DNA from: Candidatus Fervidifonticultor quintus | Lineage (GTDB): Bacteria; Sysuimicrobiota; Sysuimicrobiia; Sysuimicrobiales; Humicultoraceae | DNA length: 36,701 nt | Reading direction: 5' to 3' | NCBI GenBank assembly: GCA_031459535.1 | Contig: JAVKIJ010000025.1 | Span: 1-36,701, forward strand | Shown here: piece after piece, positions 1-36,701 of the stretch | Position numbering within the stretch: position 1 is the stretch's first letter | Layout of the letters: every line of letters begins with the position of its first letter | Made by a program: the position numbers and the translations under genes | Notes under the pieces: model-generated | Database searches by the model: none | Told to the model about the DNA's origin: nothing | What the model saw: the letters and a program-made list of their open reading frames with translations, nothing else

Positions 1-745
1 TCATGCGGACGAGGCTTACATGAAGCCGTACGGGATCCCGACCACGCAGTTCGCCGAGTACCGGGACAGCGTGCACGGCGAGGCGCTGCTCGAGCGAGGG
101 AACCGGCAGGCACCGGCCTGCAACGATTGCCATGGTAATCACGGCGCGGTGCCGCCGGGCGTCGCCTCGGTGGCCAATGTCTGTGCCCAGTGCCACGCGT
201 CTCAGCGCGACCTGTTCCTCCGCAGTCCCCATAAGGCGGCGTACGAGGCCGCCGGGTTCGGTCAGTGCACCGTCTGCCACGGAAACCACAAGATCGTCCG
301 GCCCAGCGACGAGATGGTGGGCGACGCTACACCGGCTATCTGCGCCCAATGTCACACTGCCGGTAGCCCGGGCGGCATAGCCGCGGCAACCATGCGCAGG
401 ACGCTGGAGGACCTCAAGAGCAGTATCGCCGTTGCTGCTGGCGTCGTGGGCCGCGCGGAGCACCTGGGCGTCGACATGACAGACGCCAAGCTCCCGCTCG
501 CCGATGCGCAGACCCAATTGACGCTGGCTCGCAACTTGGTGCACAGCCTGTCGCTGCGAGAGATGCAGACCGCTGTGGCCTCGGGCGCCGGGCTCGCGCG
601 GCGGGCCGAGGACCTGGGGCGGGCCGGCCTGGCAGAGATTGGGTTCCGGCGCAGGGGGCTCGTGGCGGCACTCGCCGTCATTGCCGTCCTGCTGGCGGGT
701 CTGTGGCTGCGGATTCGGTCGCTACCCCGCCCGGTCGGTCGGTAG
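1..745 (+). CDS. Multiheme c-type cytochrome, 5'-truncated by the window edge; C-terminal helical stalk and membrane anchor
   Basis: The frame is open from base 2 (HADEAYMKPY..., probably the tail of a further CxxCH). Four complete CxxCH motifs: CNDCH, CAQCH, CTVCH, CAQCH. An Ala/Leu helical region is followed by RRR and a hydrophobic helix GLVAALAVIAVLLAGLWL. Stop TAG 743-745. Confidence 0.85.
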   Translation, partial: HADEAYMKPYGIPTTQFAEYRDSVHGEALLERGNRQAPACNDCHGNHGAVPPGVASVANVCAQCHASQRDLFLRSPHKAAYEAAGFGQCTVCHGNHKIVRPSDEMVGDATPAICAQCHTAGSPGGIAAATMRRTLEDLKSSIAVAAGVVGRAEHLGVDMTDAKLPLADAQTQLTLARNLVHSLSLREMQTAVASGAGLARRAEDLGRAGLAEIGFRRRGLVAALAVIAVLLAGLWLRIRSLPRPVGR

Positions 746-756
746 ACCCCTGCCCC

Positions 757-1890
757 CTACCTCAACGCGTCCAGGGTGGTGTTGACGACCTGGCGGACGA
801 AGCGCGGGTTGTGCACGCCCCAGCTCCCGTCTCCCTCGAGCAGCCAGAAGTTCCAGCCAGCTTTGATGATGGGGTCGCTGGTGGCGAACGAGGGCCGACC
901 CTGGGCATCCCGCAGTTCGCCAATCTGGGTGGAGATCCGGCGGCCGGTGCTCAGGTGGAGCGTGACGCCCTGCTGGCCGGCGATTTCCGCGAGTTCCACC
1001 TTGGTGATGGTGGCCGGGTCAACGGTTACGGTGTCCACGTACGCGTAGACCGTCGGGTTCCAGACGCGGACCGAGTGAATGCGGGACCGGTTGGCCATGA
1101 TCCTCGCCGCGATGGCTGCCTCGAGCTCGTGAATCAGGGTTCGCGCGCCGTTCTGCACCCGCGAGGCGGTCATGTCTGGTCCGTGACACCGGCTGCAGAC
1201 GTTGGGATCGGCCTTGAAGGTGTGGGGCTCCTTGCTCATGCGCACGTGGCACGTGACGCATGAGTCGCCGATGAATGTGGCGTGCGGCGAAATGAAGTTG
1301 CTCCCGTAGTCCACGTAGAAGACGTTCTTGCCCATGAGGACGTCGGCCTGCGAAGCGGTGTGCGGAGCCGTGTAGCGGCCGGCATCGGGCGCGTTCCAGG
1401 CAATGGCGCCGTTGCGGGAGTTGTGGCAGGTCATACACTGCGCGCCGAGCCCGACCCCGATGGCGCGGAAGCCCGCCGGCAGTAGCGGCGTCTGACCTAC
1501 TTGCCGGAGCTTGAAGTCCGGCTGGTGACACGTGGTGCAGGTCACCGGTTGCACCGCCCTGCGGTTCAACCCCAGGCTGACCAGGAAGGGCACGTCGGCG
1601 GCAGAGCCATCGGGCTTGGTGATCAACCCAGGGTTCCCCCGTTGGAGCTGGGGGAGCCAGGCCAGGTAACCTTGCTCAGCGTGACAGCGGCCGCAGTGGG
1701 CCGCCACGACACCCCGCCGGCCATCAGCTGTGGCCTCCAGCGAGGGGCGCAGGCGGTTGGCATGCTTGGATCTGGCCCACTGGGCGCGCTGATCGGCCTG
1801 TGCGCGGGCCGCGACGACGCCAGCGCCGAGGAGGAGGACCAAGGAGAACACTACGGTCCAGAGTGCAGTGACCCCGCGTTCCCGTGTCAC
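757..1890 (-). CDS. Exported pentaheme c-type cytochrome (c552/NrfA-HAO-like C-terminal helices, no CxxCK)
   Basis: Signal peptide MTRERGVTALWTVVFSLVLLLGAGVVAARA. Five CxxCH: CGRCH, CTTCH, CMTCH, CVTCH, CSRCH. C-terminal GDGSWGVHNP motif. Start placed at GTG 1890 because AAAGGGGG lies ~9 nt upstream; the ORF track's GTG 1914 is an alternative. Confidence 0.8.
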   Translation of the reverse strand: MTRERGVTALWTVVFSLVLLLGAGVVAARAQADQRAQWARSKHANRLRPSLEATADGRRGVVAAHCGRCHAEQGYLAWLPQLQRGNPGLITKPDGSAADVPFLVSLGLNRRAVQPVTCTTCHQPDFKLRQVGQTPLLPAGFRAIGVGLGAQCMTCHNSRNGAIAWNAPDAGRYTAPHTASQADVLMGKNVFYVDYGSNFISPHATFIGDSCVTCHVRMSKEPHTFKADPNVCSRCHGPDMTASRVQNGARTLIHELEAAIAARIMANRSRIHSVRVWNPTVYAYVDTVTVDPATITKVELAEIAGQQGVTLHLSTGRRISTQIGELRDAQGRPSFATSDPIIKAGWNFWLLEGDGSWGVHNPRFVRQVVNTTLDALR

Positions 1891-2031
1891 CGACACCAGC
1901 CCCCCTTTCGGCACCCATCGAGCATTGAACCCCTGGGTTCGCCGCTCCCTCCGCGCGTCCCTCCTGCTACTCGTCCCGCATGCCCTACCTGTCGAGCACG
2001 TAGATCCCGGTCACAGGCCCTGCGGCCGGGG

Positions 2032-2394
2032 CTACTTCGGGGGCTTGGACTTGGAGTCGCCCGGCAGGGTGCCGGCTCTCAGCTCGTCGCCGTTCTTGAC
2101 GCCGTCCTTGTCAGAGTCGAGGCCCTCGATGGCTTTGAACGCCGCGGTGTTGTAGGTGCCCTTGGCGGCCTTCTGGAGATCGACCGCATAGGGGTTGAGG
2201 TTGGTCTTGGTGCCCGGCATGGCGGTGTGGCAGACCAGGCAGGGCAGCGCCTTGGCCAGATCCGTGCCATCCTTGGGGGTATAGAGCGTCCGAAGCGTGG
2301 CTGACATGTCCGGCTTGGCCGCGGCCCACGTGGCGAGGCCCACAACCACGAGCAATGCTGTTCCAATCCAGATCACGACACGTCTGCGGAGCAC
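2032..2394 (-). CDS. Small exported monoheme cytochrome c with thrombospondin-type-3-like Ca-binding motif
   Basis: Signal peptide ending AAA; one CLVCH; NPY; DSDKDGVKNGDELRAGTLPGD. Strong RBS (GAGGAGG) ~7 nt upstream of GTG 2394. Confidence 0.8.
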   Translation of the reverse strand: MLRRRVVIWIGTALLVVVGLATWAAAKPDMSATLRTLYTPKDGTDLAKALPCLVCHTAMPGTKTNLNPYAVDLQKAAKGTYNTAAFKAIEGLDSDKDGVKNGDELRAGTLPGDSKSKPPK

Positions 2395-2426
2395 GGCATT
2401 CCCTCCTCGCGTCCACTGTTGCGTGC

Positions 2427-2456
2427 AGTGTAGCCCGTACCTCGGCGCCCTGGCAA
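2427..2456 (-). promoter_or_regulatory. Putative sigma70-type promoter for the minus-strand cytochrome genes
   Basis: Minus strand reads TTGCCA (2456-2451), 18-nt spacer, TACACT (2432-2427), ~30 nt upstream of GTG 2394. Confidence 0.55.
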
Positions 2457-2570
2457 TACTGTCTCGCCCCGATCTCGGACCGCGGGGTAGCGGTGCCCGG
2501 ACTGCGCTATCCGACCGGGCGGAGGCGAGCCGGCCCGGTTACCCCGGCGCGTACAGCGAACATCCGAAGC

Positions 2571-2693
2571 CCAGGAATCGAGCGGGCACCTGATACGCCC
2601 GGCACCCGGGAACCAGGATAATCCAGGAAGAGAGGAAGCCAGGCTCCAGGAGTGCCGACTACGGAATCAGGCGGGGATGTCGAGGGAATGACG
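2571..2693 (+). promoter_or_regulatory. GGA-repeat cluster (candidate CsrA/RsmA-type binding leader or sRNA) upstream of the WLP operon
   Basis: GGA at 2574, 2609, 2616, 2626, 2634, 2649, 2663, 2675, 2685; four are CCAGGA. Some sit in loops of short stems, e.g. TGTC-GAGGGAAT-GACG. The function is inferred. Confidence 0.35.
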
Positions 2694-2738
2694 CCACGCG
2701 CATGACAGCCCGGCGGCGGTGAGGCTGGTCGCGCTTCG

Positions 2739-3503
2739 ATGAAACTGGCAGTCTCCGGCAAGGGTGGGGTGGGCAAGACCACGATCGCGGCCCTGACGGC
2801 CGACGAGCTGGTCCGCCGGGGCTACCGCGTCACCGCCATTGATGCCGACCCCAATCCCACGCTGGCCCCAGTCCTGGGATTTCCCCCTGTGCCCGTCACC
2901 CCGCTGCTCGAGATGAAGGAAGAGATCGAACAACGCGTCGGCGGCAGCGACGGATTCGTCCGGCTCAACCCGCGCATTGACGATCTGGTGGAACGTGTCA
3001 CGCTGGAACACCGCGGCATCCAGTTGATCGTTGCCGGCGCCATCACCCGCGGTGGCGCCGGTTGCGCGTGTCCCCAGAGCGTGCTGTTGCGCCGGCTGTT
3101 GGAGCACTTGGTCCTGGAGCGAGAAGAGGCGGTCATCATCGACCTCGAGGCCGGGCTGGAGCATCTGGGCCGGCGCAGCGCCCATGCGGCCGACGCGCTG
3201 CTCGTGGTCGTCGATCCCAGCCGCGGCAGCCTGGACACTGCGGGCCGCATCCGGCGCCTGGCGGGGGAGATCGGCATCGCGCAGGTCCTGGCGGTCGCAA
3301 ACCGGATCCGCAGTCCCGCGGACCTGGCCTATATCACCGAGCACCTGCACGGCATACCTATCGCCGGCCAGATTCCCTACAGCGAGACGTTGTGTGAAGC
3401 CGAGCGTGCGGGCACCCTCGTGGTGGACGAGACCGTGGAGGCCGCGGCTAGGCGCCTTGTTGACGCGCTGGAGACCAGATGTGGGGGGAGGATTAGCCAA
3501 TGA
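2739..3503 (+). CDS. cooC: CO dehydrogenase nickel-insertion ATPase CooC
   Basis: Deviant Walker A GKGGVGKTT, DADPN, Ni-binding GCAC, DLEAGLEHLGR; ATGA overlap with acsA. Confidence 0.92.
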   Translation: MKLAVSGKGGVGKTTIAALTADELVRRGYRVTAIDADPNPTLAPVLGFPPVPVTPLLEMKEEIEQRVGGSDGFVRLNPRIDDLVERVTLEHRGIQLIVAGAITRGGAGCACPQSVLLRRLLEHLVLEREEAVIIDLEAGLEHLGRRSAHAADALLVVVDPSRGSLDTAGRIRRLAGEIGIAQVLAVANRIRSPADLAYITEHLHGIPIAGQIPYSETLCEAERAGTLVVDETVEAAARRLVDALETRCGGRISQ

Positions 3504-5470
3504 GTGACGCCACACGACCCGAGGCCCGGACCGATCCCGCCAGCGTGCAGATGCGGGAACGTGCCAGGGCTGAGGGGATCACGACCATTTGGGACCGATA
3601 CGCCGCGCTGGGATCTCAGTGCCGGGTTGGCGAGCTGGGGATCTGCTGCACGATCTGTCATCTGGGTCCCTGCAACCTGGGTCTACCCGGCAGTAAGCGG
3701 TCGCAGGTCGGCATCTGTGGCGCCACCATCGACACCGTGGCCGCGCGTCGCCTGGCTCGGGATATGGCCGCCGGATCGGCGGCGCACTCTGATCACGGCC
3801 GCTCTGTAGCCCACCTCTTGCTTGCGGCCGCTCGGGGGCAGGCACCGGGTTACGGTATCAAGGACGAACGCAAGCTGCGGGCGCTCGCCGTCGAACTGGG
3901 CGTTCCGCTGGACGGCCGTGGGCCCGCCGAGGTCGCCCAAGATGTGGCCCGCGTGTGCCTGGAGCAGTTCGGCCAGCAGGAGGGCGAGGTGGTCTTCGCG
4001 CGGCGCGCTCCTGCGCGACAGCAGGAGAACTGGCGTCGCCTGGGGGTCATGCCTCGGGGCATTGACCGCGAGATCGTGGACGTCATGCACCGCACCAACA
4101 TGGGTGTGGACAACGACTACCGGAGCGTCATCCTGGCCGGGATTCGCAGCGCATTGGCCGACGGCTGGGGCGGGTCCATGATCGCTACCGACCTGCAGGA
4201 CGTGTTGTTCGGCACCCCCAAGCCCATCCGTGCCCGGATGAACCTGGGCGTGCTGCAGGCCGATCAGGTCAACATCCTGGTGCATGGACACGAGCCCATG
4301 CTGGCCGAGGCCATCGTGGATGCGGCCGGCGACCCGGCACTGCTGGCGCGGGCCGGGGAGCTGGGGGCGACCGGCATCAACGTGGCTGGCATCTGCTGCA
4401 CGGCCAACGAGGTGCTGATGCGCCGGGGCGTGCCCATCGCCGGGAACTTCCTGCAGCAGGAACTGGCCATGATCACCGGGGCCGTGGACGCGTTCCTGGT
4501 GGACGTCCAGTGCATCATGCCCGGCTTGGTGGAGGTGGCCTCGTGCTTCCATACCGAGATCATCGCCACCTCCCGTCAGGCCCGTATTCCCGGCACCATC
4601 CACGTTGAGTTCACCGAGGAGCGTGCCCCGCAGGCGGCGCGCGAGATCGTGGGCCGCGCCGTGGAGAACTTCGCGCGGAGGGACCGGAGCCGGGTGGTCA
4701 TCCCTGACCACAAGATGGATGTCGTGGCCGGGTTCTCCACCGAGTCCATCACTCCCATTCTGGGCGGCACCTACCGGGGCGGATGGCGGCCGCTGAACGA
4801 CGGTATCATGGCCGGCCGGCTGCGGGGCGTCGTCGGCGTTGTGGGCTGCGACACTCCCAAGGCGGTGCAGGACCAGGGGCACCTGGACTTGGTCCACGAA
4901 CTGCTGCGCCACGACGTGCTGGTGGTGCAGACCGGTTGCTCCGCCATCGCGTGCGGCAAGGCCGGCCTGCTGCAGCCCGAGGCGGCGTTCCAGTACGCGG
5001 GGAGGGGCCTGCAGGAGATCTGCGAGGCCGTGGGGATACCACCGGTCCTGCACACCGGGTCGTGCGTGGACAACAGCCGGATTCTCACCGCGTGCACGGA
5101 GATGGTCAGGGAGGGCGGCATCGGTCGCTCGTTCGACGAGCTCCCGGTCGCCGCCGCGGCACCGGGATGGTGGTCGGAGAAGGCGATCGCCATCGGCTTC
5201 TACGCTGTCTCCTCGGGCATCCTCACCGTGCTGGGCTCGCCCTTCAATATCCTGGGCAGCGAGGCGGTCACGCGGTTCGTGACCGAGGAGATCGAGGCGT
5301 TGACCGGCGGCCGGTTCGTCTTCGAGTCCGACCCGGCCAAGGCGGCCCAGATCATCGTCGCCCATCTGGACCGGAAGCGAGAGGCCCTCAAGCTGCGACC
5401 GATGATGTACGAGGTGGCGCCGGCCAGGGTGCTGGTGGCAGTGGGGGCCTCAGGAGCACCGGCCACGTAG
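3500..5470 (+). CDS. acsA: Ni,Fe carbon monoxide dehydrogenase subunit of CODH/ACS (AcsA/CooS)
   Basis: D/B-cluster motif CRVGELGICCTICHLGPC...CG; AAHSDHG; C-cluster ligands GHEP, ICCT, VQCI, VGCD, TGCS, GSCVD; catalytic Lys in WWSEKA. Confidence 0.97.
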   Translation: MSDATRPEARTDPASVQMRERARAEGITTIWDRYAALGSQCRVGELGICCTICHLGPCNLGLPGSKRSQVGICGATIDTVAARRLARDMAAGSAAHSDHGRSVAHLLLAAARGQAPGYGIKDERKLRALAVELGVPLDGRGPAEVAQDVARVCLEQFGQQEGEVVFARRAPARQQENWRRLGVMPRGIDREIVDVMHRTNMGVDNDYRSVILAGIRSALADGWGGSMIATDLQDVLFGTPKPIRARMNLGVLQADQVNILVHGHEPMLAEAIVDAAGDPALLARAGELGATGINVAGICCTANEVLMRRGVPIAGNFLQQELAMITGAVDAFLVDVQCIMPGLVEVASCFHTEIIATSRQARIPGTIHVEFTEERAPQAAREIVGRAVENFARRDRSRVVIPDHKMDVVAGFSTESITPILGGTYRGGWRPLNDGIMAGRLRGVVGVVGCDTPKAVQDQGHLDLVHELLRHDVLVVQTGCSAIACGKAGLLQPEAAFQYAGRGLQEICEAVGIPPVLHTGSCVDNSRILTACTEMVREGGIGRSFDELPVAAAAPGWWSEKAIAIGFYAVSSGILTVLGSPFNILGSEAVTRFVTEEIEALTGGRFVFESDPAKAAQIIVAHLDRKREALKLRPMMYEVAPARVLVAVGASGAPAT

Positions 5471-5485
5471 GCAGGAGGCATACGC

Positions 5486-7672
5486 ATGTCACGCATCATC
5501 GCCACGGCTGCTATCAGGGGAGCGCACAAGTACGTCGACGAGGCCGAGGCCAAGCTGGCGCAGGCGTTAGAGGCTCATGGGGGTAGCTTCAAGCTCGAGT
5601 TCCCCAACACCGCCTTCTACCTGCCGCTGATCCTGGCCCTCACCGGCATCAAGGTGAAGACCCTGGAGGACGCCCGGGAGCCGTTGCGCATTGCCCGCAG
5701 CCTCCTGCCCCCCATTCCCACCGATCGGCTGTGGTTACCCTATCTGGGCGACGCCCTCGACGCCGGTGTGGCCACCCTGATCGCCGAGGAGATCATCGAG
5801 GCGATCAAGTACGCCACCGAGGGCCCGCCCGGCGGCATCTGGCTGGGATTCACCGATGACGCCATCCTGCGCACCCAGGGTGTCAAGCTCGTGGACGGCC
5901 GCATGCCGGGGTTCGCCGCCTGCGTGGGCGCCATGCCTACCGTCGAGGCGGCCGTGCGGCTGGCGCGCGAGCTGCAGGAGCGGAACATCCTGGTGTTCCT
6001 TTCCAGCCACACCAATGGGGCCAGCATGGCCGAGCAACTGGCTGAGGCGGGCGTCGAGATGAGCTGGGACACCTACCTGGTGCCCTACGGGCCCGAGACC
6101 AGCGCCACGGTCCATGCGCTGAACTTCGCGGCCCGGTCGGCCATGACGTTCGGCGGGATCAGCCCCGGCGACCTGCAAAAGGCCCGGGAGATCCTCCTGT
6201 ACAACAAGGCACGGGTGCACGCCTTCGTGCTGGCCCTGGGTGAGGTAGACGACGCGAAGTATGCCACGGCCGCCGGCGCCATCAACTTCGGCTTTCCGGT
6301 CATCGCCGACACCGACATCCCCCAGATCCTGCCCACGGGCATCTGCACCTACGAACACGTCGTCAGCCGGGTTCCGCACGACCAGATGGTGCCCAAGGCC
6401 ATCGAGGTGCGCGGGCTGAAGCTCAAGATCACCAAGATCCCGATTCCGGTGTCCTACAGCGCCGCGTTCGAGGGCGAACGCGTGCGCAAGGAACAACTGC
6501 ACGTCGAGTTCGGCCGCCAGCTCGCGCCGGCCTTTGAGTACCTGCGAGGCCGCGAGATGCACGAGGTCGAAGACGGCAAGATCGAGGTCATCGGTCCGGA
6601 CATCGACACCGTCGAGGTGGGCGGAGCCATGCCGCTGGGGATCCTCATCGAGGTGGCTGGCCGCAAGCTCCAGAAGGACTTCGAGCCCATCCTGGAACGA
6701 CAGATCCACCGGTTCGTCAACGGCGCCATGGGCGTGATGCACATCGGCCAGCGGGACATCCCGTGGATCCGGATCAGCCAGGACGCCTTCCGGGCCGGGT
6801 TCCGGCTGCGACACTTCGGCGACATCCTCCACGCCAAGTACCATGAAGAGTATCCGGCCTTGGTGGACAAGGTGCAGGTGACCGTATACTCCGATGCGGA
6901 CCAGATCAACCGCATCCTGGAGGAAGCCCGCAAGGTGTGGGACGAACGGGACGCGCGGGTGGCCGGGATGACCGACGAGACCGTGGACGTCTTCTACTCG
7001 TGCACGTTGTGCCAGTCGTACGCGCCTAACCACGTCTGCATCATCACCCCCGAGCGCCTGGGGCTGTGCGGGGCCTACAACTGGCTGGACGGCAAGGCCA
7101 GCTATGAGATCAACCCCGCCGGGCCCAACCAGCCGGTCGAGAAGGGCCGGTGCCTGGACGCCGCCCTCGGTGTCTACGAGGGCATCAACGAGTTCGTCTA
7201 CGCCAAGTCCAACAAGACCGTGGAGCAGGTCAGCCTGTACTCCATGATCCAGGTCCCCATGACCTCGTGCGGGTGTTTCGAGTGCATCCTCGCCCTGGTT
7301 CCTGAGGTCAACGGTGTGATGGTGGTCAACCGGGAGTACACGGGGATGACGCCCGTGGGCATGACGTTCTCCACGCTGGCCGGCATGGTGGGCGGCGGGA
7401 TCCAGACCCCCGGGTTCCTGGGTGTGGGACGCCTGTACCTCACCAGTCGCAAGTTCATCCCGGCCGACGGCGGCCTCCACCGGCTGACCTGGATGCCCAA
7501 GGAATTGAAGGACGCCCTGCGCGACCGCCTGGTGGCCCGTGCCCGGGAGCTGGGCGACGAGACGTTCGTGGACAAGATCGCCGACGAGACCGTGGCGACC
7601 ACCGCCGAGGAACTGCTGGCGTATCTGGAGCGCGTCGGCCATCCGGCCCTGAGCATGCCGCCGCTCCTGTAG
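5486..7672 (+). CDS. acsB: Acetyl-CoA synthase subunit AcsB (full-length bacterial type)
   Basis: 728 aa. A-cluster ligands CTLCQSYAPNHVCIITPERLGLCG and PMTSCGCFE. N-terminal FPNTAFYLP domain present. RBS AGGAGG. Confidence 0.97.
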   Translation: MSRIIATAAIRGAHKYVDEAEAKLAQALEAHGGSFKLEFPNTAFYLPLILALTGIKVKTLEDAREPLRIARSLLPPIPTDRLWLPYLGDALDAGVATLIAEEIIEAIKYATEGPPGGIWLGFTDDAILRTQGVKLVDGRMPGFAACVGAMPTVEAAVRLARELQERNILVFLSSHTNGASMAEQLAEAGVEMSWDTYLVPYGPETSATVHALNFAARSAMTFGGISPGDLQKAREILLYNKARVHAFVLALGEVDDAKYATAAGAINFGFPVIADTDIPQILPTGICTYEHVVSRVPHDQMVPKAIEVRGLKLKITKIPIPVSYSAAFEGERVRKEQLHVEFGRQLAPAFEYLRGREMHEVEDGKIEVIGPDIDTVEVGGAMPLGILIEVAGRKLQKDFEPILERQIHRFVNGAMGVMHIGQRDIPWIRISQDAFRAGFRLRHFGDILHAKYHEEYPALVDKVQVTVYSDADQINRILEEARKVWDERDARVAGMTDETVDVFYSCTLCQSYAPNHVCIITPERLGLCGAYNWLDGKASYEINPAGPNQPVEKGRCLDAALGVYEGINEFVYAKSNKTVEQVSLYSMIQVPMTSCGCFECILALVPEVNGVMVVNREYTGMTPVGMTFSTLAGMVGGGIQTPGFLGVGRLYLTSRKFIPADGGLHRLTWMPKELKDALRDRLVARARELGDETFVDKIADETVATTAEELLAYLERVGHPALSMPPLL

Positions 7673-7683
7673 GAGAGACGATC

Positions 7684-9039
7684 ATGCCGCTCACCGCGCT
7701 GGACATCTACAAGCTCTTGCCCAAGACAAACTGCGGGGAGTGCGGGTTTCCCACCTGCCTGGCCTTCGCCATGCAGCTGGCGACCAAGAAGGCCAGCATC
7801 GAGGCCTGCCCCTACGCCAGTGACGACTGCAAGGCCACCCTGGCCGGGGCCGCGGCACCGCCCATCCGCCTGGTCACCATCGGGACCGAGGACCAGTGCA
7901 TCGTGATGGGCAAGGAGACCGTGCTCTTCCGGCACGAGGAGACGTTCTATCACCCCACGGCTATTGCCGTCCGCATTCCGACCGACCGGTCGCCCGCGGA
8001 CCTGCAGGCGGCGCTGGAGCGTGTGCGCGCGCTCCGATTCGAGCGCGTGGGGCAGCCGCTGCGCGTGGAGATGGTGGCCCTCGACGACGCCACCGGCGAG
8101 GGGGACCGGTTTGCCGCCGCCGCGCACGCGGCGGTGGAGGCGGGCCTGGCCGTGGTACTGATGAGCACCAGGCCCGAGGTGCTCGCCGCGGGGGCCTCGG
8201 CGATCGCCAAGGCCCGGCCCCTGTTGTATGCCGCGTCGCCGGACACCTGGGAGGCCGTGGTGCCGGTGGCCAAGACTCACCGGTTGCCGCTGGCAGTGCG
8301 GGCCGGCAGCCTGGACGAACTGGCCCATCTGACCACGCGCATCGCATCGGCCGGCGTGGCAGACCTCGTACTCGACAGCGGGGCGCGCGGGCAGGCCCGG
8401 GCGCTGCAGGATCTCACCCAGATCCGGAGGCTGGCCCTGCGCAAGATGTTCCGCCCGCTGGGTTATCCGGCCATGGCGTTCGTGGTCGCCGACGACCCGC
8501 TCGGTCAGGTGATGGAGGGCACGGCGTACATCTGCAAGTATGCGGCCCTCCTGGTCACCGGCGAGCTGGAGCCGTGGCAGGCGCTGGCGCTGCTCACGGC
8601 ACGCCAGAACATCTACACCGATCCGCAGAAGCCCATCCAGGTCGAGCCCGGCATTCACACCGTCGGCACGCCGGACGAGTTCTCGCCGGTGCTGGTCACC
8701 ACCAACTTCTCGCTGACGTACTTCACCGTAGAGGCCGACACCGAGGCCAGTCGGACGCCGGCCTGGGTCGTGGTGGTCAACACCGAGGGCCAGTCGGTCA
8801 TGACTGCGTGGGCGGCAGACAAGTTCAATGCCGAGACCATCGCCAAGGCCATCGCGGACTCGAGCATTACCACCAAAGTCAAGCACCGGCGGGCGATCAT
8901 CCCCGGCGGCATCGCCGCCCTCAGCGGCAAGCTGGAAGAGCTGACTGGCTGGCAGATCATGGTGGGCCCGCGGGAATCGGCGGGAATTCCCGCCTTCATG
9001 CGCACGCAGTGGAAGCAGGTGGCCGCCGCCATCGCCTGA
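7684..9039 (+). CDS. acsC: Corrinoid iron-sulfur protein large subunit AcsC
   Basis: N-terminal LPKTNCGECGFPTCLAFA...CP [4Fe-4S]; VLFRHEETF; RQNIYTDPQKP; VTTNFSLTYF. Confidence 0.96.
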   Translation: MPLTALDIYKLLPKTNCGECGFPTCLAFAMQLATKKASIEACPYASDDCKATLAGAAAPPIRLVTIGTEDQCIVMGKETVLFRHEETFYHPTAIAVRIPTDRSPADLQAALERVRALRFERVGQPLRVEMVALDDATGEGDRFAAAAHAAVEAGLAVVLMSTRPEVLAAGASAIAKARPLLYAASPDTWEAVVPVAKTHRLPLAVRAGSLDELAHLTTRIASAGVADLVLDSGARGQARALQDLTQIRRLALRKMFRPLGYPAMAFVVADDPLGQVMEGTAYICKYAALLVTGELEPWQALALLTARQNIYTDPQKPIQVEPGIHTVGTPDEFSPVLVTTNFSLTYFTVEADTEASRTPAWVVVVNTEGQSVMTAWAADKFNAETIAKAIADSSITTKVKHRRAIIPGGIAALSGKLEELTGWQIMVGPRESAGIPAFMRTQWKQVAAAIA

Positions 9040-9050
9040 GGACGTGAAGC

Positions 9051-10976
9051 GTGGCAGGGACGCCGAGAGTCACGTTTCAACCGGACGGACGCACCGTCGC
9101 CGTCGAGGGAGGCCAGACGCTCCTGGACGCGGCGCTGGCAGCCGGTATCCTCCTCAACAGCACGTGCGGAGGCCGCGGGATCTGCCAGCGCTGCCGGGTT
9201 CGCGTCAGCGACGGCGGCGTGGACGTGGACGAGTCCGGACGGCTGCCCGGCAGCCCGGAGGTCCTGGCGTGCCTGACCCGCGTCACCGGGGATGTCGTGG
9301 TCGAGGTGCCGCTCACCTCCCGCACCGAGGGCGAGCAGATCCTGCTGGGAACCGAGCGGTGGACCGGACCGTTCCTGGCCATCCCCGAGGAGGCCGGAGC
9401 GGGCCTCCCCCGTGCGGCCGAGTTCTTCGTCCCCAGCCCGCTGGCGTTCGCGCTGGCGATGGACCTGCCGCCCCCGACCCTCCACGACTGCATCAGCGAC
9501 CTGCAGCGCCTAACTCGGGAGCTGCGGCGCCGCCGCAACATCCGCGAGGTGCACGTGCCTCTGGAGGTCCTGCGGTCCATGCCGGCCGTCATGCGGCGGG
9601 ATGACTGGAATGTCACCGCCGTCCTGACGCGGACCAACGGCGGATACGAGGTGGCGGATCTGTTGCCGGGCCTCCACCCCACGAAGGTCTGCGGCGTGGC
9701 CGTCGACGTGGGCACCACCACCGTCGTCGTCCACCTGGTCGATCTCGAGAGCGGGACCACCCTGGGGGCGGCGGCCGCCCTCAATCGCCAGGTGGCCCAC
9801 GGGGACGACGTGATCTCGCGAATCATTCACGCGGGTGAGCCCGGAGGTCTCGAGCGGCTGCGGGCCGCGGCGCTGGACACCATCAACGTGCTGATCGGTG
9901 GGCTGGCCCACGCCCATCAGGTGGGTCGCCATGAGATCGTGGGTGCCGTCTGCGCGGGCAACACGACCATGGTGCACCTGCTGCTGGGCCTGCCCCCAGA
10001 CGAGATCCGGCGGGAGCCCTACATCCCCGGCGCGACGACCCCACCCAGCTATCGGGCCAGAGAGGTGGGGCTGCGCATCCACCCGCGGGCGCTGGTGGCC
10101 ATCGTCCCGGGCGTCAGCAGCTATGTGGGCGGTGACATCACCGCGGACGTGCTGGCATCGGGCATGGACGGTTCCGATGAGCTGGCCATGCTCATTGACG
10201 TGGGGACCAACGGGGAGACCGTGATCGGCAACCGAGACTTCCTCGTGTGCTGCGCGTGCTCGGCGGGCCCGGCGTTCGAGGGCGGTGGTATCACGTGGGG
10301 CATGCGGGCGGCGGCGGGTGCGGTCCAGCGCATCGAGATCGCCTCTGACGGTGCCCTGCGTTGGACCACGATTGGCGGGGTCCCTCCGCGCGGCATCTGC
10401 GGCTCGGGCCTGGTGGACCTGCTTGCCGAGCTGCTCCGCGCGGGGTGGATGGACCGGGCCGGTCGGTTGCGGCCCGATGCGCCCATCGTCCGGGAAGGAC
10501 CCGACGGCCTGGAAGCGGTGGTGGTCCCCGCCGCCCAGACCGCCACCGGCCTCGACCTGGTGGTGACCGCGGCCGACATCGAGAACCTGTTGCGCGCCAA
10601 GGCCGCGGTCTACGCCGGTGCGTCCCTGTTGTCCCGGCGCGTGGGGATCGACATGGCCGACCTCAAGCGCATCTACGTGGCCGGCGGCTTCGGCACCTAC
10701 CTGGACATCCGGAAGGCCATCCTGATCGGCCTGCTGCCGGACGTGCCGCCCGAGCGCGTCACGTTCATCGGCAATGGGTCGGTGATCGGCGCCAAGATGG
10801 CGCTGTTGTCCTATGAGGTCTGGAGGCGGGCGGCGGAGGTGGCTCAGAAGATGACCTACCGCGAGCTCAGCTCGGATGCAGCGTTCATGGAAGAGTACGT
10901 CTCGGCCGCGTTCCTGCCCCACACAGACTGTGCCCGGTTCCCTCGAGTCTGCGCCGAGCTGGGCATGCCGTCGTGA
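9051..10976 (+). CDS. acsV: Reductive activator of corrinoid protein (RACo/AcsV; [2Fe-2S] plus ASKHA ATPase)
   Basis: CGGRGICQRC...LAC ferredoxin domain; ASKHA motifs DVGTTT, GDDVISRI, DVGTNGE, SAGPAFEG, GICGSG. Confidence 0.93.
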   Translation: MAGTPRVTFQPDGRTVAVEGGQTLLDAALAAGILLNSTCGGRGICQRCRVRVSDGGVDVDESGRLPGSPEVLACLTRVTGDVVVEVPLTSRTEGEQILLGTERWTGPFLAIPEEAGAGLPRAAEFFVPSPLAFALAMDLPPPTLHDCISDLQRLTRELRRRRNIREVHVPLEVLRSMPAVMRRDDWNVTAVLTRTNGGYEVADLLPGLHPTKVCGVAVDVGTTTVVVHLVDLESGTTLGAAAALNRQVAHGDDVISRIIHAGEPGGLERLRAAALDTINVLIGGLAHAHQVGRHEIVGAVCAGNTTMVHLLLGLPPDEIRREPYIPGATTPPSYRAREVGLRIHPRALVAIVPGVSSYVGGDITADVLASGMDGSDELAMLIDVGTNGETVIGNRDFLVCCACSAGPAFEGGGITWGMRAAAGAVQRIEIASDGALRWTTIGGVPPRGICGSGLVDLLAELLRAGWMDRAGRLRPDAPIVREGPDGLEAVVVPAAQTATGLDLVVTAADIENLLRAKAAVYAGASLLSRRVGIDMADLKRIYVAGGFGTYLDIRKAILIGLLPDVPPERVTFIGNGSVIGAKMALLSYEVWRRAAEVAQKMTYRELSSDAAFMEEYVSAAFLPHTDCARFPRVCAELGMPS

Positions 10977-10991
10977 GGAGGGAGTGAGCTG

Positions 10992-11759
10992 ATGCCGCTG
11001 GTAATTGCCGTCGCGGGGAAAGGGGGCACCGGCAAGACGACCTTGGCAGGATTGCTGGTGCGGGCCCTGCGGCGCGCGGGCCGCACGCCCATCCTCGCCG
11101 TGGACGCCGACCCCAACACCAACCTGGACGTGGCGGTGGGGCTGCGGCCCGACCGGACAATCTCCGATGTCCTCGACGCCACCAAGGGCATGCGCGACGT
11201 GCCGGCCAACATGTCCCGGATCGACTACCTGGGCTACCAGCTCGAGGACTGCCTGGCCGAGGGCCGCGGCGTGGACCTGATCGTGATGGGCCGGCCGGAG
11301 GGTGCGGGTTGCTACTGCGCCGCCAACCACCTCCTTCGCGAACACCTCGATCGGCTCATGGCCAGCTACCCGGTCGTGGTGATGGACAATGAGGCCGGCA
11401 TGGAGCATCTCTCGCGCCGCACCACCAGCAACGTGGACGTGTTGTTCATCGTCAGCGATCCGACCCTGGCCGGCCTGAAGGCCGCGCGGCGCATCCGGAC
11501 CCTGGTCGAAGAGCTCAAGCTGTCGGTGCGCACCATGGCGCTGGTGATCAACCGGGCCGACGGGCTGCCCGAGCCGGTTCGGCGTGACCTGGCCGCGGAC
11601 GGACTGCGCCTGGCCGGGCTCATCCCCTTCGATCCGCTGCTGGCGGCCTGCGAGCTGGAGGGGCGACCGTTGCTCGACCTCCCCGACGACGCGCCGTCGG
11701 CGCGCGCGGTGGATGAGATTCTGGCCGCGGTCCAGATGGCGGGGGCGACCCAACGATGA
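10992..11759 (+). CDS. acsF: Second CooC-family Ni-insertion ATPase (AcsF/CooC2, probably for ACS)
   Basis: GKGGTGKTT, DADPN, MGRPEGAGCYC, DNEAGMEHLSR; located in the acs cluster. Confidence 0.85.
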   Translation: MPLVIAVAGKGGTGKTTLAGLLVRALRRAGRTPILAVDADPNTNLDVAVGLRPDRTISDVLDATKGMRDVPANMSRIDYLGYQLEDCLAEGRGVDLIVMGRPEGAGCYCAANHLLREHLDRLMASYPVVVMDNEAGMEHLSRRTTSNVDVLFIVSDPTLAGLKAARRIRTLVEELKLSVRTMALVINRADGLPEPVRRDLAADGLRLAGLIPFDPLLAACELEGRPLLDLPDDAPSARAVDEILAAVQMAGATQR

Positions 11760-12373
11760 GCGTGTACCTGACGACCTACGAAGGGCTGTGCGGCCGCCTG
11801 GCGGCGCACCGCCTGGACCTTCTCGCGGAGCGGAGCGGGGCCGCCAGGCTCGCGAACGACCGCCTGCGCCTGCGCTGTGCTGGCCGCGACTACGTCGTGC
11901 TCCACCCCGACGGGACTGTGCTGCAGGAGGACGGCTCGCCCGCGGACGTGCACGTGGCAATCTTGCTCCTGCTCTACCTGCTGGAGGCCACCGGCCAGCC
12001 GGCTGCGGATCAGTGGATCTCGTTCGAGCAGCTCCCCGGCGGCCCCGGGTACCTGGCGTCGTTTCGCGGGCGCGTGGTCGCGCCCATCATGAGGGTGTTT
12101 GGCCCGCAGCCCGAGCGGCTGCTGGCGGCGGCGCGGGCGCTGGACGGCGAGCCCATGGCGCTGGGAGACGTGGCCGTGCGCATCCCGGCGCTCCCGCGCG
12201 TGCCGATCGCCTACATCCTGTGGCGCGGAGACGACGAGTTGCCTCCCAGCGCATCGGTGGTGTTCGACGCGTCGGTCGTGGGGTACCTCGATGCCGAGGT
12301 CCTGACCGCGCTGGCTGAGCTCACATCGCGGCGGCTCGTGGCCGCCGCCGAGCAAGTGACCGGGGAGGGATGA
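11756..12373 (+). CDS. DUF3786-like protein (corrinoid/RACo-associated)
   Basis: ILLLLYL, WISFEQLPGG..Y...F, LPRVPI..ILW.GDDELP..ASVVFD pattern; ATGA-coupled to the preceding gene. Confidence 0.75.
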   Translation: MSVYLTTYEGLCGRLAAHRLDLLAERSGAARLANDRLRLRCAGRDYVVLHPDGTVLQEDGSPADVHVAILLLLYLLEATGQPAADQWISFEQLPGGPGYLASFRGRVVAPIMRVFGPQPERLLAAARALDGEPMALGDVAVRIPALPRVPIAYILWRGDDELPPSASVVFDASVVGYLDAEVLTALAELTSRRLVAAAEQVTGEG

Positions 12374-12377
12374 TGCG

Positions 12378-13349
12378 GTGCCCGTGGAGTTGGTGCGCGA
12401 GACCTGGCCAGGCAAGATCTTCAGCGTGACCATCGGCGCTACTGCGGCCGAGGGCGGCACGCGATCGAAGACCGTCACCATTGGCGGGCACGCTGCTCTG
12501 CCGTTTCTGCCCACCGACGCTCCCAGCCCGCACCGTCCGGTGGTCGCCATGGAGGTCATGGACGCGGTGCCGGCCGACTGGCCCGCGGTACTGCGCGACC
12601 CTCTCGCCGACGTGCTGGACTCGCCGGCTGCCTGGGCCCGCAAAGCGGTGGAAGTCTATGGGGCGGACCTGGTCTGCCTGCGCCTGTGGAGCCCGCACCC
12701 GGACTGGAAGGACGCCTCGCCGGAATCGGCGGCGGAGGTGGTGCGGTCGGTCCTGGAGGCGGTCTCCGTTCCGCTGATCATCCTGGGCTGTGGGCATGCC
12801 GAGAAGGACAACGACGTCTGGCCCCGCGTCACCGAGGCGGCGAAGGGCGAGCGGTGCCTGGTCGGTGTGGCCGTGCCGGAGAACTACAAGACCCTGGTCG
12901 TCGCCTGCCTGGCAGACGGGCACGCGATTCTGGCCGAGGCGCCCATCGACGTCAACATTCAGAAGCAGCTCAGCATCCTCATCACCGAGATGGGGATGCC
13001 CCCGGAGCGCATCGTGCTCCATCCGGGCACCGCGTCGCTGGGCTACGGACTGGAGTACGAGTATTCCATTATGGAGCGCATCCGCCTGGCGGGGCTGCAA
13101 GGCGACAAGATGCTGGCCCAGCCCATGGCGGCCATCATCGGCGAGGAAGCCTGGAAGGCCAAGGAAGCACGCCTCTCGGACAGCGAGATGCCAGCCTGGG
13201 GCTCGGCCGCCCTGCGGGGTCCGGCCTGGGAGGCGGGGACCGCGGCTGCGTTCCTGCACGCCGGCGCCGACCTGCTGGTGCTGCTCCACCCCGAGGCGGT
13301 GGCGGCCACCAGGAAAGCGATCGAGGCGTTGACGGCTGTGCCCGCGTAG
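12378..13349 (+). CDS. acsD: Corrinoid iron-sulfur protein small subunit AcsD
   Basis: TIGGHAALPF, EKDNDV, APIDVNIQKQL, LGYGLEY.YSIMERIRLAGL.GDKML, AWKAKEA. Confidence 0.95.
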   Translation: MPVELVRETWPGKIFSVTIGATAAEGGTRSKTVTIGGHAALPFLPTDAPSPHRPVVAMEVMDAVPADWPAVLRDPLADVLDSPAAWARKAVEVYGADLVCLRLWSPHPDWKDASPESAAEVVRSVLEAVSVPLIILGCGHAEKDNDVWPRVTEAAKGERCLVGVAVPENYKTLVVACLADGHAILAEAPIDVNIQKQLSILITEMGMPPERIVLHPGTASLGYGLEYEYSIMERIRLAGLQGDKMLAQPMAAIIGEEAWKAKEARLSDSEMPAWGSAALRGPAWEAGTAAAFLHAGADLLVLLHPEAVAATRKAIEALTAVPA

Positions 13350-13359
13350 GAGGACGACA

Positions 13360-14145
13360 GTGTTCATCATTGGCGAGCGCATCAACGGGATGTTCCGATC
13401 CGTGGCCCGGGCGATCCGGGAACACGACGCCGCGGCGATCGCCGAGCTGGCCAGGCGGCAGGTGGCCGCCGGCGCGCACGCGCTGGACATCAACACGGGC
13501 CCGACAGCCGAGGACCCGGCGCAGGTCATGGCCTGGCTCGTGCAAACCGTCCAGGAAGCCGTGGACGTGCCGCTCTCCATCGACAGCGCCAGACCGCCGG
13601 TCATCGAGGCGGGGCTAAGGGCCTGCAAGCGCCGGGCGATCATCAACTCCACCACCGGAGCCAAGGCCAAGCTCGACGCGTTGCTGCCGCTGGCGGTCCA
13701 GTTCGACGCCGATCTCATCGCGTTGACCAATGACGAGCGGGGCATTCCCCGCAACGCCGCCGCCCGCGCAGAGATCGCGTTCACCATTGTGGCCCGGGCC
13801 ATGGAGGCCGGTCTGCCATCGAACCGGCTCTACCTCGATCCGATCGTCCTGCCGGTGAACGCGGCCCAGGACCAGTGCAAGGAGGCCCTGGAGGCCATGA
13901 CGTTGTTCCGGACCCTGGCAGACCCTCCGCCGCACATCATCGTGGGCCTGAGCAACGTCTCGCAGGGCACGACCAACCGCAGCCTCATCAACCGGACCTA
14001 TCTCACCATGGCCATGGCCCTGGGGTGTGACGCGGCCATCCTCGACCCCAACGACCGCGAACTGATGGACGCGGTGCGGACGGCGGATATCTTGTTGAAC
14101 AAGGAGATCTACGCAGAGGGCTACCTGCAGGCGAGGTCCGCGTAG
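13360..14145 (+). CDS. acsE: Methyl-THF:corrinoid iron-sulfur protein methyltransferase AcsE
   Basis: MFIIGERING, LDIN, SIDS, IINST, DPIVLP, GLSNVS, LINRTYL (pterin-binding TIM barrel); RBS GGAGG. Confidence 0.95.
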   Translation: MFIIGERINGMFRSVARAIREHDAAAIAELARRQVAAGAHALDINTGPTAEDPAQVMAWLVQTVQEAVDVPLSIDSARPPVIEAGLRACKRRAIINSTTGAKAKLDALLPLAVQFDADLIALTNDERGIPRNAAARAEIAFTIVARAMEAGLPSNRLYLDPIVLPVNAAQDQCKEALEAMTLFRTLADPPPHIIVGLSNVSQGTTNRSLINRTYLTMAMALGCDAAILDPNDRELMDAVRTADILLNKEIYAEGYLQARSA

Positions 14146-14159
14146 GAGGAGGTGACCCC

Positions 14160-14624
14160 GTGGCCGGGCTCGCGCTTGGCAAGACGGTGGACGAACTGGC
14201 AGTCGGCGATCGGGCCTCAGTCACCAAGATCGTCACGGAGACCGACATCCACCTGTACGTGGGCATGACCGGCGACCTCAACCCGCTGTACGTGGACGAA
14301 GCATACGCGGTGCGCAGCCGGTACAAGGGCCGCATCGCCCCGGGGATCCTCACGGCGGGGCTGGTCATTGCGGTGATCAGTACCAAGCTGCCCGGGCCGG
14401 GCACGATCCTGGAGCAGCAGTCGTTCCACTTCACGGCGCCGGTGCGCCCCGGCGACGCCATCACCGCGTTCGTCGAGGTGACAGAGGTGATGCTGTCGCG
14501 GGGACGCGCACGGCTGCGGACCGTGTGCAAGAACCAGGACGGGGTGCCGGTGCTGGAAGGGGAGATGACGGTGCTGCCTCCGCCGCGCGTGCACCCGGCT
14601 GGAGGGGTCGAGGGCTTTCGGTGA
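14160..14624 (+). CDS. MaoC/PhaJ-like hot-dog fold protein (catalytic His replaced by Tyr)
   Basis: TGDLNPLYVDEAYA, RIAPG, LPGPGTI, FTAPVRPGD, CKNQDG; RBS AGGAGG. Confidence 0.85.
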   Translation: MAGLALGKTVDELAVGDRASVTKIVTETDIHLYVGMTGDLNPLYVDEAYAVRSRYKGRIAPGILTAGLVIAVISTKLPGPGTILEQQSFHFTAPVRPGDAITAFVEVTEVMLSRGRARLRTVCKNQDGVPVLEGEMTVLPPPRVHPAGGVEGFR

Positions 14625-16021
14625 CCTACGAGCAGGCGCTGGTGTACATTGAGGGGCTGCTGGTCGGCCGGATGCCGTCGCCGCAACCGTACACGCCCCT
14701 CAAGCTGGAGCGTATGCGCCACCTATGCGCGTTGCTCGGCCACCCCGAGCGAGGCTTCCCGGCGGTTCTCGTAGCCGGCACCAAGGGCAAGGGCTCCACC
14801 TCCGCGATGATCGCCGCCATGGCCACAGAGGCTGGCTGGCGGGTGGGTCTGTATACCAAGCCCCACTTGGTCGACTTCAGAGAGCGCATACGGGTCAACG
14901 GCGTCTTGATCCCGCCGGACGACCTGGTGCCGCTCGTCGAGGAGCTCAGGGACGCCATAGAAGGGACACTGGACGAGCCGGGATGGCCGCCCACGTACTT
15001 CGAAGCCTCAGCCGCCCTGGCATTCATGTACTTCACCCGCTTTCCTGTGGACCTGGCGGTGATCGAGGTCGGTATCGGCGGCCGGCTCGATGCGACCAAC
15101 GTGGTGGAGCCGCGCGTCTCGGTGATCACCACCGTGGGCTACGATCACACCGACCTCTTCGGCAACAACCTGCGGCGGATCGCGGCGGAGGACACCGGCA
15201 TCATGCGTGCCGGCCGGGTTGTCGTGGCTGCCCCGCAGCCCCCGGCGGCGCGCGAGGTGATCGAACAGGCCGCGGTTGCCCAGGGGGCCACGCTGGTTCG
15301 GGTCGGGCGGGACGTCCGCTACCGGACGCTGCGGTCCACCGAAGCGGGCGTCCGCCTCTCGGTCCGGGGCCGGAGGGGTCACTACCGGGACCTGGCCGTG
15401 CCACTGCTGGGCCAGCACCAGGCCATCAACGCGGCGGCGGCGATCGCTGTGGTCGAAGCCCTGGCCGAGGAGGGGCTGATGATTGCCGAGCCCGCCATCC
15501 GCGCCGGCCTTGCCGGGCTGCGCTGGCCGGCTCGCATCGAGATCGTCCGCGAACGTCCCACGGTCATCGTAGATGTGGCCCACAACGTGGTGTCGTTTCG
15601 GGCCCTGCGGGCCGTGCTCGATGGCGTCTTCGCCCGCCGCAGGGTGGCGCTGGTCATCGGGCTGCTCGGCACCAAGGACCTGGGAGGCATTGCCCGCGTC
15701 ATCGGCCCACGGGCCGCGCTCGTGGTGGCGACCCGGGCCCACGACGAGCGCGCGCTGCCGGCGTCTGCCGTCGCAGAGGCGTTTCGGCCGGTGGCACCAG
15801 AGGTGCACGTGGTCGAGGACCCGGTCCGAGCCGCCCAATTCGCCATGGCGGCATGCGGCGACCACGATGTGGTTTGCGTCACGGGCTCGTTTCACGTCGC
15901 CGGGCCCGTGCGGGCCCACTTGGTGGGCGCCGCCGTGGGCGAGCGGGTAGGGGAGCCCGGCCATTGGCCGGGGTGGGCCCTTGGGGTGCCCGTGGCAGAG
16001 GGGGTGGAGAGGGTGCCATGA
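14621..16021 (+). CDS. folC: Folylpolyglutamate synthase / dihydrofolate synthase
   Basis: VAGTKGKGST, YTKPHL..FRERI, EVGIGGRLDATNV, GQHQAINAA, WPARIE, DVAHN, VTGSF. Start GTG 14621 overlaps the upstream stop (GTGA). Confidence 0.92.
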   Translation: MTYEQALVYIEGLLVGRMPSPQPYTPLKLERMRHLCALLGHPERGFPAVLVAGTKGKGSTSAMIAAMATEAGWRVGLYTKPHLVDFRERIRVNGVLIPPDDLVPLVEELRDAIEGTLDEPGWPPTYFEASAALAFMYFTRFPVDLAVIEVGIGGRLDATNVVEPRVSVITTVGYDHTDLFGNNLRRIAAEDTGIMRAGRVVVAAPQPPAAREVIEQAAVAQGATLVRVGRDVRYRTLRSTEAGVRLSVRGRRGHYRDLAVPLLGQHQAINAAAAIAVVEALAEEGLMIAEPAIRAGLAGLRWPARIEIVRERPTVIVDVAHNVVSFRALRAVLDGVFARRRVALVIGLLGTKDLGGIARVIGPRAALVVATRAHDERALPASAVAEAFRPVAPEVHVVEDPVRAAQFAMAACGDHDVVCVTGSFHVAGPVRAHLVGAAVGERVGEPGHWPGWALGVPVAEGVERVP

Positions 16022-16710
16022 TCGTCGCGGAGCGCAAGTCCCTTGAGGCAATCCTCCAGATGATGGCCCCGTACCGCAAGGTCCTGGTCGTGGGATGCGC
16101 CACCTGCACATCGGTCTGCCTGGCCGGCGGTGCCCGCGAGGTGGCCATGCTGGCCCCGCTGGTGCGCATGGCCCGACAGACTCGTGGCGAGCCGCCGCTG
16201 GAAGTGCTGGAGGCAACGGCACAGCGGCAGTGCGACCGGGAGTTCCTGCTGCCCCTGGCAGCCCAGGTCGAGGAAGCGGAGGCGGTCTTCTCCATGGCGT
16301 GCGGGTGCGGGGTCCAGTTGCTGGCTGAGACCTACCCGCAGCGCCGTACCTTCCCCCTGCTAGACACCAAGTTTATGGGCGTCGTCCTCGAGCCGGGGTG
16401 GTGGGCCGAGCGGTGCCGGGGGTGCGGCGAGTGCGTGCTGGACCGCACCGGCGGCATCTGCCCCATCACCCGGTGTTCCAAGGGGCTCCTCAACGGCCCC
16501 TGCGGCGGTTACCGCGACGGGAAGTGTGAGGTGGACCCCAGCGTGGACTGCGGGTGGCTGTTGATCTTCCAGCGCCTGCGGGAGCTGGGGGAACTGGAGC
16601 GGATGCGCGAGATTCTGGGTCCGAAGGACTGGTCAGTGGCCGCAGTCGGCCGGCCGCGGCGCGTGGTGCGAGACGACATGAGGCAATCCATCGAGGAGGT
16701 ACCCGCATGA
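16018..16710 (+). CDS. metV: Methylene-THF reductase Fe-S/Zn subunit MetV
   Basis: Starts at ATG 16018 (ATGA overlap with folC). GCATCTSVC, RQCD, ACGCG, CRGCGECVL..TGGICPITRCSKGLLNGPCGG...CEV....CGW. Confidence 0.9.
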   Translation: MIVAERKSLEAILQMMAPYRKVLVVGCATCTSVCLAGGAREVAMLAPLVRMARQTRGEPPLEVLEATAQRQCDREFLLPLAAQVEEAEAVFSMACGCGVQLLAETYPQRRTFPLLDTKFMGVVLEPGWWAERCRGCGECVLDRTGGICPITRCSKGLLNGPCGGYRDGKCEVDPSVDCGWLLIFQRLRELGELERMREILGPKDWSVAAVGRPRRVVRDDMRQSIEEVPA

Positions 16711-18419
16711 GCACGGTGACCATGAAGAGCGACCTGGAGATCGCCCAGGAGGCGAAGCTGCTGCCCGTCGTGGAGATCGCCAGGCGGTTGGGGCTGACCG
16801 AGGACGACCTCGATCTCTATGGCAAGTACAAGGCGAAGATCCATCTGGACGTGATGGACCGCCTGGCCGATCGGCCCAACGGCAAGTACATCACGGTCAC
16901 GGCGATCACCCCGACCCCGCTGGGCGAGGGCAAGACCACCACGGCGCTCGGGCTCGGGGACGCCCTCAGCCGTCTGGGCTACCGCACCATCAACACGCTG
17001 CGCCAGCCCTCGATGGGGCCCACGTTCGGAATCAAGGGGGGCGCCGCCGGCGGCGGATACGCGCAGGCGGTGCCCATGGAAGACTTCAATCTCCACTTCA
17101 CCGGTGACATCCACGCGGTCGGCGCGGCCCACAACCTGCTGGCGGCCATGCTCGACGCCCACATCATGCACGGCAACGAACTAAAGATTGACCCGTACTC
17201 GATCACCTGGCCGCGGGTGGTGGACATCAGCGACCGGGCGCTGAGGAACATCATCATCGGCCTGGGCACCAAGGAAGACGGCCGCCCGCGCGCGACCGGG
17301 TTCGACATTACCGTGGCCTCGGAGGTCATGGCCATCCTGGCGCTGGCCAGCGATCTGGCCGACCTGCGGGCGCGGTTGGGCCGGATCGTGGTGGCGACCA
17401 CCGAGGACGGGCAGCCGATCACCGCCGAGGACCTGAAGGCCGCCGGGGCCATGGCGGTCCTGCTCAAGGACGCCCTGATGCCCAATCTGATCCAGACCCT
17501 GGAGAACAATCCGGTCATCGTCCACGCCGGGCCGTTCGCCAATATTGCCCACGGGAACAACTCCATCGTCGCCGACAAGATCGCCGTCAAGCTGGCCGAC
17601 TACGTCATCACCGAGAGCGGCTTCGGCGCCGACTGCGGTGCAGAAAAGATGATCAACATCAAGTGCCGGTACTCCGGCCTCAAGCTCGACGCCGTGGTGG
17701 TGGTGGCCACGATCCGGGCGCTCAAGATGCACGGCGGCGTGGGGCGCGTGATCCCCGGCCGGCCGCTGCCGCCGGAGCTGGTGAGCGAGAACGTGGAGGC
17801 GGTCCAGCGCGGCTGCGCCAACCTCCAGAAGCACATCGAGAACATGAGGCAGCACGGCCTGCCCGTGGTGGTCGCCATCAACCTGTTCCCGACCGACACC
17901 GACCGCGAGATCGAGGTGGTCCGGCAGGCTTCCCTGGAGGTCGGCGCCGTGGACGCGGTCACCAGCGAGCACCACGCGAAGGGCGGCGCAGGCGCCATCG
18001 AGCTGGCCAGGGCCGTCGTCAAGGCCGCCGAGCAGCCCAGTCAGATGACGTTCCTCTACCCGCTCGAGATGCCGATCAGGGAAAAGATCGAGACCATCGC
18101 CACCAAGATCTACGGCGCCGACGGTGTGGACTTCGAACCGCTGGCCGAGCAGAAGATCCGGCTCTACACCAAGCTGGGGTATGACCGGCTCCCCATCAAC
18201 ATGGCCAAGACGCACCTGTCGCTGTCCCATGATCCCAACCTCAAGGGCCGGCCGCGCAACTTCCGGCTGCCGGTCCGGGACATCCGGGCCTCCGTGGGCG
18301 CCGGATTCCTCTATCCGCTGTGCGGGCAGATGCGGACCATGCCCGGCCTGCCCAAGGTCCCGGCGGCAGTCAAGGTTGACCTCGATTTGAAGACCAGGAA
18401 GGTGGTCGGGCTGTTCTGA
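16707..18419 (+). CDS. fhs: Formate--tetrahydrofolate ligase
   Basis: TPTPLGEGKTTT, RQPSMGPTFGIKGGAAGGGYAQ, FNLHFTGDIHA, HAGPFANIAHG, MAKTHLS, TMPGLP. ATG 16707 with RBS GGAGG and ATGA overlap. Confidence 0.97.
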   Translation: MSTVTMKSDLEIAQEAKLLPVVEIARRLGLTEDDLDLYGKYKAKIHLDVMDRLADRPNGKYITVTAITPTPLGEGKTTTALGLGDALSRLGYRTINTLRQPSMGPTFGIKGGAAGGGYAQAVPMEDFNLHFTGDIHAVGAAHNLLAAMLDAHIMHGNELKIDPYSITWPRVVDISDRALRNIIIGLGTKEDGRPRATGFDITVASEVMAILALASDLADLRARLGRIVVATTEDGQPITAEDLKAAGAMAVLLKDALMPNLIQTLENNPVIVHAGPFANIAHGNNSIVADKIAVKLADYVITESGFGADCGAEKMINIKCRYSGLKLDAVVVVATIRALKMHGGVGRVIPGRPLPPELVSENVEAVQRGCANLQKHIENMRQHGLPVVVAINLFPTDTDREIEVVRQASLEVGAVDAVTSEHHAKGGAGAIELARAVVKAAEQPSQMTFLYPLEMPIREKIETIATKIYGADGVDFEPLAEQKIRLYTKLGYDRLPINMAKTHLSLSHDPNLKGRPRNFRLPVRDIRASVGAGFLYPLCGQMRTMPGLPKVPAAVKVDLDLKTRKVVGLF

Positions 18420-18438
18420 CCGAGCAGGAGGGGTTGCG

Positions 18439-19338
18439 ATGACCCTGCGCGAGGCGCTGAGCAGCGGCGCGTTCGTCGTGACCGTCGAGGCGGCGCCACC
18501 CAAAGGCACGGCGGTGGAAGGGGTCCTGGCCGAGGCGGAGAAGCTGCGCGGCCGCGTGCAGGCGTTCAACGTGACGGATCAACAGAGCTCCGTCATGCGC
18601 CTGGGATCCCTGGCCCTCTGCCACCTGCTTGCCGAGCGGGGTCTGGAGCCCGTCTACCAGGTGACCTGCCGCGACCGCAACCGCATCGCGCTGCAGTCCG
18701 ACCTGTTGAGCGCGGCGGCTTTGGGGATCGAGAACGTGCTGTGTCTCACTGGTGACCACGTTAGCATGGGCGATCACCCCCAGGCCAAGCCCGTCTTCGA
18801 CCTGGACGCGGTCACGCTGCTGCAGGCGGCGCGGGCGCTGATGGAGGGCCACGATCTGGCCGGGAAGGAGCTGGCCGGCGCCCCGCGCTTCTTCCTCGGC
18901 GCCGTCGTGAGCCCGTGCGCCGAGCCGCTCGAGCCCCAGATCTTCAAGATGGAAAAGAAGGTGCGCGCCGGGGCGGCGTTCTTCCAGACCCAGGCCATCT
19001 TCGACCTGGGCCGGTACGCGGCGTTTCACGAGGCGACGCGCGGCATGGGCGTGCCGGTGCTCGCCGGGCTGGTGATGCTCAAGTCGGCCAAGATGGCCCG
19101 GTTCATGAACCAGAACGTCCCGGGCGTCTTTGTGCCCGGTGCGCTCATCGCCGAGATGGAAGCCGCCAAGGACGCCAGAGAACGCGAGCGCGCCAGCGTG
19201 GAGATCACCGCCCGCCTGATCCGGGGGCTCCGGGGGCTGGCCGCGGGCATCCATATCATGGCCATGGGCTGGGACCATCTCATCCCGCGGGTGCTGGAGG
19301 CCGCTGGCCTGCAGCAGCAGCCTGTGGAGGCGGCGTGA
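18439..19338 (+). CDS. metF: Methylene-THF reductase flavoprotein subunit MetF
   Basis: NVTD, TCRDRNRIALQSDLL, LCLTGDH, KKVRAGAAFFQTQ, GIHIM. Confidence 0.93.
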   Translation: MTLREALSSGAFVVTVEAAPPKGTAVEGVLAEAEKLRGRVQAFNVTDQQSSVMRLGSLALCHLLAERGLEPVYQVTCRDRNRIALQSDLLSAAALGIENVLCLTGDHVSMGDHPQAKPVFDLDAVTLLQAARALMEGHDLAGKELAGAPRFFLGAVVSPCAEPLEPQIFKMEKKVRAGAAFFQTQAIFDLGRYAAFHEATRGMGVPVLAGLVMLKSAKMARFMNQNVPGVFVPGALIAEMEAAKDARERERASVEITARLIRGLRGLAAGIHIMAMGWDHLIPRVLEAAGLQQQPVEAA

Positions 19339-19339
19339 C

Positions 19340-22300
19340 GTGATCGAGCGAGAGGCCATCGATCGGTGCGGCCTGTTCGCCGGCCTCTCGGCGTCGGCGC
19401 GGGATCTGGTCGCCTCAATGGGCAAGGTCGTGACCTTCCGGCCCGGCGAGCGCGTCTTCAACGAGGGCGAGGAGGCCCGGTACCTGTATGTGATTCACGA
19501 GGGCCGGGTGGCCCTCGAGATGCGTCCGCCGCGGCCGGATGGTGACGCTCCCCGGTCGGTGGTCGTGACCGTGCTGGGCCCCGGCGACCCCCTGGCGTGG
19601 TCGGCGGTGGTGCCGCCGTTTGTGCTGACCATGTCCGCAGTGTGCATCGAACCCACGGTGCTGGTGGCCCTGGACGCGCGTCCCCTGCGGCGGTTGATCA
19701 CCCTCGACTGGGAGACCGGATACGCCATCATGGCGGGGCTGGTCGACCTGATCCTGTCCAGGCTCTCGACCATCCGGGCGCGCATGGCCCAGATCCACGC
19801 GGCGGCGGCGTTCGACCTGCGGGCGCCCGCCATGCGGGTCGCCACCTATCTGGAGTCGGTCCTGGCCGGCTACGCCGGAGAACTGACCGCCGACCAGCGG
19901 CACATCCTCCAGGGGTGCCGCGAGCGTCTGCAGGCCCAGATCGATGTGCTGGACCGCCTCCTTCGGGTGCCGGCTCCCGGCGACGAGCCGTTTGAGCGCG
20001 GGGAAATGACCCCGGGAGCGGTCGAGCCCGGCAAAGAAGGCGCCGGGCCCACGGACGGCAACGGGGCGCCCGTCGGCGCCGCAATGGTCGTGGGCGGCGG
20101 GATCGCGGGCATCCAGGCCGCCCTGGACCTCGCCGATGCGGGCATCAAGGTGTACCTGGTCGAGCGCGGCCCCGCCATCGGCGGCCGCATGGCGACCCTG
20201 GACAAGACCTTCCCCACCAACGACTGCGCCATGTGCATCCTGTCGCCCAAGCTCTCGGGCGTGGGGAGGCATCCCAACGTCGAGATCTTGACGCTGGCGG
20301 AACTGCAGCGGTTGGAGGGCGCCGCCGGGGACTTCGTAGCGACAGTGCGGCGGCGACCGCGCTTCGTGGACCCCCTGCGCTGCACGGCATGCGGTGACTG
20401 CGCCGCGGTCTGCCCCGTGAGCCTGCTCAGCGAGTTCGACGCGGGCCTCGCCGAGCGCAGGGCGATCTTCCGACCCTACGCCCAGGCCGTGCCCGGAGCC
20501 TATGCCATTGACAAGCGGGGGCGCGCGCCGTGCCGCGACGCCTGTCCCATCCACCAGCGCGCCCAGGGCTACGTGGCGCTGGTGGCCCAGGGGAGGTATG
20601 AAGAGGCCTTCAGGGTCATCGCCGACGACAACCCCTTCCCCGGCATCTGCGGCCGCGTCTGCAACCACCGATGCGAGGACGCATGCTCCCGGGGGTTGCT
20701 CGACGGCGCGGTGAACATCGCCGGCCTAAAGCGGTTCGTCGCCGACTGGATGTACGCGCGGCCGCGCCAGCCGGTTCAGCGCGCCGCCGTGCGGTACTCG
20801 GAGCGCGTGGCCGTGGTAGGTTCAGGGCCCGCGGGATTGACCGCGGCGCGTGACTTGGCGTTGCTGGGCTATCAGGTCACCGTCTTCGAGGCGCTGCCCG
20901 TCGCCGGGGGCATGATGCGTGTGGGCATCCCCGAGCACCGCCTCCCGACCGCCATCGTCGAGCGCGAGATCGCCGACATTGCCGACCTGGGGGTCGAGAT
21001 TCGCTGCAACAGCCGCATCGCCCATGTCCGCGACCTGCTCGCCGACGGTTTTGCGGCGGTGTTCGTGGCCAGTGGCGCGCACCGGGCCCGGCGCCTGCCG
21101 ATTCCCGGCGCCGAGTTGCCGGGCGTCCTGGTCAGCACCGACGTGCTCCAGAACGCCCGCCTGGGCAGGCCGGTGGCGCTGGGCCGACGGGTGCTGGTGT
21201 TGGGCGGCGGCAACGTCGGGTTCGACGTGGCCCGCACCTGCGTGCGCCTGGGCGCGGAGGAAGTCCGTGTGCTCTGCCCGGAGTCGCGCGAGGCGATGCC
21301 TGCCCATCCGTGGGAGATCGCCGCAGCGGAAGAAGAAGGGGTCAGGGTCCATCCTGGCACGGCGTTCGTGCGGGTGATCGAGCGCGACGGCCGGGCCGCG
21401 GGTCTGGAATGCCAGCGCGTGCGCTCGATGCGGTTCGACGAGGCGCGCCGGCTCCACCTGGATCTGGTCGAAGGCAGCGAGCATGTGTTCGAGGCGGACA
21501 CCATCGTCTTCGCCATCGGGCTGGCCGTGCAGCTCGAGCTGGTTGAGGGCCTCTCGGGCATTGAGACCACGCCCTGGGGCTCCTTGGCGGTCGACCCGGT
21601 CTCCGGGGCCACGGGTCATCCCGGCGTATTCGCCGGCGGGGATGTGGCCACCGGCACCGCGTTCGTGGTGGACGCGATCGCCGCGGGTCAGCGGGCGGCC
21701 AAAGGCATTCACGCCTACCTGAGAGGCGAGGCGCTGGCGACGAAGCTCCCGGCTCCCGTGGCGACGCTCGACCGGGCCGAAGTCGAGCGACGCCTGGCGA
21801 GGGGATTGATCCGACCGCAACCCCGCGCGACCGTTCACGCCCTGCCGCCGCAGGAGCGGCGCGCGTCGTTCGTTGAGGAGGACCTGGGGCTCACCGAGGA
21901 AGAAGCGCGGCGGGAGGCCAGCCGCTGCTTGGCGTGCGGGGCCTGCTCTGAATGTTTTGCCTGCGTCGCAGCCTGCAAGCGAGGGGCCATCAACCACGAG
22001 GAGGTCGAGCGCCTCGAGCGCCTGCGGGTCGGCGCCGTGATCCTGGCCCCTGGCATCGAGCCGTTCGATGCCACCCTCGCCGAGGCCTACGGCCTGGGCC
22101 GCTTTCCCAACGTGGTCACCGGGCCGCAGTTCGAGCGGCTGCTCTCGGCCTCGGGCCCTACTCAAGGACACATCACCCGGCCTTCGGACGGCAGAGAACC
22201 GAGGCGCATCGCGTTCCTGCAGTGCGTGGGCTCCCGTGACCAGCGCACCAAGTACTGTTCGACCGTGTGCTGCATGTACGCCACCAAGGAGGCCATCCTG

Positions 22301-24493
22301 GCCCGGGAGCACGCGCCGGATGCGGAGTGCACGGTCTACTACGCCGACCTCCGCGCGTTTGGCAAGGGGTTCGACGCCTACATCGAACGGGCCAGGCGCG
22401 CAGGGGTGCGTTACGTCCGCACGCGGGTCGCCGCGCTGCGCGAGGATCCGCGTACGCGCTCGCTTTCCTTCAGGGTGGAAGAGAACGGTCAGATCCGCGA
22501 AGAGGAGGCCGACCTAGTCGTCCTCTCCGTGGGCCTGACCCCGCCGGCCGGCGCCGCGGCCCTGGCCACCGCCGCGGGCATCGAGCTCGACGGTTACGGG
22601 TTCGCCAGGACCTCCCCCACCTCGCCCCTGCAGACATCCCGCGCCGGGGTGTTCGCCGCCGGGGGATTCCGCGGTCCCAAGGACATCCCCGATTCAGTGA
22701 CCGACGGCAGCGGCGCCGCAGCCGCGGCCCTGGAGCTCATCGGTGCGGCCCGCGGCACCCAGATCGTGGCCAAGACGTATCCGCCCGAGATGACGGTGGA
22801 TCCGATCCCGCGCATCGGCGTGTTCATCTGCCACTGCGGGTCGAACATCGCCGGCGTGGTGGATGTCAGGGGCCTGGCGGCCTACGCTCGCACACTGCCG
22901 GGTGTGGCCGTGGCCGAGACGTCCATGTACACGTGCTCTGCCGACACCCTGGCGCGCATCAAGCAGGCCATCGCAGAGGAGCACCTCAACCGGGTGGTCG
23001 TGGCGAGCTGCACGCCTCGGACCCATGAGCCCATCTTCCGCGAGGCGCTGCGGGAAGCCGGGCTGAACCCGTACCTGTTCGAGATGGCCAACATCCGCGA
23101 CCAGTGCTCGTGGGTCCACGGGGCTGATCCCGCCGCGGCCACCGAGAAGGCCCGCTTGCTGATTGCCGCGGCTGTGGCGCGGGCGGCGCGACTGCAGCCG
23201 CTGCACAAGGTGCCGGTGCCGATGCGAGGCGAGGCGCTGGTGGTCGGCGGCGGGGTGGCCGGATTGACCGCGGCGCTCAACCTGGCCGACCAGGGCTTCC
23301 CGGTGACGCTGGTGGAGCGCGATGCTGCCCTTGGCGGCCGACTGCGCGCCTCGCGCCTCGCACGGGACGGTGAGCCCTCGGGCGCCGAGATCGCAGACCG
23401 GCTGATCGCGCGGGCCCGGGCCCATCCGAAACTCACCGTGCTGACCGGGTGCCACGTGGTCGCCTCGCGCGGTACCGTCGGCAACTTCGAGACCACCCTG
23501 GCTGGGCCCGACGGCGAACGCACCGTGCGGCACGGTGTCACGATCCTCGCCACGGGCCTCCAGGAGTGGCACCCGAGCCCCTACGGCGTCGGCGAGGACC
23601 CCCGGGTGATCACCCTGTCGGCGTTCGAGGCGAAGATCGCCGAGGGGGCGTGGCAGGAGCCTCCTCGCGCCGTGGCCATGTTGCTGTGCGCGGGCCCCTG
23701 GGATCGGATGCCGTTCTACTGCAGCCGCACCTGTTGTGCGCAATCTCTGGCCGCAGCCCTGGCCTTCAAACGCGCACATCCCCAGGCGTCGGTGGCGGTC
23801 CTGGTCCGCGAGGTCCGCACCTATGGGTTCACCGAAGAGCTCTACACCCAAGCGCGAGCGGCCGGGGTCCAGATATTCCGGTACGAGGCCGACGCGCCTC
23901 CGATCATCCAGCGCGCGCCGGAAGGCGTCGCCGTCACCGTGCGCGACCCGAGCCTGGGTGAAGTCCTGACGCTGGGGGCAGACCTGCTGGTGGTCTCGCC
24001 GGCCCAGGTGCCATCGGACGGCGCGGGTGAGCTGTCCAATCTGTTCAAGGTGCCGGCCTCGGCGGAGGGTTTCTTCCTGGAGGCCCACGTCAAGCTGCGG
24101 CCCGCGGACTTCGCCAGCGAGGGCCTGTTCCTCTGCGGCGGCGCGCACTATCCCAAGCCGGCGGGCGAGGCGATCGCCCAGGCCCTGGCCGCCGCCGCTC
24201 GCGCCAGCACCCTGCTGTGGCGCGACAGCCTCGAGGTGGGCGGCGTGGTGGCGTCGGTCGACCGCGACCGGTGCACGAAGTGCCTGACCTGCCTACGGCT
24301 GTGCGCGTATGACGCCATTGTGTTCGACGCCGACGGCATCGCGGTCGTGGAACCGACTCGCTGCCAGGGATGCGGTCTGTGCGTGGCCGCCTGCCCGGGC
24401 AGCGCGCTCAGCCTGGGGCACTACACGCGCGACCAGATGCTCGCCAAGATCGACGCGTTGCTCGGCGAAATGGAGGCCGTGCATGCCTCCTGA
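19340..24493 (+). CDS. hdrA: Large HdrA-like flavoprotein (HdrL type: two HdrA modules plus inserted GltD-like NAD(P)H module) with N-terminal cNMP-binding and HisKA-like domains
   Basis: 1717 aa with no internal stop; RBS GGAGG before GTG 19340. Residues ~1-150 look like a cNMP beta-roll (VFNEGEEARYLYVIHEGRVAL). Residues ~158-208 read FDLRAP...GYAGELTADQRHIL. HdrA motifs: VVGGGIAG, LDKTFPTNDCAMC, CVGSRD..YCSTVCC, FICHCG.NI, CTPRTHE, NIRDQCSWVH. GltD insert from PCRDACP to RCLAC. C-terminal 2x[4Fe-4S]. Confidence 0.92.
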   Translation: MIEREAIDRCGLFAGLSASARDLVASMGKVVTFRPGERVFNEGEEARYLYVIHEGRVALEMRPPRPDGDAPRSVVVTVLGPGDPLAWSAVVPPFVLTMSAVCIEPTVLVALDARPLRRLITLDWETGYAIMAGLVDLILSRLSTIRARMAQIHAAAAFDLRAPAMRVATYLESVLAGYAGELTADQRHILQGCRERLQAQIDVLDRLLRVPAPGDEPFERGEMTPGAVEPGKEGAGPTDGNGAPVGAAMVVGGGIAGIQAALDLADAGIKVYLVERGPAIGGRMATLDKTFPTNDCAMCILSPKLSGVGRHPNVEILTLAELQRLEGAAGDFVATVRRRPRFVDPLRCTACGDCAAVCPVSLLSEFDAGLAERRAIFRPYAQAVPGAYAIDKRGRAPCRDACPIHQRAQGYVALVAQGRYEEAFRVIADDNPFPGICGRVCNHRCEDACSRGLLDGAVNIAGLKRFVADWMYARPRQPVQRAAVRYSERVAVVGSGPAGLTAARDLALLGYQVTVFEALPVAGGMMRVGIPEHRLPTAIVEREIADIADLGVEIRCNSRIAHVRDLLADGFAAVFVASGAHRARRLPIPGAELPGVLVSTDVLQNARLGRPVALGRRVLVLGGGNVGFDVARTCVRLGAEEVRVLCPESREAMPAHPWEIAAAEEEGVRVHPGTAFVRVIERDGRAAGLECQRVRSMRFDEARRLHLDLVEGSEHVFEADTIVFAIGLAVQLELVEGLSGIETTPWGSLAVDPVSGATGHPGVFAGGDVATGTAFVVDAIAAGQRAAKGIHAYLRGEALATKLPAPVATLDRAEVERRLARGLIRPQPRATVHALPPQERRASFVEEDLGLTEEEARREASRCLACGACSECFACVAACKRGAINHEEVERLERLRVGAVILAPGIEPFDATLAEAYGLGRFPNVVTGPQFERLLSASGPTQGHITRPSDGREPRRIAFLQCVGSRDQRTKYCSTVCCMYATKEAILAREHAPDAECTVYYADLRAFGKGFDAYIERARRAGVRYVRTRVAALREDPRTRSLSFRVEENGQIREEEADLVVLSVGLTPPAGAAALATAAGIELDGYGFARTSPTSPLQTSRAGVFAAGGFRGPKDIPDSVTDGSGAAAAALELIGAARGTQIVAKTYPPEMTVDPIPRIGVFICHCGSNIAGVVDVRGLAAYARTLPGVAVAETSMYTCSADTLARIKQAIAEEHLNRVVVASCTPRTHEPIFREALREAGLNPYLFEMANIRDQCSWVHGADPAAATEKARLLIAAAVARAARLQPLHKVPVPMRGEALVVGGGVAGLTAALNLADQGFPVTLVERDAALGGRLRASRLARDGEPSGAEIADRLIARARAHPKLTVLTGCHVVASRGTVGNFETTLAGPDGERTVRHGVTILATGLQEWHPSPYGVGEDPRVITLSAFEAKIAEGAWQEPPRAVAMLLCAGPWDRMPFYCSRTCCAQSLAAALAFKRAHPQASVAVLVREVRTYGFTEELYTQARAAGVQIFRYEADAPPIIQRAPEGVAVTVRDPSLGEVLTLGADLLVVSPAQVPSDGAGELSNLFKVPASAEGFFLEAHVKLRPADFASEGLFLCGGAHYPKPAGEAIAQALAAAARASTLLWRDSLEVGGVVASVDRDRCTKCLTCLRLCAYDAIVFDADGIAVVEPTRCQGCGLCVAACPGSALSLGHYTRDQMLAKIDALLGEMEAVHAS

Positions 24494-24983
24494 AGTCGAG
24501 TCGGTTGCTGCCCGCACCCCGCCCGCACCACCGGCTGAGGCCTCCAGCGCACCGGTGCAGATCGTGGCCTTCTGCTGCTTCTACTGCGCGTATGCCGCAG
24601 CCGATCTGGCGGGCGTGATGCGCCTGTCCTACCCGCCCAACGTGAAGGTGGTGCTGCTGCCGTGCACCGGCGGGGTTGATCCGCTCTACATCCTACGCGC
24701 CTTCGAGGCCGGGGCGGACGGCGTGTTCGTGGCCGGGTGCCTGGAGGGCCAGTGCCACTACCAGGTGGGTAACCTCTATGCGCGCGGCCGCGTGGCAGAG
24801 CTGAAGCGTTATCTGGACGAAGCCGGCGTCGGCGGCGAGCGCCTGGAGATGTTCAATCTCTCGTCCGCGCAGGGGCCGCGGTTCGCGGAGATCGCCCGGG
24901 AGATGACCGAGCGCATCAGGGCCCTCGGTCCGTCGCCGGTCCGGCGGGCCGGGAAGGAGCGGGCACATGCCGCAGGCACCTAG
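24483..24983 (+). CDS. mvhD: MvhD-like [2Fe-2S] subunit
   Basis: ATG 24483 overlaps the hdrA end. AFCCFYCAYAAADLAG, LPCTG, AGADGVFVAGCLEGQCHY, ERLEMF. Confidence 0.92.
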   Translation: MPPEVESVAARTPPAPPAEASSAPVQIVAFCCFYCAYAAADLAGVMRLSYPPNVKVVLLPCTGGVDPLYILRAFEAGADGVFVAGCLEGQCHYQVGNLYARGRVAELKRYLDEAGVGGERLEMFNLSSAQGPRFAEIAREMTERIRALGPSPVRRAGKERAHAAGT

Positions 24984-26370
24984 CGCAGCGCGCGGCGGGC
25001 TCGCCGACGAGATTCGCGGCACTAGCGGCCAGGACGTGGCGCTCTGCTTCCAGTGCAAGGTATGCACCAGCGGGTGTCCCCTGGCCGGCGAGATGGACCT
25101 GGTGCCCCACGCGCTGATGCGTGCCCTGCAGGTGGGGCGCGATGCCCGCGTGCTGGGGGCCAACACGTTCTGGCTGTGCGCCTCCTGCCTGGCCTGCACG
25201 GCTCGCTGTCCTCAGGGCATCGACGTCGCCCGGGTCATGGACGGGCTGCGCATTATCGCCACGCGGCGGCGGGTACCGCCGCGGGTGCCGGAAGCGCTGA
25301 TCTTCTCCCAGGCGGCGGTGCGCAGCATTCGGATGTTCGGCCGGCTGTTCGAGGCAGGCGTGGGCGCCGAGATCAACCTGCGCACGTGGCAGCCGCTGCG
25401 TGCGGGCGCGCATGCCCTGCGTCTGTGGCGGGCGGGCAGGCTGCGCCTGCTCCCGGATCTGCCGGGCCGGCCGTCGCGCGCGCCCGCGGCGGCCGGCGAG
25501 ATTGCCTACTACCCCGGGTGCGCCCTGCACGCCAGCGCGCGAGAATACGATACGTCTGCCCGCGGCGTGGCCGAGGCGCTGGGCCTCGCGCTCCACGAGC
25601 TCGAGGGATGGCGGTGTTGCGGCGCCACGGCAGCCCACCAGACGTCTGCAGAGCTGGCCACGGACCTGCCGATGGCGAACCTGACCATGGCGGCCCAGCG
25701 CGGCTTCACCACCATCACCGCTCCGTGCGTGGCCTGCTTCTCGCGCCTCCGCTACGCCCAGGCCGCCTCACCCGAGCGCGCGCCGGCGGGGTTGCGGGTC
25801 CAGCACCTGCTACACACCCTGCTAGATGCCGGGCTGGAGGAGATCCGCCGCCGGGTGAGAAGGCCGCTGGGCGGGCTGCGCGTGGCGTGTTACTACGGCT
25901 GCCTGCTGACCCGGCCTCCGGCGATCACGGGCGCGCCGAGCGTGGAGAACCCGCGGGAGATGGACCGCATCATCGAGGCGCTGGGCGGAGAACCGGTCGA
26001 GTGGTCCTTCAAGACCGAGTGCTGCGGTGCCGGCCACGCCATCGTGAAGCCCGAAATCGTCGTAGGCTTGGTGCGCCGCATCCTGCGCAATGCGCAGGCC
26101 GCCAGCGCCGAGGCCGTGGCAGTGGCCTGTCCGCTGTGCCACCACAACCTGGACGCGCTGCAGGACGACGCCGCCCGCGCCGGCGACCTGCACCCGACCC
26201 CGGTGTTCTTCTTCACCCAGCTCTTGGCGCTGGCGTTCGGCCTCGACGAGCGGACCGTGGGTCTCGACCGGCTACTCGTAGACCCGCGGCCGCTGCTGCA
26301 GATGCGGGGGCTGCTACCGGTCGGGCCCCAGGAGCTGGGCGCGCGTGATGCGGCCCGCGCGGCAGGCTAG
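24967..26370 (+). CDS. hdrCB: Fused HdrC-HdrB protein
   Basis: HdrC clusters CFQCKVCTSGCP and CASCLACTARCP. HdrB: YYPGC, WRCCG, PCVAC, YYGCLL, ECCG, ACPLC (two CCG domains). Confidence 0.9.
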   Translation: MPQAPSAARGGLADEIRGTSGQDVALCFQCKVCTSGCPLAGEMDLVPHALMRALQVGRDARVLGANTFWLCASCLACTARCPQGIDVARVMDGLRIIATRRRVPPRVPEALIFSQAAVRSIRMFGRLFEAGVGAEINLRTWQPLRAGAHALRLWRAGRLRLLPDLPGRPSRAPAAAGEIAYYPGCALHASAREYDTSARGVAEALGLALHELEGWRCCGATAAHQTSAELATDLPMANLTMAAQRGFTTITAPCVACFSRLRYAQAASPERAPAGLRVQHLLHTLLDAGLEEIRRRVRRPLGGLRVACYYGCLLTRPPAITGAPSVENPREMDRIIEALGGEPVEWSFKTECCGAGHAIVKPEIVVGLVRRILRNAQAASAEAVAVACPLCHHNLDALQDDAARAGDLHPTPVFFFTQLLALAFGLDERTVGLDRLLVDPRPLLQMRGLLPVGPQELGARDAARAAG

Positions 26371-26398
26371 CTCAGCAGGATGGCGCAGGGAGGCACGC

Positions 26399-27025
26399 AT
26401 GTACCCACAGATGTCGATCGAAGGCTTTCTGGATCGGCTGGCGTCGTCTGATGCAGAGCCCGGGGGCGGGGCCGCCGCGGCGCTGGTGGCAGCGGTGGGC
26501 GCCGCGCTGGTGAGCATGGTGGCCAGCCTCACGGTGGGCAAGGAGAAGTATGCGGCAGTCCAGACCGAGATGGAGGAGGTCCAGGCGAAGGCCCGCGGGC
26601 TGGTGCGGGACCTGGCTGGGGCCATTGACCGGGACGCCGAATCGTTCCGCAAGGTCATGGCGGCCTACCGGCTCCCGAGGAACGACGACGAGCAGAAGGC
26701 CCAGCGCACGCGAGCCATCCAGCAGGCGCTGCGGGACGCGACGGCCGAACCCGCGCGGGTGGCGCGCTTGTGCGGCGAGATCGCCGAGCTCAGCCGGGTG
26801 GTCATGGAGAAGGGGAACGTGGGGGCCATCACCGACGCGGCGATCGCCGCCGTGCTGGCCGACGCGGCGGCGGCGAGCGCCGCCCTCAACGTGAAGATCA
26901 ACCTGGGGCCGATCGGCGATCCGGCGTTCACCGAGCCCCTGTGGGTGGAGCTGCAGCGCCTGACCGACGACATCCGATCGGTGCGTGACGAGGTGTTGCG
27001 CGCCACGTACGACAGGCTCAGGTGA
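26399..27025 (+). CDS. fchA: Methenyl-THF cyclohydrolase (FTCD cyclodeaminase/cyclohydrolase family)
   Basis: LASSDAEPGGGAAAAL, LVSMVASLT.GKEKY, IDRDAESF, KGN...ITDA, LNVKINL; ATG 26399 with RBS GGAGG. Confidence 0.88.
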   Translation: MYPQMSIEGFLDRLASSDAEPGGGAAAALVAAVGAALVSMVASLTVGKEKYAAVQTEMEEVQAKARGLVRDLAGAIDRDAESFRKVMAAYRLPRNDDEQKAQRTRAIQQALRDATAEPARVARLCGEIAELSRVVMEKGNVGAITDAAIAAVLADAAAASAALNVKINLGPIGDPAFTEPLWVELQRLTDDIRSVRDEVLRATYDRLR

Positions 27026-27030
27026 GGCCC

Positions 27031-27954
27031 ATGGGTGAGGTCATTGACGGACGGGCTATCGCCGACGAGATCAAGCGCGAGCTGACCGCCGAGGTTGCCC
27101 GCCTGACGGCCGAGGGCCGCGCGCCAGGCGTGGCCACACTGCTGGTGGGTGAAGATTACGGCGCGAAGATGTACCGCCGCCAGATCGAGCGGCTCGCCTC
27201 CGAGATCGGGGTCCTCTACCGCGACCTGACTCTCCCCGCGGAGGTGACCCTCGCGGAGGTCCTCGACGCCATGGCCTCGCTCAATCGCGATCCGCAGGTG
27301 CATGGCATCCTGCCACTGAGACCCCTGCCCAAGGGCGTCCCGGAAGGCCCGGTGCTGGAGGCCATGGATCCGGCCAAGGATATCGACGGTCTCCATCCCA
27401 TCAACGCCGGACGGATGGCGCTGGGTCAGGCCCTGGTGTACCCGGCAACCCCCTGGGCGTGCTATGTGCTGCTCGAGAGATACTTCGCGGGCAAGGGGCT
27501 GGATCCCAAGCAAGCCTTCGAGGGCAAAGATCTGGTGATTGTCGGGCGCAGCAACAGCGTGGGCAAGCCCGCGTACTTCCTGGCGCTGGAGCGCAACGCC
27601 ACGCCCACTACCGTCCACTCGTTCACGTTCCGGGCAGGGGTGCTGGCGGAGCACACGAGGCGCGCCGACATCCTCATCGTGGCCATGGGCAGGGCGGAGT
27701 TCATCACTGCCGACATGGTCAAGCCCGGCGCCATCGTGGTGGATGTCGGTGTCAACATGAAGCCGGTTCTGGACAGCGCGGGCCAGCCGGTGCTGGACGA
27801 CCGCGGTAACCCGAAGAAGACGACGGTGGGCGATGTCGCCTTCGACGAGGTACGCCAGGTCGCGGGCGCCATCACCCCCGTGCCGGGCGGCGTCGGGTCG
27901 GTCACCAATGTGCTGCTCATGCAGAACGTGGTTCGGGCCGCAGGAAGGGTCTGA
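27031..27954 (+). CDS. folD: Methylene-THF dehydrogenase (FolD family, probably monofunctional)
   Basis: IDGRAIA, KDIDG.HP.N, PATP, VGRSNSVGKP, VVDVG.N, GDV, ITPVPGGVGSVT. Alternative start GTG 27022. Confidence 0.93.
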   Translation: MGEVIDGRAIADEIKRELTAEVARLTAEGRAPGVATLLVGEDYGAKMYRRQIERLASEIGVLYRDLTLPAEVTLAEVLDAMASLNRDPQVHGILPLRPLPKGVPEGPVLEAMDPAKDIDGLHPINAGRMALGQALVYPATPWACYVLLERYFAGKGLDPKQAFEGKDLVIVGRSNSVGKPAYFLALERNATPTTVHSFTFRAGVLAEHTRRADILIVAMGRAEFITADMVKPGAIVVDVGVNMKPVLDSAGQPVLDDRGNPKKTTVGDVAFDEVRQVAGAITPVPGGVGSVTNVLLMQNVVRAAGRV

Positions 27955-28003
27955 TGGTGGCTGCCGACCAGCATCGCATCTGGATACGGCCAGCGGAGAA
28001 CAC

Positions 28004-29989
28004 ATGACGCAAGTGGACAAACAAGTCATCCACGTAGACAGGCACGTCTTTGCACTTCCGCGGCTGGGGATTCCGCCCTGCCAAGCTGCTTGCCCGATTC
28101 ACCAGAACGCCCAGGGGTACATCGCCCTGGTATACGAGGGCAAGTTCGAGGAAGCGCTCAAGATGATCCTGCGGGACAATCCGCTCCCAGCGGTCTGCGG
28201 GCGCGTCTGCACCCATCCCTGCACCGTCGCATGCAGCCGTGCCACGGTCGACGAAGCCATCCACATTCCCGGTATCAAGCGATTTGTCGTCGACCATGTG
28301 CTGGCGCGTGGTGGCGACTACCAGTTGCCCCGACCCAGAAGGGAGCGCCCGGAGCGCGTCGCCATCGTCGGTAGCGGGCCGGCGGGTCTGATGTGCGCGT
28401 ATGAGCTGCGCCAGAGAGGATACCAGACCGTGGTGTTCGAGGCGCTGCCGATGGCCGGCGGGATGCTGGCGGTAGGCGTCCCGGAGTTCCGGTTGCCCCG
28501 GCGCGTGTTGCAGAGGGAGATCGGGAAACTCGAGGAGATCGGGGTCAGGATCAACCTGAACACGCCAGTCGGACCGCAGGGGATACCGCTGGAGCGGCTC
28601 AGGACGCAGTATGACGCAGTCTTTGTCGCCATCGGAGCTCATGTCGAACGTCGGCTGGAGGTGCCCGGGGAGGATCTACCGGGCGTCTGGGGCGGGCTCG
28701 AGTTCCTGAGGAGGATCAAGCTGGGCGAAGCGGTGGGCCCCCCCCTGGTCCTGGGTAGAAGGGTGTGCGTGATCGGTGGAGGCAACTCTGCCCTCGACGC
28801 CGCCCGCACGGCCCTGCGGGCCGGGGCGGAGGAGGTACGCCTCTTCTATAGGCGCACCCGGGCAGAGATGCCTGCTGACCCGGCCGAGATCGACGAAGCC
28901 CAGCGGGAGGGTGTCACGTTCGACTTTCTCGCCGCTCCCAAGGCCATCCTGGGCACCGAACGGGTCAGGGGGGTGGAATTCCTCAGGATGCAGTTGGGCC
29001 CACCTGATGAGTCAGGTCGGCCATCGCCAATTGCCATCCCCGGTTCTGAGTTCGTCGTCGACTGCGATGCAGTTATCGTTACCATCGGTCAGGTGCCGGA
29101 TCTCCAGCCCCTGGGAGAGCGGCTCGGCCTGCGGTCGACCCGGTGGGGGACCCTGGACGCCGACCCACTGACCCTCCAGACGAACGTGGAAGGCGTCTTT
29201 GCCGGAGGCGACTGCGTCAGCGGCCCGGACGTGATCGTGGCGGCCATGGCCGCGGGCAAGAAGGCCGCCATCTCCATCGACCGCTTCTTGAGTGGGCTGG
29301 ATCTTCGCCGCGTGGCCAGGGAACTGGTAGGCGGCAGCCCCGTCAAGGTCGAGACCCAGGGCATTCCCGCGCGGCCGCGGGTGCCGATGCCGGCCATCGA
29401 GTTGGGACGGCGCGGCGGATTCGAAGAGGTGCACACCGGCTACTGTGAGGAGCTGGCCCGGGCGGAGGCGAGCCGCTGCCTCGAGTGTGCCAGCGGCGGC
29501 GATCCGCTCGCCGAACCGCTGCCGCGCGAACTCGCGGCCATCCTGGAGCGCCACCGGGGCCGCGACGACGTGCTTGTGATCGTGCTGCAGCAGGTCCAGG
29601 CGCAGTACGGGTACCTTTCCGAGCGCGCCCTGCGATATGCCTCCAGGGAGCTAGACATTTCGCTGGCGCGCATGTACGGCGTGGCCACGTTCTACAACCA
29701 GTTCCGCTTCACCCCGCCGGGACGGGTCCAGCTGCAGGTGTGCTGCGGTACGGCCTGCCACGTCGGTGGCGCCCCTTCCATCCTGGAACGGCTCAAGGCC
29801 CACCTGCAGATCGCCGAGAACCAGACGACTCCGGACGGGGTCTTCACGCTCCAGACCGTCTTCTGCGTCGGGTGCTGCAGCCTGGCCCCCGTCGTCATCG
29901 CCAACGGGGCGGCACACGGCCGTATGACACCGGGGCGGGCAGAGAGCCTGGCGCGCGATCTACGAGCCGCGGAGGAGGGCCGTCAGTGA
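28004..29989 (+). CDS. Fusion of GltD/NfnB-like FAD/NADPH oxidoreductase with C-terminal NuoE/HydC-like [2Fe-2S] domain
   Basis: ATG 28004 with RBS GGAG. PCQAACP, CGRVCTHPC...C, VGSGPAG, GGGNSALD, YRRT...MPA, FAGGD, RCLEC; then NuoE-like YGYLS, VATFYNQF, VCCGTACH, FCVGCCSLAP. Confidence 0.88.
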   Translation: MTQVDKQVIHVDRHVFALPRLGIPPCQAACPIHQNAQGYIALVYEGKFEEALKMILRDNPLPAVCGRVCTHPCTVACSRATVDEAIHIPGIKRFVVDHVLARGGDYQLPRPRRERPERVAIVGSGPAGLMCAYELRQRGYQTVVFEALPMAGGMLAVGVPEFRLPRRVLQREIGKLEEIGVRINLNTPVGPQGIPLERLRTQYDAVFVAIGAHVERRLEVPGEDLPGVWGGLEFLRRIKLGEAVGPPLVLGRRVCVIGGGNSALDAARTALRAGAEEVRLFYRRTRAEMPADPAEIDEAQREGVTFDFLAAPKAILGTERVRGVEFLRMQLGPPDESGRPSPIAIPGSEFVVDCDAVIVTIGQVPDLQPLGERLGLRSTRWGTLDADPLTLQTNVEGVFAGGDCVSGPDVIVAAMAAGKKAAISIDRFLSGLDLRRVARELVGGSPVKVETQGIPARPRVPMPAIELGRRGGFEEVHTGYCEELARAEASRCLECASGGDPLAEPLPRELAAILERHRGRDDVLVIVLQQVQAQYGYLSERALRYASRELDISLARMYGVATFYNQFRFTPPGRVQLQVCCGTACHVGGAPSILERLKAHLQIAENQTTPDGVFTLQTVFCVGCCSLAPVVIANGAAHGRMTPGRAESLARDLRAAEEGRQ

Positions 29990-31587
29990 GAGCCACCGTG
30001 AGGGTCGGGACGTCTACCTGCGGCCTGGCAACCGGTGCCGAGGCGACGTACGTCGCGCTTCAGGAGGCGGCGTCGGATCTGGGGCTGGAGATATTTGTTC
30101 AGCGCACGGGATGCCTGGGCGCATGCCACCGCGAGCCGCTGGTCGAGATTGTCACAGACGGCGCGCACGTGCTGTATGGCCCTGTGACCGGGGATCGGGC
30201 GCGGCCACTGCTGGAAGGGCACTTCATGCTGCACGGAGCGTCTCCGCCGCCGCAGGAGTGGATCGTCAGCCGCACCGCCGACCGCCGCGACTATCCGTAC
30301 TTCGCCTCACAGATCAAAGTGACGACCAGGAACTGCGGGGCGATCGACCCGCGCTCGTTGGACGACTACCTGGCCGCCGGAGGGTACGAAGGGTTGAGGT
30401 GCGCGCTGGCCATATCCCCGGAGGCCGTGATCGACGAGGTCAAGCGGAGTAAGCTGCGCGGTCGCGGCGGGGCAGGCTTTCCCACCGGCGTCAAGTGGGA
30501 GATCTGCCGGCGTCAGCCCGATCCGATCCGGTATTTGGTGTGCAACGCGGATGAGGGCGATCCCGGCGCCTTCATGGACCGGACGGTCATCGAGGGCGAC
30601 CCCCACCGGGTCCTGGAGGGCATGGCCATCGCGGCCCACGCCATCGGCGCCCACCTGGGGTACGTCTACGTCCGAGCGGAGTACCCACTGGCCGTCCGGC
30701 ACCTGGAGGCGGCAATCGAGCAGGCCCGCGAGGCAGGCTACCTCGGGACCAATATTCTCGGCTCCGGCCTGAACTTCGATGTCATCGTGAGAGAAGGAGC
30801 AGGAGCGTTTGTCTGCGGCGAGGAGACAGCCCTCATGCAGTCCATCGAGGGTAAGCGTGGCGTGCCGCGGATGCGTCCGCCGTACCCCGCAGAGTCGGGC
30901 TTGTGGGGGCACCCCACCAACATCAACAATGTGGAGACCTACGCCAGCATTCCCGACATCATGACGAGGGGTGGGGAGTGGTTTGCGGGCCTGGGGACGG
31001 CTGACAGTGGCGGGACCAAGACGTTCGCGCTTACCGGCGCGGTCAGGCTCACCGGTCTGATCGAGGTCCCCATCGGGATCACGCTGCGGGACGTTATCTT
31101 TGGGATCGGCGGCGGCATCCGGGAAGGCCGGTCCTTCAAGGCGGTGCAGATCGGCGGACCGTCCGGCGGCTGTTTATCCGCCTCACACCTGGACACGCCG
31201 GTGGACTACGGGCCGTTGAGAGCCACGGGTGCCATCATGGGGTCGGGCGGCATGGTCGTGGTGGACGACCACACCTGCATGGTGGACCTGGCGCGTTATT
31301 TCCTGCAGTTCACCCAGAGCGAGTCGTGCGGGAAGTGCGTCCCGTGCCGGATCGGGACACGCAAGATGCTGGGCATCCTCACCCGCATCACCCGCGGGGA
31401 AGGCCGGGCCGACGACATCGAGCGCCTGGAACAGGTGGCGCAGACCGTTCGTACCGCGTCGTTGTGCGGCCTGGGCCTGACCGCGCCCAATCCGGTGCTG
31501 ACCACTCTTCGCTACTTCAGACATGAGTACGAAGCGCATGTTCATGACCGGACGTGCCCAGCCGGCGCGTGCGCCGGCTCGAGGTGA
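29986..31587 (+). CDS. nuoF: NuoF/HydB-like FMN/NADH-binding subunit lacking the C-terminal ferredoxin domain
   Basis: GTG 29986 (GTGA overlap). N-terminal thioredoxin-like domain (TCG...GCLGACHREP), RGRGGAGFPTG, CNADEGDPGAFMDR, FVCGEETAL, GGPSGG, ESCGKCVPCR...SLCGLG; ends CPAGACAGSR. Confidence 0.9.
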   Translation: MRATVRVGTSTCGLATGAEATYVALQEAASDLGLEIFVQRTGCLGACHREPLVEIVTDGAHVLYGPVTGDRARPLLEGHFMLHGASPPPQEWIVSRTADRRDYPYFASQIKVTTRNCGAIDPRSLDDYLAAGGYEGLRCALAISPEAVIDEVKRSKLRGRGGAGFPTGVKWEICRRQPDPIRYLVCNADEGDPGAFMDRTVIEGDPHRVLEGMAIAAHAIGAHLGYVYVRAEYPLAVRHLEAAIEQAREAGYLGTNILGSGLNFDVIVREGAGAFVCGEETALMQSIEGKRGVPRMRPPYPAESGLWGHPTNINNVETYASIPDIMTRGGEWFAGLGTADSGGTKTFALTGAVRLTGLIEVPIGITLRDVIFGIGGGIREGRSFKAVQIGGPSGGCLSASHLDTPVDYGPLRATGAIMGSGGMVVVDDHTCMVDLARYFLQFTQSESCGKCVPCRIGTRKMLGILTRITRGEGRADDIERLEQVAQTVRTASLCGLGLTAPNPVLTTLRYFRHEYEAHVHDRTCPAGACAGSR

Positions 31588-31597
31588 GGTGGTGGCG

Positions 31598-34507
31598 ATG
31601 GTGACCCTGGTCATCGACGGGAAGATCGTGACCGCCCCCGCGCGGTCCACCGTGCTGGACGCCGCGCTTGCCGCCGGGATCGACATCCCCCGCCTGTGCC
31701 ACCATCCGGACCTGACCCCCTGGGGCGGGTGCCGCCTGTGTCTCGTCGAGGTCGAGGGGCAGCCCGCACCAGTGCCCTCGTGCGGCCTGGTGGTCCGCGA
31801 TGGTCTGGTGGTCACCACGCGCAGCGAGCAACTGACCCAGCTGCGCCGCGAGGTCCTGGATTTCCTGCTGTCCGATCACCCGCTGGACTGCGTGGTCTGC
31901 GAGAAGGCGGGCCGGTGCCAGTTGCAGCGGTACGCCTACGAGTTCGGCCTGAAGGAGAGCACCCACGAGAAGGAGATTTCACGTACGCTCTACCAGGACG
32001 ACAACAAGTTCTTCGTCCGTGATCACCAGTACTGCATTGCCTGCACCCGCTGTGTCCGTGTGTGTGACGAGATCGTGGGTGCCAGCGCCATCGAGATGGC
32101 GCAGCGCGGCTTCACCGCGTATGTCGCGACGCCCTTTGACCTCCCGTTGGCCGACGGGCCCTGCACGTTTTGCGGAAACTGCGTGCAGGTCTGTCCCACG
32201 GCTGCTCTGATGCCCCTGAGCCGCCTTGGCCAGGGTCGCGAATGGGATCTGACCCAGACCCGCACCATCTGCCCCTACTGCGGTACAGGGTGCGGGATCG
32301 AGGTGGCCACGCGCAACGGCCAGATTGTGGCGGTCTGGGGCTATCCCGCAGCCACGGTCAACGGCGAGTTCCTCTGCACCAAGGGCCGGTTCGGCCTGGA
32401 CTACGTGACGCATCCTCACCGCTTGCGGCGGCCGTACATCCGGCGCGATGTGGCCCGTGAGCTCGGCCTGACCCAGGATCCACCGCCGCCGATGCTGGAC
32501 CGTTCCCCGCTTATCCGCCCTGCCGGGCTTTCGGGCACCCACATGGAAGTGGACTGGGATGTCGCGCTGGACCTGGTGGCCGATCGGCTGGCACGAATCG
32601 TGCGGGAGTCGGGGCCTGACGCCGTCGCCGGCATCGGTTCGGCGCTGGCCAGCAACGAGGACAACTACGTGTTCCAGAAGCTGATGCGGGGGGCGATCGG
32701 GACCAACAACGTTGACCTCTGCGCCCGTCTCTGACACGCACCTTCGGTGGCCGGTCTGGCCGCCGCCTTCGGAAGTGGGGCCACGACGAACAGCATCCGC
32801 GAGATCCGCGATGCCGACTGCATTCTGGTCATCGGGTCCAATACCGGTGAGGCGCACCCTGTGGTATCCTACGAGGTTGTTCGCGCCGTGAGGCGCGGGG
32901 CGACCCTGATCGTGATCGATCCGCGGCGGATCAGCCTGGTCCGGCACGCCGCGATGCATCTGCGTCCGGCACCCGGCGCCGACCATGCCCTCTACCTGGG
33001 TATGCTGCACGCCATCGTCGCCAACGGCTGGCACGATCCGCTGTTTATCGCGGAGCGCACCGAGGGGTTCGAGGATCTGGTGACATCGCTCCGGGCGTGG
33101 ACCCCTGAGGCTGCCAGCGCCCGCTGTGGGGTGCCCTCCGCACAGATCGTCGAGGCCGCCCGGTGCTACGCCTGGGGGTTGCGCCGCGCGGCCGCCAGCC
33201 AGGGTGCGGTCCCCTCGCAGCGGGGCGCCTCGACCATTCTCTACGGCATGGGCATCACCGAGCGCTCCAACGGCACCGAGCTGGTCAAGACCCTGGCGAA
33301 TCTGGTGATGGTCGCGGGACACGTCGGCCGGCCGTCCACCGGTATCTACCCCCTGCGCGGCCAGAGCAACGTCCAGGGCGGGTGCGACATGGGGTCGCTG
33401 CCCAACGTCTATCCAGGCTACCAGCGGGTGGAGGATCCCGAGGTGCGCGCCAGGTTTGCCCGCGCGTGGGCCCGTCCGCGCGCGAAGCCGCCCGAGCTCC
33501 CGACCAACCGTGGACTCACCTTCGTGGAAATGATCAAGGCGGCGGCCGAGGGGCGGATCAGGGCCATGTACATCATGGGGCAGAACACCGTGATGACCAA
33601 TCCTGACGCCGGCCTTTCCGAGCGAGCTCTGCGCGCGCTGGACTTTCTGGTGGTCCAGGAGATCTTCCCGACCGAGACCGCGCAACTGGCGCACGTGGTC
33701 CTCCCCGCTGCCTCCTTCGCCGAGAAGTCCGGGACGTTCGTCAACCTGGAGCGCCGGTTCCAACTGCTGCGGCCGGTACTCCCGCCGCCGGGGCAGGCGC
33801 GGCCCGACTGGCAGATCCTGTGCCAGGTCGGCGCGCGCCTCGGTCGGCGCCTGCGCCGGGCGCTGCGCTGGGAGTACGGATCGGCGGCCGAGATCATGGA
33901 CGAGATTGCCCGCCTGTGCCCGTCGTATGCCGGCATCAGTCACGCGCGGCTCGAGGCGGGCGGGATCCAGTGGCCGTGCCCATCGCCGACGCATCCTGGG
34001 ACGCCGATCATGCACGGCGGGCAATTCGTGCGCGGCCGAGGCCGGTTCCATGTGACGGCGCCAGCGCCTCCGTTCGAGCCCACCGATGCCGAGTATCCTC
34101 TGGCACTGTCCACGGGGCGGATTCTCTTCCACTACAACGGTGGGCCCATGACCCGGCGGTCGGTACCCCTTGATTGGCGAGAGCCGAGGGCCTATGTCGA
34201 AGTCAATCCGCTCGACGCCGAGCGCGCGGGCGTGCGGGACGGCCGGCCCTGTCTGGTCCGGGGCCGGCGCGGGAGCGTGAGGGTGCAGGCGCGGGTCAGC
34301 GATGTGGTGCCGCCCGGGATGGTCTATATGCCGTTCCACTTCCGCGAGGCAGCCGCGAACATCCTGACCCACGCCGACGGACTCGATGCCGGAGCCAAGA
34401 CGCCGGAGTACAAGTTCTGCGCGGTCAGGCTGGAGCCCGTCCAGGGCGGGCGGGAAGCGCTCGGCCGTGAGGGTGGGACCGAGACCGCAGCGGCTGCGGG
34501 CAGATAA
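31598..34507 (+). CDS. fdhA: Selenocysteine-containing Mo/W formate dehydrogenase alpha subunit with NuoG-like N-terminal Fe-S domains
   Basis: The two track ORFs are in one frame, joined by TGA 32732-32734 in NNVDLCARL-U-HAPS. Catalytic Arg in PLRGQSNVQG; CPYCGTGC; N-terminal [2Fe-2S], HPLDC..C.....C and 2x[4Fe-4S]; C-terminal KTPEYK. Confidence 0.93.
32745..32765 (+). promoter_or_regulatory. Bacterial SECIS element
   Basis: CGGTGGCC-GGTCT-GGCCGCCG hairpin starting ~11 nt after the UGA, with apical GGUC as in the E. coli fdhF SECIS. Confidence 0.8.
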
Positions 34508-34544
34508 TCGGGCGGCGGGCCTGCCGCCGGGGTGACACGCAGTC

Positions 34545-36437
34545 GTGCGGCTGCACCTCAAGATCTCCCTGTGGACGATCGGCATCCTCCTGGTCGTCGG
34601 AGGCGTGGCGATCTATGCCCTCAACGCCTTCCAGCGGCGGGCTGCCCACGGGCAGATCCAGCACATGGCGCAGCTGCTCACGTCCACTATCCTCAACAGC
34701 CTCGAGATCACCATGATCCACAACAACCAGGAGGAGATGCGCGAGATCATCCGGTTGGTGAAGCGCGAAGAGACCCTCCGGGACGTGACCATCTACTCCC
34801 GGAACGGCAGTGTCTGGGTGACCGCGGGACCCGACCGGATCGTGCGCTCGTGCGAAGCTGAGGCGTTGCACCAGGCCATCGCCACCCGACGATCGGTTAC
34901 GGTCGAGGACGCGTGCGCGGAAGAGATCGTGGTGGTCACGCCGGTCTTGAACAAGTCCCCCTGCCAGCAGTGCCACGCCGCCGACCCCCAGGTCCTGGGC
35001 GCCATCGGCGTGTCCCTGTGGACCGCGCACGTGACGCCCGAACTCCAACGGAGCGTCCGGTGGCTGGCCGTGCTGGTGGGATTCAGTATCCTGCTGGCCC
35101 TGGGGACGCTGAACCTGCTGCTGGGCCGGGCGGTGCTGGATCCGCTCTCCGCCCTGGTGACCACGGTGCGCCGCGTGGCCGGCGGTGAGTATCAGGCGCG
35201 GGCCGAGGTGCGGGGAGGCGACGAACTGGCGGTCCTGGCCCGGTCGGTCAACGAGATGGCCGAGCGCATCGAACACTACACGGCCGGGCTCACCACCCAG
35301 ATCGGCGATCTCACCGGGCGGCTGGCCAGCCTGGGCATCTTTGGCCGCGCCCTGACCGAGGCGTCGGATCTGTCGGCCGCCATGGAGGAGATGACCCACG
35401 GCCTGCGGGACGTGCTGCGCGCCGACCTGGCGGCCATCTACCTGACCGACGGCGGCATGTTGTGCCTGGCCCACCGGTCCGGGAGCGGTGAGCTGCCACC
35501 GCGCGTGGCGGTCGGGGCCGGCGTGATCGGTCGGGCCGCGGCGCGCCGCCAGCCGGTCGGGGAACCTGAGTTTGAGCCCGCCCCCGGCTCTGCTGGCCCG
35601 ACGCTGGCCGTGCCCCTGGTGTTCAAGGACCGGGTGATGGGCGCCCTGGTGGTGGCGCGGCACGCCTGGTGGCCGTTCTCAGACGCCGATACCAGCCTGC
35701 TCGTGACCCTGTCGAACCAGCTCAGCATCGCCATGGAGAACGTGCGGCTGTTCCAGGAGGTCCGCGAGAAGGAGGCCCACCGCGGCGAGTTGCTCAGCAA
35801 GCTCATCACCGCCCATGAAGACGAGCGGCGGCGCATCGCGCGGGAGCTGCACGACGAGGTGAGCCAGTCGCTCACCGGGCTGATGATGACCATCACCGCA
35901 GCCGAGGGCGTCCACGACGAACAGGTGCTGAGGCAGCGCTTGACCGCAATCTACGCCGCCGCGGAGGCCACGCTGGAGGAAGTCCGCAAGATCATCCATG
36001 ATCTGCGGCCAACGGCGTTGGACGACCTGGGCTTGGTCTCGGCTGTGCGCGTACACGCCCGAAACATGCTGGAGGCCGCGGGCGTGCGGCTGACGTTCGA
36101 AGCGTCGGGATTCGGGCAGCGCCGCCTGCCGGCGGCGGTGGAGACCACTGTCTTCCGGGTCGCCCAGGAGGCCATCACCAATGTCGCGCGGCACGCCCGT
36201 GCCACAGCCGCGACCGTTGCGCTGCGCCTCGAGAACGGAACGCTCCACGTGCTGGTTGAAGACAATGGGAGAGGGTTCGACCCTCACCAGGTCCTCGGGC
36301 GGCGGGAGGATCGCCCGGTGGGGATCCTGGGCATGCAGGAGCGCGCCGCGCTCATTGGAGGCTCACTGGAAATCGACGCGCAGCCCGGGAGAGGGGCCAG
36401 GGTGCGGCTCGTGGTGCCGCTCAAGGAGATGGGGTGA
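34545..36437 (+). CDS. Membrane sensor histidine kinase (extracytoplasmic CxxCH domain, HAMP, GAF, HisKA_3, HATPase)
   Basis: Two TM helices flank a domain with PCQQCH (34962-34976). [35 protein letters not shown]-box [42 protein letters not shown]. Confidence 0.93.
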
Positions 36438-36438
36438 G

Positions 36439-36701
36439 ATGGAGAGAGCGACCAACACCATCCGCGTCCTGATCGTTGACGATCACGCGCTCGTGCGCGA
36501 GGGCATCAAGTCCCTGCTCCAGGGCATTCCGCAGATCGAGGTGGTGGGGGAGGCCGAGGACGGACTGGCGGCCATCGAGCAGGCCCGACTCCTTCGGCCC
36601 GACGTGGTGCTGATGGACATCGGGATGCCACGGATGACCGGCGTGGAGGCCACTCGGCACATCCGCCAGGAGGTGCCCACGGCCCAGGTGGTGGCGCTCA
36701 C
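36439..36701 (+). CDS. NarL/FixJ-family response regulator (3'-truncated by window edge)
   Basis: Not in the ORF track. ATG 36439 reads [27 protein letters not shown]...EVVGEAEDG...[22 protein letters not shown]; directly follows the HisKA_3 kinase. Confidence 0.92.

Follow-up and report, generated by a model that had tools for sequence, protein, structure and literature searches.

An HdrL-type protein with an N-terminal module apparently derived from a sensor histidine kinase in a Wood-Ljungdahl gene cluster of Candidatus Fervidifonticultor quintus

In the window analyzed here, a stretch of 36,701 nucleotides from Candidatus Fervidifonticultor quintus, the hdrL gene (19340-24493, + strand) is a single open frame of 1717 codons from its GTG start to its stop, in which a sensor head, a linker, and an HdrL core are fused. 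The 209-residue head is very probably the sensor and dimerization half of a cNMP_binding-HisKA-HATPase_c kinase, an assignment of anatomy and descent that is largely shown by the comparisons below, and the explanation that we favor overall, with moderate confidence, is that it serves as a dimeric, non-catalytic regulatory head on HdrL. Control of Hdr-type and flavin-based bifurcating complexes is discussed almost entirely in terms of gene expression and thermodynamics, and the energetics of the methylene-tetrahydrofolate (methylene-THF) reductase step of the Wood-Ljungdahl pathway are debated. A kinase-derived head on HdrL suggests direct control of the enzyme by a signal, beyond gene expression alone.

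The cluster around hdrL consists of Wood-Ljungdahl genes in the order metV-fhs-metF-hdrL-mvhD-hdrCB, and all features given coordinates here lie on the + strand. The metV gene (MTHFR C-terminal-like, zinc-ribbon type) occupies about 16018-16710, the listed open reading frame start at 14725 being a wrong-frame extension, and metF (MTHFR; PF02219, E 2.1e-37) occupies 18439-19338. One base separates the metF stop codon, TGA at 19336-19338, from the hdrL GTG, and a ribosome-binding site, GGAGG, is read directly at 19326-19330, within the 3' end of metF and 9 nt 5' of GTG 19340, where the first-pass annotation of this DNA had noted a good site; metF and hdrL are predicted to be translationally coupled. 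Downstream are mvhD (FlpD; 24558-24983), whose start is approximate but whose sequence is kept in relatives from residue 1 of the chosen start onward, and a fused hdrC-hdrB gene (24967-26370) with a Fer4 dicluster and two CCG domains. The gene set of a MetFV-Hdr-MvhD type methylene-THF reductase is thus complete, with metV, metF, the HdrA-type subunit, mvhD, and hdrB/C co-encoded, and profile matches agree with the gene context first claimed for the locus. Complex formation and electron-bifurcating activity are predicted for this set from gene content.

The HdrL core (20075-24493) comprises HdrA-type FAD/FeS parts, an insert, a second FAD-binding region, and a C-terminal 2x[4Fe-4S] region. HdrA2/HdrA models match the core in four stretches, and the insert, a GltD/NfnB-like NAD(P)H module at residues 393-800, is matched by Fer4_20 and Pyr_redox_2 (residues 395-783) and by GltD-type models. 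The curated cut-offs of the methanogen HdrA2/HdrA models are missed (NF040770, 929.1 bits vs 1100; NF041778, 694.9 bits vs 1400). With a GltD/NfnB-like insert in HdrA and mvhD downstream, the protein is HdrL-type, and of the earlier label HdrA/HdrL the second half is retained and plain HdrA is dropped. The first HdrA Rossmann motif, GGGIAG, lies at residues 252-257, and the ~250 residues upstream contain zero stops, close to the ~245 residues first counted.

The first-pass annotation had proposed checking the junction at 19960-20090, related genomes, and a predicted structure, and had named a stop or frameshift before ATG 20006 as evidence against a fusion. In runs X1 and X2, which are possibly the source samples, DNA contigs span 19076/19087-20227 with 0 differences, and a DNA contig of X3, from another sample, spans 19835-20227, again with 0 differences. 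Neither a stop nor a frameshift is present in the contigs of these three DNA runs, and inserted or deleted letters are listed in none of the four runs. RNA-library contigs, which prove neither a single transcript nor translation, as such libraries can contain DNA, cover 18740-19398 and 19901-20169, across both junctions, and the junction at 19960-20090 is bridged without indels by contigs of both DNA and RNA libraries. The interval 19410-19813 has no RNA-library contig coverage, which carries no evidential weight.

The N-terminal part of the head (19340-19705, residues 1-122) adopts a CNB (cNMP_binding) fold according to Pfam, AlphaFold2, and Foldseek, in agreement with the in-frame domain first proposed for this position. 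Pfam cNMP_binding (PF00027; gathering cut-off 27.5 bits) matches residues 31-120 with 43.4 bits (E 3.4e-11) in the whole protein and with 47.1 bits (E 2.4e-12) in the N-terminal 247 residues alone, well above chance level. The AlphaFold2 model, built from a 75-row alignment, has a mean pLDDT of 91.2 and shows a beta-roll that leads into a long helix, and Foldseek ranks cAMP-receptor proteins and 3mdp, a CNB protein that stands alone, highest (E 5e-12 to 6e-10), with a TM score of 0.91 normalized to 3mdp. No helix-turn-helix family is reported for the head by Pfam at E values up to 10, and the head does not qualify as a CRP/FNR transcription factor. The earlier description of the first ~150 residues therefore holds for the beta-roll and the missing helix-turn-helix motif but not for a mere C-helix, since residues ~124-208 form a HisKA-derived dimerization hairpin.

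Within the CNB fold, the phosphate-binding cassette (19577-19645, residues 80-102) is degenerate. The sequence GDPLAWSAVVPPFVLTMSA, quoted for it earlier, is present at residues 82-100, and in an alignment with the cAMP-binding GlxR and Mycobacterium tuberculosis CRP, Trp87 (19598-19600) is found at the position of the canonical Glu and Leu96 (19625-19627) at that of the canonical Arg. Of the G-E ... R-[ST]-A cassette of cyclic-nucleotide receptors, Thr97 alone is retained; the replacement of the GE...PR cassette first noticed is thus confirmed, and the residues that hold cAMP are gone. W87 and S88 occur in at least 90% of the 75 alignment rows, true kinases among them, and the W-S pair is, on this alignment, a hallmark of the subfamily. 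Because Trp87 and Leu96 replace the Glu and Arg of cAMP-binding CRPs, cAMP is an unlikely ligand of the head. An argument against cAMP from genome content was rejected, as the window's genome encodes class III nucleotide cyclase domains (five matches over the cut-off); the case against a cyclic nucleotide therefore rests on the pocket residues. A heme, Fe-S, or redox-Cys sensor was also considered and set aside, the head having no conserved Cys/His pair in its pocket; the pocket Cys and His belong to the cassette of the operon kinases (DCFGWSALVPPH) and are absent from the head.

Beyond the CNB fold, a long helix (19709-19864, residues 124-175) is seen in the AlphaFold2 model and in the alignment with the HisKA region of kinases, in which the CNB C-helix is continuous with helix 1 of a DHp domain. 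Phe158 (TTC, 19811-19813) stands in the alignment column of the kinases' phospho-acceptor His, so that the head has no histidine-kinase H-box. A second, DHp-like helix (19889-19963, residues 184-208) follows in the model and leads into a Pro/Ala/Gly/Glu-rich linker of ~37 residues (19964-20074, residues 209-245) of low model confidence (pLDDT 54-69) that varies in length and sequence between orthologues; after the linker comes the FAD motif, with no ATPase domain between. HATPase_c is absent among the 25 Pfam families shown for hdrL and on the N-terminal piece. The window's own head has no listed match to HisKA (PF00512; cut-off 26.9 bits), and five of the seven heads tested have sub-threshold matches (25.2, 24.8, 19.0, 16.9, and 12.2 bits); homology to the HisKA region of kinases rests on alignment, not on Pfam score. 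As a homodimer, the head is predicted with a score of 0.65 vs 0.00 for the best control; among proteins of solved structure, 20 of 30 homodimers but only 1 of 23 monomers attain that mark. The score may, however, echo CRP and histidine-kinase dimers of known structure that the model has already learned. The runs share at least 96% of contacts, and the partner has a pLDDT of 86. The modeled contacts are symmetric at residues 128, 131, 135, 138, 142, 145, and 149, and helix 2 packs against helix 1 of the partner.

The descent of the head from a kinase is seen in sequence searches and in a tree. When 1.84 billion representatives were searched with the head, the best single-stretch matches (residues 3-212) were proteins of ~375-407 residues, and two of these families (P0015 and P0016), together with two scanned neighbor genes of relatives, have the architecture cNMP_binding+HisKA+HATPase_c. 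By BLASTP, the head is 38% identical to the neighbor kinase of genome G003 over 210 residues with one gap (E 5e-45), an alignment that covers HisKA. In a 28-row tree, seven fused modules and four operon kinases constitute one group (support 95/90; stem lengths 0.86 for the modules vs 0.41 for the kinases), which places the head as sister to the operon kinase. The acceptor column is His in 8/8 operon kinases, F, F, S, and S in the four modules of the window's genus, and H in six and Y in one (that of G008) of the seven modules of genus g4. An Atlas look-up, used as a lead only, gave a best cluster with cNMP_binding in 100% and HisKA in 78% of members at a score of 0.84, vs a mark of 0.9. The fused family is not among the best 150 matches of the representative search; its 50% cluster presumably has a head-less HdrL as representative.

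Among the 94 genomes of the phylum, the fusion is found in 11, from two genera, and 11 fused clusters were counted with the window's own included, which supplies the conservation in relatives that the first reading had left to be checked. Over 10 pairs, dN/dS is 0.07-0.29 for the CNB part, 0.08-0.26 for the helices, 0.10-0.16 for the core, and 0.36-1.41 for the linker. The start position is common to orthologues, being ATG in some, and ATG 20006 (Met223) is not conserved among them. The sister genus g3 has the same operon with an HdrL core 79-80% identical and no head, and the HdrL core tree requires a gain of the head followed by a loss (two changes); both observations show that the enzyme can function headless. 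The gene order RR-RR-metF-kinase-[head]hdrL is observed in G003, G008, G018, G045, G046, and G047 and partially in G024 and G048, where contigs end early, and the receivers of these relatives are proteins of 134-143 residues with Response_reg only and no output domain. In G029, the kinase and receiver cassette is present and HdrL is head-less. Four operon forms thus exist among the relatives: head-less, kinase and receivers without a head, both, and, as in the window, head alone. At the window locus, metF directly adjoins hdrL, with kinase and receivers absent, and orthologues of the operon kinase or of either receiver were found in none of G000, G002, and G004 (best 38-46% identity); G000, the window's genome, has a completeness of 88.85%, and any kinase or receivers encoded elsewhere in it therefore count as not found rather than as established absences. 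A pattern search of the genome contigs for the head gave 131 pattern matches and 0 confirmed relatives.

Several other readings of the head can be weighed against these observations. An internal start at ATG 20006 or at the Met249 codon could yield a head-less HdrL, and the start of one head-less orthologue lies just six residues ahead of the corresponding Met; an error of assembly or reading frame, or a head left separate or untranslated by such a start, is nonetheless extremely improbable, as the identical in-frame fusion recurs in 11 genomes and 12 protein clusters, contigs of three DNA runs that include another sample are free of indels and stops, the head is under purifying selection with Met223 not conserved, and the GGAGG-GTG start is coupled to the metF stop and aligns with the start residue of orthologues. 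Classical regulation of HdrL by cAMP or cGMP through a functional cyclic-nucleotide-binding domain, for which the Pfam match and the encoded cyclases could be cited, is scarcely credible, since Trp87 and Leu96 occupy the positions where GlxR and M. tuberculosis CRP have the Glu and Arg that bind ribose and phosphate, a pocket substitution that is family-wide. A purely structural role, in which the head is a dimerization clamp or scaffold that stabilizes an HdrL dimer, receives no signal, and has a vestigial CNB pocket, would fit the strong and symmetric predicted dimer, the lost canonical ligand-binding residues, the flexible linker, and the fact that methanogen HdrA is a dimer in a solved complex. 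This role is doubtful: a clamp would require the helices only, but the beta-roll is as conserved as the helices, the W-S pair of the pocket persists throughout the 75-member family alignment, true kinases included, and the head-less orthologues of g3 manage without a clamp.

The gene neighborhood of the relatives raises another alternative, namely that the head is the enzyme-side terminal of a two-component system, its DHp stub being the docking or phosphotransfer site for the operon kinase and its pair of CheY-like receivers. The stub might sense a phosphorylated receiver in DivL-like "reverse" fashion, take part in Spo0B-like phosphotransfer, or form a heterodimer with the kinase; in the window's genome, the head would be the survivor of the system, now with other partners. 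The conserved operon order, the sister relationship of head and operon kinase, the acceptor His kept in six of seven g4 heads, the occurrence of DivL (PDB 4q20) among the matches of the head profile, and the receivers, which lack an output domain and therefore must act on proteins, all favor it. We nevertheless regard it as unlikely for the window, where metF adjoins hdrL and the locus has no kinase or receivers; orthologues of these partners were not found in G000, G002, or G004, yet the head there is under purifying selection (dN/dS 0.08 for the G002-G004 pair, kinase-less like the window's genome), and the His is gone in all four heads of the window's genus, including that of G003, which retains the kinase. 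Since most g4 heads keep the His and adjoin a kinase and two receivers, the ancestral role of the head may have been phosphotransfer or docking instead of ligand sensing. A tentative extension, somewhat speculative, is a two-component system that ended on an enzyme, not on DNA: the operon kinase and receivers would gate HdrL electron flow at the methylene-THF step, and the stub would later have become an autonomous ligand switch in the window's genus as His and partners were lost. If so, the four locus states preserve stages in the absorption of a signaling pathway into a redox enzyme.

For the favored reading, a dimeric regulatory head, the following mechanism is proposed. The C-helix of the CNB sensor would continue into the HisKA-type (DHp) hairpin and the head would pair as a parallel dimer, as modeled, with the flexible ~37-residue linker tethering it to HdrL at the FAD domain. 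Filling of a hydrophobic, non-cNMP pocket would serve as the signal, and through the head this signal would influence how active the MetFV-HdrL-MvhD-HdrCB complex is or how it assembles, with post-translational control of the methylene-THF reductase redox step as the outcome. The linker evolves almost neutrally, and tight mechanical coupling is therefore unlikely; because it is floppy, a rigid helix-to-enzyme push would be less likely than a dimeric head that docks on the catalytic core in response to the signal, or than a shift in oligomeric state. Judged from its residues, the head in the window's genus is incapable of kinase or phosphotransferase activity, as it has no ATPase domain and no acceptor histidine (Phe158). 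Given that no cognate kinase or receivers were found in the window's genome, the head probably acts there alone. Allosteric gating of HdrL by a small ligand, as the first-pass annotation proposed, may be how it does so. With genus g3 running the same enzyme without it, the head would most likely be an accessory module.

If the head acts in this manner, the fusion marks the methylene-THF reductase step as post-translationally regulated in at least one lineage. The four operon forms of the relatives provide natural controls, and recombinant proteins make the question testable although the organisms are uncultured. The head also appears as a clear case of the sensor-DHp half of a histidine kinase reused without its catalytic domain, which bears on the origins of pseudo-kinases. 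The first-pass annotation knew of no signaling domain on HdrA, and a literature search for HdrL or heterodisulfide reductase with a cyclic nucleotide-binding domain found no report of one for HdrA or HdrL; "sensor" and "regulatory domain" do not occur in the available part of a survey of bifurcating enzymes (PMC6085437). The main texts of two papers on the candidate phylum named as the source of relatives' proteins make no mention of Hdr, histidine kinases, or two-component systems, which supplementary gene tables may list. The earlier proposal of an undescribed system thus stands as regards papers but not as regards databases, where the architecture is visible in the JGI automatic names for the fusion, [quoted passage not shown].

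Several known systems resemble parts of this protein. The HdrL of Desulfobacterium autotrophicum HRM2 is, in the available sections of its description, a large HdrA/glutamate-synthase-like fusion that has an NADH-binding site and precedes mvhD, and no N-terminal sensor is described there; the neighbors of its hdrL loci are dsr or fdh genes instead of metF, and selenocysteine occurs in several of these loci (PMC2702500). The window shares with what is described there the HdrA/GltD-like fusion and the downstream mvhD, and adds the head and the metF neighbor. Similar to the window, the MetFV-HdrABC-MvhD methylene-THF reductase of the Wood-Ljungdahl pathway of Moorella thermoacetica has its metV, metF, Hdr, and mvhD partners in one cluster; the window's version, known from genes alone, has HdrL with an NAD(P)H module in place of HdrA, a fused HdrC-HdrB, and the N-terminal signaling head. 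In the cAMP-activated protein lysine acetyltransferase of mycobacteria, an N-terminal CNB domain is tethered to the catalytic domain as an allosteric switch, but such CNB-enzyme fusions lack a DHp hairpin and use a canonical Glu/Arg cassette to bind cAMP. Among solved structures, the nearest to the sensor family, 3mdp (Gmet_1532 of Geobacter metallireducens, from structural genomics; profile E 4.3e-34), is a single 142-residue domain of no stated function with G-V-S at the W-S site of the head.

Among pseudo-kinases, DivL of Caulobacter similarly has a kinase-derived DHp without a working His, with Tyr at the acceptor position as in the G008 head. Its DHp is reportedly reused as a protein-binding input, not as a phosphodonor, with a single-domain receiver as partner, and DivL is said to retain an ATPase-like domain and PAS sensors and to be a free-standing regulator of another kinase. 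It is not fused to a metabolic enzyme, and the window has no receiver partner: receivers and kinase are missing at the locus and no orthologues of them were found in G000, although they are present in relatives. We know of no experimental work on the cNMP_binding-HisKA-HATPase_c kinase subfamily. Its operon kinases (L013:8244-9485; cluster P0015) are 38-43% identical to the head over the sensor and DHp with one gap and have the W-S-A ... T-x-S-A pocket motif in common with it; the head differs from them in having no ATP-binding domain, in the Phe at the acceptor His, and in its fusion to an oxidoreductase.

The gene hdrL forms one open frame of 1717 aa on the forward strand, from GTG 19340 to a stop at 24493, with a ribosome-binding site, GGAGG, read in the sequence at 19326–19330. 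The metF gene directly adjoins hdrL; its TGA stop (19336–19338) is separated from the GTG by a single base, a spacing that couples translation of the two genes. Pfam places a cNMP_binding (CNB) domain at aa 31–120 (43.4 bits in the whole protein, 47.1 bits in the N-terminal 247 aa alone; cut-off 27.5 bits) and finds no other family in those 247 aa, even at E up to 10. The 19340–24493 product minus this head is, by its domain content, an HdrL-type protein. Its HdrA-type FAD/FeS regions match HdrA2/HdrA models over four stretches, under the curated cut-offs (929 vs 1100 bits), and are interrupted by a GltD/NfnB-like module (Fer4_20 plus Pyr_redox_2) at aa 393–800, which is followed C-terminally by a second FAD-binding region and then a 2x[4Fe-4S] domain. 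Head aside, the protein fits the definition, given in PMC2702500 for Desulfobacterium autotrophicum, of a "large HdrA-like / glutamate-synthase fusion". Over the Rossmann/FAD-motif stretch at 20117–20318, summed contig depth rises 10–20 fold in DNA runs X3 and X2, most likely from contigs of other organisms with the same conserved motif.

The whole window is one long Wood-Ljungdahl cluster, in the order multihaem cytochrome, cooC, CODH, ACS, acsC, RACo, a second cooC-like gene, DUF3786, acsD, acsE, a MaoC-like gene, a FolC-like Mur-ligase gene, metV, fhs, metF, hdrL, mvhD, fused hdrC-hdrB, fchA, folD, a GltD-like/NuoE-like fusion, a NuoF-like gene, and formate dehydrogenase. The Hdr-MvhD-MetVF context proposed in the first-pass annotation is right given this gene order, metV, metF, hdrL, mvhD, and hdrC-hdrB being co-encoded, with the refinement that HdrL, which brings an NAD(P)H module of its own, serves as the A subunit. 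Further features of the cluster lie on the forward strand. At 14525–16710, a 661-aa ORF from 14725 is an Arg/Gly/Pro-rich extension in the wrong frame, and the real genes appear to be the Mur-ligase gene (14525–16021) and metV from near 16018 (MIVAERK...). The formate dehydrogenase catalytic subunit (31523–34507) was called as two same-frame ORFs split by a single TGA at 32732–32734 (ARL-TGA-HAPSVAGL), which looks like a selenocysteine codon and not a break. The second GltD/NfnB-like protein (27833–29989), fused to a thioredoxin-like [2Fe-2S] (NuoE-type) domain and followed by the NuoF-like gene, is 44% identical to the HdrL insert. A HAMP-GAF-HisKA_3-HATPase_c kinase and a receiver-domain gene at the cluster end (34545–36699) have no relation to the family of the HdrL head.

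The AlphaFold2 model of the head (75-row alignment; mean pLDDT 91.2, pTM 0.75) comprises a β-roll (aa 1–122), a single continuous helix (aa 124–175), a short loop, and a second helix (aa 184–208), followed by a low-confidence tail (aa 209–245). Foldseek ranks cAMP-receptor proteins highest, together with 3mdp, a stand-alone CNB protein. Among 1.84 billion representatives, 2870 proteins matched aa 1–245 with E no higher than 0.001, and the best single-stretch matches to aa 3–212 were proteins of ~375–407 aa. Two clusters scanned among these (P0015 and P0016), as well as two scanned genes that adjoin hdrL in relatives, are cNMP_binding, HisKA, and HATPase_c histidine kinases. By BLASTP (E 5e-45), a 210-residue alignment with a single gap gives the head 38% identity to the neighbor kinase of relative G003, and the match extends through the HisKA domain of the kinase. 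Pfam HisKA itself scores below its 26.9-bit cut-off on five of seven heads of relatives (25.2, 24.8, 19.0, 16.9, and 12.2 bits) and gives no match on the heads of the window and of G004. On account of these kinase matches and HisKA scores, the head is described as a CNB sensor with a decayed dimerization (DHp) hairpin and without the ATPase domain; it is of kinase descent. The CNB-type domain that the first-pass annotation placed before HdrA thus stands by Pfam, AlphaFold2, and Foldseek, but not as a CNB domain alone, since the kinase alignment adds the DHp hairpin.

The junction of head, linker, and core, marked early on for verification with reads, is crossed without a difference by DNA contigs of X1 and X2, which may be the source, and of X3 (another sample), and no inserted or deleted letters are listed in contigs of the four runs X1–X4. 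Contigs of RNA library X4 cover 18740–19398 (metF end into head) and 19901–20169 (helix 2, linker, and FAD motif), and are not proof of one transcript or of translation. Eleven clusters, the window's included, carry the head among proteins of 944–3005 aa; the ten others are 60–79% identical to the window's protein in the head and 74–82% overall, and measure 1695–1738 aa except for a split copy of 1356 aa. In that copy (G008:C2:70826–75231, locus L016), the fused hdrL lies in two frames, split near core residue 1100 into the 1356-aa piece and a 455-aa frame; the split may be real, or due to a frameshift or sequencing error. Among the best 120 of 7787 HdrL homologues (E 1e-30), PF00027 occurs on 12, all at least 79% identical, and is missing from four close relatives (P0163–P0165 and P0167) and from all more distant rows (57–64% identity); where a source is named for these rows, it is Chloroflexota or Anaerolineae. 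The head is conserved in related genomes: on a long frame it is found in 11 of 94 genomes of the phylum, the window's included, and is confined to two genera, the window's own (g1, 4/6 genomes) and g4 (7/8). The count depends partly on G013 and G022, both unpublished, among the 83 negative genomes. Nei-Gojobori dN/dS over 10 orthologue pairs is 0.07–0.29 for the CNB part, 0.08–0.26 for the helices, and 0.10–0.16 for the core; the head is under constraint equal in strength to that on the enzyme. The linker, at 0.36–1.41 (one pair saturated), is a mere, flexible tether, and Met223 (ATG 20006) is unconserved in the alignment.

In an alignment with GlxR and Mycobacterium tuberculosis CRP, whose structures were solved with cAMP, Trp87 of the head falls at the cassette Glu and Leu96 at the Arg, and Thr97 is kept; a profile comparison gives an identical register. 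The cAMP phosphate cassette is replaced, as noted at first pass. In the 75-row family alignment, which takes in true kinases and ~150-aa stand-alone CNB proteins, G55 and R141 are invariant, and conservation of W87 and S88 is 90% or higher. The substitutions and the W87/S88 conservation therefore give the family a pocket signature of its own, not of the cyclic-nucleotide type. In all eight operon kinases, encoded between metF and hdrL, a Cys and a His lie within the degenerate cassette (e.g. L013:8310–8954, DCFGWSALVPPH; ESF for DCF in one). Both are missing from the HdrL heads and from seven more distant kinases read at the motif, and they may together serve as ligands for a metal or cofactor. 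A dimer of two copies of aa 1–212, predicted with the family alignment, scores 0.65 vs 0.00 for the best control, with at least 96% contact agreement between runs and partner pLDDT 86. Among solved structures, 20 of 30 homodimers and 1 of 23 monomers attain this mark. The predicted interface is a parallel coiled coil (aa 124–155; self-contacts at 128, 131, 135, 138, 142, 145, and 149), with helix 2 packing against the partner's helix 1, the geometry of the CRP C-helix and the DHp four-helix bundle. Many dimers of this geometry have been solved, and passing the mark may therefore reflect no more than resemblance.

The loci of relatives fall into four states by gene order. State 0 is fhs-metF-hdrL, head-less, in sister genus g3 (G007, G017, and G023, the last with a metF-stop/GTG junction identical to the window's). 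State 1 is RR-RR-metF-kinase-hdrL, head-less, in a different family (G029); the two RRs, here and in state 2, are receiver-only proteins of 134–143 aa. State 2 has the same order with a fused head (G003, G008, G018, G045, G046, and G047, with G024 and G048 assigned on a partial view, as their contigs end early), and state 3 is fhs-metF-[head]hdrL (the window, G002, and G004). Relatives with the kinase cassette carry a second, more distant HdrA-like, hdrCB, metV, and metF set just upstream of both receiver genes (L013:690–6521, L017:481–6545, and L016:12936–18547; 28–51% identity to the window's genes), and hence two adjacent MetFV/Hdr systems. A sensor-DHp tree of 28 regions (7 heads, 4 operon kinases, and 17 other kinases; without the G024 kinase, with masked bases, and the G045–G048 loci) unites heads and operon kinases in one group (support 95/90), the stem of the heads being longer (0.86 vs 0.41). 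The HdrL-core tree (11 fused, 4 head-less, and 5 distant HdrLs chosen as outgroup, 20 rows; split P0009 excluded) requires the fused state to change twice; since the heads form one group, a single gain followed by a loss in the g3 lineage is the simplest account.

The head would be an accessory regulatory or dimerizing module of the MetFV-HdrL-MvhD-HdrCB complex, most likely working by docking that depends on a signal, or by altered assembly, rather than by rigid coupling. In the main rival reading, the head would chiefly serve to receive the operon's two-component system, similar to DivL or Spo0B. This reading fits states 1 and 2 and the acceptor His kept in g4 (H in six heads, Y in one), and is at odds with the window's state 3. 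All eight operon kinases have His in the acceptor column. The four g1 heads have F (window), F, S, and S in that column, and the window's head, with Phe158 (codon 19811–19813, forward strand), can on sequence grounds be neither kinase nor phosphotransferase. The G003 kinase found in the window's genome only generic kinase halves (up to 38% identity) and the head itself, and the two receivers found only generic receivers (up to 46%) there and in G002, G004, and G007. As the window's genome is 88.85% complete, these partners count as "not found" in it rather than absent. In the partner-less pair G002–G004, head dN/dS is 0.08. In the window's genome, the accessory module would thus act without two-component partners.

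Three further readings are less probable than the two-component rival: a clamp with a purely structural role, regulation by cAMP proper, and an artefact. The predicted dimer and the flexible tether speak for a clamp. Nucleotide cyclase domains are encoded in the window's genome, so the case against cAMP is made by the pocket residues alone, and that pocket is non-cNMP. As to an artefact, the head is real, in frame, and under selection.

The literature searched yielded no paper that pairs HdrL with "cyclic nucleotide" or heterodisulfide reductase with "cyclic nucleotide-binding", and Hdr and kinases go unmentioned in the main text of two genomic papers on phylum CSP1-3; the relatives' proteins are labeled "Armatimonadota bacterium" or "Armatimonadetes bacterium CSP1-3" at source. 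JGI automatic product names already reflect both halves of the fusion. The kinds of system behind it are known, namely CNB-regulated enzymes, pseudo-kinase DHp modules, and HdrL; to these the window adds a partner-less, His-less state of the head in which selection continues.

Follow-up and report, generated by a model that had tools for sequence, protein, structure and literature searches.

A kinase-derived DHp domain without its phospho-acceptor histidine, fused to an HdrA-like flavoprotein, as a probable dimerizing sensor tether

Kinase-derived pseudo-domains are known to serve as signaling parts, DivL and RetS being examples. RetS, a complete kinase-like hybrid protein, has a DHp that reportedly acts through contact with the DHp of GacS, a paralogous kinase, instead of through phosphotransfer. 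In Spo0B-type phosphotransferases, a His-bearing four-helix bundle occurs without an ATPase domain; Spo0B and ChpT are free-standing proteins in which the DHp-like bundle has no autokinase activity and a degenerate CA-like domain is retained. According to the relevant passages of PMC4211667, ChpT is a phosphotransferase, and in DivL of Caulobacter the DHp His is replaced by Tyr (a Y550F form still binds); phosphorylation is not needed for DivL, which still dimerizes and works as a sensor and docking module. Both the CA domain and the full set of kinase boxes are retained in DivL, which has a receiver partner and acts on another kinase, CckA.

On the metabolic side, the MetF-Hdr-MvhD step is, to our knowledge, the least understood and the energy-determining reaction of the Wood-Ljungdahl pathway. 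Moorella has a comparable acetogen complex, MetFV-HdrCBA-MvhD. The stretch of DNA that we analyzed, 36,701 nucleotides from Candidatus Fervidifonticultor quintus (contig JAVKIJ010000025.1, positions 1 to 36,701; here called the window), holds a full Wood-Ljungdahl cluster with the same neighborhood as that of the Sporomusa ovata complex (a metV-like gene, metF, hdrA, mvhD, and hdrCB) in the passages of PMC9430772 that describe it. No extension that stems from a sensor or a kinase is described for HdrA there. In the window, by contrast, the protein in the HdrA position is a fusion that begins with a CAP-like sensor, continues through a DHp domain and a linker, and ends with a composite HdrA-like flavoprotein. 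metF lies upstream of it and mvhD and hdrCB downstream, and the cluster ends in genes for a HAMP-GAF-HisKA_3 kinase and a receiver.

The fusion resembles DivL in the replacement of its DHp His. It differs in lacking a CA domain, in having its DHp joined to a redox enzyme, and in that an orthologous receiver was not found in the window genome; unlike RetS, it is not a complete kinase-like protein, and no partner kinase was found for it there. The His-bearing fusions of related genomes, together with a kinase and two receivers encoded beside them, make up the same parts list as the Spo0B and ChpT systems. The fusion in the window, unlike Spo0B and ChpT, cannot relay phosphate, because Phe stands at the His position.

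The coordinates of the fusion, its parts, and its neighbors are given in Table 1. The Shine-Dalgarno sequence of the fusion gene, GGAGG at 19326-19330, lies inside the last codons of metF (GAG GCG GCG TGA), and continuous orthologous frames of the whole fusion were found 11 times in relatives. Its flavoprotein part contains a GltD/NfnB-like insertion at about residues 393-891, followed by a second HdrA-like half with two C-terminal [4Fe-4S] clusters. The NCBIfam model PRK12771 matches this part at 506 bits (cut-off, 516), and the curated HdrA cut-offs are not reached, with 929.1 bits against 1100 for HdrA2 and 694.9 against 1400 for HdrA, in four to five stretches. Judged from these matches, the flavoprotein part is clearly HdrA-like, in a composite, bacterial, MetF-associated form. 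The annotated frame of the downstream MvhD/FlpD-like gene overlaps the fusion, and its real start is probably near 24500.

Table 1. Positions of the fusion, its parts, and its neighbors in the window
Feature	Coordinates	Strand	Basis
metF (methylene-THF reductase)	18439..19338	+	Pfam MTHFR, 129.5 bits
Fusion ORF, 1717 aa	19340..24493	+	GTG start one base past metF stop
cNMP_binding-fold (CAP effector-like) domain, aa 31-120	19430..19699	+	Pfam cNMP_binding (PF00027), 43.4-47.1 bits (cut-off 27.5)
Single predicted helix, aa 124-175, sensor C-helix running straight into DHp alpha1	19709..19864	+	AF2 monomer, pLDDT 75-94
His-less DHp domain of HisKA type, aa 149-210: alpha1, loop GYAGEL, alpha2 (aa 184-209), LLRV end	19784..19969	+	Homology, profiles, AF2
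Phe158 codon TTC, at the phospho-acceptor His position	19811..19813	+	Sequence; alignment to the His of neighboring-type and unrelated kinases
Linker, aa 211-244, 34 aa, rich in Pro/Gly/Ala/Glu	19970..20071	+	Orthologue comparison
HdrA-like part, first residues VGAAMVVGGGIAG (aa 245, FAD-binding/Rossmann motif)	20072..24493	+	NCBIfam, Pfam
MvhD/FlpD-like gene	24309..24983	+	Pfam FlpD, 159.3 bits, aa 85-207 of frame
HdrC/HdrB-like fusion, 4Fe-4S dicluster and two CCG domains	24967..26370	+	Pfam CCG, 75.2 bits; Fer4_17

A sequence-only reading of this DNA had pointed out a peptide with a HisKA-like pattern between the sensor and HdrA, with Phe in place of the phospho-acceptor His and no HATPase domain behind it. 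All of this holds: the peptide is in frame in the fusion ORF (residues 156-207, 19805-19960), the codon at the His position is TTC, and none of the 18 HATPase_c matches in a six-frame search of the genome falls within 19340-24493. There is also no space for such a domain, since the DHp segment is followed directly by the linker and the linker by HdrA. The profile similarity to HisKA that the same reading led one to expect came out mixed. The window's own sequence gave nothing: Pfam at E ≤ 10 returned no HisKA for the 83-residue segment or for residues 1-251 (only DUF4456, E 0.21), a six-frame search of the genome with PF00512 had no match at the N terminus of the fusion, NCBIfam gave no relevant match to the segment, and phmmer with it against the PDB gave 0 matches. 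Among 10 orthologues, by contrast, six are matched by PF00512 in one register (16.3-24.2 bits; best E, 3.4e-5), all below the gathering score of 26.9 bits, which no fusion reaches; the other four have no match.

Comparisons with established kinases were more informative. The 83-residue segment of the window aligned by BLASTP with the Pfam-validated kinase P0015 over 74 gapless residues at 38% identity (E 2e-14), with Phe placed on the His. In hhalign, 11 fusion segments matched the HisKA domains of seven unrelated kinases that the same genome encodes, with a probability of 94.6% (E 6.7e-8) and again with Phe on His. A DHp profile that includes eight real kinases was searched against the PDB at E ≤ 1, and 25 of the 27 chains retrieved were histidine kinases (best E, 0.012). 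AF2 predicts the segment as a helical hairpin (pLDDT 93.4). Foldseek with the 69-residue hairpin gave 0 matches at E ≤ 0.001, kinase DHp chains being mixed with hairpins from RNA polymerase, AcrA, and secretion chaperones; this search is nonspecific, because two helices in a hairpin are too simple a fold for such a test. Its top row was the RetS-GacS DHp-DHp complex (PDB 7n0e; TM 0.69 and rmsd 1.9 Å for the predicted hairpin), which at E 0.47 is not significant. In searches with the whole module, either as a profile against the PDB or as a 208-residue model in Foldseek, the cNMP fold dominates, and these are uninformative on the DHp.

The sensor itself raises another reading of the segment, as the first helical stretch of a degenerate DNA-binding domain of the Crp/FNR type that follows the cNMP fold and owes nothing to a kinase. 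The best matches of residues 1-171 among solved structures and NCBIfam families are indeed Crp/FNR regulators (GlxR, E 2.5e-10; FtrB, E 1.3e-7). They stop at residues 150-171, however, inside the C-helix, and helix-turn-helix families, HTH_Crp included, had no Pfam match at E ≤ 10 in the window or its orthologues. Against the gapless alignment to a validated HisKA domain, the hhalign result, and the kinase chains in the PDB, a degenerate Crp/FNR helix-turn-helix was ruled out, and we give it next to no probability.

The cNMP_binding family matches the sensor in 11 of 11 orthologues, and its dN/dS is 0.07-0.29 in 10 of 10 pairs. In the alignment with GlxR (4byy), ..FGEL..PRTS.. stands opposite ..LAWS..VLTM.., so that the Glu and Arg of the cAMP pocket are absent and are replaced by Trp87 and Leu96. 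We take these two residues of the phosphate-binding cassette to be the ones that hold the cyclic nucleotide in CAP effector domains, and because both are replaced, cAMP and cGMP are improbable ligands. The motif W87-S-A-x-V-P-P is invariant in the orthologues and L96 nearly so.

The genomes of relatives point to the source of the module. In eight of the 11 fusion-bearing genomes, a kinase of about 393 residues with cNMP_binding, HisKA, and HATPase_c domains lies directly upstream of the fusion. Two of these kinases, P0014 and P0015, score 39.8 and 42.8 bits for HisKA (cut-off, 26.9) and about 107 bits for HATPase_c. Over the first ~210 residues, fusions and kinases are 38-42% identical with a single one-residue gap (residues 1-225 of the fusion against P0014: 38%, E 3e-47), and the similarity ends exactly at the DHp/CA boundary. 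Kinases of this type (about 375-420 residues) have in common with the fusion the GWSA[LV]VPP motif, the C-helix, and the YL..xL.G.AG(D/E), Q, and RC motifs of the DHp; the fusion differs in lacking both the ATPase (CA) domain and the phospho-acceptor His, its module running at the C terminus into a disordered-looking linker and HdrA. In one relative the genes are unfused and follow each other as metF, kinase, hdrA. The kinases occur on nine separate genome assemblies, which makes assembly chimeras an unlikely source of them.

In a tree, the modules of the fusions and those of the kinases separate into two groups (support for the split, 100/100). A profile of the module searched against 1.84 billion representatives found cNMP, HisKA, and HATPase_c proteins in 17 of 22 matches. 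A word-indexed protein search returned a single kinase, P0016, near the length of the module and, at the length of the fusion, only HdrA fusions (11, including that of the window). The proposal that HdrA had received the N-terminal half of a cNMP-sensor kinase is borne out by the upstream kinases, the level of identity, the stop at the domain boundary, and the unfused relative. These data show that the module comes from a histidine kinase with a cNMP domain: its sensor and DHp half was duplicated, and the copy was fused in frame, at the DHp/CA boundary, to the leader at the N terminus of HdrA. Taking origin and identity together, the segment at residues ~149-210 is almost certainly a true HisKA-family DHp.

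The sequence-only reading had asked whether the loss of His is conserved in homologous fusions and whether purifying selection acts, and the relatives answer both points. The segment is under purifying selection, with a dN/dS of 0.10-0.23 in 10 of 10 pairs; the loss of His is itself not conserved. The position holds His in seven genome sequences, Tyr in one, Phe in two, and Ser in two, and among metagenome orthologues Phe in five, Ser in two, Tyr in two, and His in two; the codons are CAC/CAT, TAC, TTC, and TCC. The kinases have His in eight of eight. The seven genome orthologues with His (of 11) all belong to one genus, in which the kinase has been kept too. Loss occurred at least twice, to Tyr in one genome of the His-bearing genus, G030, and to Phe or Ser in the genus of the window, where the adjacent residue drifts as well (D, H, or Q).

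This distribution bears on the possibility that the domain is a phosphotransfer relay of the Spo0B/ChpT kind between two receivers, the Phe of the window being a recent loss-of-function allele. The His-bearing genus is what such a relay would look like, for it keeps the kinase and, in the two genomes examined, both receivers. G007 and G030, however, have kept the kinase although their fusions have no His, and G007 has kept both receivers too; Phe in the window cannot accept phosphate. The His-less domains are not decaying alleles, because purifying selection persists in them: dN/dS is 0.16 and 0.18 between the window genome and the two other kinase-less genomes. We consider a relay improbable for the window. 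In lineages with His a phosphoryl role is possible, and the state of the window may be a derived simplification.

The missing pieces could also mean that the segment is a functionless relic of the gene fusion whose decay is merely pending, given that His, ATPase domain, parent kinase, and receivers are all missing in the window genome. Such a relic is hard to square with the dN/dS of both DHp and sensor in all 10 pairs, with 26 DHp residues (aa 161-209) that are invariant in 11 orthologues beside a freely varying linker, or with a frame that stays intact through that linker in 11 genomes despite its changes in length. We regard it as very improbable. From the substitution pattern, the whole N-terminal module is under purifying selection even in genomes where the kinase and receivers were not found.

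A complex prediction with two copies of the module scored 0.62, compared with 0.33 for the best of three controls. Among proteins of solved structure, 20 of 30 that are pairs of one chain attain the score mark used, as against 1 of 23 that are single chains. At least 96% of contacts recur between runs, the partner pLDDT is at least 84, and the predicted interface consists of the C-helix pair and of DHp alpha1 against alpha2'. The modeled fold is one for which many dimers have been solved, and the pass may reflect likeness, since solved kinase and CRP dimers are alike. The model is consistent with the earlier suggestion of a dimerizing bundle or docking surface. The part of that suggestion in which the bundle passes conformational change on to HdrA fared less well: the linker before HdrA varies in sequence and length among orthologues (22-51 residues), is unalignable and of low complexity, and looks disordered, which disfavors rigid helix-to-helix transmission.

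The best explanation overall, and in our judgment a probable one, is that a kinase-derived DHp has been kept as a dimerizing sensor tether on HdrA. The segment would most likely be a phosphorylation-dead dimerizing bundle that couples a noncanonical CAP-like sensor to the HdrA of a MetF-Hdr-MvhD complex. In the mechanism that we propose, the DHp would no longer carry phosphate and would be kept as a parallel coiled coil and four-helix bundle that pairs two CAP-like sensor domains. HdrA, which is the flavoprotein of the methylene-THF reductase complex MetF-HdrABC-MvhD, would carry this pair of sensors on the flexible linker. A ligand-dependent rearrangement of the bundle could then modulate the enzyme, either through reversible docking of the tethered module or through control of HdrA pairing. 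In the ancestral state, still extant in relatives, the same DHp surface probably also met the neighboring kinase, the receivers, or both. This sensor-coupler mechanism has, we would say, an even chance of being the one at work in the window genome.

The DHp might instead be a live docking platform: without His, it would bind a receiver, much as DivL binds phosphorylated DivK, or would pair with a second kinase through its DHp, as in RetS-GacS, and so the phosphorylation state of a two-component pathway would be read out directly on HdrA. Two stand-alone receiver genes (Response_reg, 76-89 bits; frames of 138-178 residues) share the operon with the kinase in four of four relatives examined, in the order RR-RR-metF-kinase-(fusion) hdrA. 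Around the His position, R161, P163, A164, R166, V167, Y170, and L171 are invariant; in kinases the face flanking the phospho-acceptor His is used for receiver recognition, and DivL with Tyr or Phe for His still binds its phosphorylated receiver specifically (both from passages of PMC4211667). The kinase and receiver gene at the end of the window's cluster would be candidate partners, although that kinase is a HisKA_3 protein, of a different DHp family. Further points against a platform are the drift of the residue beside the His site in the window's genus and the results of searching the window genome for partners. An orthologous cNMP kinase was not found in this genome, the only full-module match being the fusion itself, and neither was an orthologue of the stand-alone receivers, the best candidate being a 47% identical match within a 242-residue frame beside another kinase. 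With the genome 88.85% complete, kinase and receivers count as not found rather than as proven absent. On balance, we consider a docking platform unlikely for the window.

A broader version of the dimerizing tether can be offered tentatively, as a possibility that we consider rather unlikely. The ancestral-type parts (kinase, two single-domain receivers, and His-bearing fusion) lie inside the metF-hdr operon in the sister genus. They might form an ancestral phosphorelay or docking circuit through which two-component signaling acts directly on an electron-bifurcating carbon-fixation enzyme and switches methylene-THF reduction posttranslationally; the window would then be the end state, a ligand-gated, phosphorylation-independent dimerization switch. 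The fusion hints at a signaling module that acts directly on HdrA, a carbon-fixation flavoprotein. If the sensor is indeed built in, the MetF-Hdr-MvhD step would be regulated at the protein level by a small molecule. Nature also supplies a ladder of variants for experiments: unfused; fused with His, kinase, and receivers; Phe with kinase; and Phe or Ser alone.

We found no published report of a DHp and sensor, without an ATPase domain, fused to a metabolic redox enzyme. A literature search returned no publication that joins heterodisulfide reductase, cyclic nucleotide binding, and histidine kinase. In a preprint on HdrA architectures (10.1101/2024.09.26.615249), the terms cNMP, cyclic nucleotide, HisKA, and histidine kinase have 0 occurrences, and Hdr, MetF, and kinases go unmentioned in the main text of the publication that treats the phylum to which the named relatives belong. 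All sequence data are from metagenome-assembled genomes. The fusion clade is narrow, comprising 11 of the 94 genomes in the sample of the phylum. When species genomes were scanned for the fusion beyond this clade, the full module was present at only eight of the loci retained, and the other 71 had the CAP-like part alone.

The gene downstream of metF encodes a kinase-derived stub, made up of a sensor and a dimerization and histidine-phosphotransfer domain (DHp; HisKA type), fused to HdrA. Neither the phospho-accepting His nor the ATPase domain is present in the stub, which evolves under purifying selection. Translation starts at a GTG one base past the TGA of metF, with GGAGG at 19326-19330; the last metF codons, GAG GCG GCG TGA (19327-19338), overlap this ribosome-binding site. 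The sequence-only reading had described a HisKA-like peptide (aa 156-207) with Phe at the His position and no HATPase domain after it, and this is borne out as written. The codon at 19811-19813 is TTC, encoding Phe158, and a search of the genome for HATPase_c gave 18 matches, none inside the fusion ORF and the sole one in the window at 36141-36425. The segment terminates in LLRV (aa 207-210), followed by a 34-aa linker rich in Pro, Gly, Ala, and Glu and by the HdrA flavin adenine dinucleotide (FAD) motif VGAAMVVGGGIAG, which starts at aa 245. Downstream of the cNMP_binding domain, the only Pfam matches begin at aa 249 and belong to flavoprotein or Fe-S families. The bulk of the protein is nearest HdrA2 and HdrA (NCBIfam), and none of the curated HdrA models attains its cutoff. 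This part (20072-24493) is composite, with a GltD/NfnB-like NAD(P)-binding insertion at aa 393 to 891 (PRK12771, 506 bits; cutoff, 516) and, at aa about 1290 to 1717, a second HdrA-like half.

Location and composition of the fusion gene, its sensor domain, and the surrounding cluster
Feature	Location	Strand	Details
Fusion ORF	19340..24493	+	1717 aa
cNMP_binding domain	aa 31-120 of fusion	+	Pfam 43.4-47.1 bits, cutoff 27.5
Sensor kinase	34545-36437	+	Mcp40H-20 sensor, HAMP, GAF, HisKA_3, HATPase_c
Receiver-domain gene	36181-36699	+	cut by the end of the window
Cluster part 1, in order			cooC, CODH, acsB, acsC, RACo, cooC, DUF3786, acsD, acsE, MaoC-like gene
Cluster part 2, in order			metV-like gene, fhs, metF, then fusion
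Cluster part 3, in order			mvhD, hdrCB, FTCD_C cyclodeaminase-like gene, folD
Cluster part 4, in order			GltD/NuoE-like subunit, NuoF-like subunit, formate dehydrogenase
Cluster part 5			HAMP-GAF-HisKA_3 kinase with receiver gene

The assignment of the segment to HisKA did not stand on the window's own sequence and stands through its relatives. At an E value of ≤10, Pfam listed HisKA neither in the 83-aa segment nor in aa 1 to 251. PF00512, searched against all six frames of the genome, gave seven kinases above the cutoff and one weak match, none at the fusion segment, and phmmer with the segment found no match in the PDB. Among ten orthologous fusions (55 to 79% identity over the N-terminal 250 aa; found among proteins of 944 to 3005 aa), PF00512 matches six in a single register (protein 147-210 on profile 2-60) at 16.3 to 24.2 bits, under the 26.9 cutoff (best E value, 3.4e-5), and does not match the other four. 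In 8 of 11 fusion genomes, these N-terminal 210 residues have a counterpart (39 to 43%) in a second, shorter gene immediately upstream. Its product, of about 393 aa, contains cNMP_binding (62 bits), HisKA (39.8 and 42.8 bits, exceeding the Pfam cutoff), and HATPase_c (about 107 bits). Over 226 aa, the N terminus of the window protein is 38% identical to such a kinase from a relative (E value, 3e-47), and the 83-aa segment aligns with a kinase of this type over 74 residues without gaps (E value, 2e-14), placing AAFDLRAP opposite VSHELKAP. Phe again stood opposite His when 11 fusion segments were compared by hhalign with the HisKA regions of seven unrelated kinases of this genome (probability, 94.6%; E value, 6.7e-8). 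A DHp profile that itself includes real kinases along with fusions gave weak matches in the PDB (best E value, 0.012), and 25 of the 27 sequences at an E value of ≤1 carry the names of histidine kinases, among them EnvZ, HK853, and VicK-like proteins. Because the relatives' sequences decide where the window's own tests are blank, we regard the HisKA membership of the segment as settled.

The fusion is present in 11 of 94 genomes of the phylum, this one counted. A single one-residue gap interrupts the 209-column alignment of the fusion with the kinase modules; the two share the unusual motifs GRVALEM, GWSA[LV]VPP..TMSA, YL...L.G.AG[DE], and RC, and cease to be similar at LLRV, the boundary between the DHp and the ATPase domain. 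A tree of 19 modules, read as unrooted, splits 11 fusion from 8 kinase modules at 100/100 support. G034, a genome from another family, has the unfused order metF-kinase-hdrA on one 3.7-kb contig (genome 72% complete); its kinase falls within the kinase group, and its HdrA begins with a Pro/Gly-rich leader ending in the same PVGAAMVVGGG. In the simplest history, the kinase gene would have been duplicated beside hdrA, and an in-frame join would then have put HdrA in place of the ATPase domain. In the window and in two genomes of the same genus (G004 and G006), metF directly adjoins the fusion, with the kinase missing. The gene preceding hdrA, metF or kinase, ends in ...EAA-stop in the window and at L010, L012, L013, L020, and L041 (nucleotides checked in the window), and the kinase gene could have been lost by way of this recurring junction.

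Loss of the His is not uniform among the homologous fusions. Eleven metagenome and window orthologues have Phe (five), Ser (two), Tyr (two), or His (two) at this position; the codons in the fusion genomes are CAC or CAT (His) in seven, TAC (Tyr) in one, TTC (Phe) in two (this genome and G007), and TCC (Ser) in two, a series linked by single-base steps. Since all eight kinases keep the His, this codon distribution indicates that it was lost at least twice in the fusions. G007 and G030 keep the kinase beside a fusion without the His, and G007 keeps the receivers too. The expected purifying selection was found: DHp dN/dS (Nei-Gojobori) is 0.10 to 0.23 in 10 of 10 pairs, including 0.16 and 0.18 for this genome against two other kinase-less genomes, and 26 residues are invariant between aa 161 and 209. 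The sensor domain gives 0.07 to 0.29, and the adjoining linker, 22 to 51 aa long among orthologues, is unalignable. Purifying selection around a drifting His position therefore argues that the segment is maintained for a role other than phosphate carriage.

AF2 modeling of the 208-aa module from a 19-row alignment (pLDDT 79.3) predicted a single unbroken helix (aa 124-175), running from the sensor C-helix into DHp alpha1, and a second helix (aa 184-209). DHp alone was modeled as helix, 8-residue loop, and helix (pLDDT 93.4). Foldseek, which does not discriminate a hairpin of this kind, returned no row at an E value of ≤0.001; the top row was the RetS/GacS DHp complex (7n0e_B; E value, 0.47), and the ERS1 DHp (TM 0.82) appeared further down among unrelated hairpins. 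The model of the proposed homodimer passed its controls. With two copies of the module it scored 0.62, versus 0.33 for the best of three controls. Among proteins solved as one-chain pairs, 20 of 30 attain that mark, as does 1 of 23 single-chain proteins. Solved kinase and CRP dimers abound, and the pass therefore reflects likeness to them at least as much as binding. Runs agreed in at least 96% of contacts, with a partner pLDDT of at least 84, and the modeled interface consists of a symmetric C-helix pair (aa 124-155) and alpha1 against alpha2' of the DHp. The stub is most likely a constitutive or ligand-tuned dimer in which a four-helix bundle would prolong the C-helix coiled coil and two CAP-like sensors would be tethered by the linker to an HdrA pair. 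HdrA is the dimerizing core of a solved archaeal complex. A linker this long and variable would favor control of HdrA by reversible docking of the stub or through its pairing over a rigid piston.

All four kinase-bearing genomes examined (G007, G026, G029, and G034) have two stand-alone receiver genes just upstream (Response_reg, 76 to 92 bits; frames of 131 to 178 aa), in the order RR-RR-metF-kinase-hdrA. There, a second metF copy lies in a metF-hdr operon with the receivers and kinase (L039, 6528-9485 in G007; L040, 6590-9497 in G026), so that a complete two-component set is interspersed with genes for Wood-Ljungdahl enzymes and has no DNA-binding output domain close by. The ancestral role of the stub probably included contact with the neighboring kinase or its receivers. 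The graft of a kinase front half onto HdrA, as first proposed, is upheld; its retention as a dimerizing bundle or receiver-docking surface would be plausible, and partners were not found here. In this genome (88.85% complete), no kinase orthologue was found, the fusion being the sole match over sensor and DHp, and no receiver orthologue was found, the best match (47% identity) being a 242-aa frame beside another kinase. Live docking to a signaling partner has a precedent in DivL, whose His-less DHp still reads a phosphorylated receiver and still binds as the Y550F variant (PMC4211667). Because the partners of the relatives were not found, however, we consider such docking unlikely in this genome, a phosphorelay (possible for the His-bearing relatives only) highly improbable, and a dead relic barely credible. 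The stub is an instance of a repurposed pseudo-kinase domain. Our literature search found no published description of a kinase-derived sensor-DHp stub fused to HdrA; the text of a preprint on HdrA architecture (10.1101/2024.09.26.615249) contains no cNMP, HisKA, or histidine kinase, and the CSP1-3 phylum paper, supplements aside, mentions no Hdr, MetF, or histidine kinase in its main text.

CRP-type pockets hold cAMP through a Glu and an Arg. In an alignment with GlxR, these stand opposite Trp87, which is invariant across all 19 fusion and kinase modules, and Leu96, nearly invariant in the fusions; a cyclic nucleotide is therefore unlikely as the ligand, judging from sequence. The motif [LF][GA]WSA[LVI]VPP[FHY] occurred in 151 confirmed stretches of a species-genome collection. 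Of 79 distinct loci kept, 8 have the whole module at 62 to 81% identity (titled Armatimonadota bacterium, Candidatus Fervidifonticultor, Candidatus Nitrosymbiomonas, or bacterium), and 71 have the CAP-like part only, at 26 to 41%, mostly in Chloroflexota-type and deltaproteobacterial metagenome-assembled genomes (MAGs). In the window, the stretch 19595-19630 (aa 86-97) contains the invariant GWSA[LV]VPP and lacks the pocket Glu and Arg; elsewhere (L050-L120) the motif belongs mostly to small proteins or domains of those MAGs, with proteins of about 150 to 170 aa among the representatives. Such sensors look like a distinct subfamily. A module profile gave 29,068 matches at an E value of ≤0.001 among 1.84 billion representatives. 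Of 22 of the best matches scanned with Pfam, 17 have cNMP, HisKA, and HATPase_c (the ATPase of one is truncated at the end), 2 have cNMP and HisKA only (257 and 311 aa; perhaps fragments), and 3 have cNMP only. A degenerate Crp/FNR DNA-binding domain was rejected; Crp/FNR matches stop at aa 150 to 171, and no HTH family was matched.

The window holds a complete Wood-Ljungdahl cluster on a single strand. The closing kinase and receiver genes are a candidate regulatory pair for its transcription. The metF-hdrA-mvhD-hdrCB core matches methylene-tetrahydrofolate (THF) reductase complexes described for acetogens (PMC9430772). Two multiheme c-type cytochrome genes, at 20-745 (+) and 757-1914 (-), adjoin the acetyl-CoA pathway cluster and encode paired CXXCH motifs and cytochrome c3/c7 and MtrC-like domains. 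The formate dehydrogenase alpha subunit (31523-34507, +) appears as two listed ORFs parted by a single in-frame TGA (32732-32734). With this TGA read as selenocysteine, the sequence is NNVDLCARLUHAPSVAG, the classic selenocysteine position of FdhA, and the two ORFs are probably one selenoprotein gene.

Follow-up and report, generated by a model that had tools for sequence, protein, structure and literature searches.

A GltD-type flavoprotein cassette fused to NuoE in a selenocysteine formate dehydrogenase operon of Candidatus Fervidifonticultor quintus

The window (the whole 36,701-nt stretch of DNA analysed here) contains a complete Wood-Ljungdahl cluster which ends with a GltD-NuoE fusion gene, NuoF and a selenocysteine FdhA. 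The host is a hot-spring bacterium, represented by a MAG of 138 contigs (89% complete, 5.2% contamination). The Wood-Ljungdahl genes upstream of the fusion (2739..27954), located on the forward strand like all features described below, were assigned by Pfam in the order CooC, CODH, AcsB, AcsC, RACo, CooC, DUF3786, AcsD, AcsE, MaoC, a protein with the MTHFR C-terminal domain (PF12225), Fhs, MetF, giant HdrA, MvhD, HdrBC-like, FchA and FolD. RNA contigs of one metatranscriptome cover folD only. In the 89%-complete genome, FdhA is encoded only at this locus, as is an FDH-type NuoE/NuoF set, which leaves no unfused back-up. A canonical NfnAB pair is also encoded.

The fusion gene (28004..29989; 661 amino acids plus stop) starts with an ATG preceded, 8 nt upstream, by the Shine-Dalgarno sequence GGAG, and its product matches Fer4_20 (residues 24–101), Pyr_redox_2 (118–418) and 2Fe-2S_thioredx (511–653) in Pfam. 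Alignments delimit the GltD cassette to residues 14–496 (28043..29491), which are predicted to hold two [4Fe-4S] clusters, FAD and NAD(P)H. The Fer4_20 region at the N-terminus (28073..28306) covers only profile positions 30–110 and contains Cys 26, 30, 65, 69, 73 and 77, whereas the first segment of the profile (positions 3–28) is found at residues 471–496 (29414..29491), ending in RCLEC (Cys 492 and 495). When these residues are searched in isolation, Fer4_20 is the sole Pfam family matched (E 1.5e-4), and the canonical NfnB of the genome has the equivalent FxEV...EASRCLEC segment N-terminal of its C...CP motif. Fer4_20 is therefore circularly permuted, and Cys 492 and 495 complete the eight-cysteine set. 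The linker quoted in the preliminary description, RCLECASGGDPLAEPLP (residues 491–507, nt 29474–29524), had been placed at about 29474–29525, but its RCLEC part is the last piece of the cassette rather than linker. The actual junction, as aligned with the GltD family and with the NuoE proteins of relatives, is Ala-Ser-Gly (29489..29497): GltD-family homology stops at Cys495/Ala496 and NuoE homology starts at Gly499. Only three residues thus separate Cys495 from the first NuoE-homologous residue, which keeps the cassette near the NuoE N-terminus. A complete, self-contained GltD/NfnL cassette of predicted NADPH type has been joined in frame to the start of nuoE.

The fusion is real and confined, as far as seen, to one species. 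Logan contigs had been assembled separately per run, with an assembler other than that of the MAG, from three DNA runs, one for each of three samples in a single study, from which the MAG itself may stem. Two of them (X1 and X2) span 27677–30300 and the third (X3) spans 27400–29827, without a single difference or gap; each of the three assemblies thus crosses both cassette junctions. An assembly artefact, named as a possible refutation in the preliminary description, is thereby ruled out. That the gene is an assembly or binning chimera is hardly credible altogether: the fragmentation and contamination of the MAG and the affiliation of the closest cassette relatives with other phyla would fit it, but both flanks are syntenic with relatives, and a chimera would not be expected to produce two joins that are both in frame and exactly at domain borders. 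None of the 40 related genomes gives a match spanning both halves of the fusion. Stand-alone NuoE genes occur in six of them (47–81% identity), four of which (G018, G017, G003 and G008) carry NuoE and giant HdrA on one contig; in the first three, NuoE and the HdrA insert are 7425–7437 bp apart, versus 8970 bp in the window, which is longer by about 1.54 kb exactly at the cassette position. In a same-genus genome, FolD abuts a 181-residue NuoE whose homology to the window starts at GDPLAEP. The operon of the relatives (FolD-NuoE-NuoF-FdhA) lacks GltD, and the cassette is therefore a late add-on in a lineage-specific fusion.

The cassette retains 136 of 140 conserved GltD-family columns and all eight cysteines. 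It is 69% identical to the GltD insert of the 1133-residue HdrA P0005, and its nearest relatives are GltD cassettes within HdrA proteins of ~1130 residues from other phyla, with which it forms a four-row clade (support 98/98), on an end branch of ordinary length (0.29 vs a median of 0.31). The cassette derives from a lineage usually inserted in the HdrA of Mvh-Hdr clusters. Among 16 measured genes and gene segments, it has the lowest GC3 (0.80, against 0.84–0.91 for the rest), which is compatible with a foreign origin and has no bearing on function, and its codon usage is largely ameliorated (cosine 0.953). After the second Rossmann strand, residues 282–286 (28847..28861) form the motif YRRTR, a 2'-phosphate (NADPH-type) signature that is also present in the aligned StnC and Csac NfnA, the structures of which were solved with NADPH according to an excerpt of PMC10482914. 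RR opens the motif in all 96 family matches where it was located. This motif points to an NADPH-type nucleotide preference and agrees with the separate NADPH site proposed earlier.

The NuoE domain (residues 499–661; 29498..29986; Pfam) shares 81% identity with the stand-alone NuoE of a related genome and retains all 23 columns conserved among relatives; Cys 580, 585, 621 and 625 are its likely [2Fe-2S] ligands. The NuoF-like subunit (29986..31587; 533 amino acids; Complex1_51K, SLBB and NADH_4Fe-4S) begins with a GTG at 29986 overlapping the fusion TGA (29987–29989), and comprises an N-terminal thioredoxin-like domain, an FMN/NADH site and one [4Fe-4S]. The C-terminal B3/B4 domain is absent from it: residues 5–530 align with residues 3–524 of the 584-residue Bfu B subunit, and its end coincides with the start of the B3/B4 ferredoxin domain in such subunits. 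In an excerpt of PMC11829005, bifurcation by T. kivui HydABC is lost on deletion of the B3/B4 domain, which is described there as missing in non-bifurcating homologues. Csac NfnA, NfnB and NfnC together with StnA, StnB and StnC give the best PDB matches (407 bits for the cassette, ~700 for NuoF and 135 for NuoE), bearing out the earlier likening of the complex to Stn, while FdsB and FdsG score lower (374–437 bits for NuoF and 74–87 bits for NuoE).

FdhA most likely starts at the ATG at 31598, 10 nt after the NuoF stop (31585–31587), and has 969 residues including selenocysteine (31598..34507), with a NuoG-like Fe-S N-terminus and a complete molybdopterin catalytic domain (Fer2_4, NADH-G_4Fe-4S_3, Fer4_Nqo3, Molybdop_Fe4S4, Molybdopterin and Molydop_binding). 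In the PDB it best matches a tungsten formate dehydrogenase alpha subunit (7e5z_A, 663 bits), followed by FdsA (6tg9_A). An in-frame TGA (32732..32734) in the motif CARL-U-HAPS is read as selenocysteine; the FdhA frame of the same-genus relative halts at the identical CARL position, and the genome contains a tRNA-Sec (anticodon tca) as well as selB and selA fragments at contig ends. The hairpin downstream of the FdhA TGA scores no better than shuffles. In sum, borders and domains agree with the GltD-NuoE, NuoF and Sec-FdhA order first described.

The preferred reading, which has about an even chance of being right, is that an NAD-type formate dehydrogenase acquired a simple NADPH port. The enzyme would be a soluble NuoE-NuoF-FdhA selenocysteine formate dehydrogenase/CO2 reductase with NuoE as the gamma-type subunit and three predicted substrate sites: the GltD FAD would serve NADP(H), the NuoF FMN would serve NAD(H), and the Mo/W-Sec centre CO2/formate. 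By analogy with Stn, whose GltD flavin is the non-bifurcating entry of NADPH (excerpt of PMC10482914), the cassette would serve simply as a port that does not bifurcate: the FAD, once reduced by NADPH, would send single electrons through both cassette clusters to the region of the NuoE [2Fe-2S] and FMN or to the NuoG-like chain of FdhA, from where they would reach the catalytic centre, with ferredoxin playing no part. If so, the more reducing NADPH pool could drive CO2 reduction, or formate could reduce NADP+.

The preliminary description suggested an enzyme that might couple three substrates energetically: NADPH oxidation would be bifurcated to low-potential CO2 and high-potential NAD+ or, in reverse, formate oxidation would charge both nucleotide pools, with CO2/formate replacing ferredoxin in a Stn-like cycle. 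All three sites are intact, NuoF (700 bits) and NuoE (135 bits) match the bifurcating Bfu B and C subunits better than they match FdsB and FdsG, and the minimal bifurcating flavobicluster B1-FMN-C1 is still present (Pfam; excerpt of PMC11829005). If uncoupled, an enzyme with sites for NADPH and NADH would, in addition, be a futile transhydrogenase short-circuiting the two pools, which argues for some gating, and the NuoF-GltD fusions beside HydABC genes (L064 and L078) place the cassette exactly at the B3/B4 position, so cassette clusters can fill the low-potential exit. Obligate coupling is nevertheless unlikely, given a NuoF without the B3/B4 domain, a Stn flavin that does not bifurcate, and a topology reversed relative to Stn, with the NuoE side of the window's enzyme as the entry for NADPH and its NuoG side as the place of formate/CO2; the enzyme of relatives lacks the cassette, and NfnAB is already available. 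The sequences suggest two nucleotide sites on the enzyme, between which energetic coupling is possible but unsupported.

It is similarly improbable that the cassette is a passenger, i.e. a recent, tolerated in-frame insertion that is electrically isolated or plays a minor role while NuoE folds and the NADH-linked enzyme works. Its occurrence in one species and its slightly low GC3 would suit such an insertion, yet the conserved columns, cysteines and branch length speak against this, the ameliorated codon usage argues that the insertion is not very recent, and the cuts match natural cassette borders exactly, as in NuoF-GltD fusions and stand-alone forms. A cassette binding NADH or both nucleotides, which would give two NADH sites, has an apparent precedent in the giant HdrA of M. 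thermoacetica, whose sole predicted NAD(P)H site is the GltD domain and which oxidises NADH (excerpt of PMC9430772). This is very unlikely here, since the giant-HdrA lineage is acidic at the motif (xE in 60 of the 65 loci where it was located, including two Moorellaceae records) and the insert of the window's giant HdrA has CPESR, unlike the YRRTR shared by the fusion and NADPH-bound StnC.

Compared with known systems, Stn shares the building blocks of the window (NuoE-like, NuoF-like and permuted GltD cassette), supplies, together with Csac Nfn, the best PDB matches for all three modules (407, 701 and 135 bits) and likewise adjoins Wood-Ljungdahl genes (excerpt of PMC7483475). However, its cassette lies inside a NuoG-like subunit with a catalytically dead Fdh-like domain, whereas in the window it lies on NuoE, so the wiring differs, and is accompanied by a complete FdhA that has Sec and Molydop_binding; the B3/B4 clusters present in StnB and NfnB are missing from the window's NuoF. 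FdsABG (6tg9/6tga) and the tungsten enzyme 7e5z share with the window the NuoG-like N-terminus on a Mo/W alpha subunit (650–663 bits), a beta subunit with FMN and one [4Fe-4S] but no B3/B4, and a NuoE-like gamma subunit. The window's relatives have this architecture, which was also found without GltD in 9 of 171 loci, all among the 80 loci from the NuoF query. Unlike in these enzymes, the gamma subunit in the window bears a 483-residue cassette of predicted NADPH type, beta and gamma are nearer to Bfu subunits, and the active site has Sec; Fds enzymes use Cys there.

The M. thermoacetica NADP-dependent formate dehydrogenase also links an NADPH site to a formate-dehydrogenase-type subunit. Geobacter SfrAB, by description, pairs an NADPH flavoprotein with an FdhA-type subunit without a NuoE/NuoF module, and an excerpt of PMC7483475 describes SfrB as GltD-like and related to StnC. 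The search for GltD-NuoE fusions suggested earlier yielded one other case, the uncharacterised P0143 family of Thermodesulfobacteriota (Fer2_4-GltD-NuoE, ~845 residues), the only other polypeptide found with a GltD cassette followed by NuoE. It is encoded beside fhs and a NuoF gene at a locus lacking FdhA, differs in its N-terminal NuoG-type [2Fe-2S] domain and in a NuoF that retains the C-terminal Fer4 domain, looks like a two-gene Stn and is of independent origin. HdrA with a GltD insert (~1130 residues, in HdrCB-HdrA-MvhDGA clusters; also the giant HdrA of M. thermoacetica) represents the source lineage, with inserts 60–69% identical to the window cassette, which is nested in their clade; there the cassette interrupts the protein, whereas here it has been cut out at its two borders and attached to NuoE. 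The uncharacterised NuoF-GltD and NuoE-NuoF-GltD fusions beside HydA (L064, L078, L098 and L097) likewise join a cassette to a NuoEF module with the same borders, ending 3–22 residues past the RCLEC position, but their cassette is C-terminal on NuoF, belongs to another clade and is partnered with an [FeFe] hydrogenase.

The window is one entire contig (GC content 66–72%) of a metagenome-assembled genome of 3.1 Mb in 138 contigs, which is 88.9% complete with 5.2% contamination. Almost all of its genes lie on the + strand and together form a complete Wood-Ljungdahl cluster as identified by Pfam, in the order CooC, CODH, AcsB, AcsC, RACo, CooC, DUF3786, AcsD, AcsE, MaoC, a PF12225 protein, Fhs, MetF, a 1717-aa HdrA-like protein, MvhD, an HdrBC-like protein, FchA and FolD; the GltD-NuoE fusion, NuoF and FdhA come next, and after them the genes of a histidine kinase and response regulator. 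A multihaem cytochrome c with paired CXXCH motifs (20–745, +) precedes the Wood-Ljungdahl genes at the head of the contig, and the HAMP-GAF-HisKA_3 histidine kinase and response regulator (34545–36699, +), which may regulate the operon, lie directly 3′ of fdhA. The ORF containing PF12225 (the MTHFR C-terminal domain; 661 aa; 14725–16707, +) shares about 150 nt with the longest Fhs ORF (16554–18416, +), whose true start is probably later, as the Fhs Pfam match begins only at residue 58. The giant HdrA-like protein (19340–24493, +), the segment of which has its closest named relatives in Candidatus Fervidifonticultor and Armatimonadota MAGs (78–83% identity), contains an N-terminal cyclic-nucleotide-binding domain (PF00027, residues 31–120), a ligand-sensing domain unusual on an Hdr/MetF-associated flavoprotein, and its own GltD cassette (residues ~388–874) with the NADH-like CPESR motif.

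The fusion gene (28004–29989, +), which has a GGAG 8 nt 5′ of its ATG, encodes a 661-aa protein with the Pfam domains Fer4_20 (residues 24–101), Pyr_redox_2 (118–418) and 2Fe-2S_thioredx (511–653), a GltD/NfnL-type cassette being joined to a NuoE domain. On the same strand follow a 533-aa NuoF, whose GTG start at 29986 overlaps the TGA of the fusion gene, and FdhA, most likely starting at the ATG at 31598, 10 nt past the NuoF stop, with an in-frame TGA at the Sec position (32732–32734, +). This arrangement had been noticed in the preliminary description, and by the ORFs, the Pfam domains, the overlapping NuoF start and the in-frame TGA the observation is upheld in full. The NuoE part (PF01257, 511–653) contains all the likely [2Fe-2S] (C1) ligands (Cys 580, 585, 621 and 625) and has its best PDB match in the archaeal NfnC (9n5u_C, 135 bits; FdsG homologues, 74–87 bits), while NuoF best matches Csac NfnB (701 bits; FdsB, 374–437 bits). 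By these matches, the two proteins are closest to the C and B subunits of the bifurcating Stn/NfnABC/HydABC type (Bfu). NuoF aligns with residues 3–524 of the 584-aa Csac NfnB and, as it stops at NfnB residue 524, lacks the C-terminal B3/B4 ferredoxin domain; Pfam detected no Fer4 domain in it, and the NuoF of G002, a genome of the same genus, ends likewise.

FdhA combines a NuoG-like Fe-S N-terminus with a complete Mo/W-bis-PGD domain (six Pfam domains, including Molybdopterin and Molydop_binding), and in the PDB it best matches 7e5z_A (663 bits), the alpha subunit of a tungsten formate dehydrogenase, followed by FdsA (6tg9_A, 649 bits). The FdhA frame of G002 halts at the same place, after CARL. 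The genome of the window contains a tRNA-Sec (66 bits, anticodon tca). A hairpin predicted 3′ of the TGA (centroid −18.8 kcal/mol) does not stand out from shuffled versions of this GC-rich stretch (z-score 0.55). The Sec genes are interrupted by assembly gaps, selB and selA being found only as contig-end fragments: the selB 3′ end adjoins tRNA-Sec at a contig start (C130:18–170 and 2809–2900), and the 5′ end of selA is located at the end of contig C40 (4799–5239). The window FdhA is the sole FdhA in this 88.9% complete genome, and the only other NuoE and NuoF belong to one NuoE-NuoF-NuoG-like set on contig C95, which we take to be complex I; the genome therefore has no unfused back-up.

Three DNA runs, from three samples of one hot-spring study from which the MAG may derive, contain all sampled words of 27700–29800. 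Among the Logan per-run contigs, for which each run was assembled alone with an assembler different from that of the MAG, X1 (3584 bp, depth 23.6) and X2 (2906 bp, depth 17.1) both span 27677–30300 and X3 (depth 6.5) spans 27400–29827. It is highly improbable that the fusion is an assembly or binning chimera, since this would require two in-frame joins at exact domain borders as well as flanks both syntenic with relatives, and since the contigs of all three samples cross both junctions with 0 differences and 0 gaps relative to the window; the assembly artefact that the preliminary description had considered is thus not borne out. One RNA run yielded contigs over folD only (27536–27871) and scattered short matches, with none over the fusion.

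Among 40 related genomes from the same genus, family and order, none contains a match covering both halves of the fusion, and the fusion was seen in one species. The best GltD matches in these relatives share 39–44% identity with the cassette, except for a 58-residue contig-edge fragment (52%). Stand-alone NuoE proteins, in frames of 181–199 aa matching fusion residues ~468/490–660, are encoded by six relatives (G018, 81% identity; G029, 71%; G017, 69%; G002, 68%; G008, 53%; G003, 47%), and only weak NuoE-like matches occur in G013 and G022. The distance from the giant-HdrA cassette to NuoE is 7425–7437 bp in G018, G017 and G003 and 8970 bp in the window, an excess of ~1.54 kb which fits the 1488-bp cassette plus a 49-nt spacer. 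In G002, the 181-aa NuoE has its ATG overlapping the stop codon of FolD, and a 533-aa NuoF and then FdhA come next. Homology between the window and G002 starts at GDPLAEP (window Gly499) and the GltD-family homology stops at Cys495/Ala496, so that only Ala-Ser-Gly (29489–29497) lies between the two. The GC3 of the cassette (0.80) is the lowest among the window genes measured (others 0.84–0.91), its codon usage being otherwise like that of the window genes (cosine 0.953), and we read the cassette as an acquired, partly ameliorated segment.

In the database, the 119 best relatives of the fusion align only with its residues ~14–495, and none of them contains a NuoE domain. Most are ~1130-aa proteins labelled HdrA, in which the segment is an insert sharing 60–69% identity with the window over residues 14–495, as in P0005 (insert at residues 291–772, 69%); in the loci inspected (L276 and L272), such HdrA genes lie in hdrC-hdrB-hdrA-mvhD-[NiFe] hydrogenase clusters. 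In a maximum-likelihood tree of 36 cassettes, from which 3 truncated rows were dropped, the window cassette is placed within the clade of HdrA inserts (22 rows, support 99/93), in a 4-row subclade (98/98) with proteins from Acidobacteria and Deferrimicrobium, on an end branch of ordinary length (0.29; median 0.31), and is distant from the StnC-like proteins, the NuoF-GltD fusions and the giant-HdrA cassette. A recent copy of the latter was rejected as the source, as the two share just 42% identity, belong to different clades and differ in nucleotide motif.

Insert-type GltD cassettes contain a Fer4_20 circularly permuted relative to canonical NfnB/GltD (compared at L003:1330–1770), with FxEV...RCLEC at the C-terminus rather than the N-terminus. 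In the fusion, residues 471–496 match Fer4_20 profile positions 3–28 (E 1.5e-4, no other family matching) and residues 24–101 match positions 30–110, whereas the canonical NfnB of the genome has the order FxEV...EASRCLEC-x5-C-x3-CP. The idea that RCLEC is an Fe-S motif truncated by a crude deletion was rejected, as it belongs to the permuted Fer4_20. The permutation gives fixed cassette borders, PPC...RCLEC, which recur in StnC (residues 102–566), Csac NfnA (102–567) and stand-alone forms of 540–550 aa, while NuoF-GltD fusions end 3–22 residues past the RCLEC position; the GltD region of StnC is given as 102–565 in the structural account of Stn (PMC10482914). By comparison with the canonical ferredoxin-type motif, the predicted ligands are Cys 492, 495, 26 and 77 for the distal cluster and Cys 30, 65, 69 and 73 for the one beside FAD. 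Where at least 90% of 23 relatives agree, which is the case in 140 columns, the cassette retains 136 (the four changes being I/L, V/I, I/V and A/P), the NuoE part retains 23/23 conserved columns, and as judged by conservation the cassette is complete.

After the second Rossmann strand, the fusion contains FYRRTRAEMPA, the motif of StnC and Csac NfnA; the Stn structure is described as solved with NADPH bound (PMC10482914). Among the 120 proteins listed in the search with the fusion, all 96 in which the motif was found share the RR start, the pattern being unmatched in the other 24. The giant-HdrA cassette possesses LCPESREAMPA, and of 79 loci related to it the motif was found in 65, with an acidic xE in 60 (including two Moorellaceae records) and RR in 5. 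The GltD domain of Moorella thermoacetica HdrA is described as the sole predicted NAD(P)H site of a protein that oxidises NADH (PMC9430772). By this motif argument, the genome would encode one NADH-like and one NADPH-like cassette, of which the formate dehydrogenase obtained the latter. Contig C88 (L003:362–2814) contains a canonical NfnAB-like pair of overlapping genes, encoding a PyrK-like protein of 323 aa and an unpermuted GltD-like protein of 495 aa, and the organism probably already has an Nfn-type transhydrogenase.

The sequence comprises three intact redox modules, with FAD at a site of the NADPH type, FMN at a site of the NADH type, and a Mo/W-Sec site. We give about an even chance to the cassette being a non-bifurcating NADPH port on a formate dehydrogenase. 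It would take a hydride from NADPH and pass single electrons through its two clusters, as described for the non-bifurcating GltD cassette of Stn (PMC10482914). The electrons would then join the Fe-S network of the enzyme and reach the catalytic centre, or run in reverse. In cells NADPH is held more reduced than NADH, and the CO2/formate couple lies below both, so that an NADPH port would aid CO2 reduction in the Wood-Ljungdahl direction. The three-residue junction pins the cassette against the NuoE N-terminus and therefore favours contact at the NuoE [2Fe-2S]/FMN side over the place that the cassette occupies in StnC. Folding the cassette (1–497) against the NuoE domain (498–661) with alignments gave a score of 0.24, short of the 0.32 mark.

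The preliminary description had instead proposed an energy-coupled reaction of NADPH, NAD+ and CO2, which appears unlikely. The B and C subunits are of the Bfu type with the B1-FMN-C1 core in place, and a two-nucleotide enzyme lacking gating would be a futile transhydrogenase; however, B3/B4 is missing from NuoF, compared with Stn the topology is inverted, the GltD flavin of the Stn type is non-bifurcating, the sister enzymes of the relatives have no cassette, and a canonical NfnAB pair is already in the genome. Non-bifurcating homologues are described as devoid of B2–B5, and deletion of B3/B4 as abolishing bifurcation in T. kivui HydABC (PMC11829005). Quite unlikely is the proposal that the complex is a working form of the apparent ancestor of Stn/NfnABC, namely a NuoEF enzyme with one Fe-S network serving both a live formate dehydrogenase and a GltD port for NADPH, in which NADPH, NAD+ and CO2/formate would be coupled (gated or bifurcating) without ferredoxin, and which would represent a new class of bifurcating or confurcating CO2 reductase recently built by cassette shuffling.

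The joining of GltD cassettes to NuoEF modules is a theme already known and met repeatedly, and a cassette occurs in 33 of the 80 best NuoF-related loci, in many of which StnC-like genes come after NuoE and NuoF. The four NuoF-GltD fusions (L064:5995–9036, L078:5896–8970, L097:325–3876 and, assigned by similarity only, L098:5097–8180) carry the cassette in place of the B3/B4 domain and may belong to NADP-linked [FeFe] hydrogenase complexes; those of L064 and L078 are followed by a second NuoE-NuoF-HydA set, and that of L097, one long ORF whose N-terminal part matches NuoE (NuoE-NuoF-GltD), lies directly 5′ of HydA. Thermodesulfobacteriota MAGs encode a two-gene Stn-like unit (L125:6033–10535, L119:3190–7716 and L124:5922–10523), consisting of a NuoF which retains the C-terminal Fer4 and a ~845-aa Fer2_4-GltD-NuoE protein, the family of which matches 16 loci at 76–85% identity; in L125 and L124, the two with that ORF scanned, the unit is directly 3′ of fhs. 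Among 171 loci fetched with NuoF and the database protein P0143 as queries (a non-exhaustive selection, made up of the best 80 from either search), 12 encode a full-length FdhA, of which 9, all from the NuoF query, have no GltD cassette. In the other three, deltaproteobacterial loci L137 (5010–12335), L178 (3217–8461) and L190 (466–5861), a full-length NuoG-type FdhA adjoins an HdrA-like protein that carries the cassette, and no NuoEF gene was seen in the scanned parts; L178 also has an adjacent MvhD gene, and the HdrA-like frame of L178 and L190 requires read-through of one TGA.

A word-indexed search with fusion residues 430–661 against proteins of 363–1157 aa gave 16 matches, 15 of which contain PF01257 and none of which, apart from the window's own protein, combines it with PF14691. 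A HMMER scan (residues 400–661) of 1.84 billion 50%-identity representatives found both domains only in P0143 (Fer2_4-GltD-NuoE) among the best 150, which omit the window's own protein and may miss fusions under other cluster representatives. The combination of a NuoE-borne cassette, a NuoF lacking B3/B4 and a live Sec-FdhA was not found elsewhere among the relatives, database searches and fetched loci, and no paper on NuoE fused to GltD, or on a formate dehydrogenase of the GltD/NuoEF kind, was found in the literature covered, which excludes subscription journals. Comparison of the sequences shows the permuted GltD cassette as a discrete, mobile module whose borders are shared across at least five contexts (HdrA insert, StnC/NfnA insert, NuoF C-terminus, Fer2-GltD-NuoE and stand-alone), and this bears on the evolution of Stn-type enzymes.

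Soluble formate dehydrogenases of the NuoEF type serve as models of reversible CO2 reduction, and their nucleotide specificity determines the redox pool at whose expense the cell runs the first Wood-Ljungdahl step. The window complex looks like a natural experiment, in which an otherwise ordinary NAD-type enzyme obtained an NADPH flavoprotein port by clean cassette insertion and for which the unfused sister enzymes of close relatives provide comparison material. A working port would suggest a simple route to re-wire such enzymes to NADPH, while coupling of the three sites would make the complex a bifurcating CO2 reductase with no need for ferredoxin.

Stn/NfnABC enzymes catalyse the NADPH-dependent simultaneous reduction of NAD+ and ferredoxin. 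The window complex shares with them a NuoE-like subunit with a predicted [2Fe-2S] cluster (C1), but their B subunit contains FMN, B1 and the C-terminal ferredoxin-binding B3/B4 [4Fe-4S] clusters, the last of which the window NuoF lacks, and their cassette lies inside a NuoG-like A subunit with an inactive Fdh-like domain, whereas that of the window is N-terminal of NuoE and its FdhA has no insert. The StnC-like protein of locus L033 lacks Molydop_binding, while the window FdhA possesses Sec, Molybdopterin and Molydop_binding. In NfnAB/NfnSL, an unpermuted Fer4_20 large subunit occurs beside a PyrK-like small subunit, whereas the window Fer4_20 is split and Pfam identified no PyrK-like gene in the window. 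The cassette nests in the clade of those from ~1130-aa HdrA proteins, which sit between the halves of the HdrA thioredoxin-reductase-like domain, but in the window it is flanked by FolD upstream and NuoE downstream and has no HdrA flanks. As in Sec formate dehydrogenases, fdhA has an in-frame UGA at the catalytic position and the genome encodes Sec machinery. FdsABG/FoDH1 is matched in the alpha subunit (NuoG-like Fe-S N-terminus, complete Mo/W-bis-PGD domain) and in the beta subunit (FMN and a single [4Fe-4S], no B3/B4), while its gamma subunit is a small stand-alone NuoE-like protein and that of the window is fused to a 483-aa cassette. As judged by its domains, the complex lacks features that define Stn/NfnABC and NfnAB, and differs from FdsABG in the gamma subunit.
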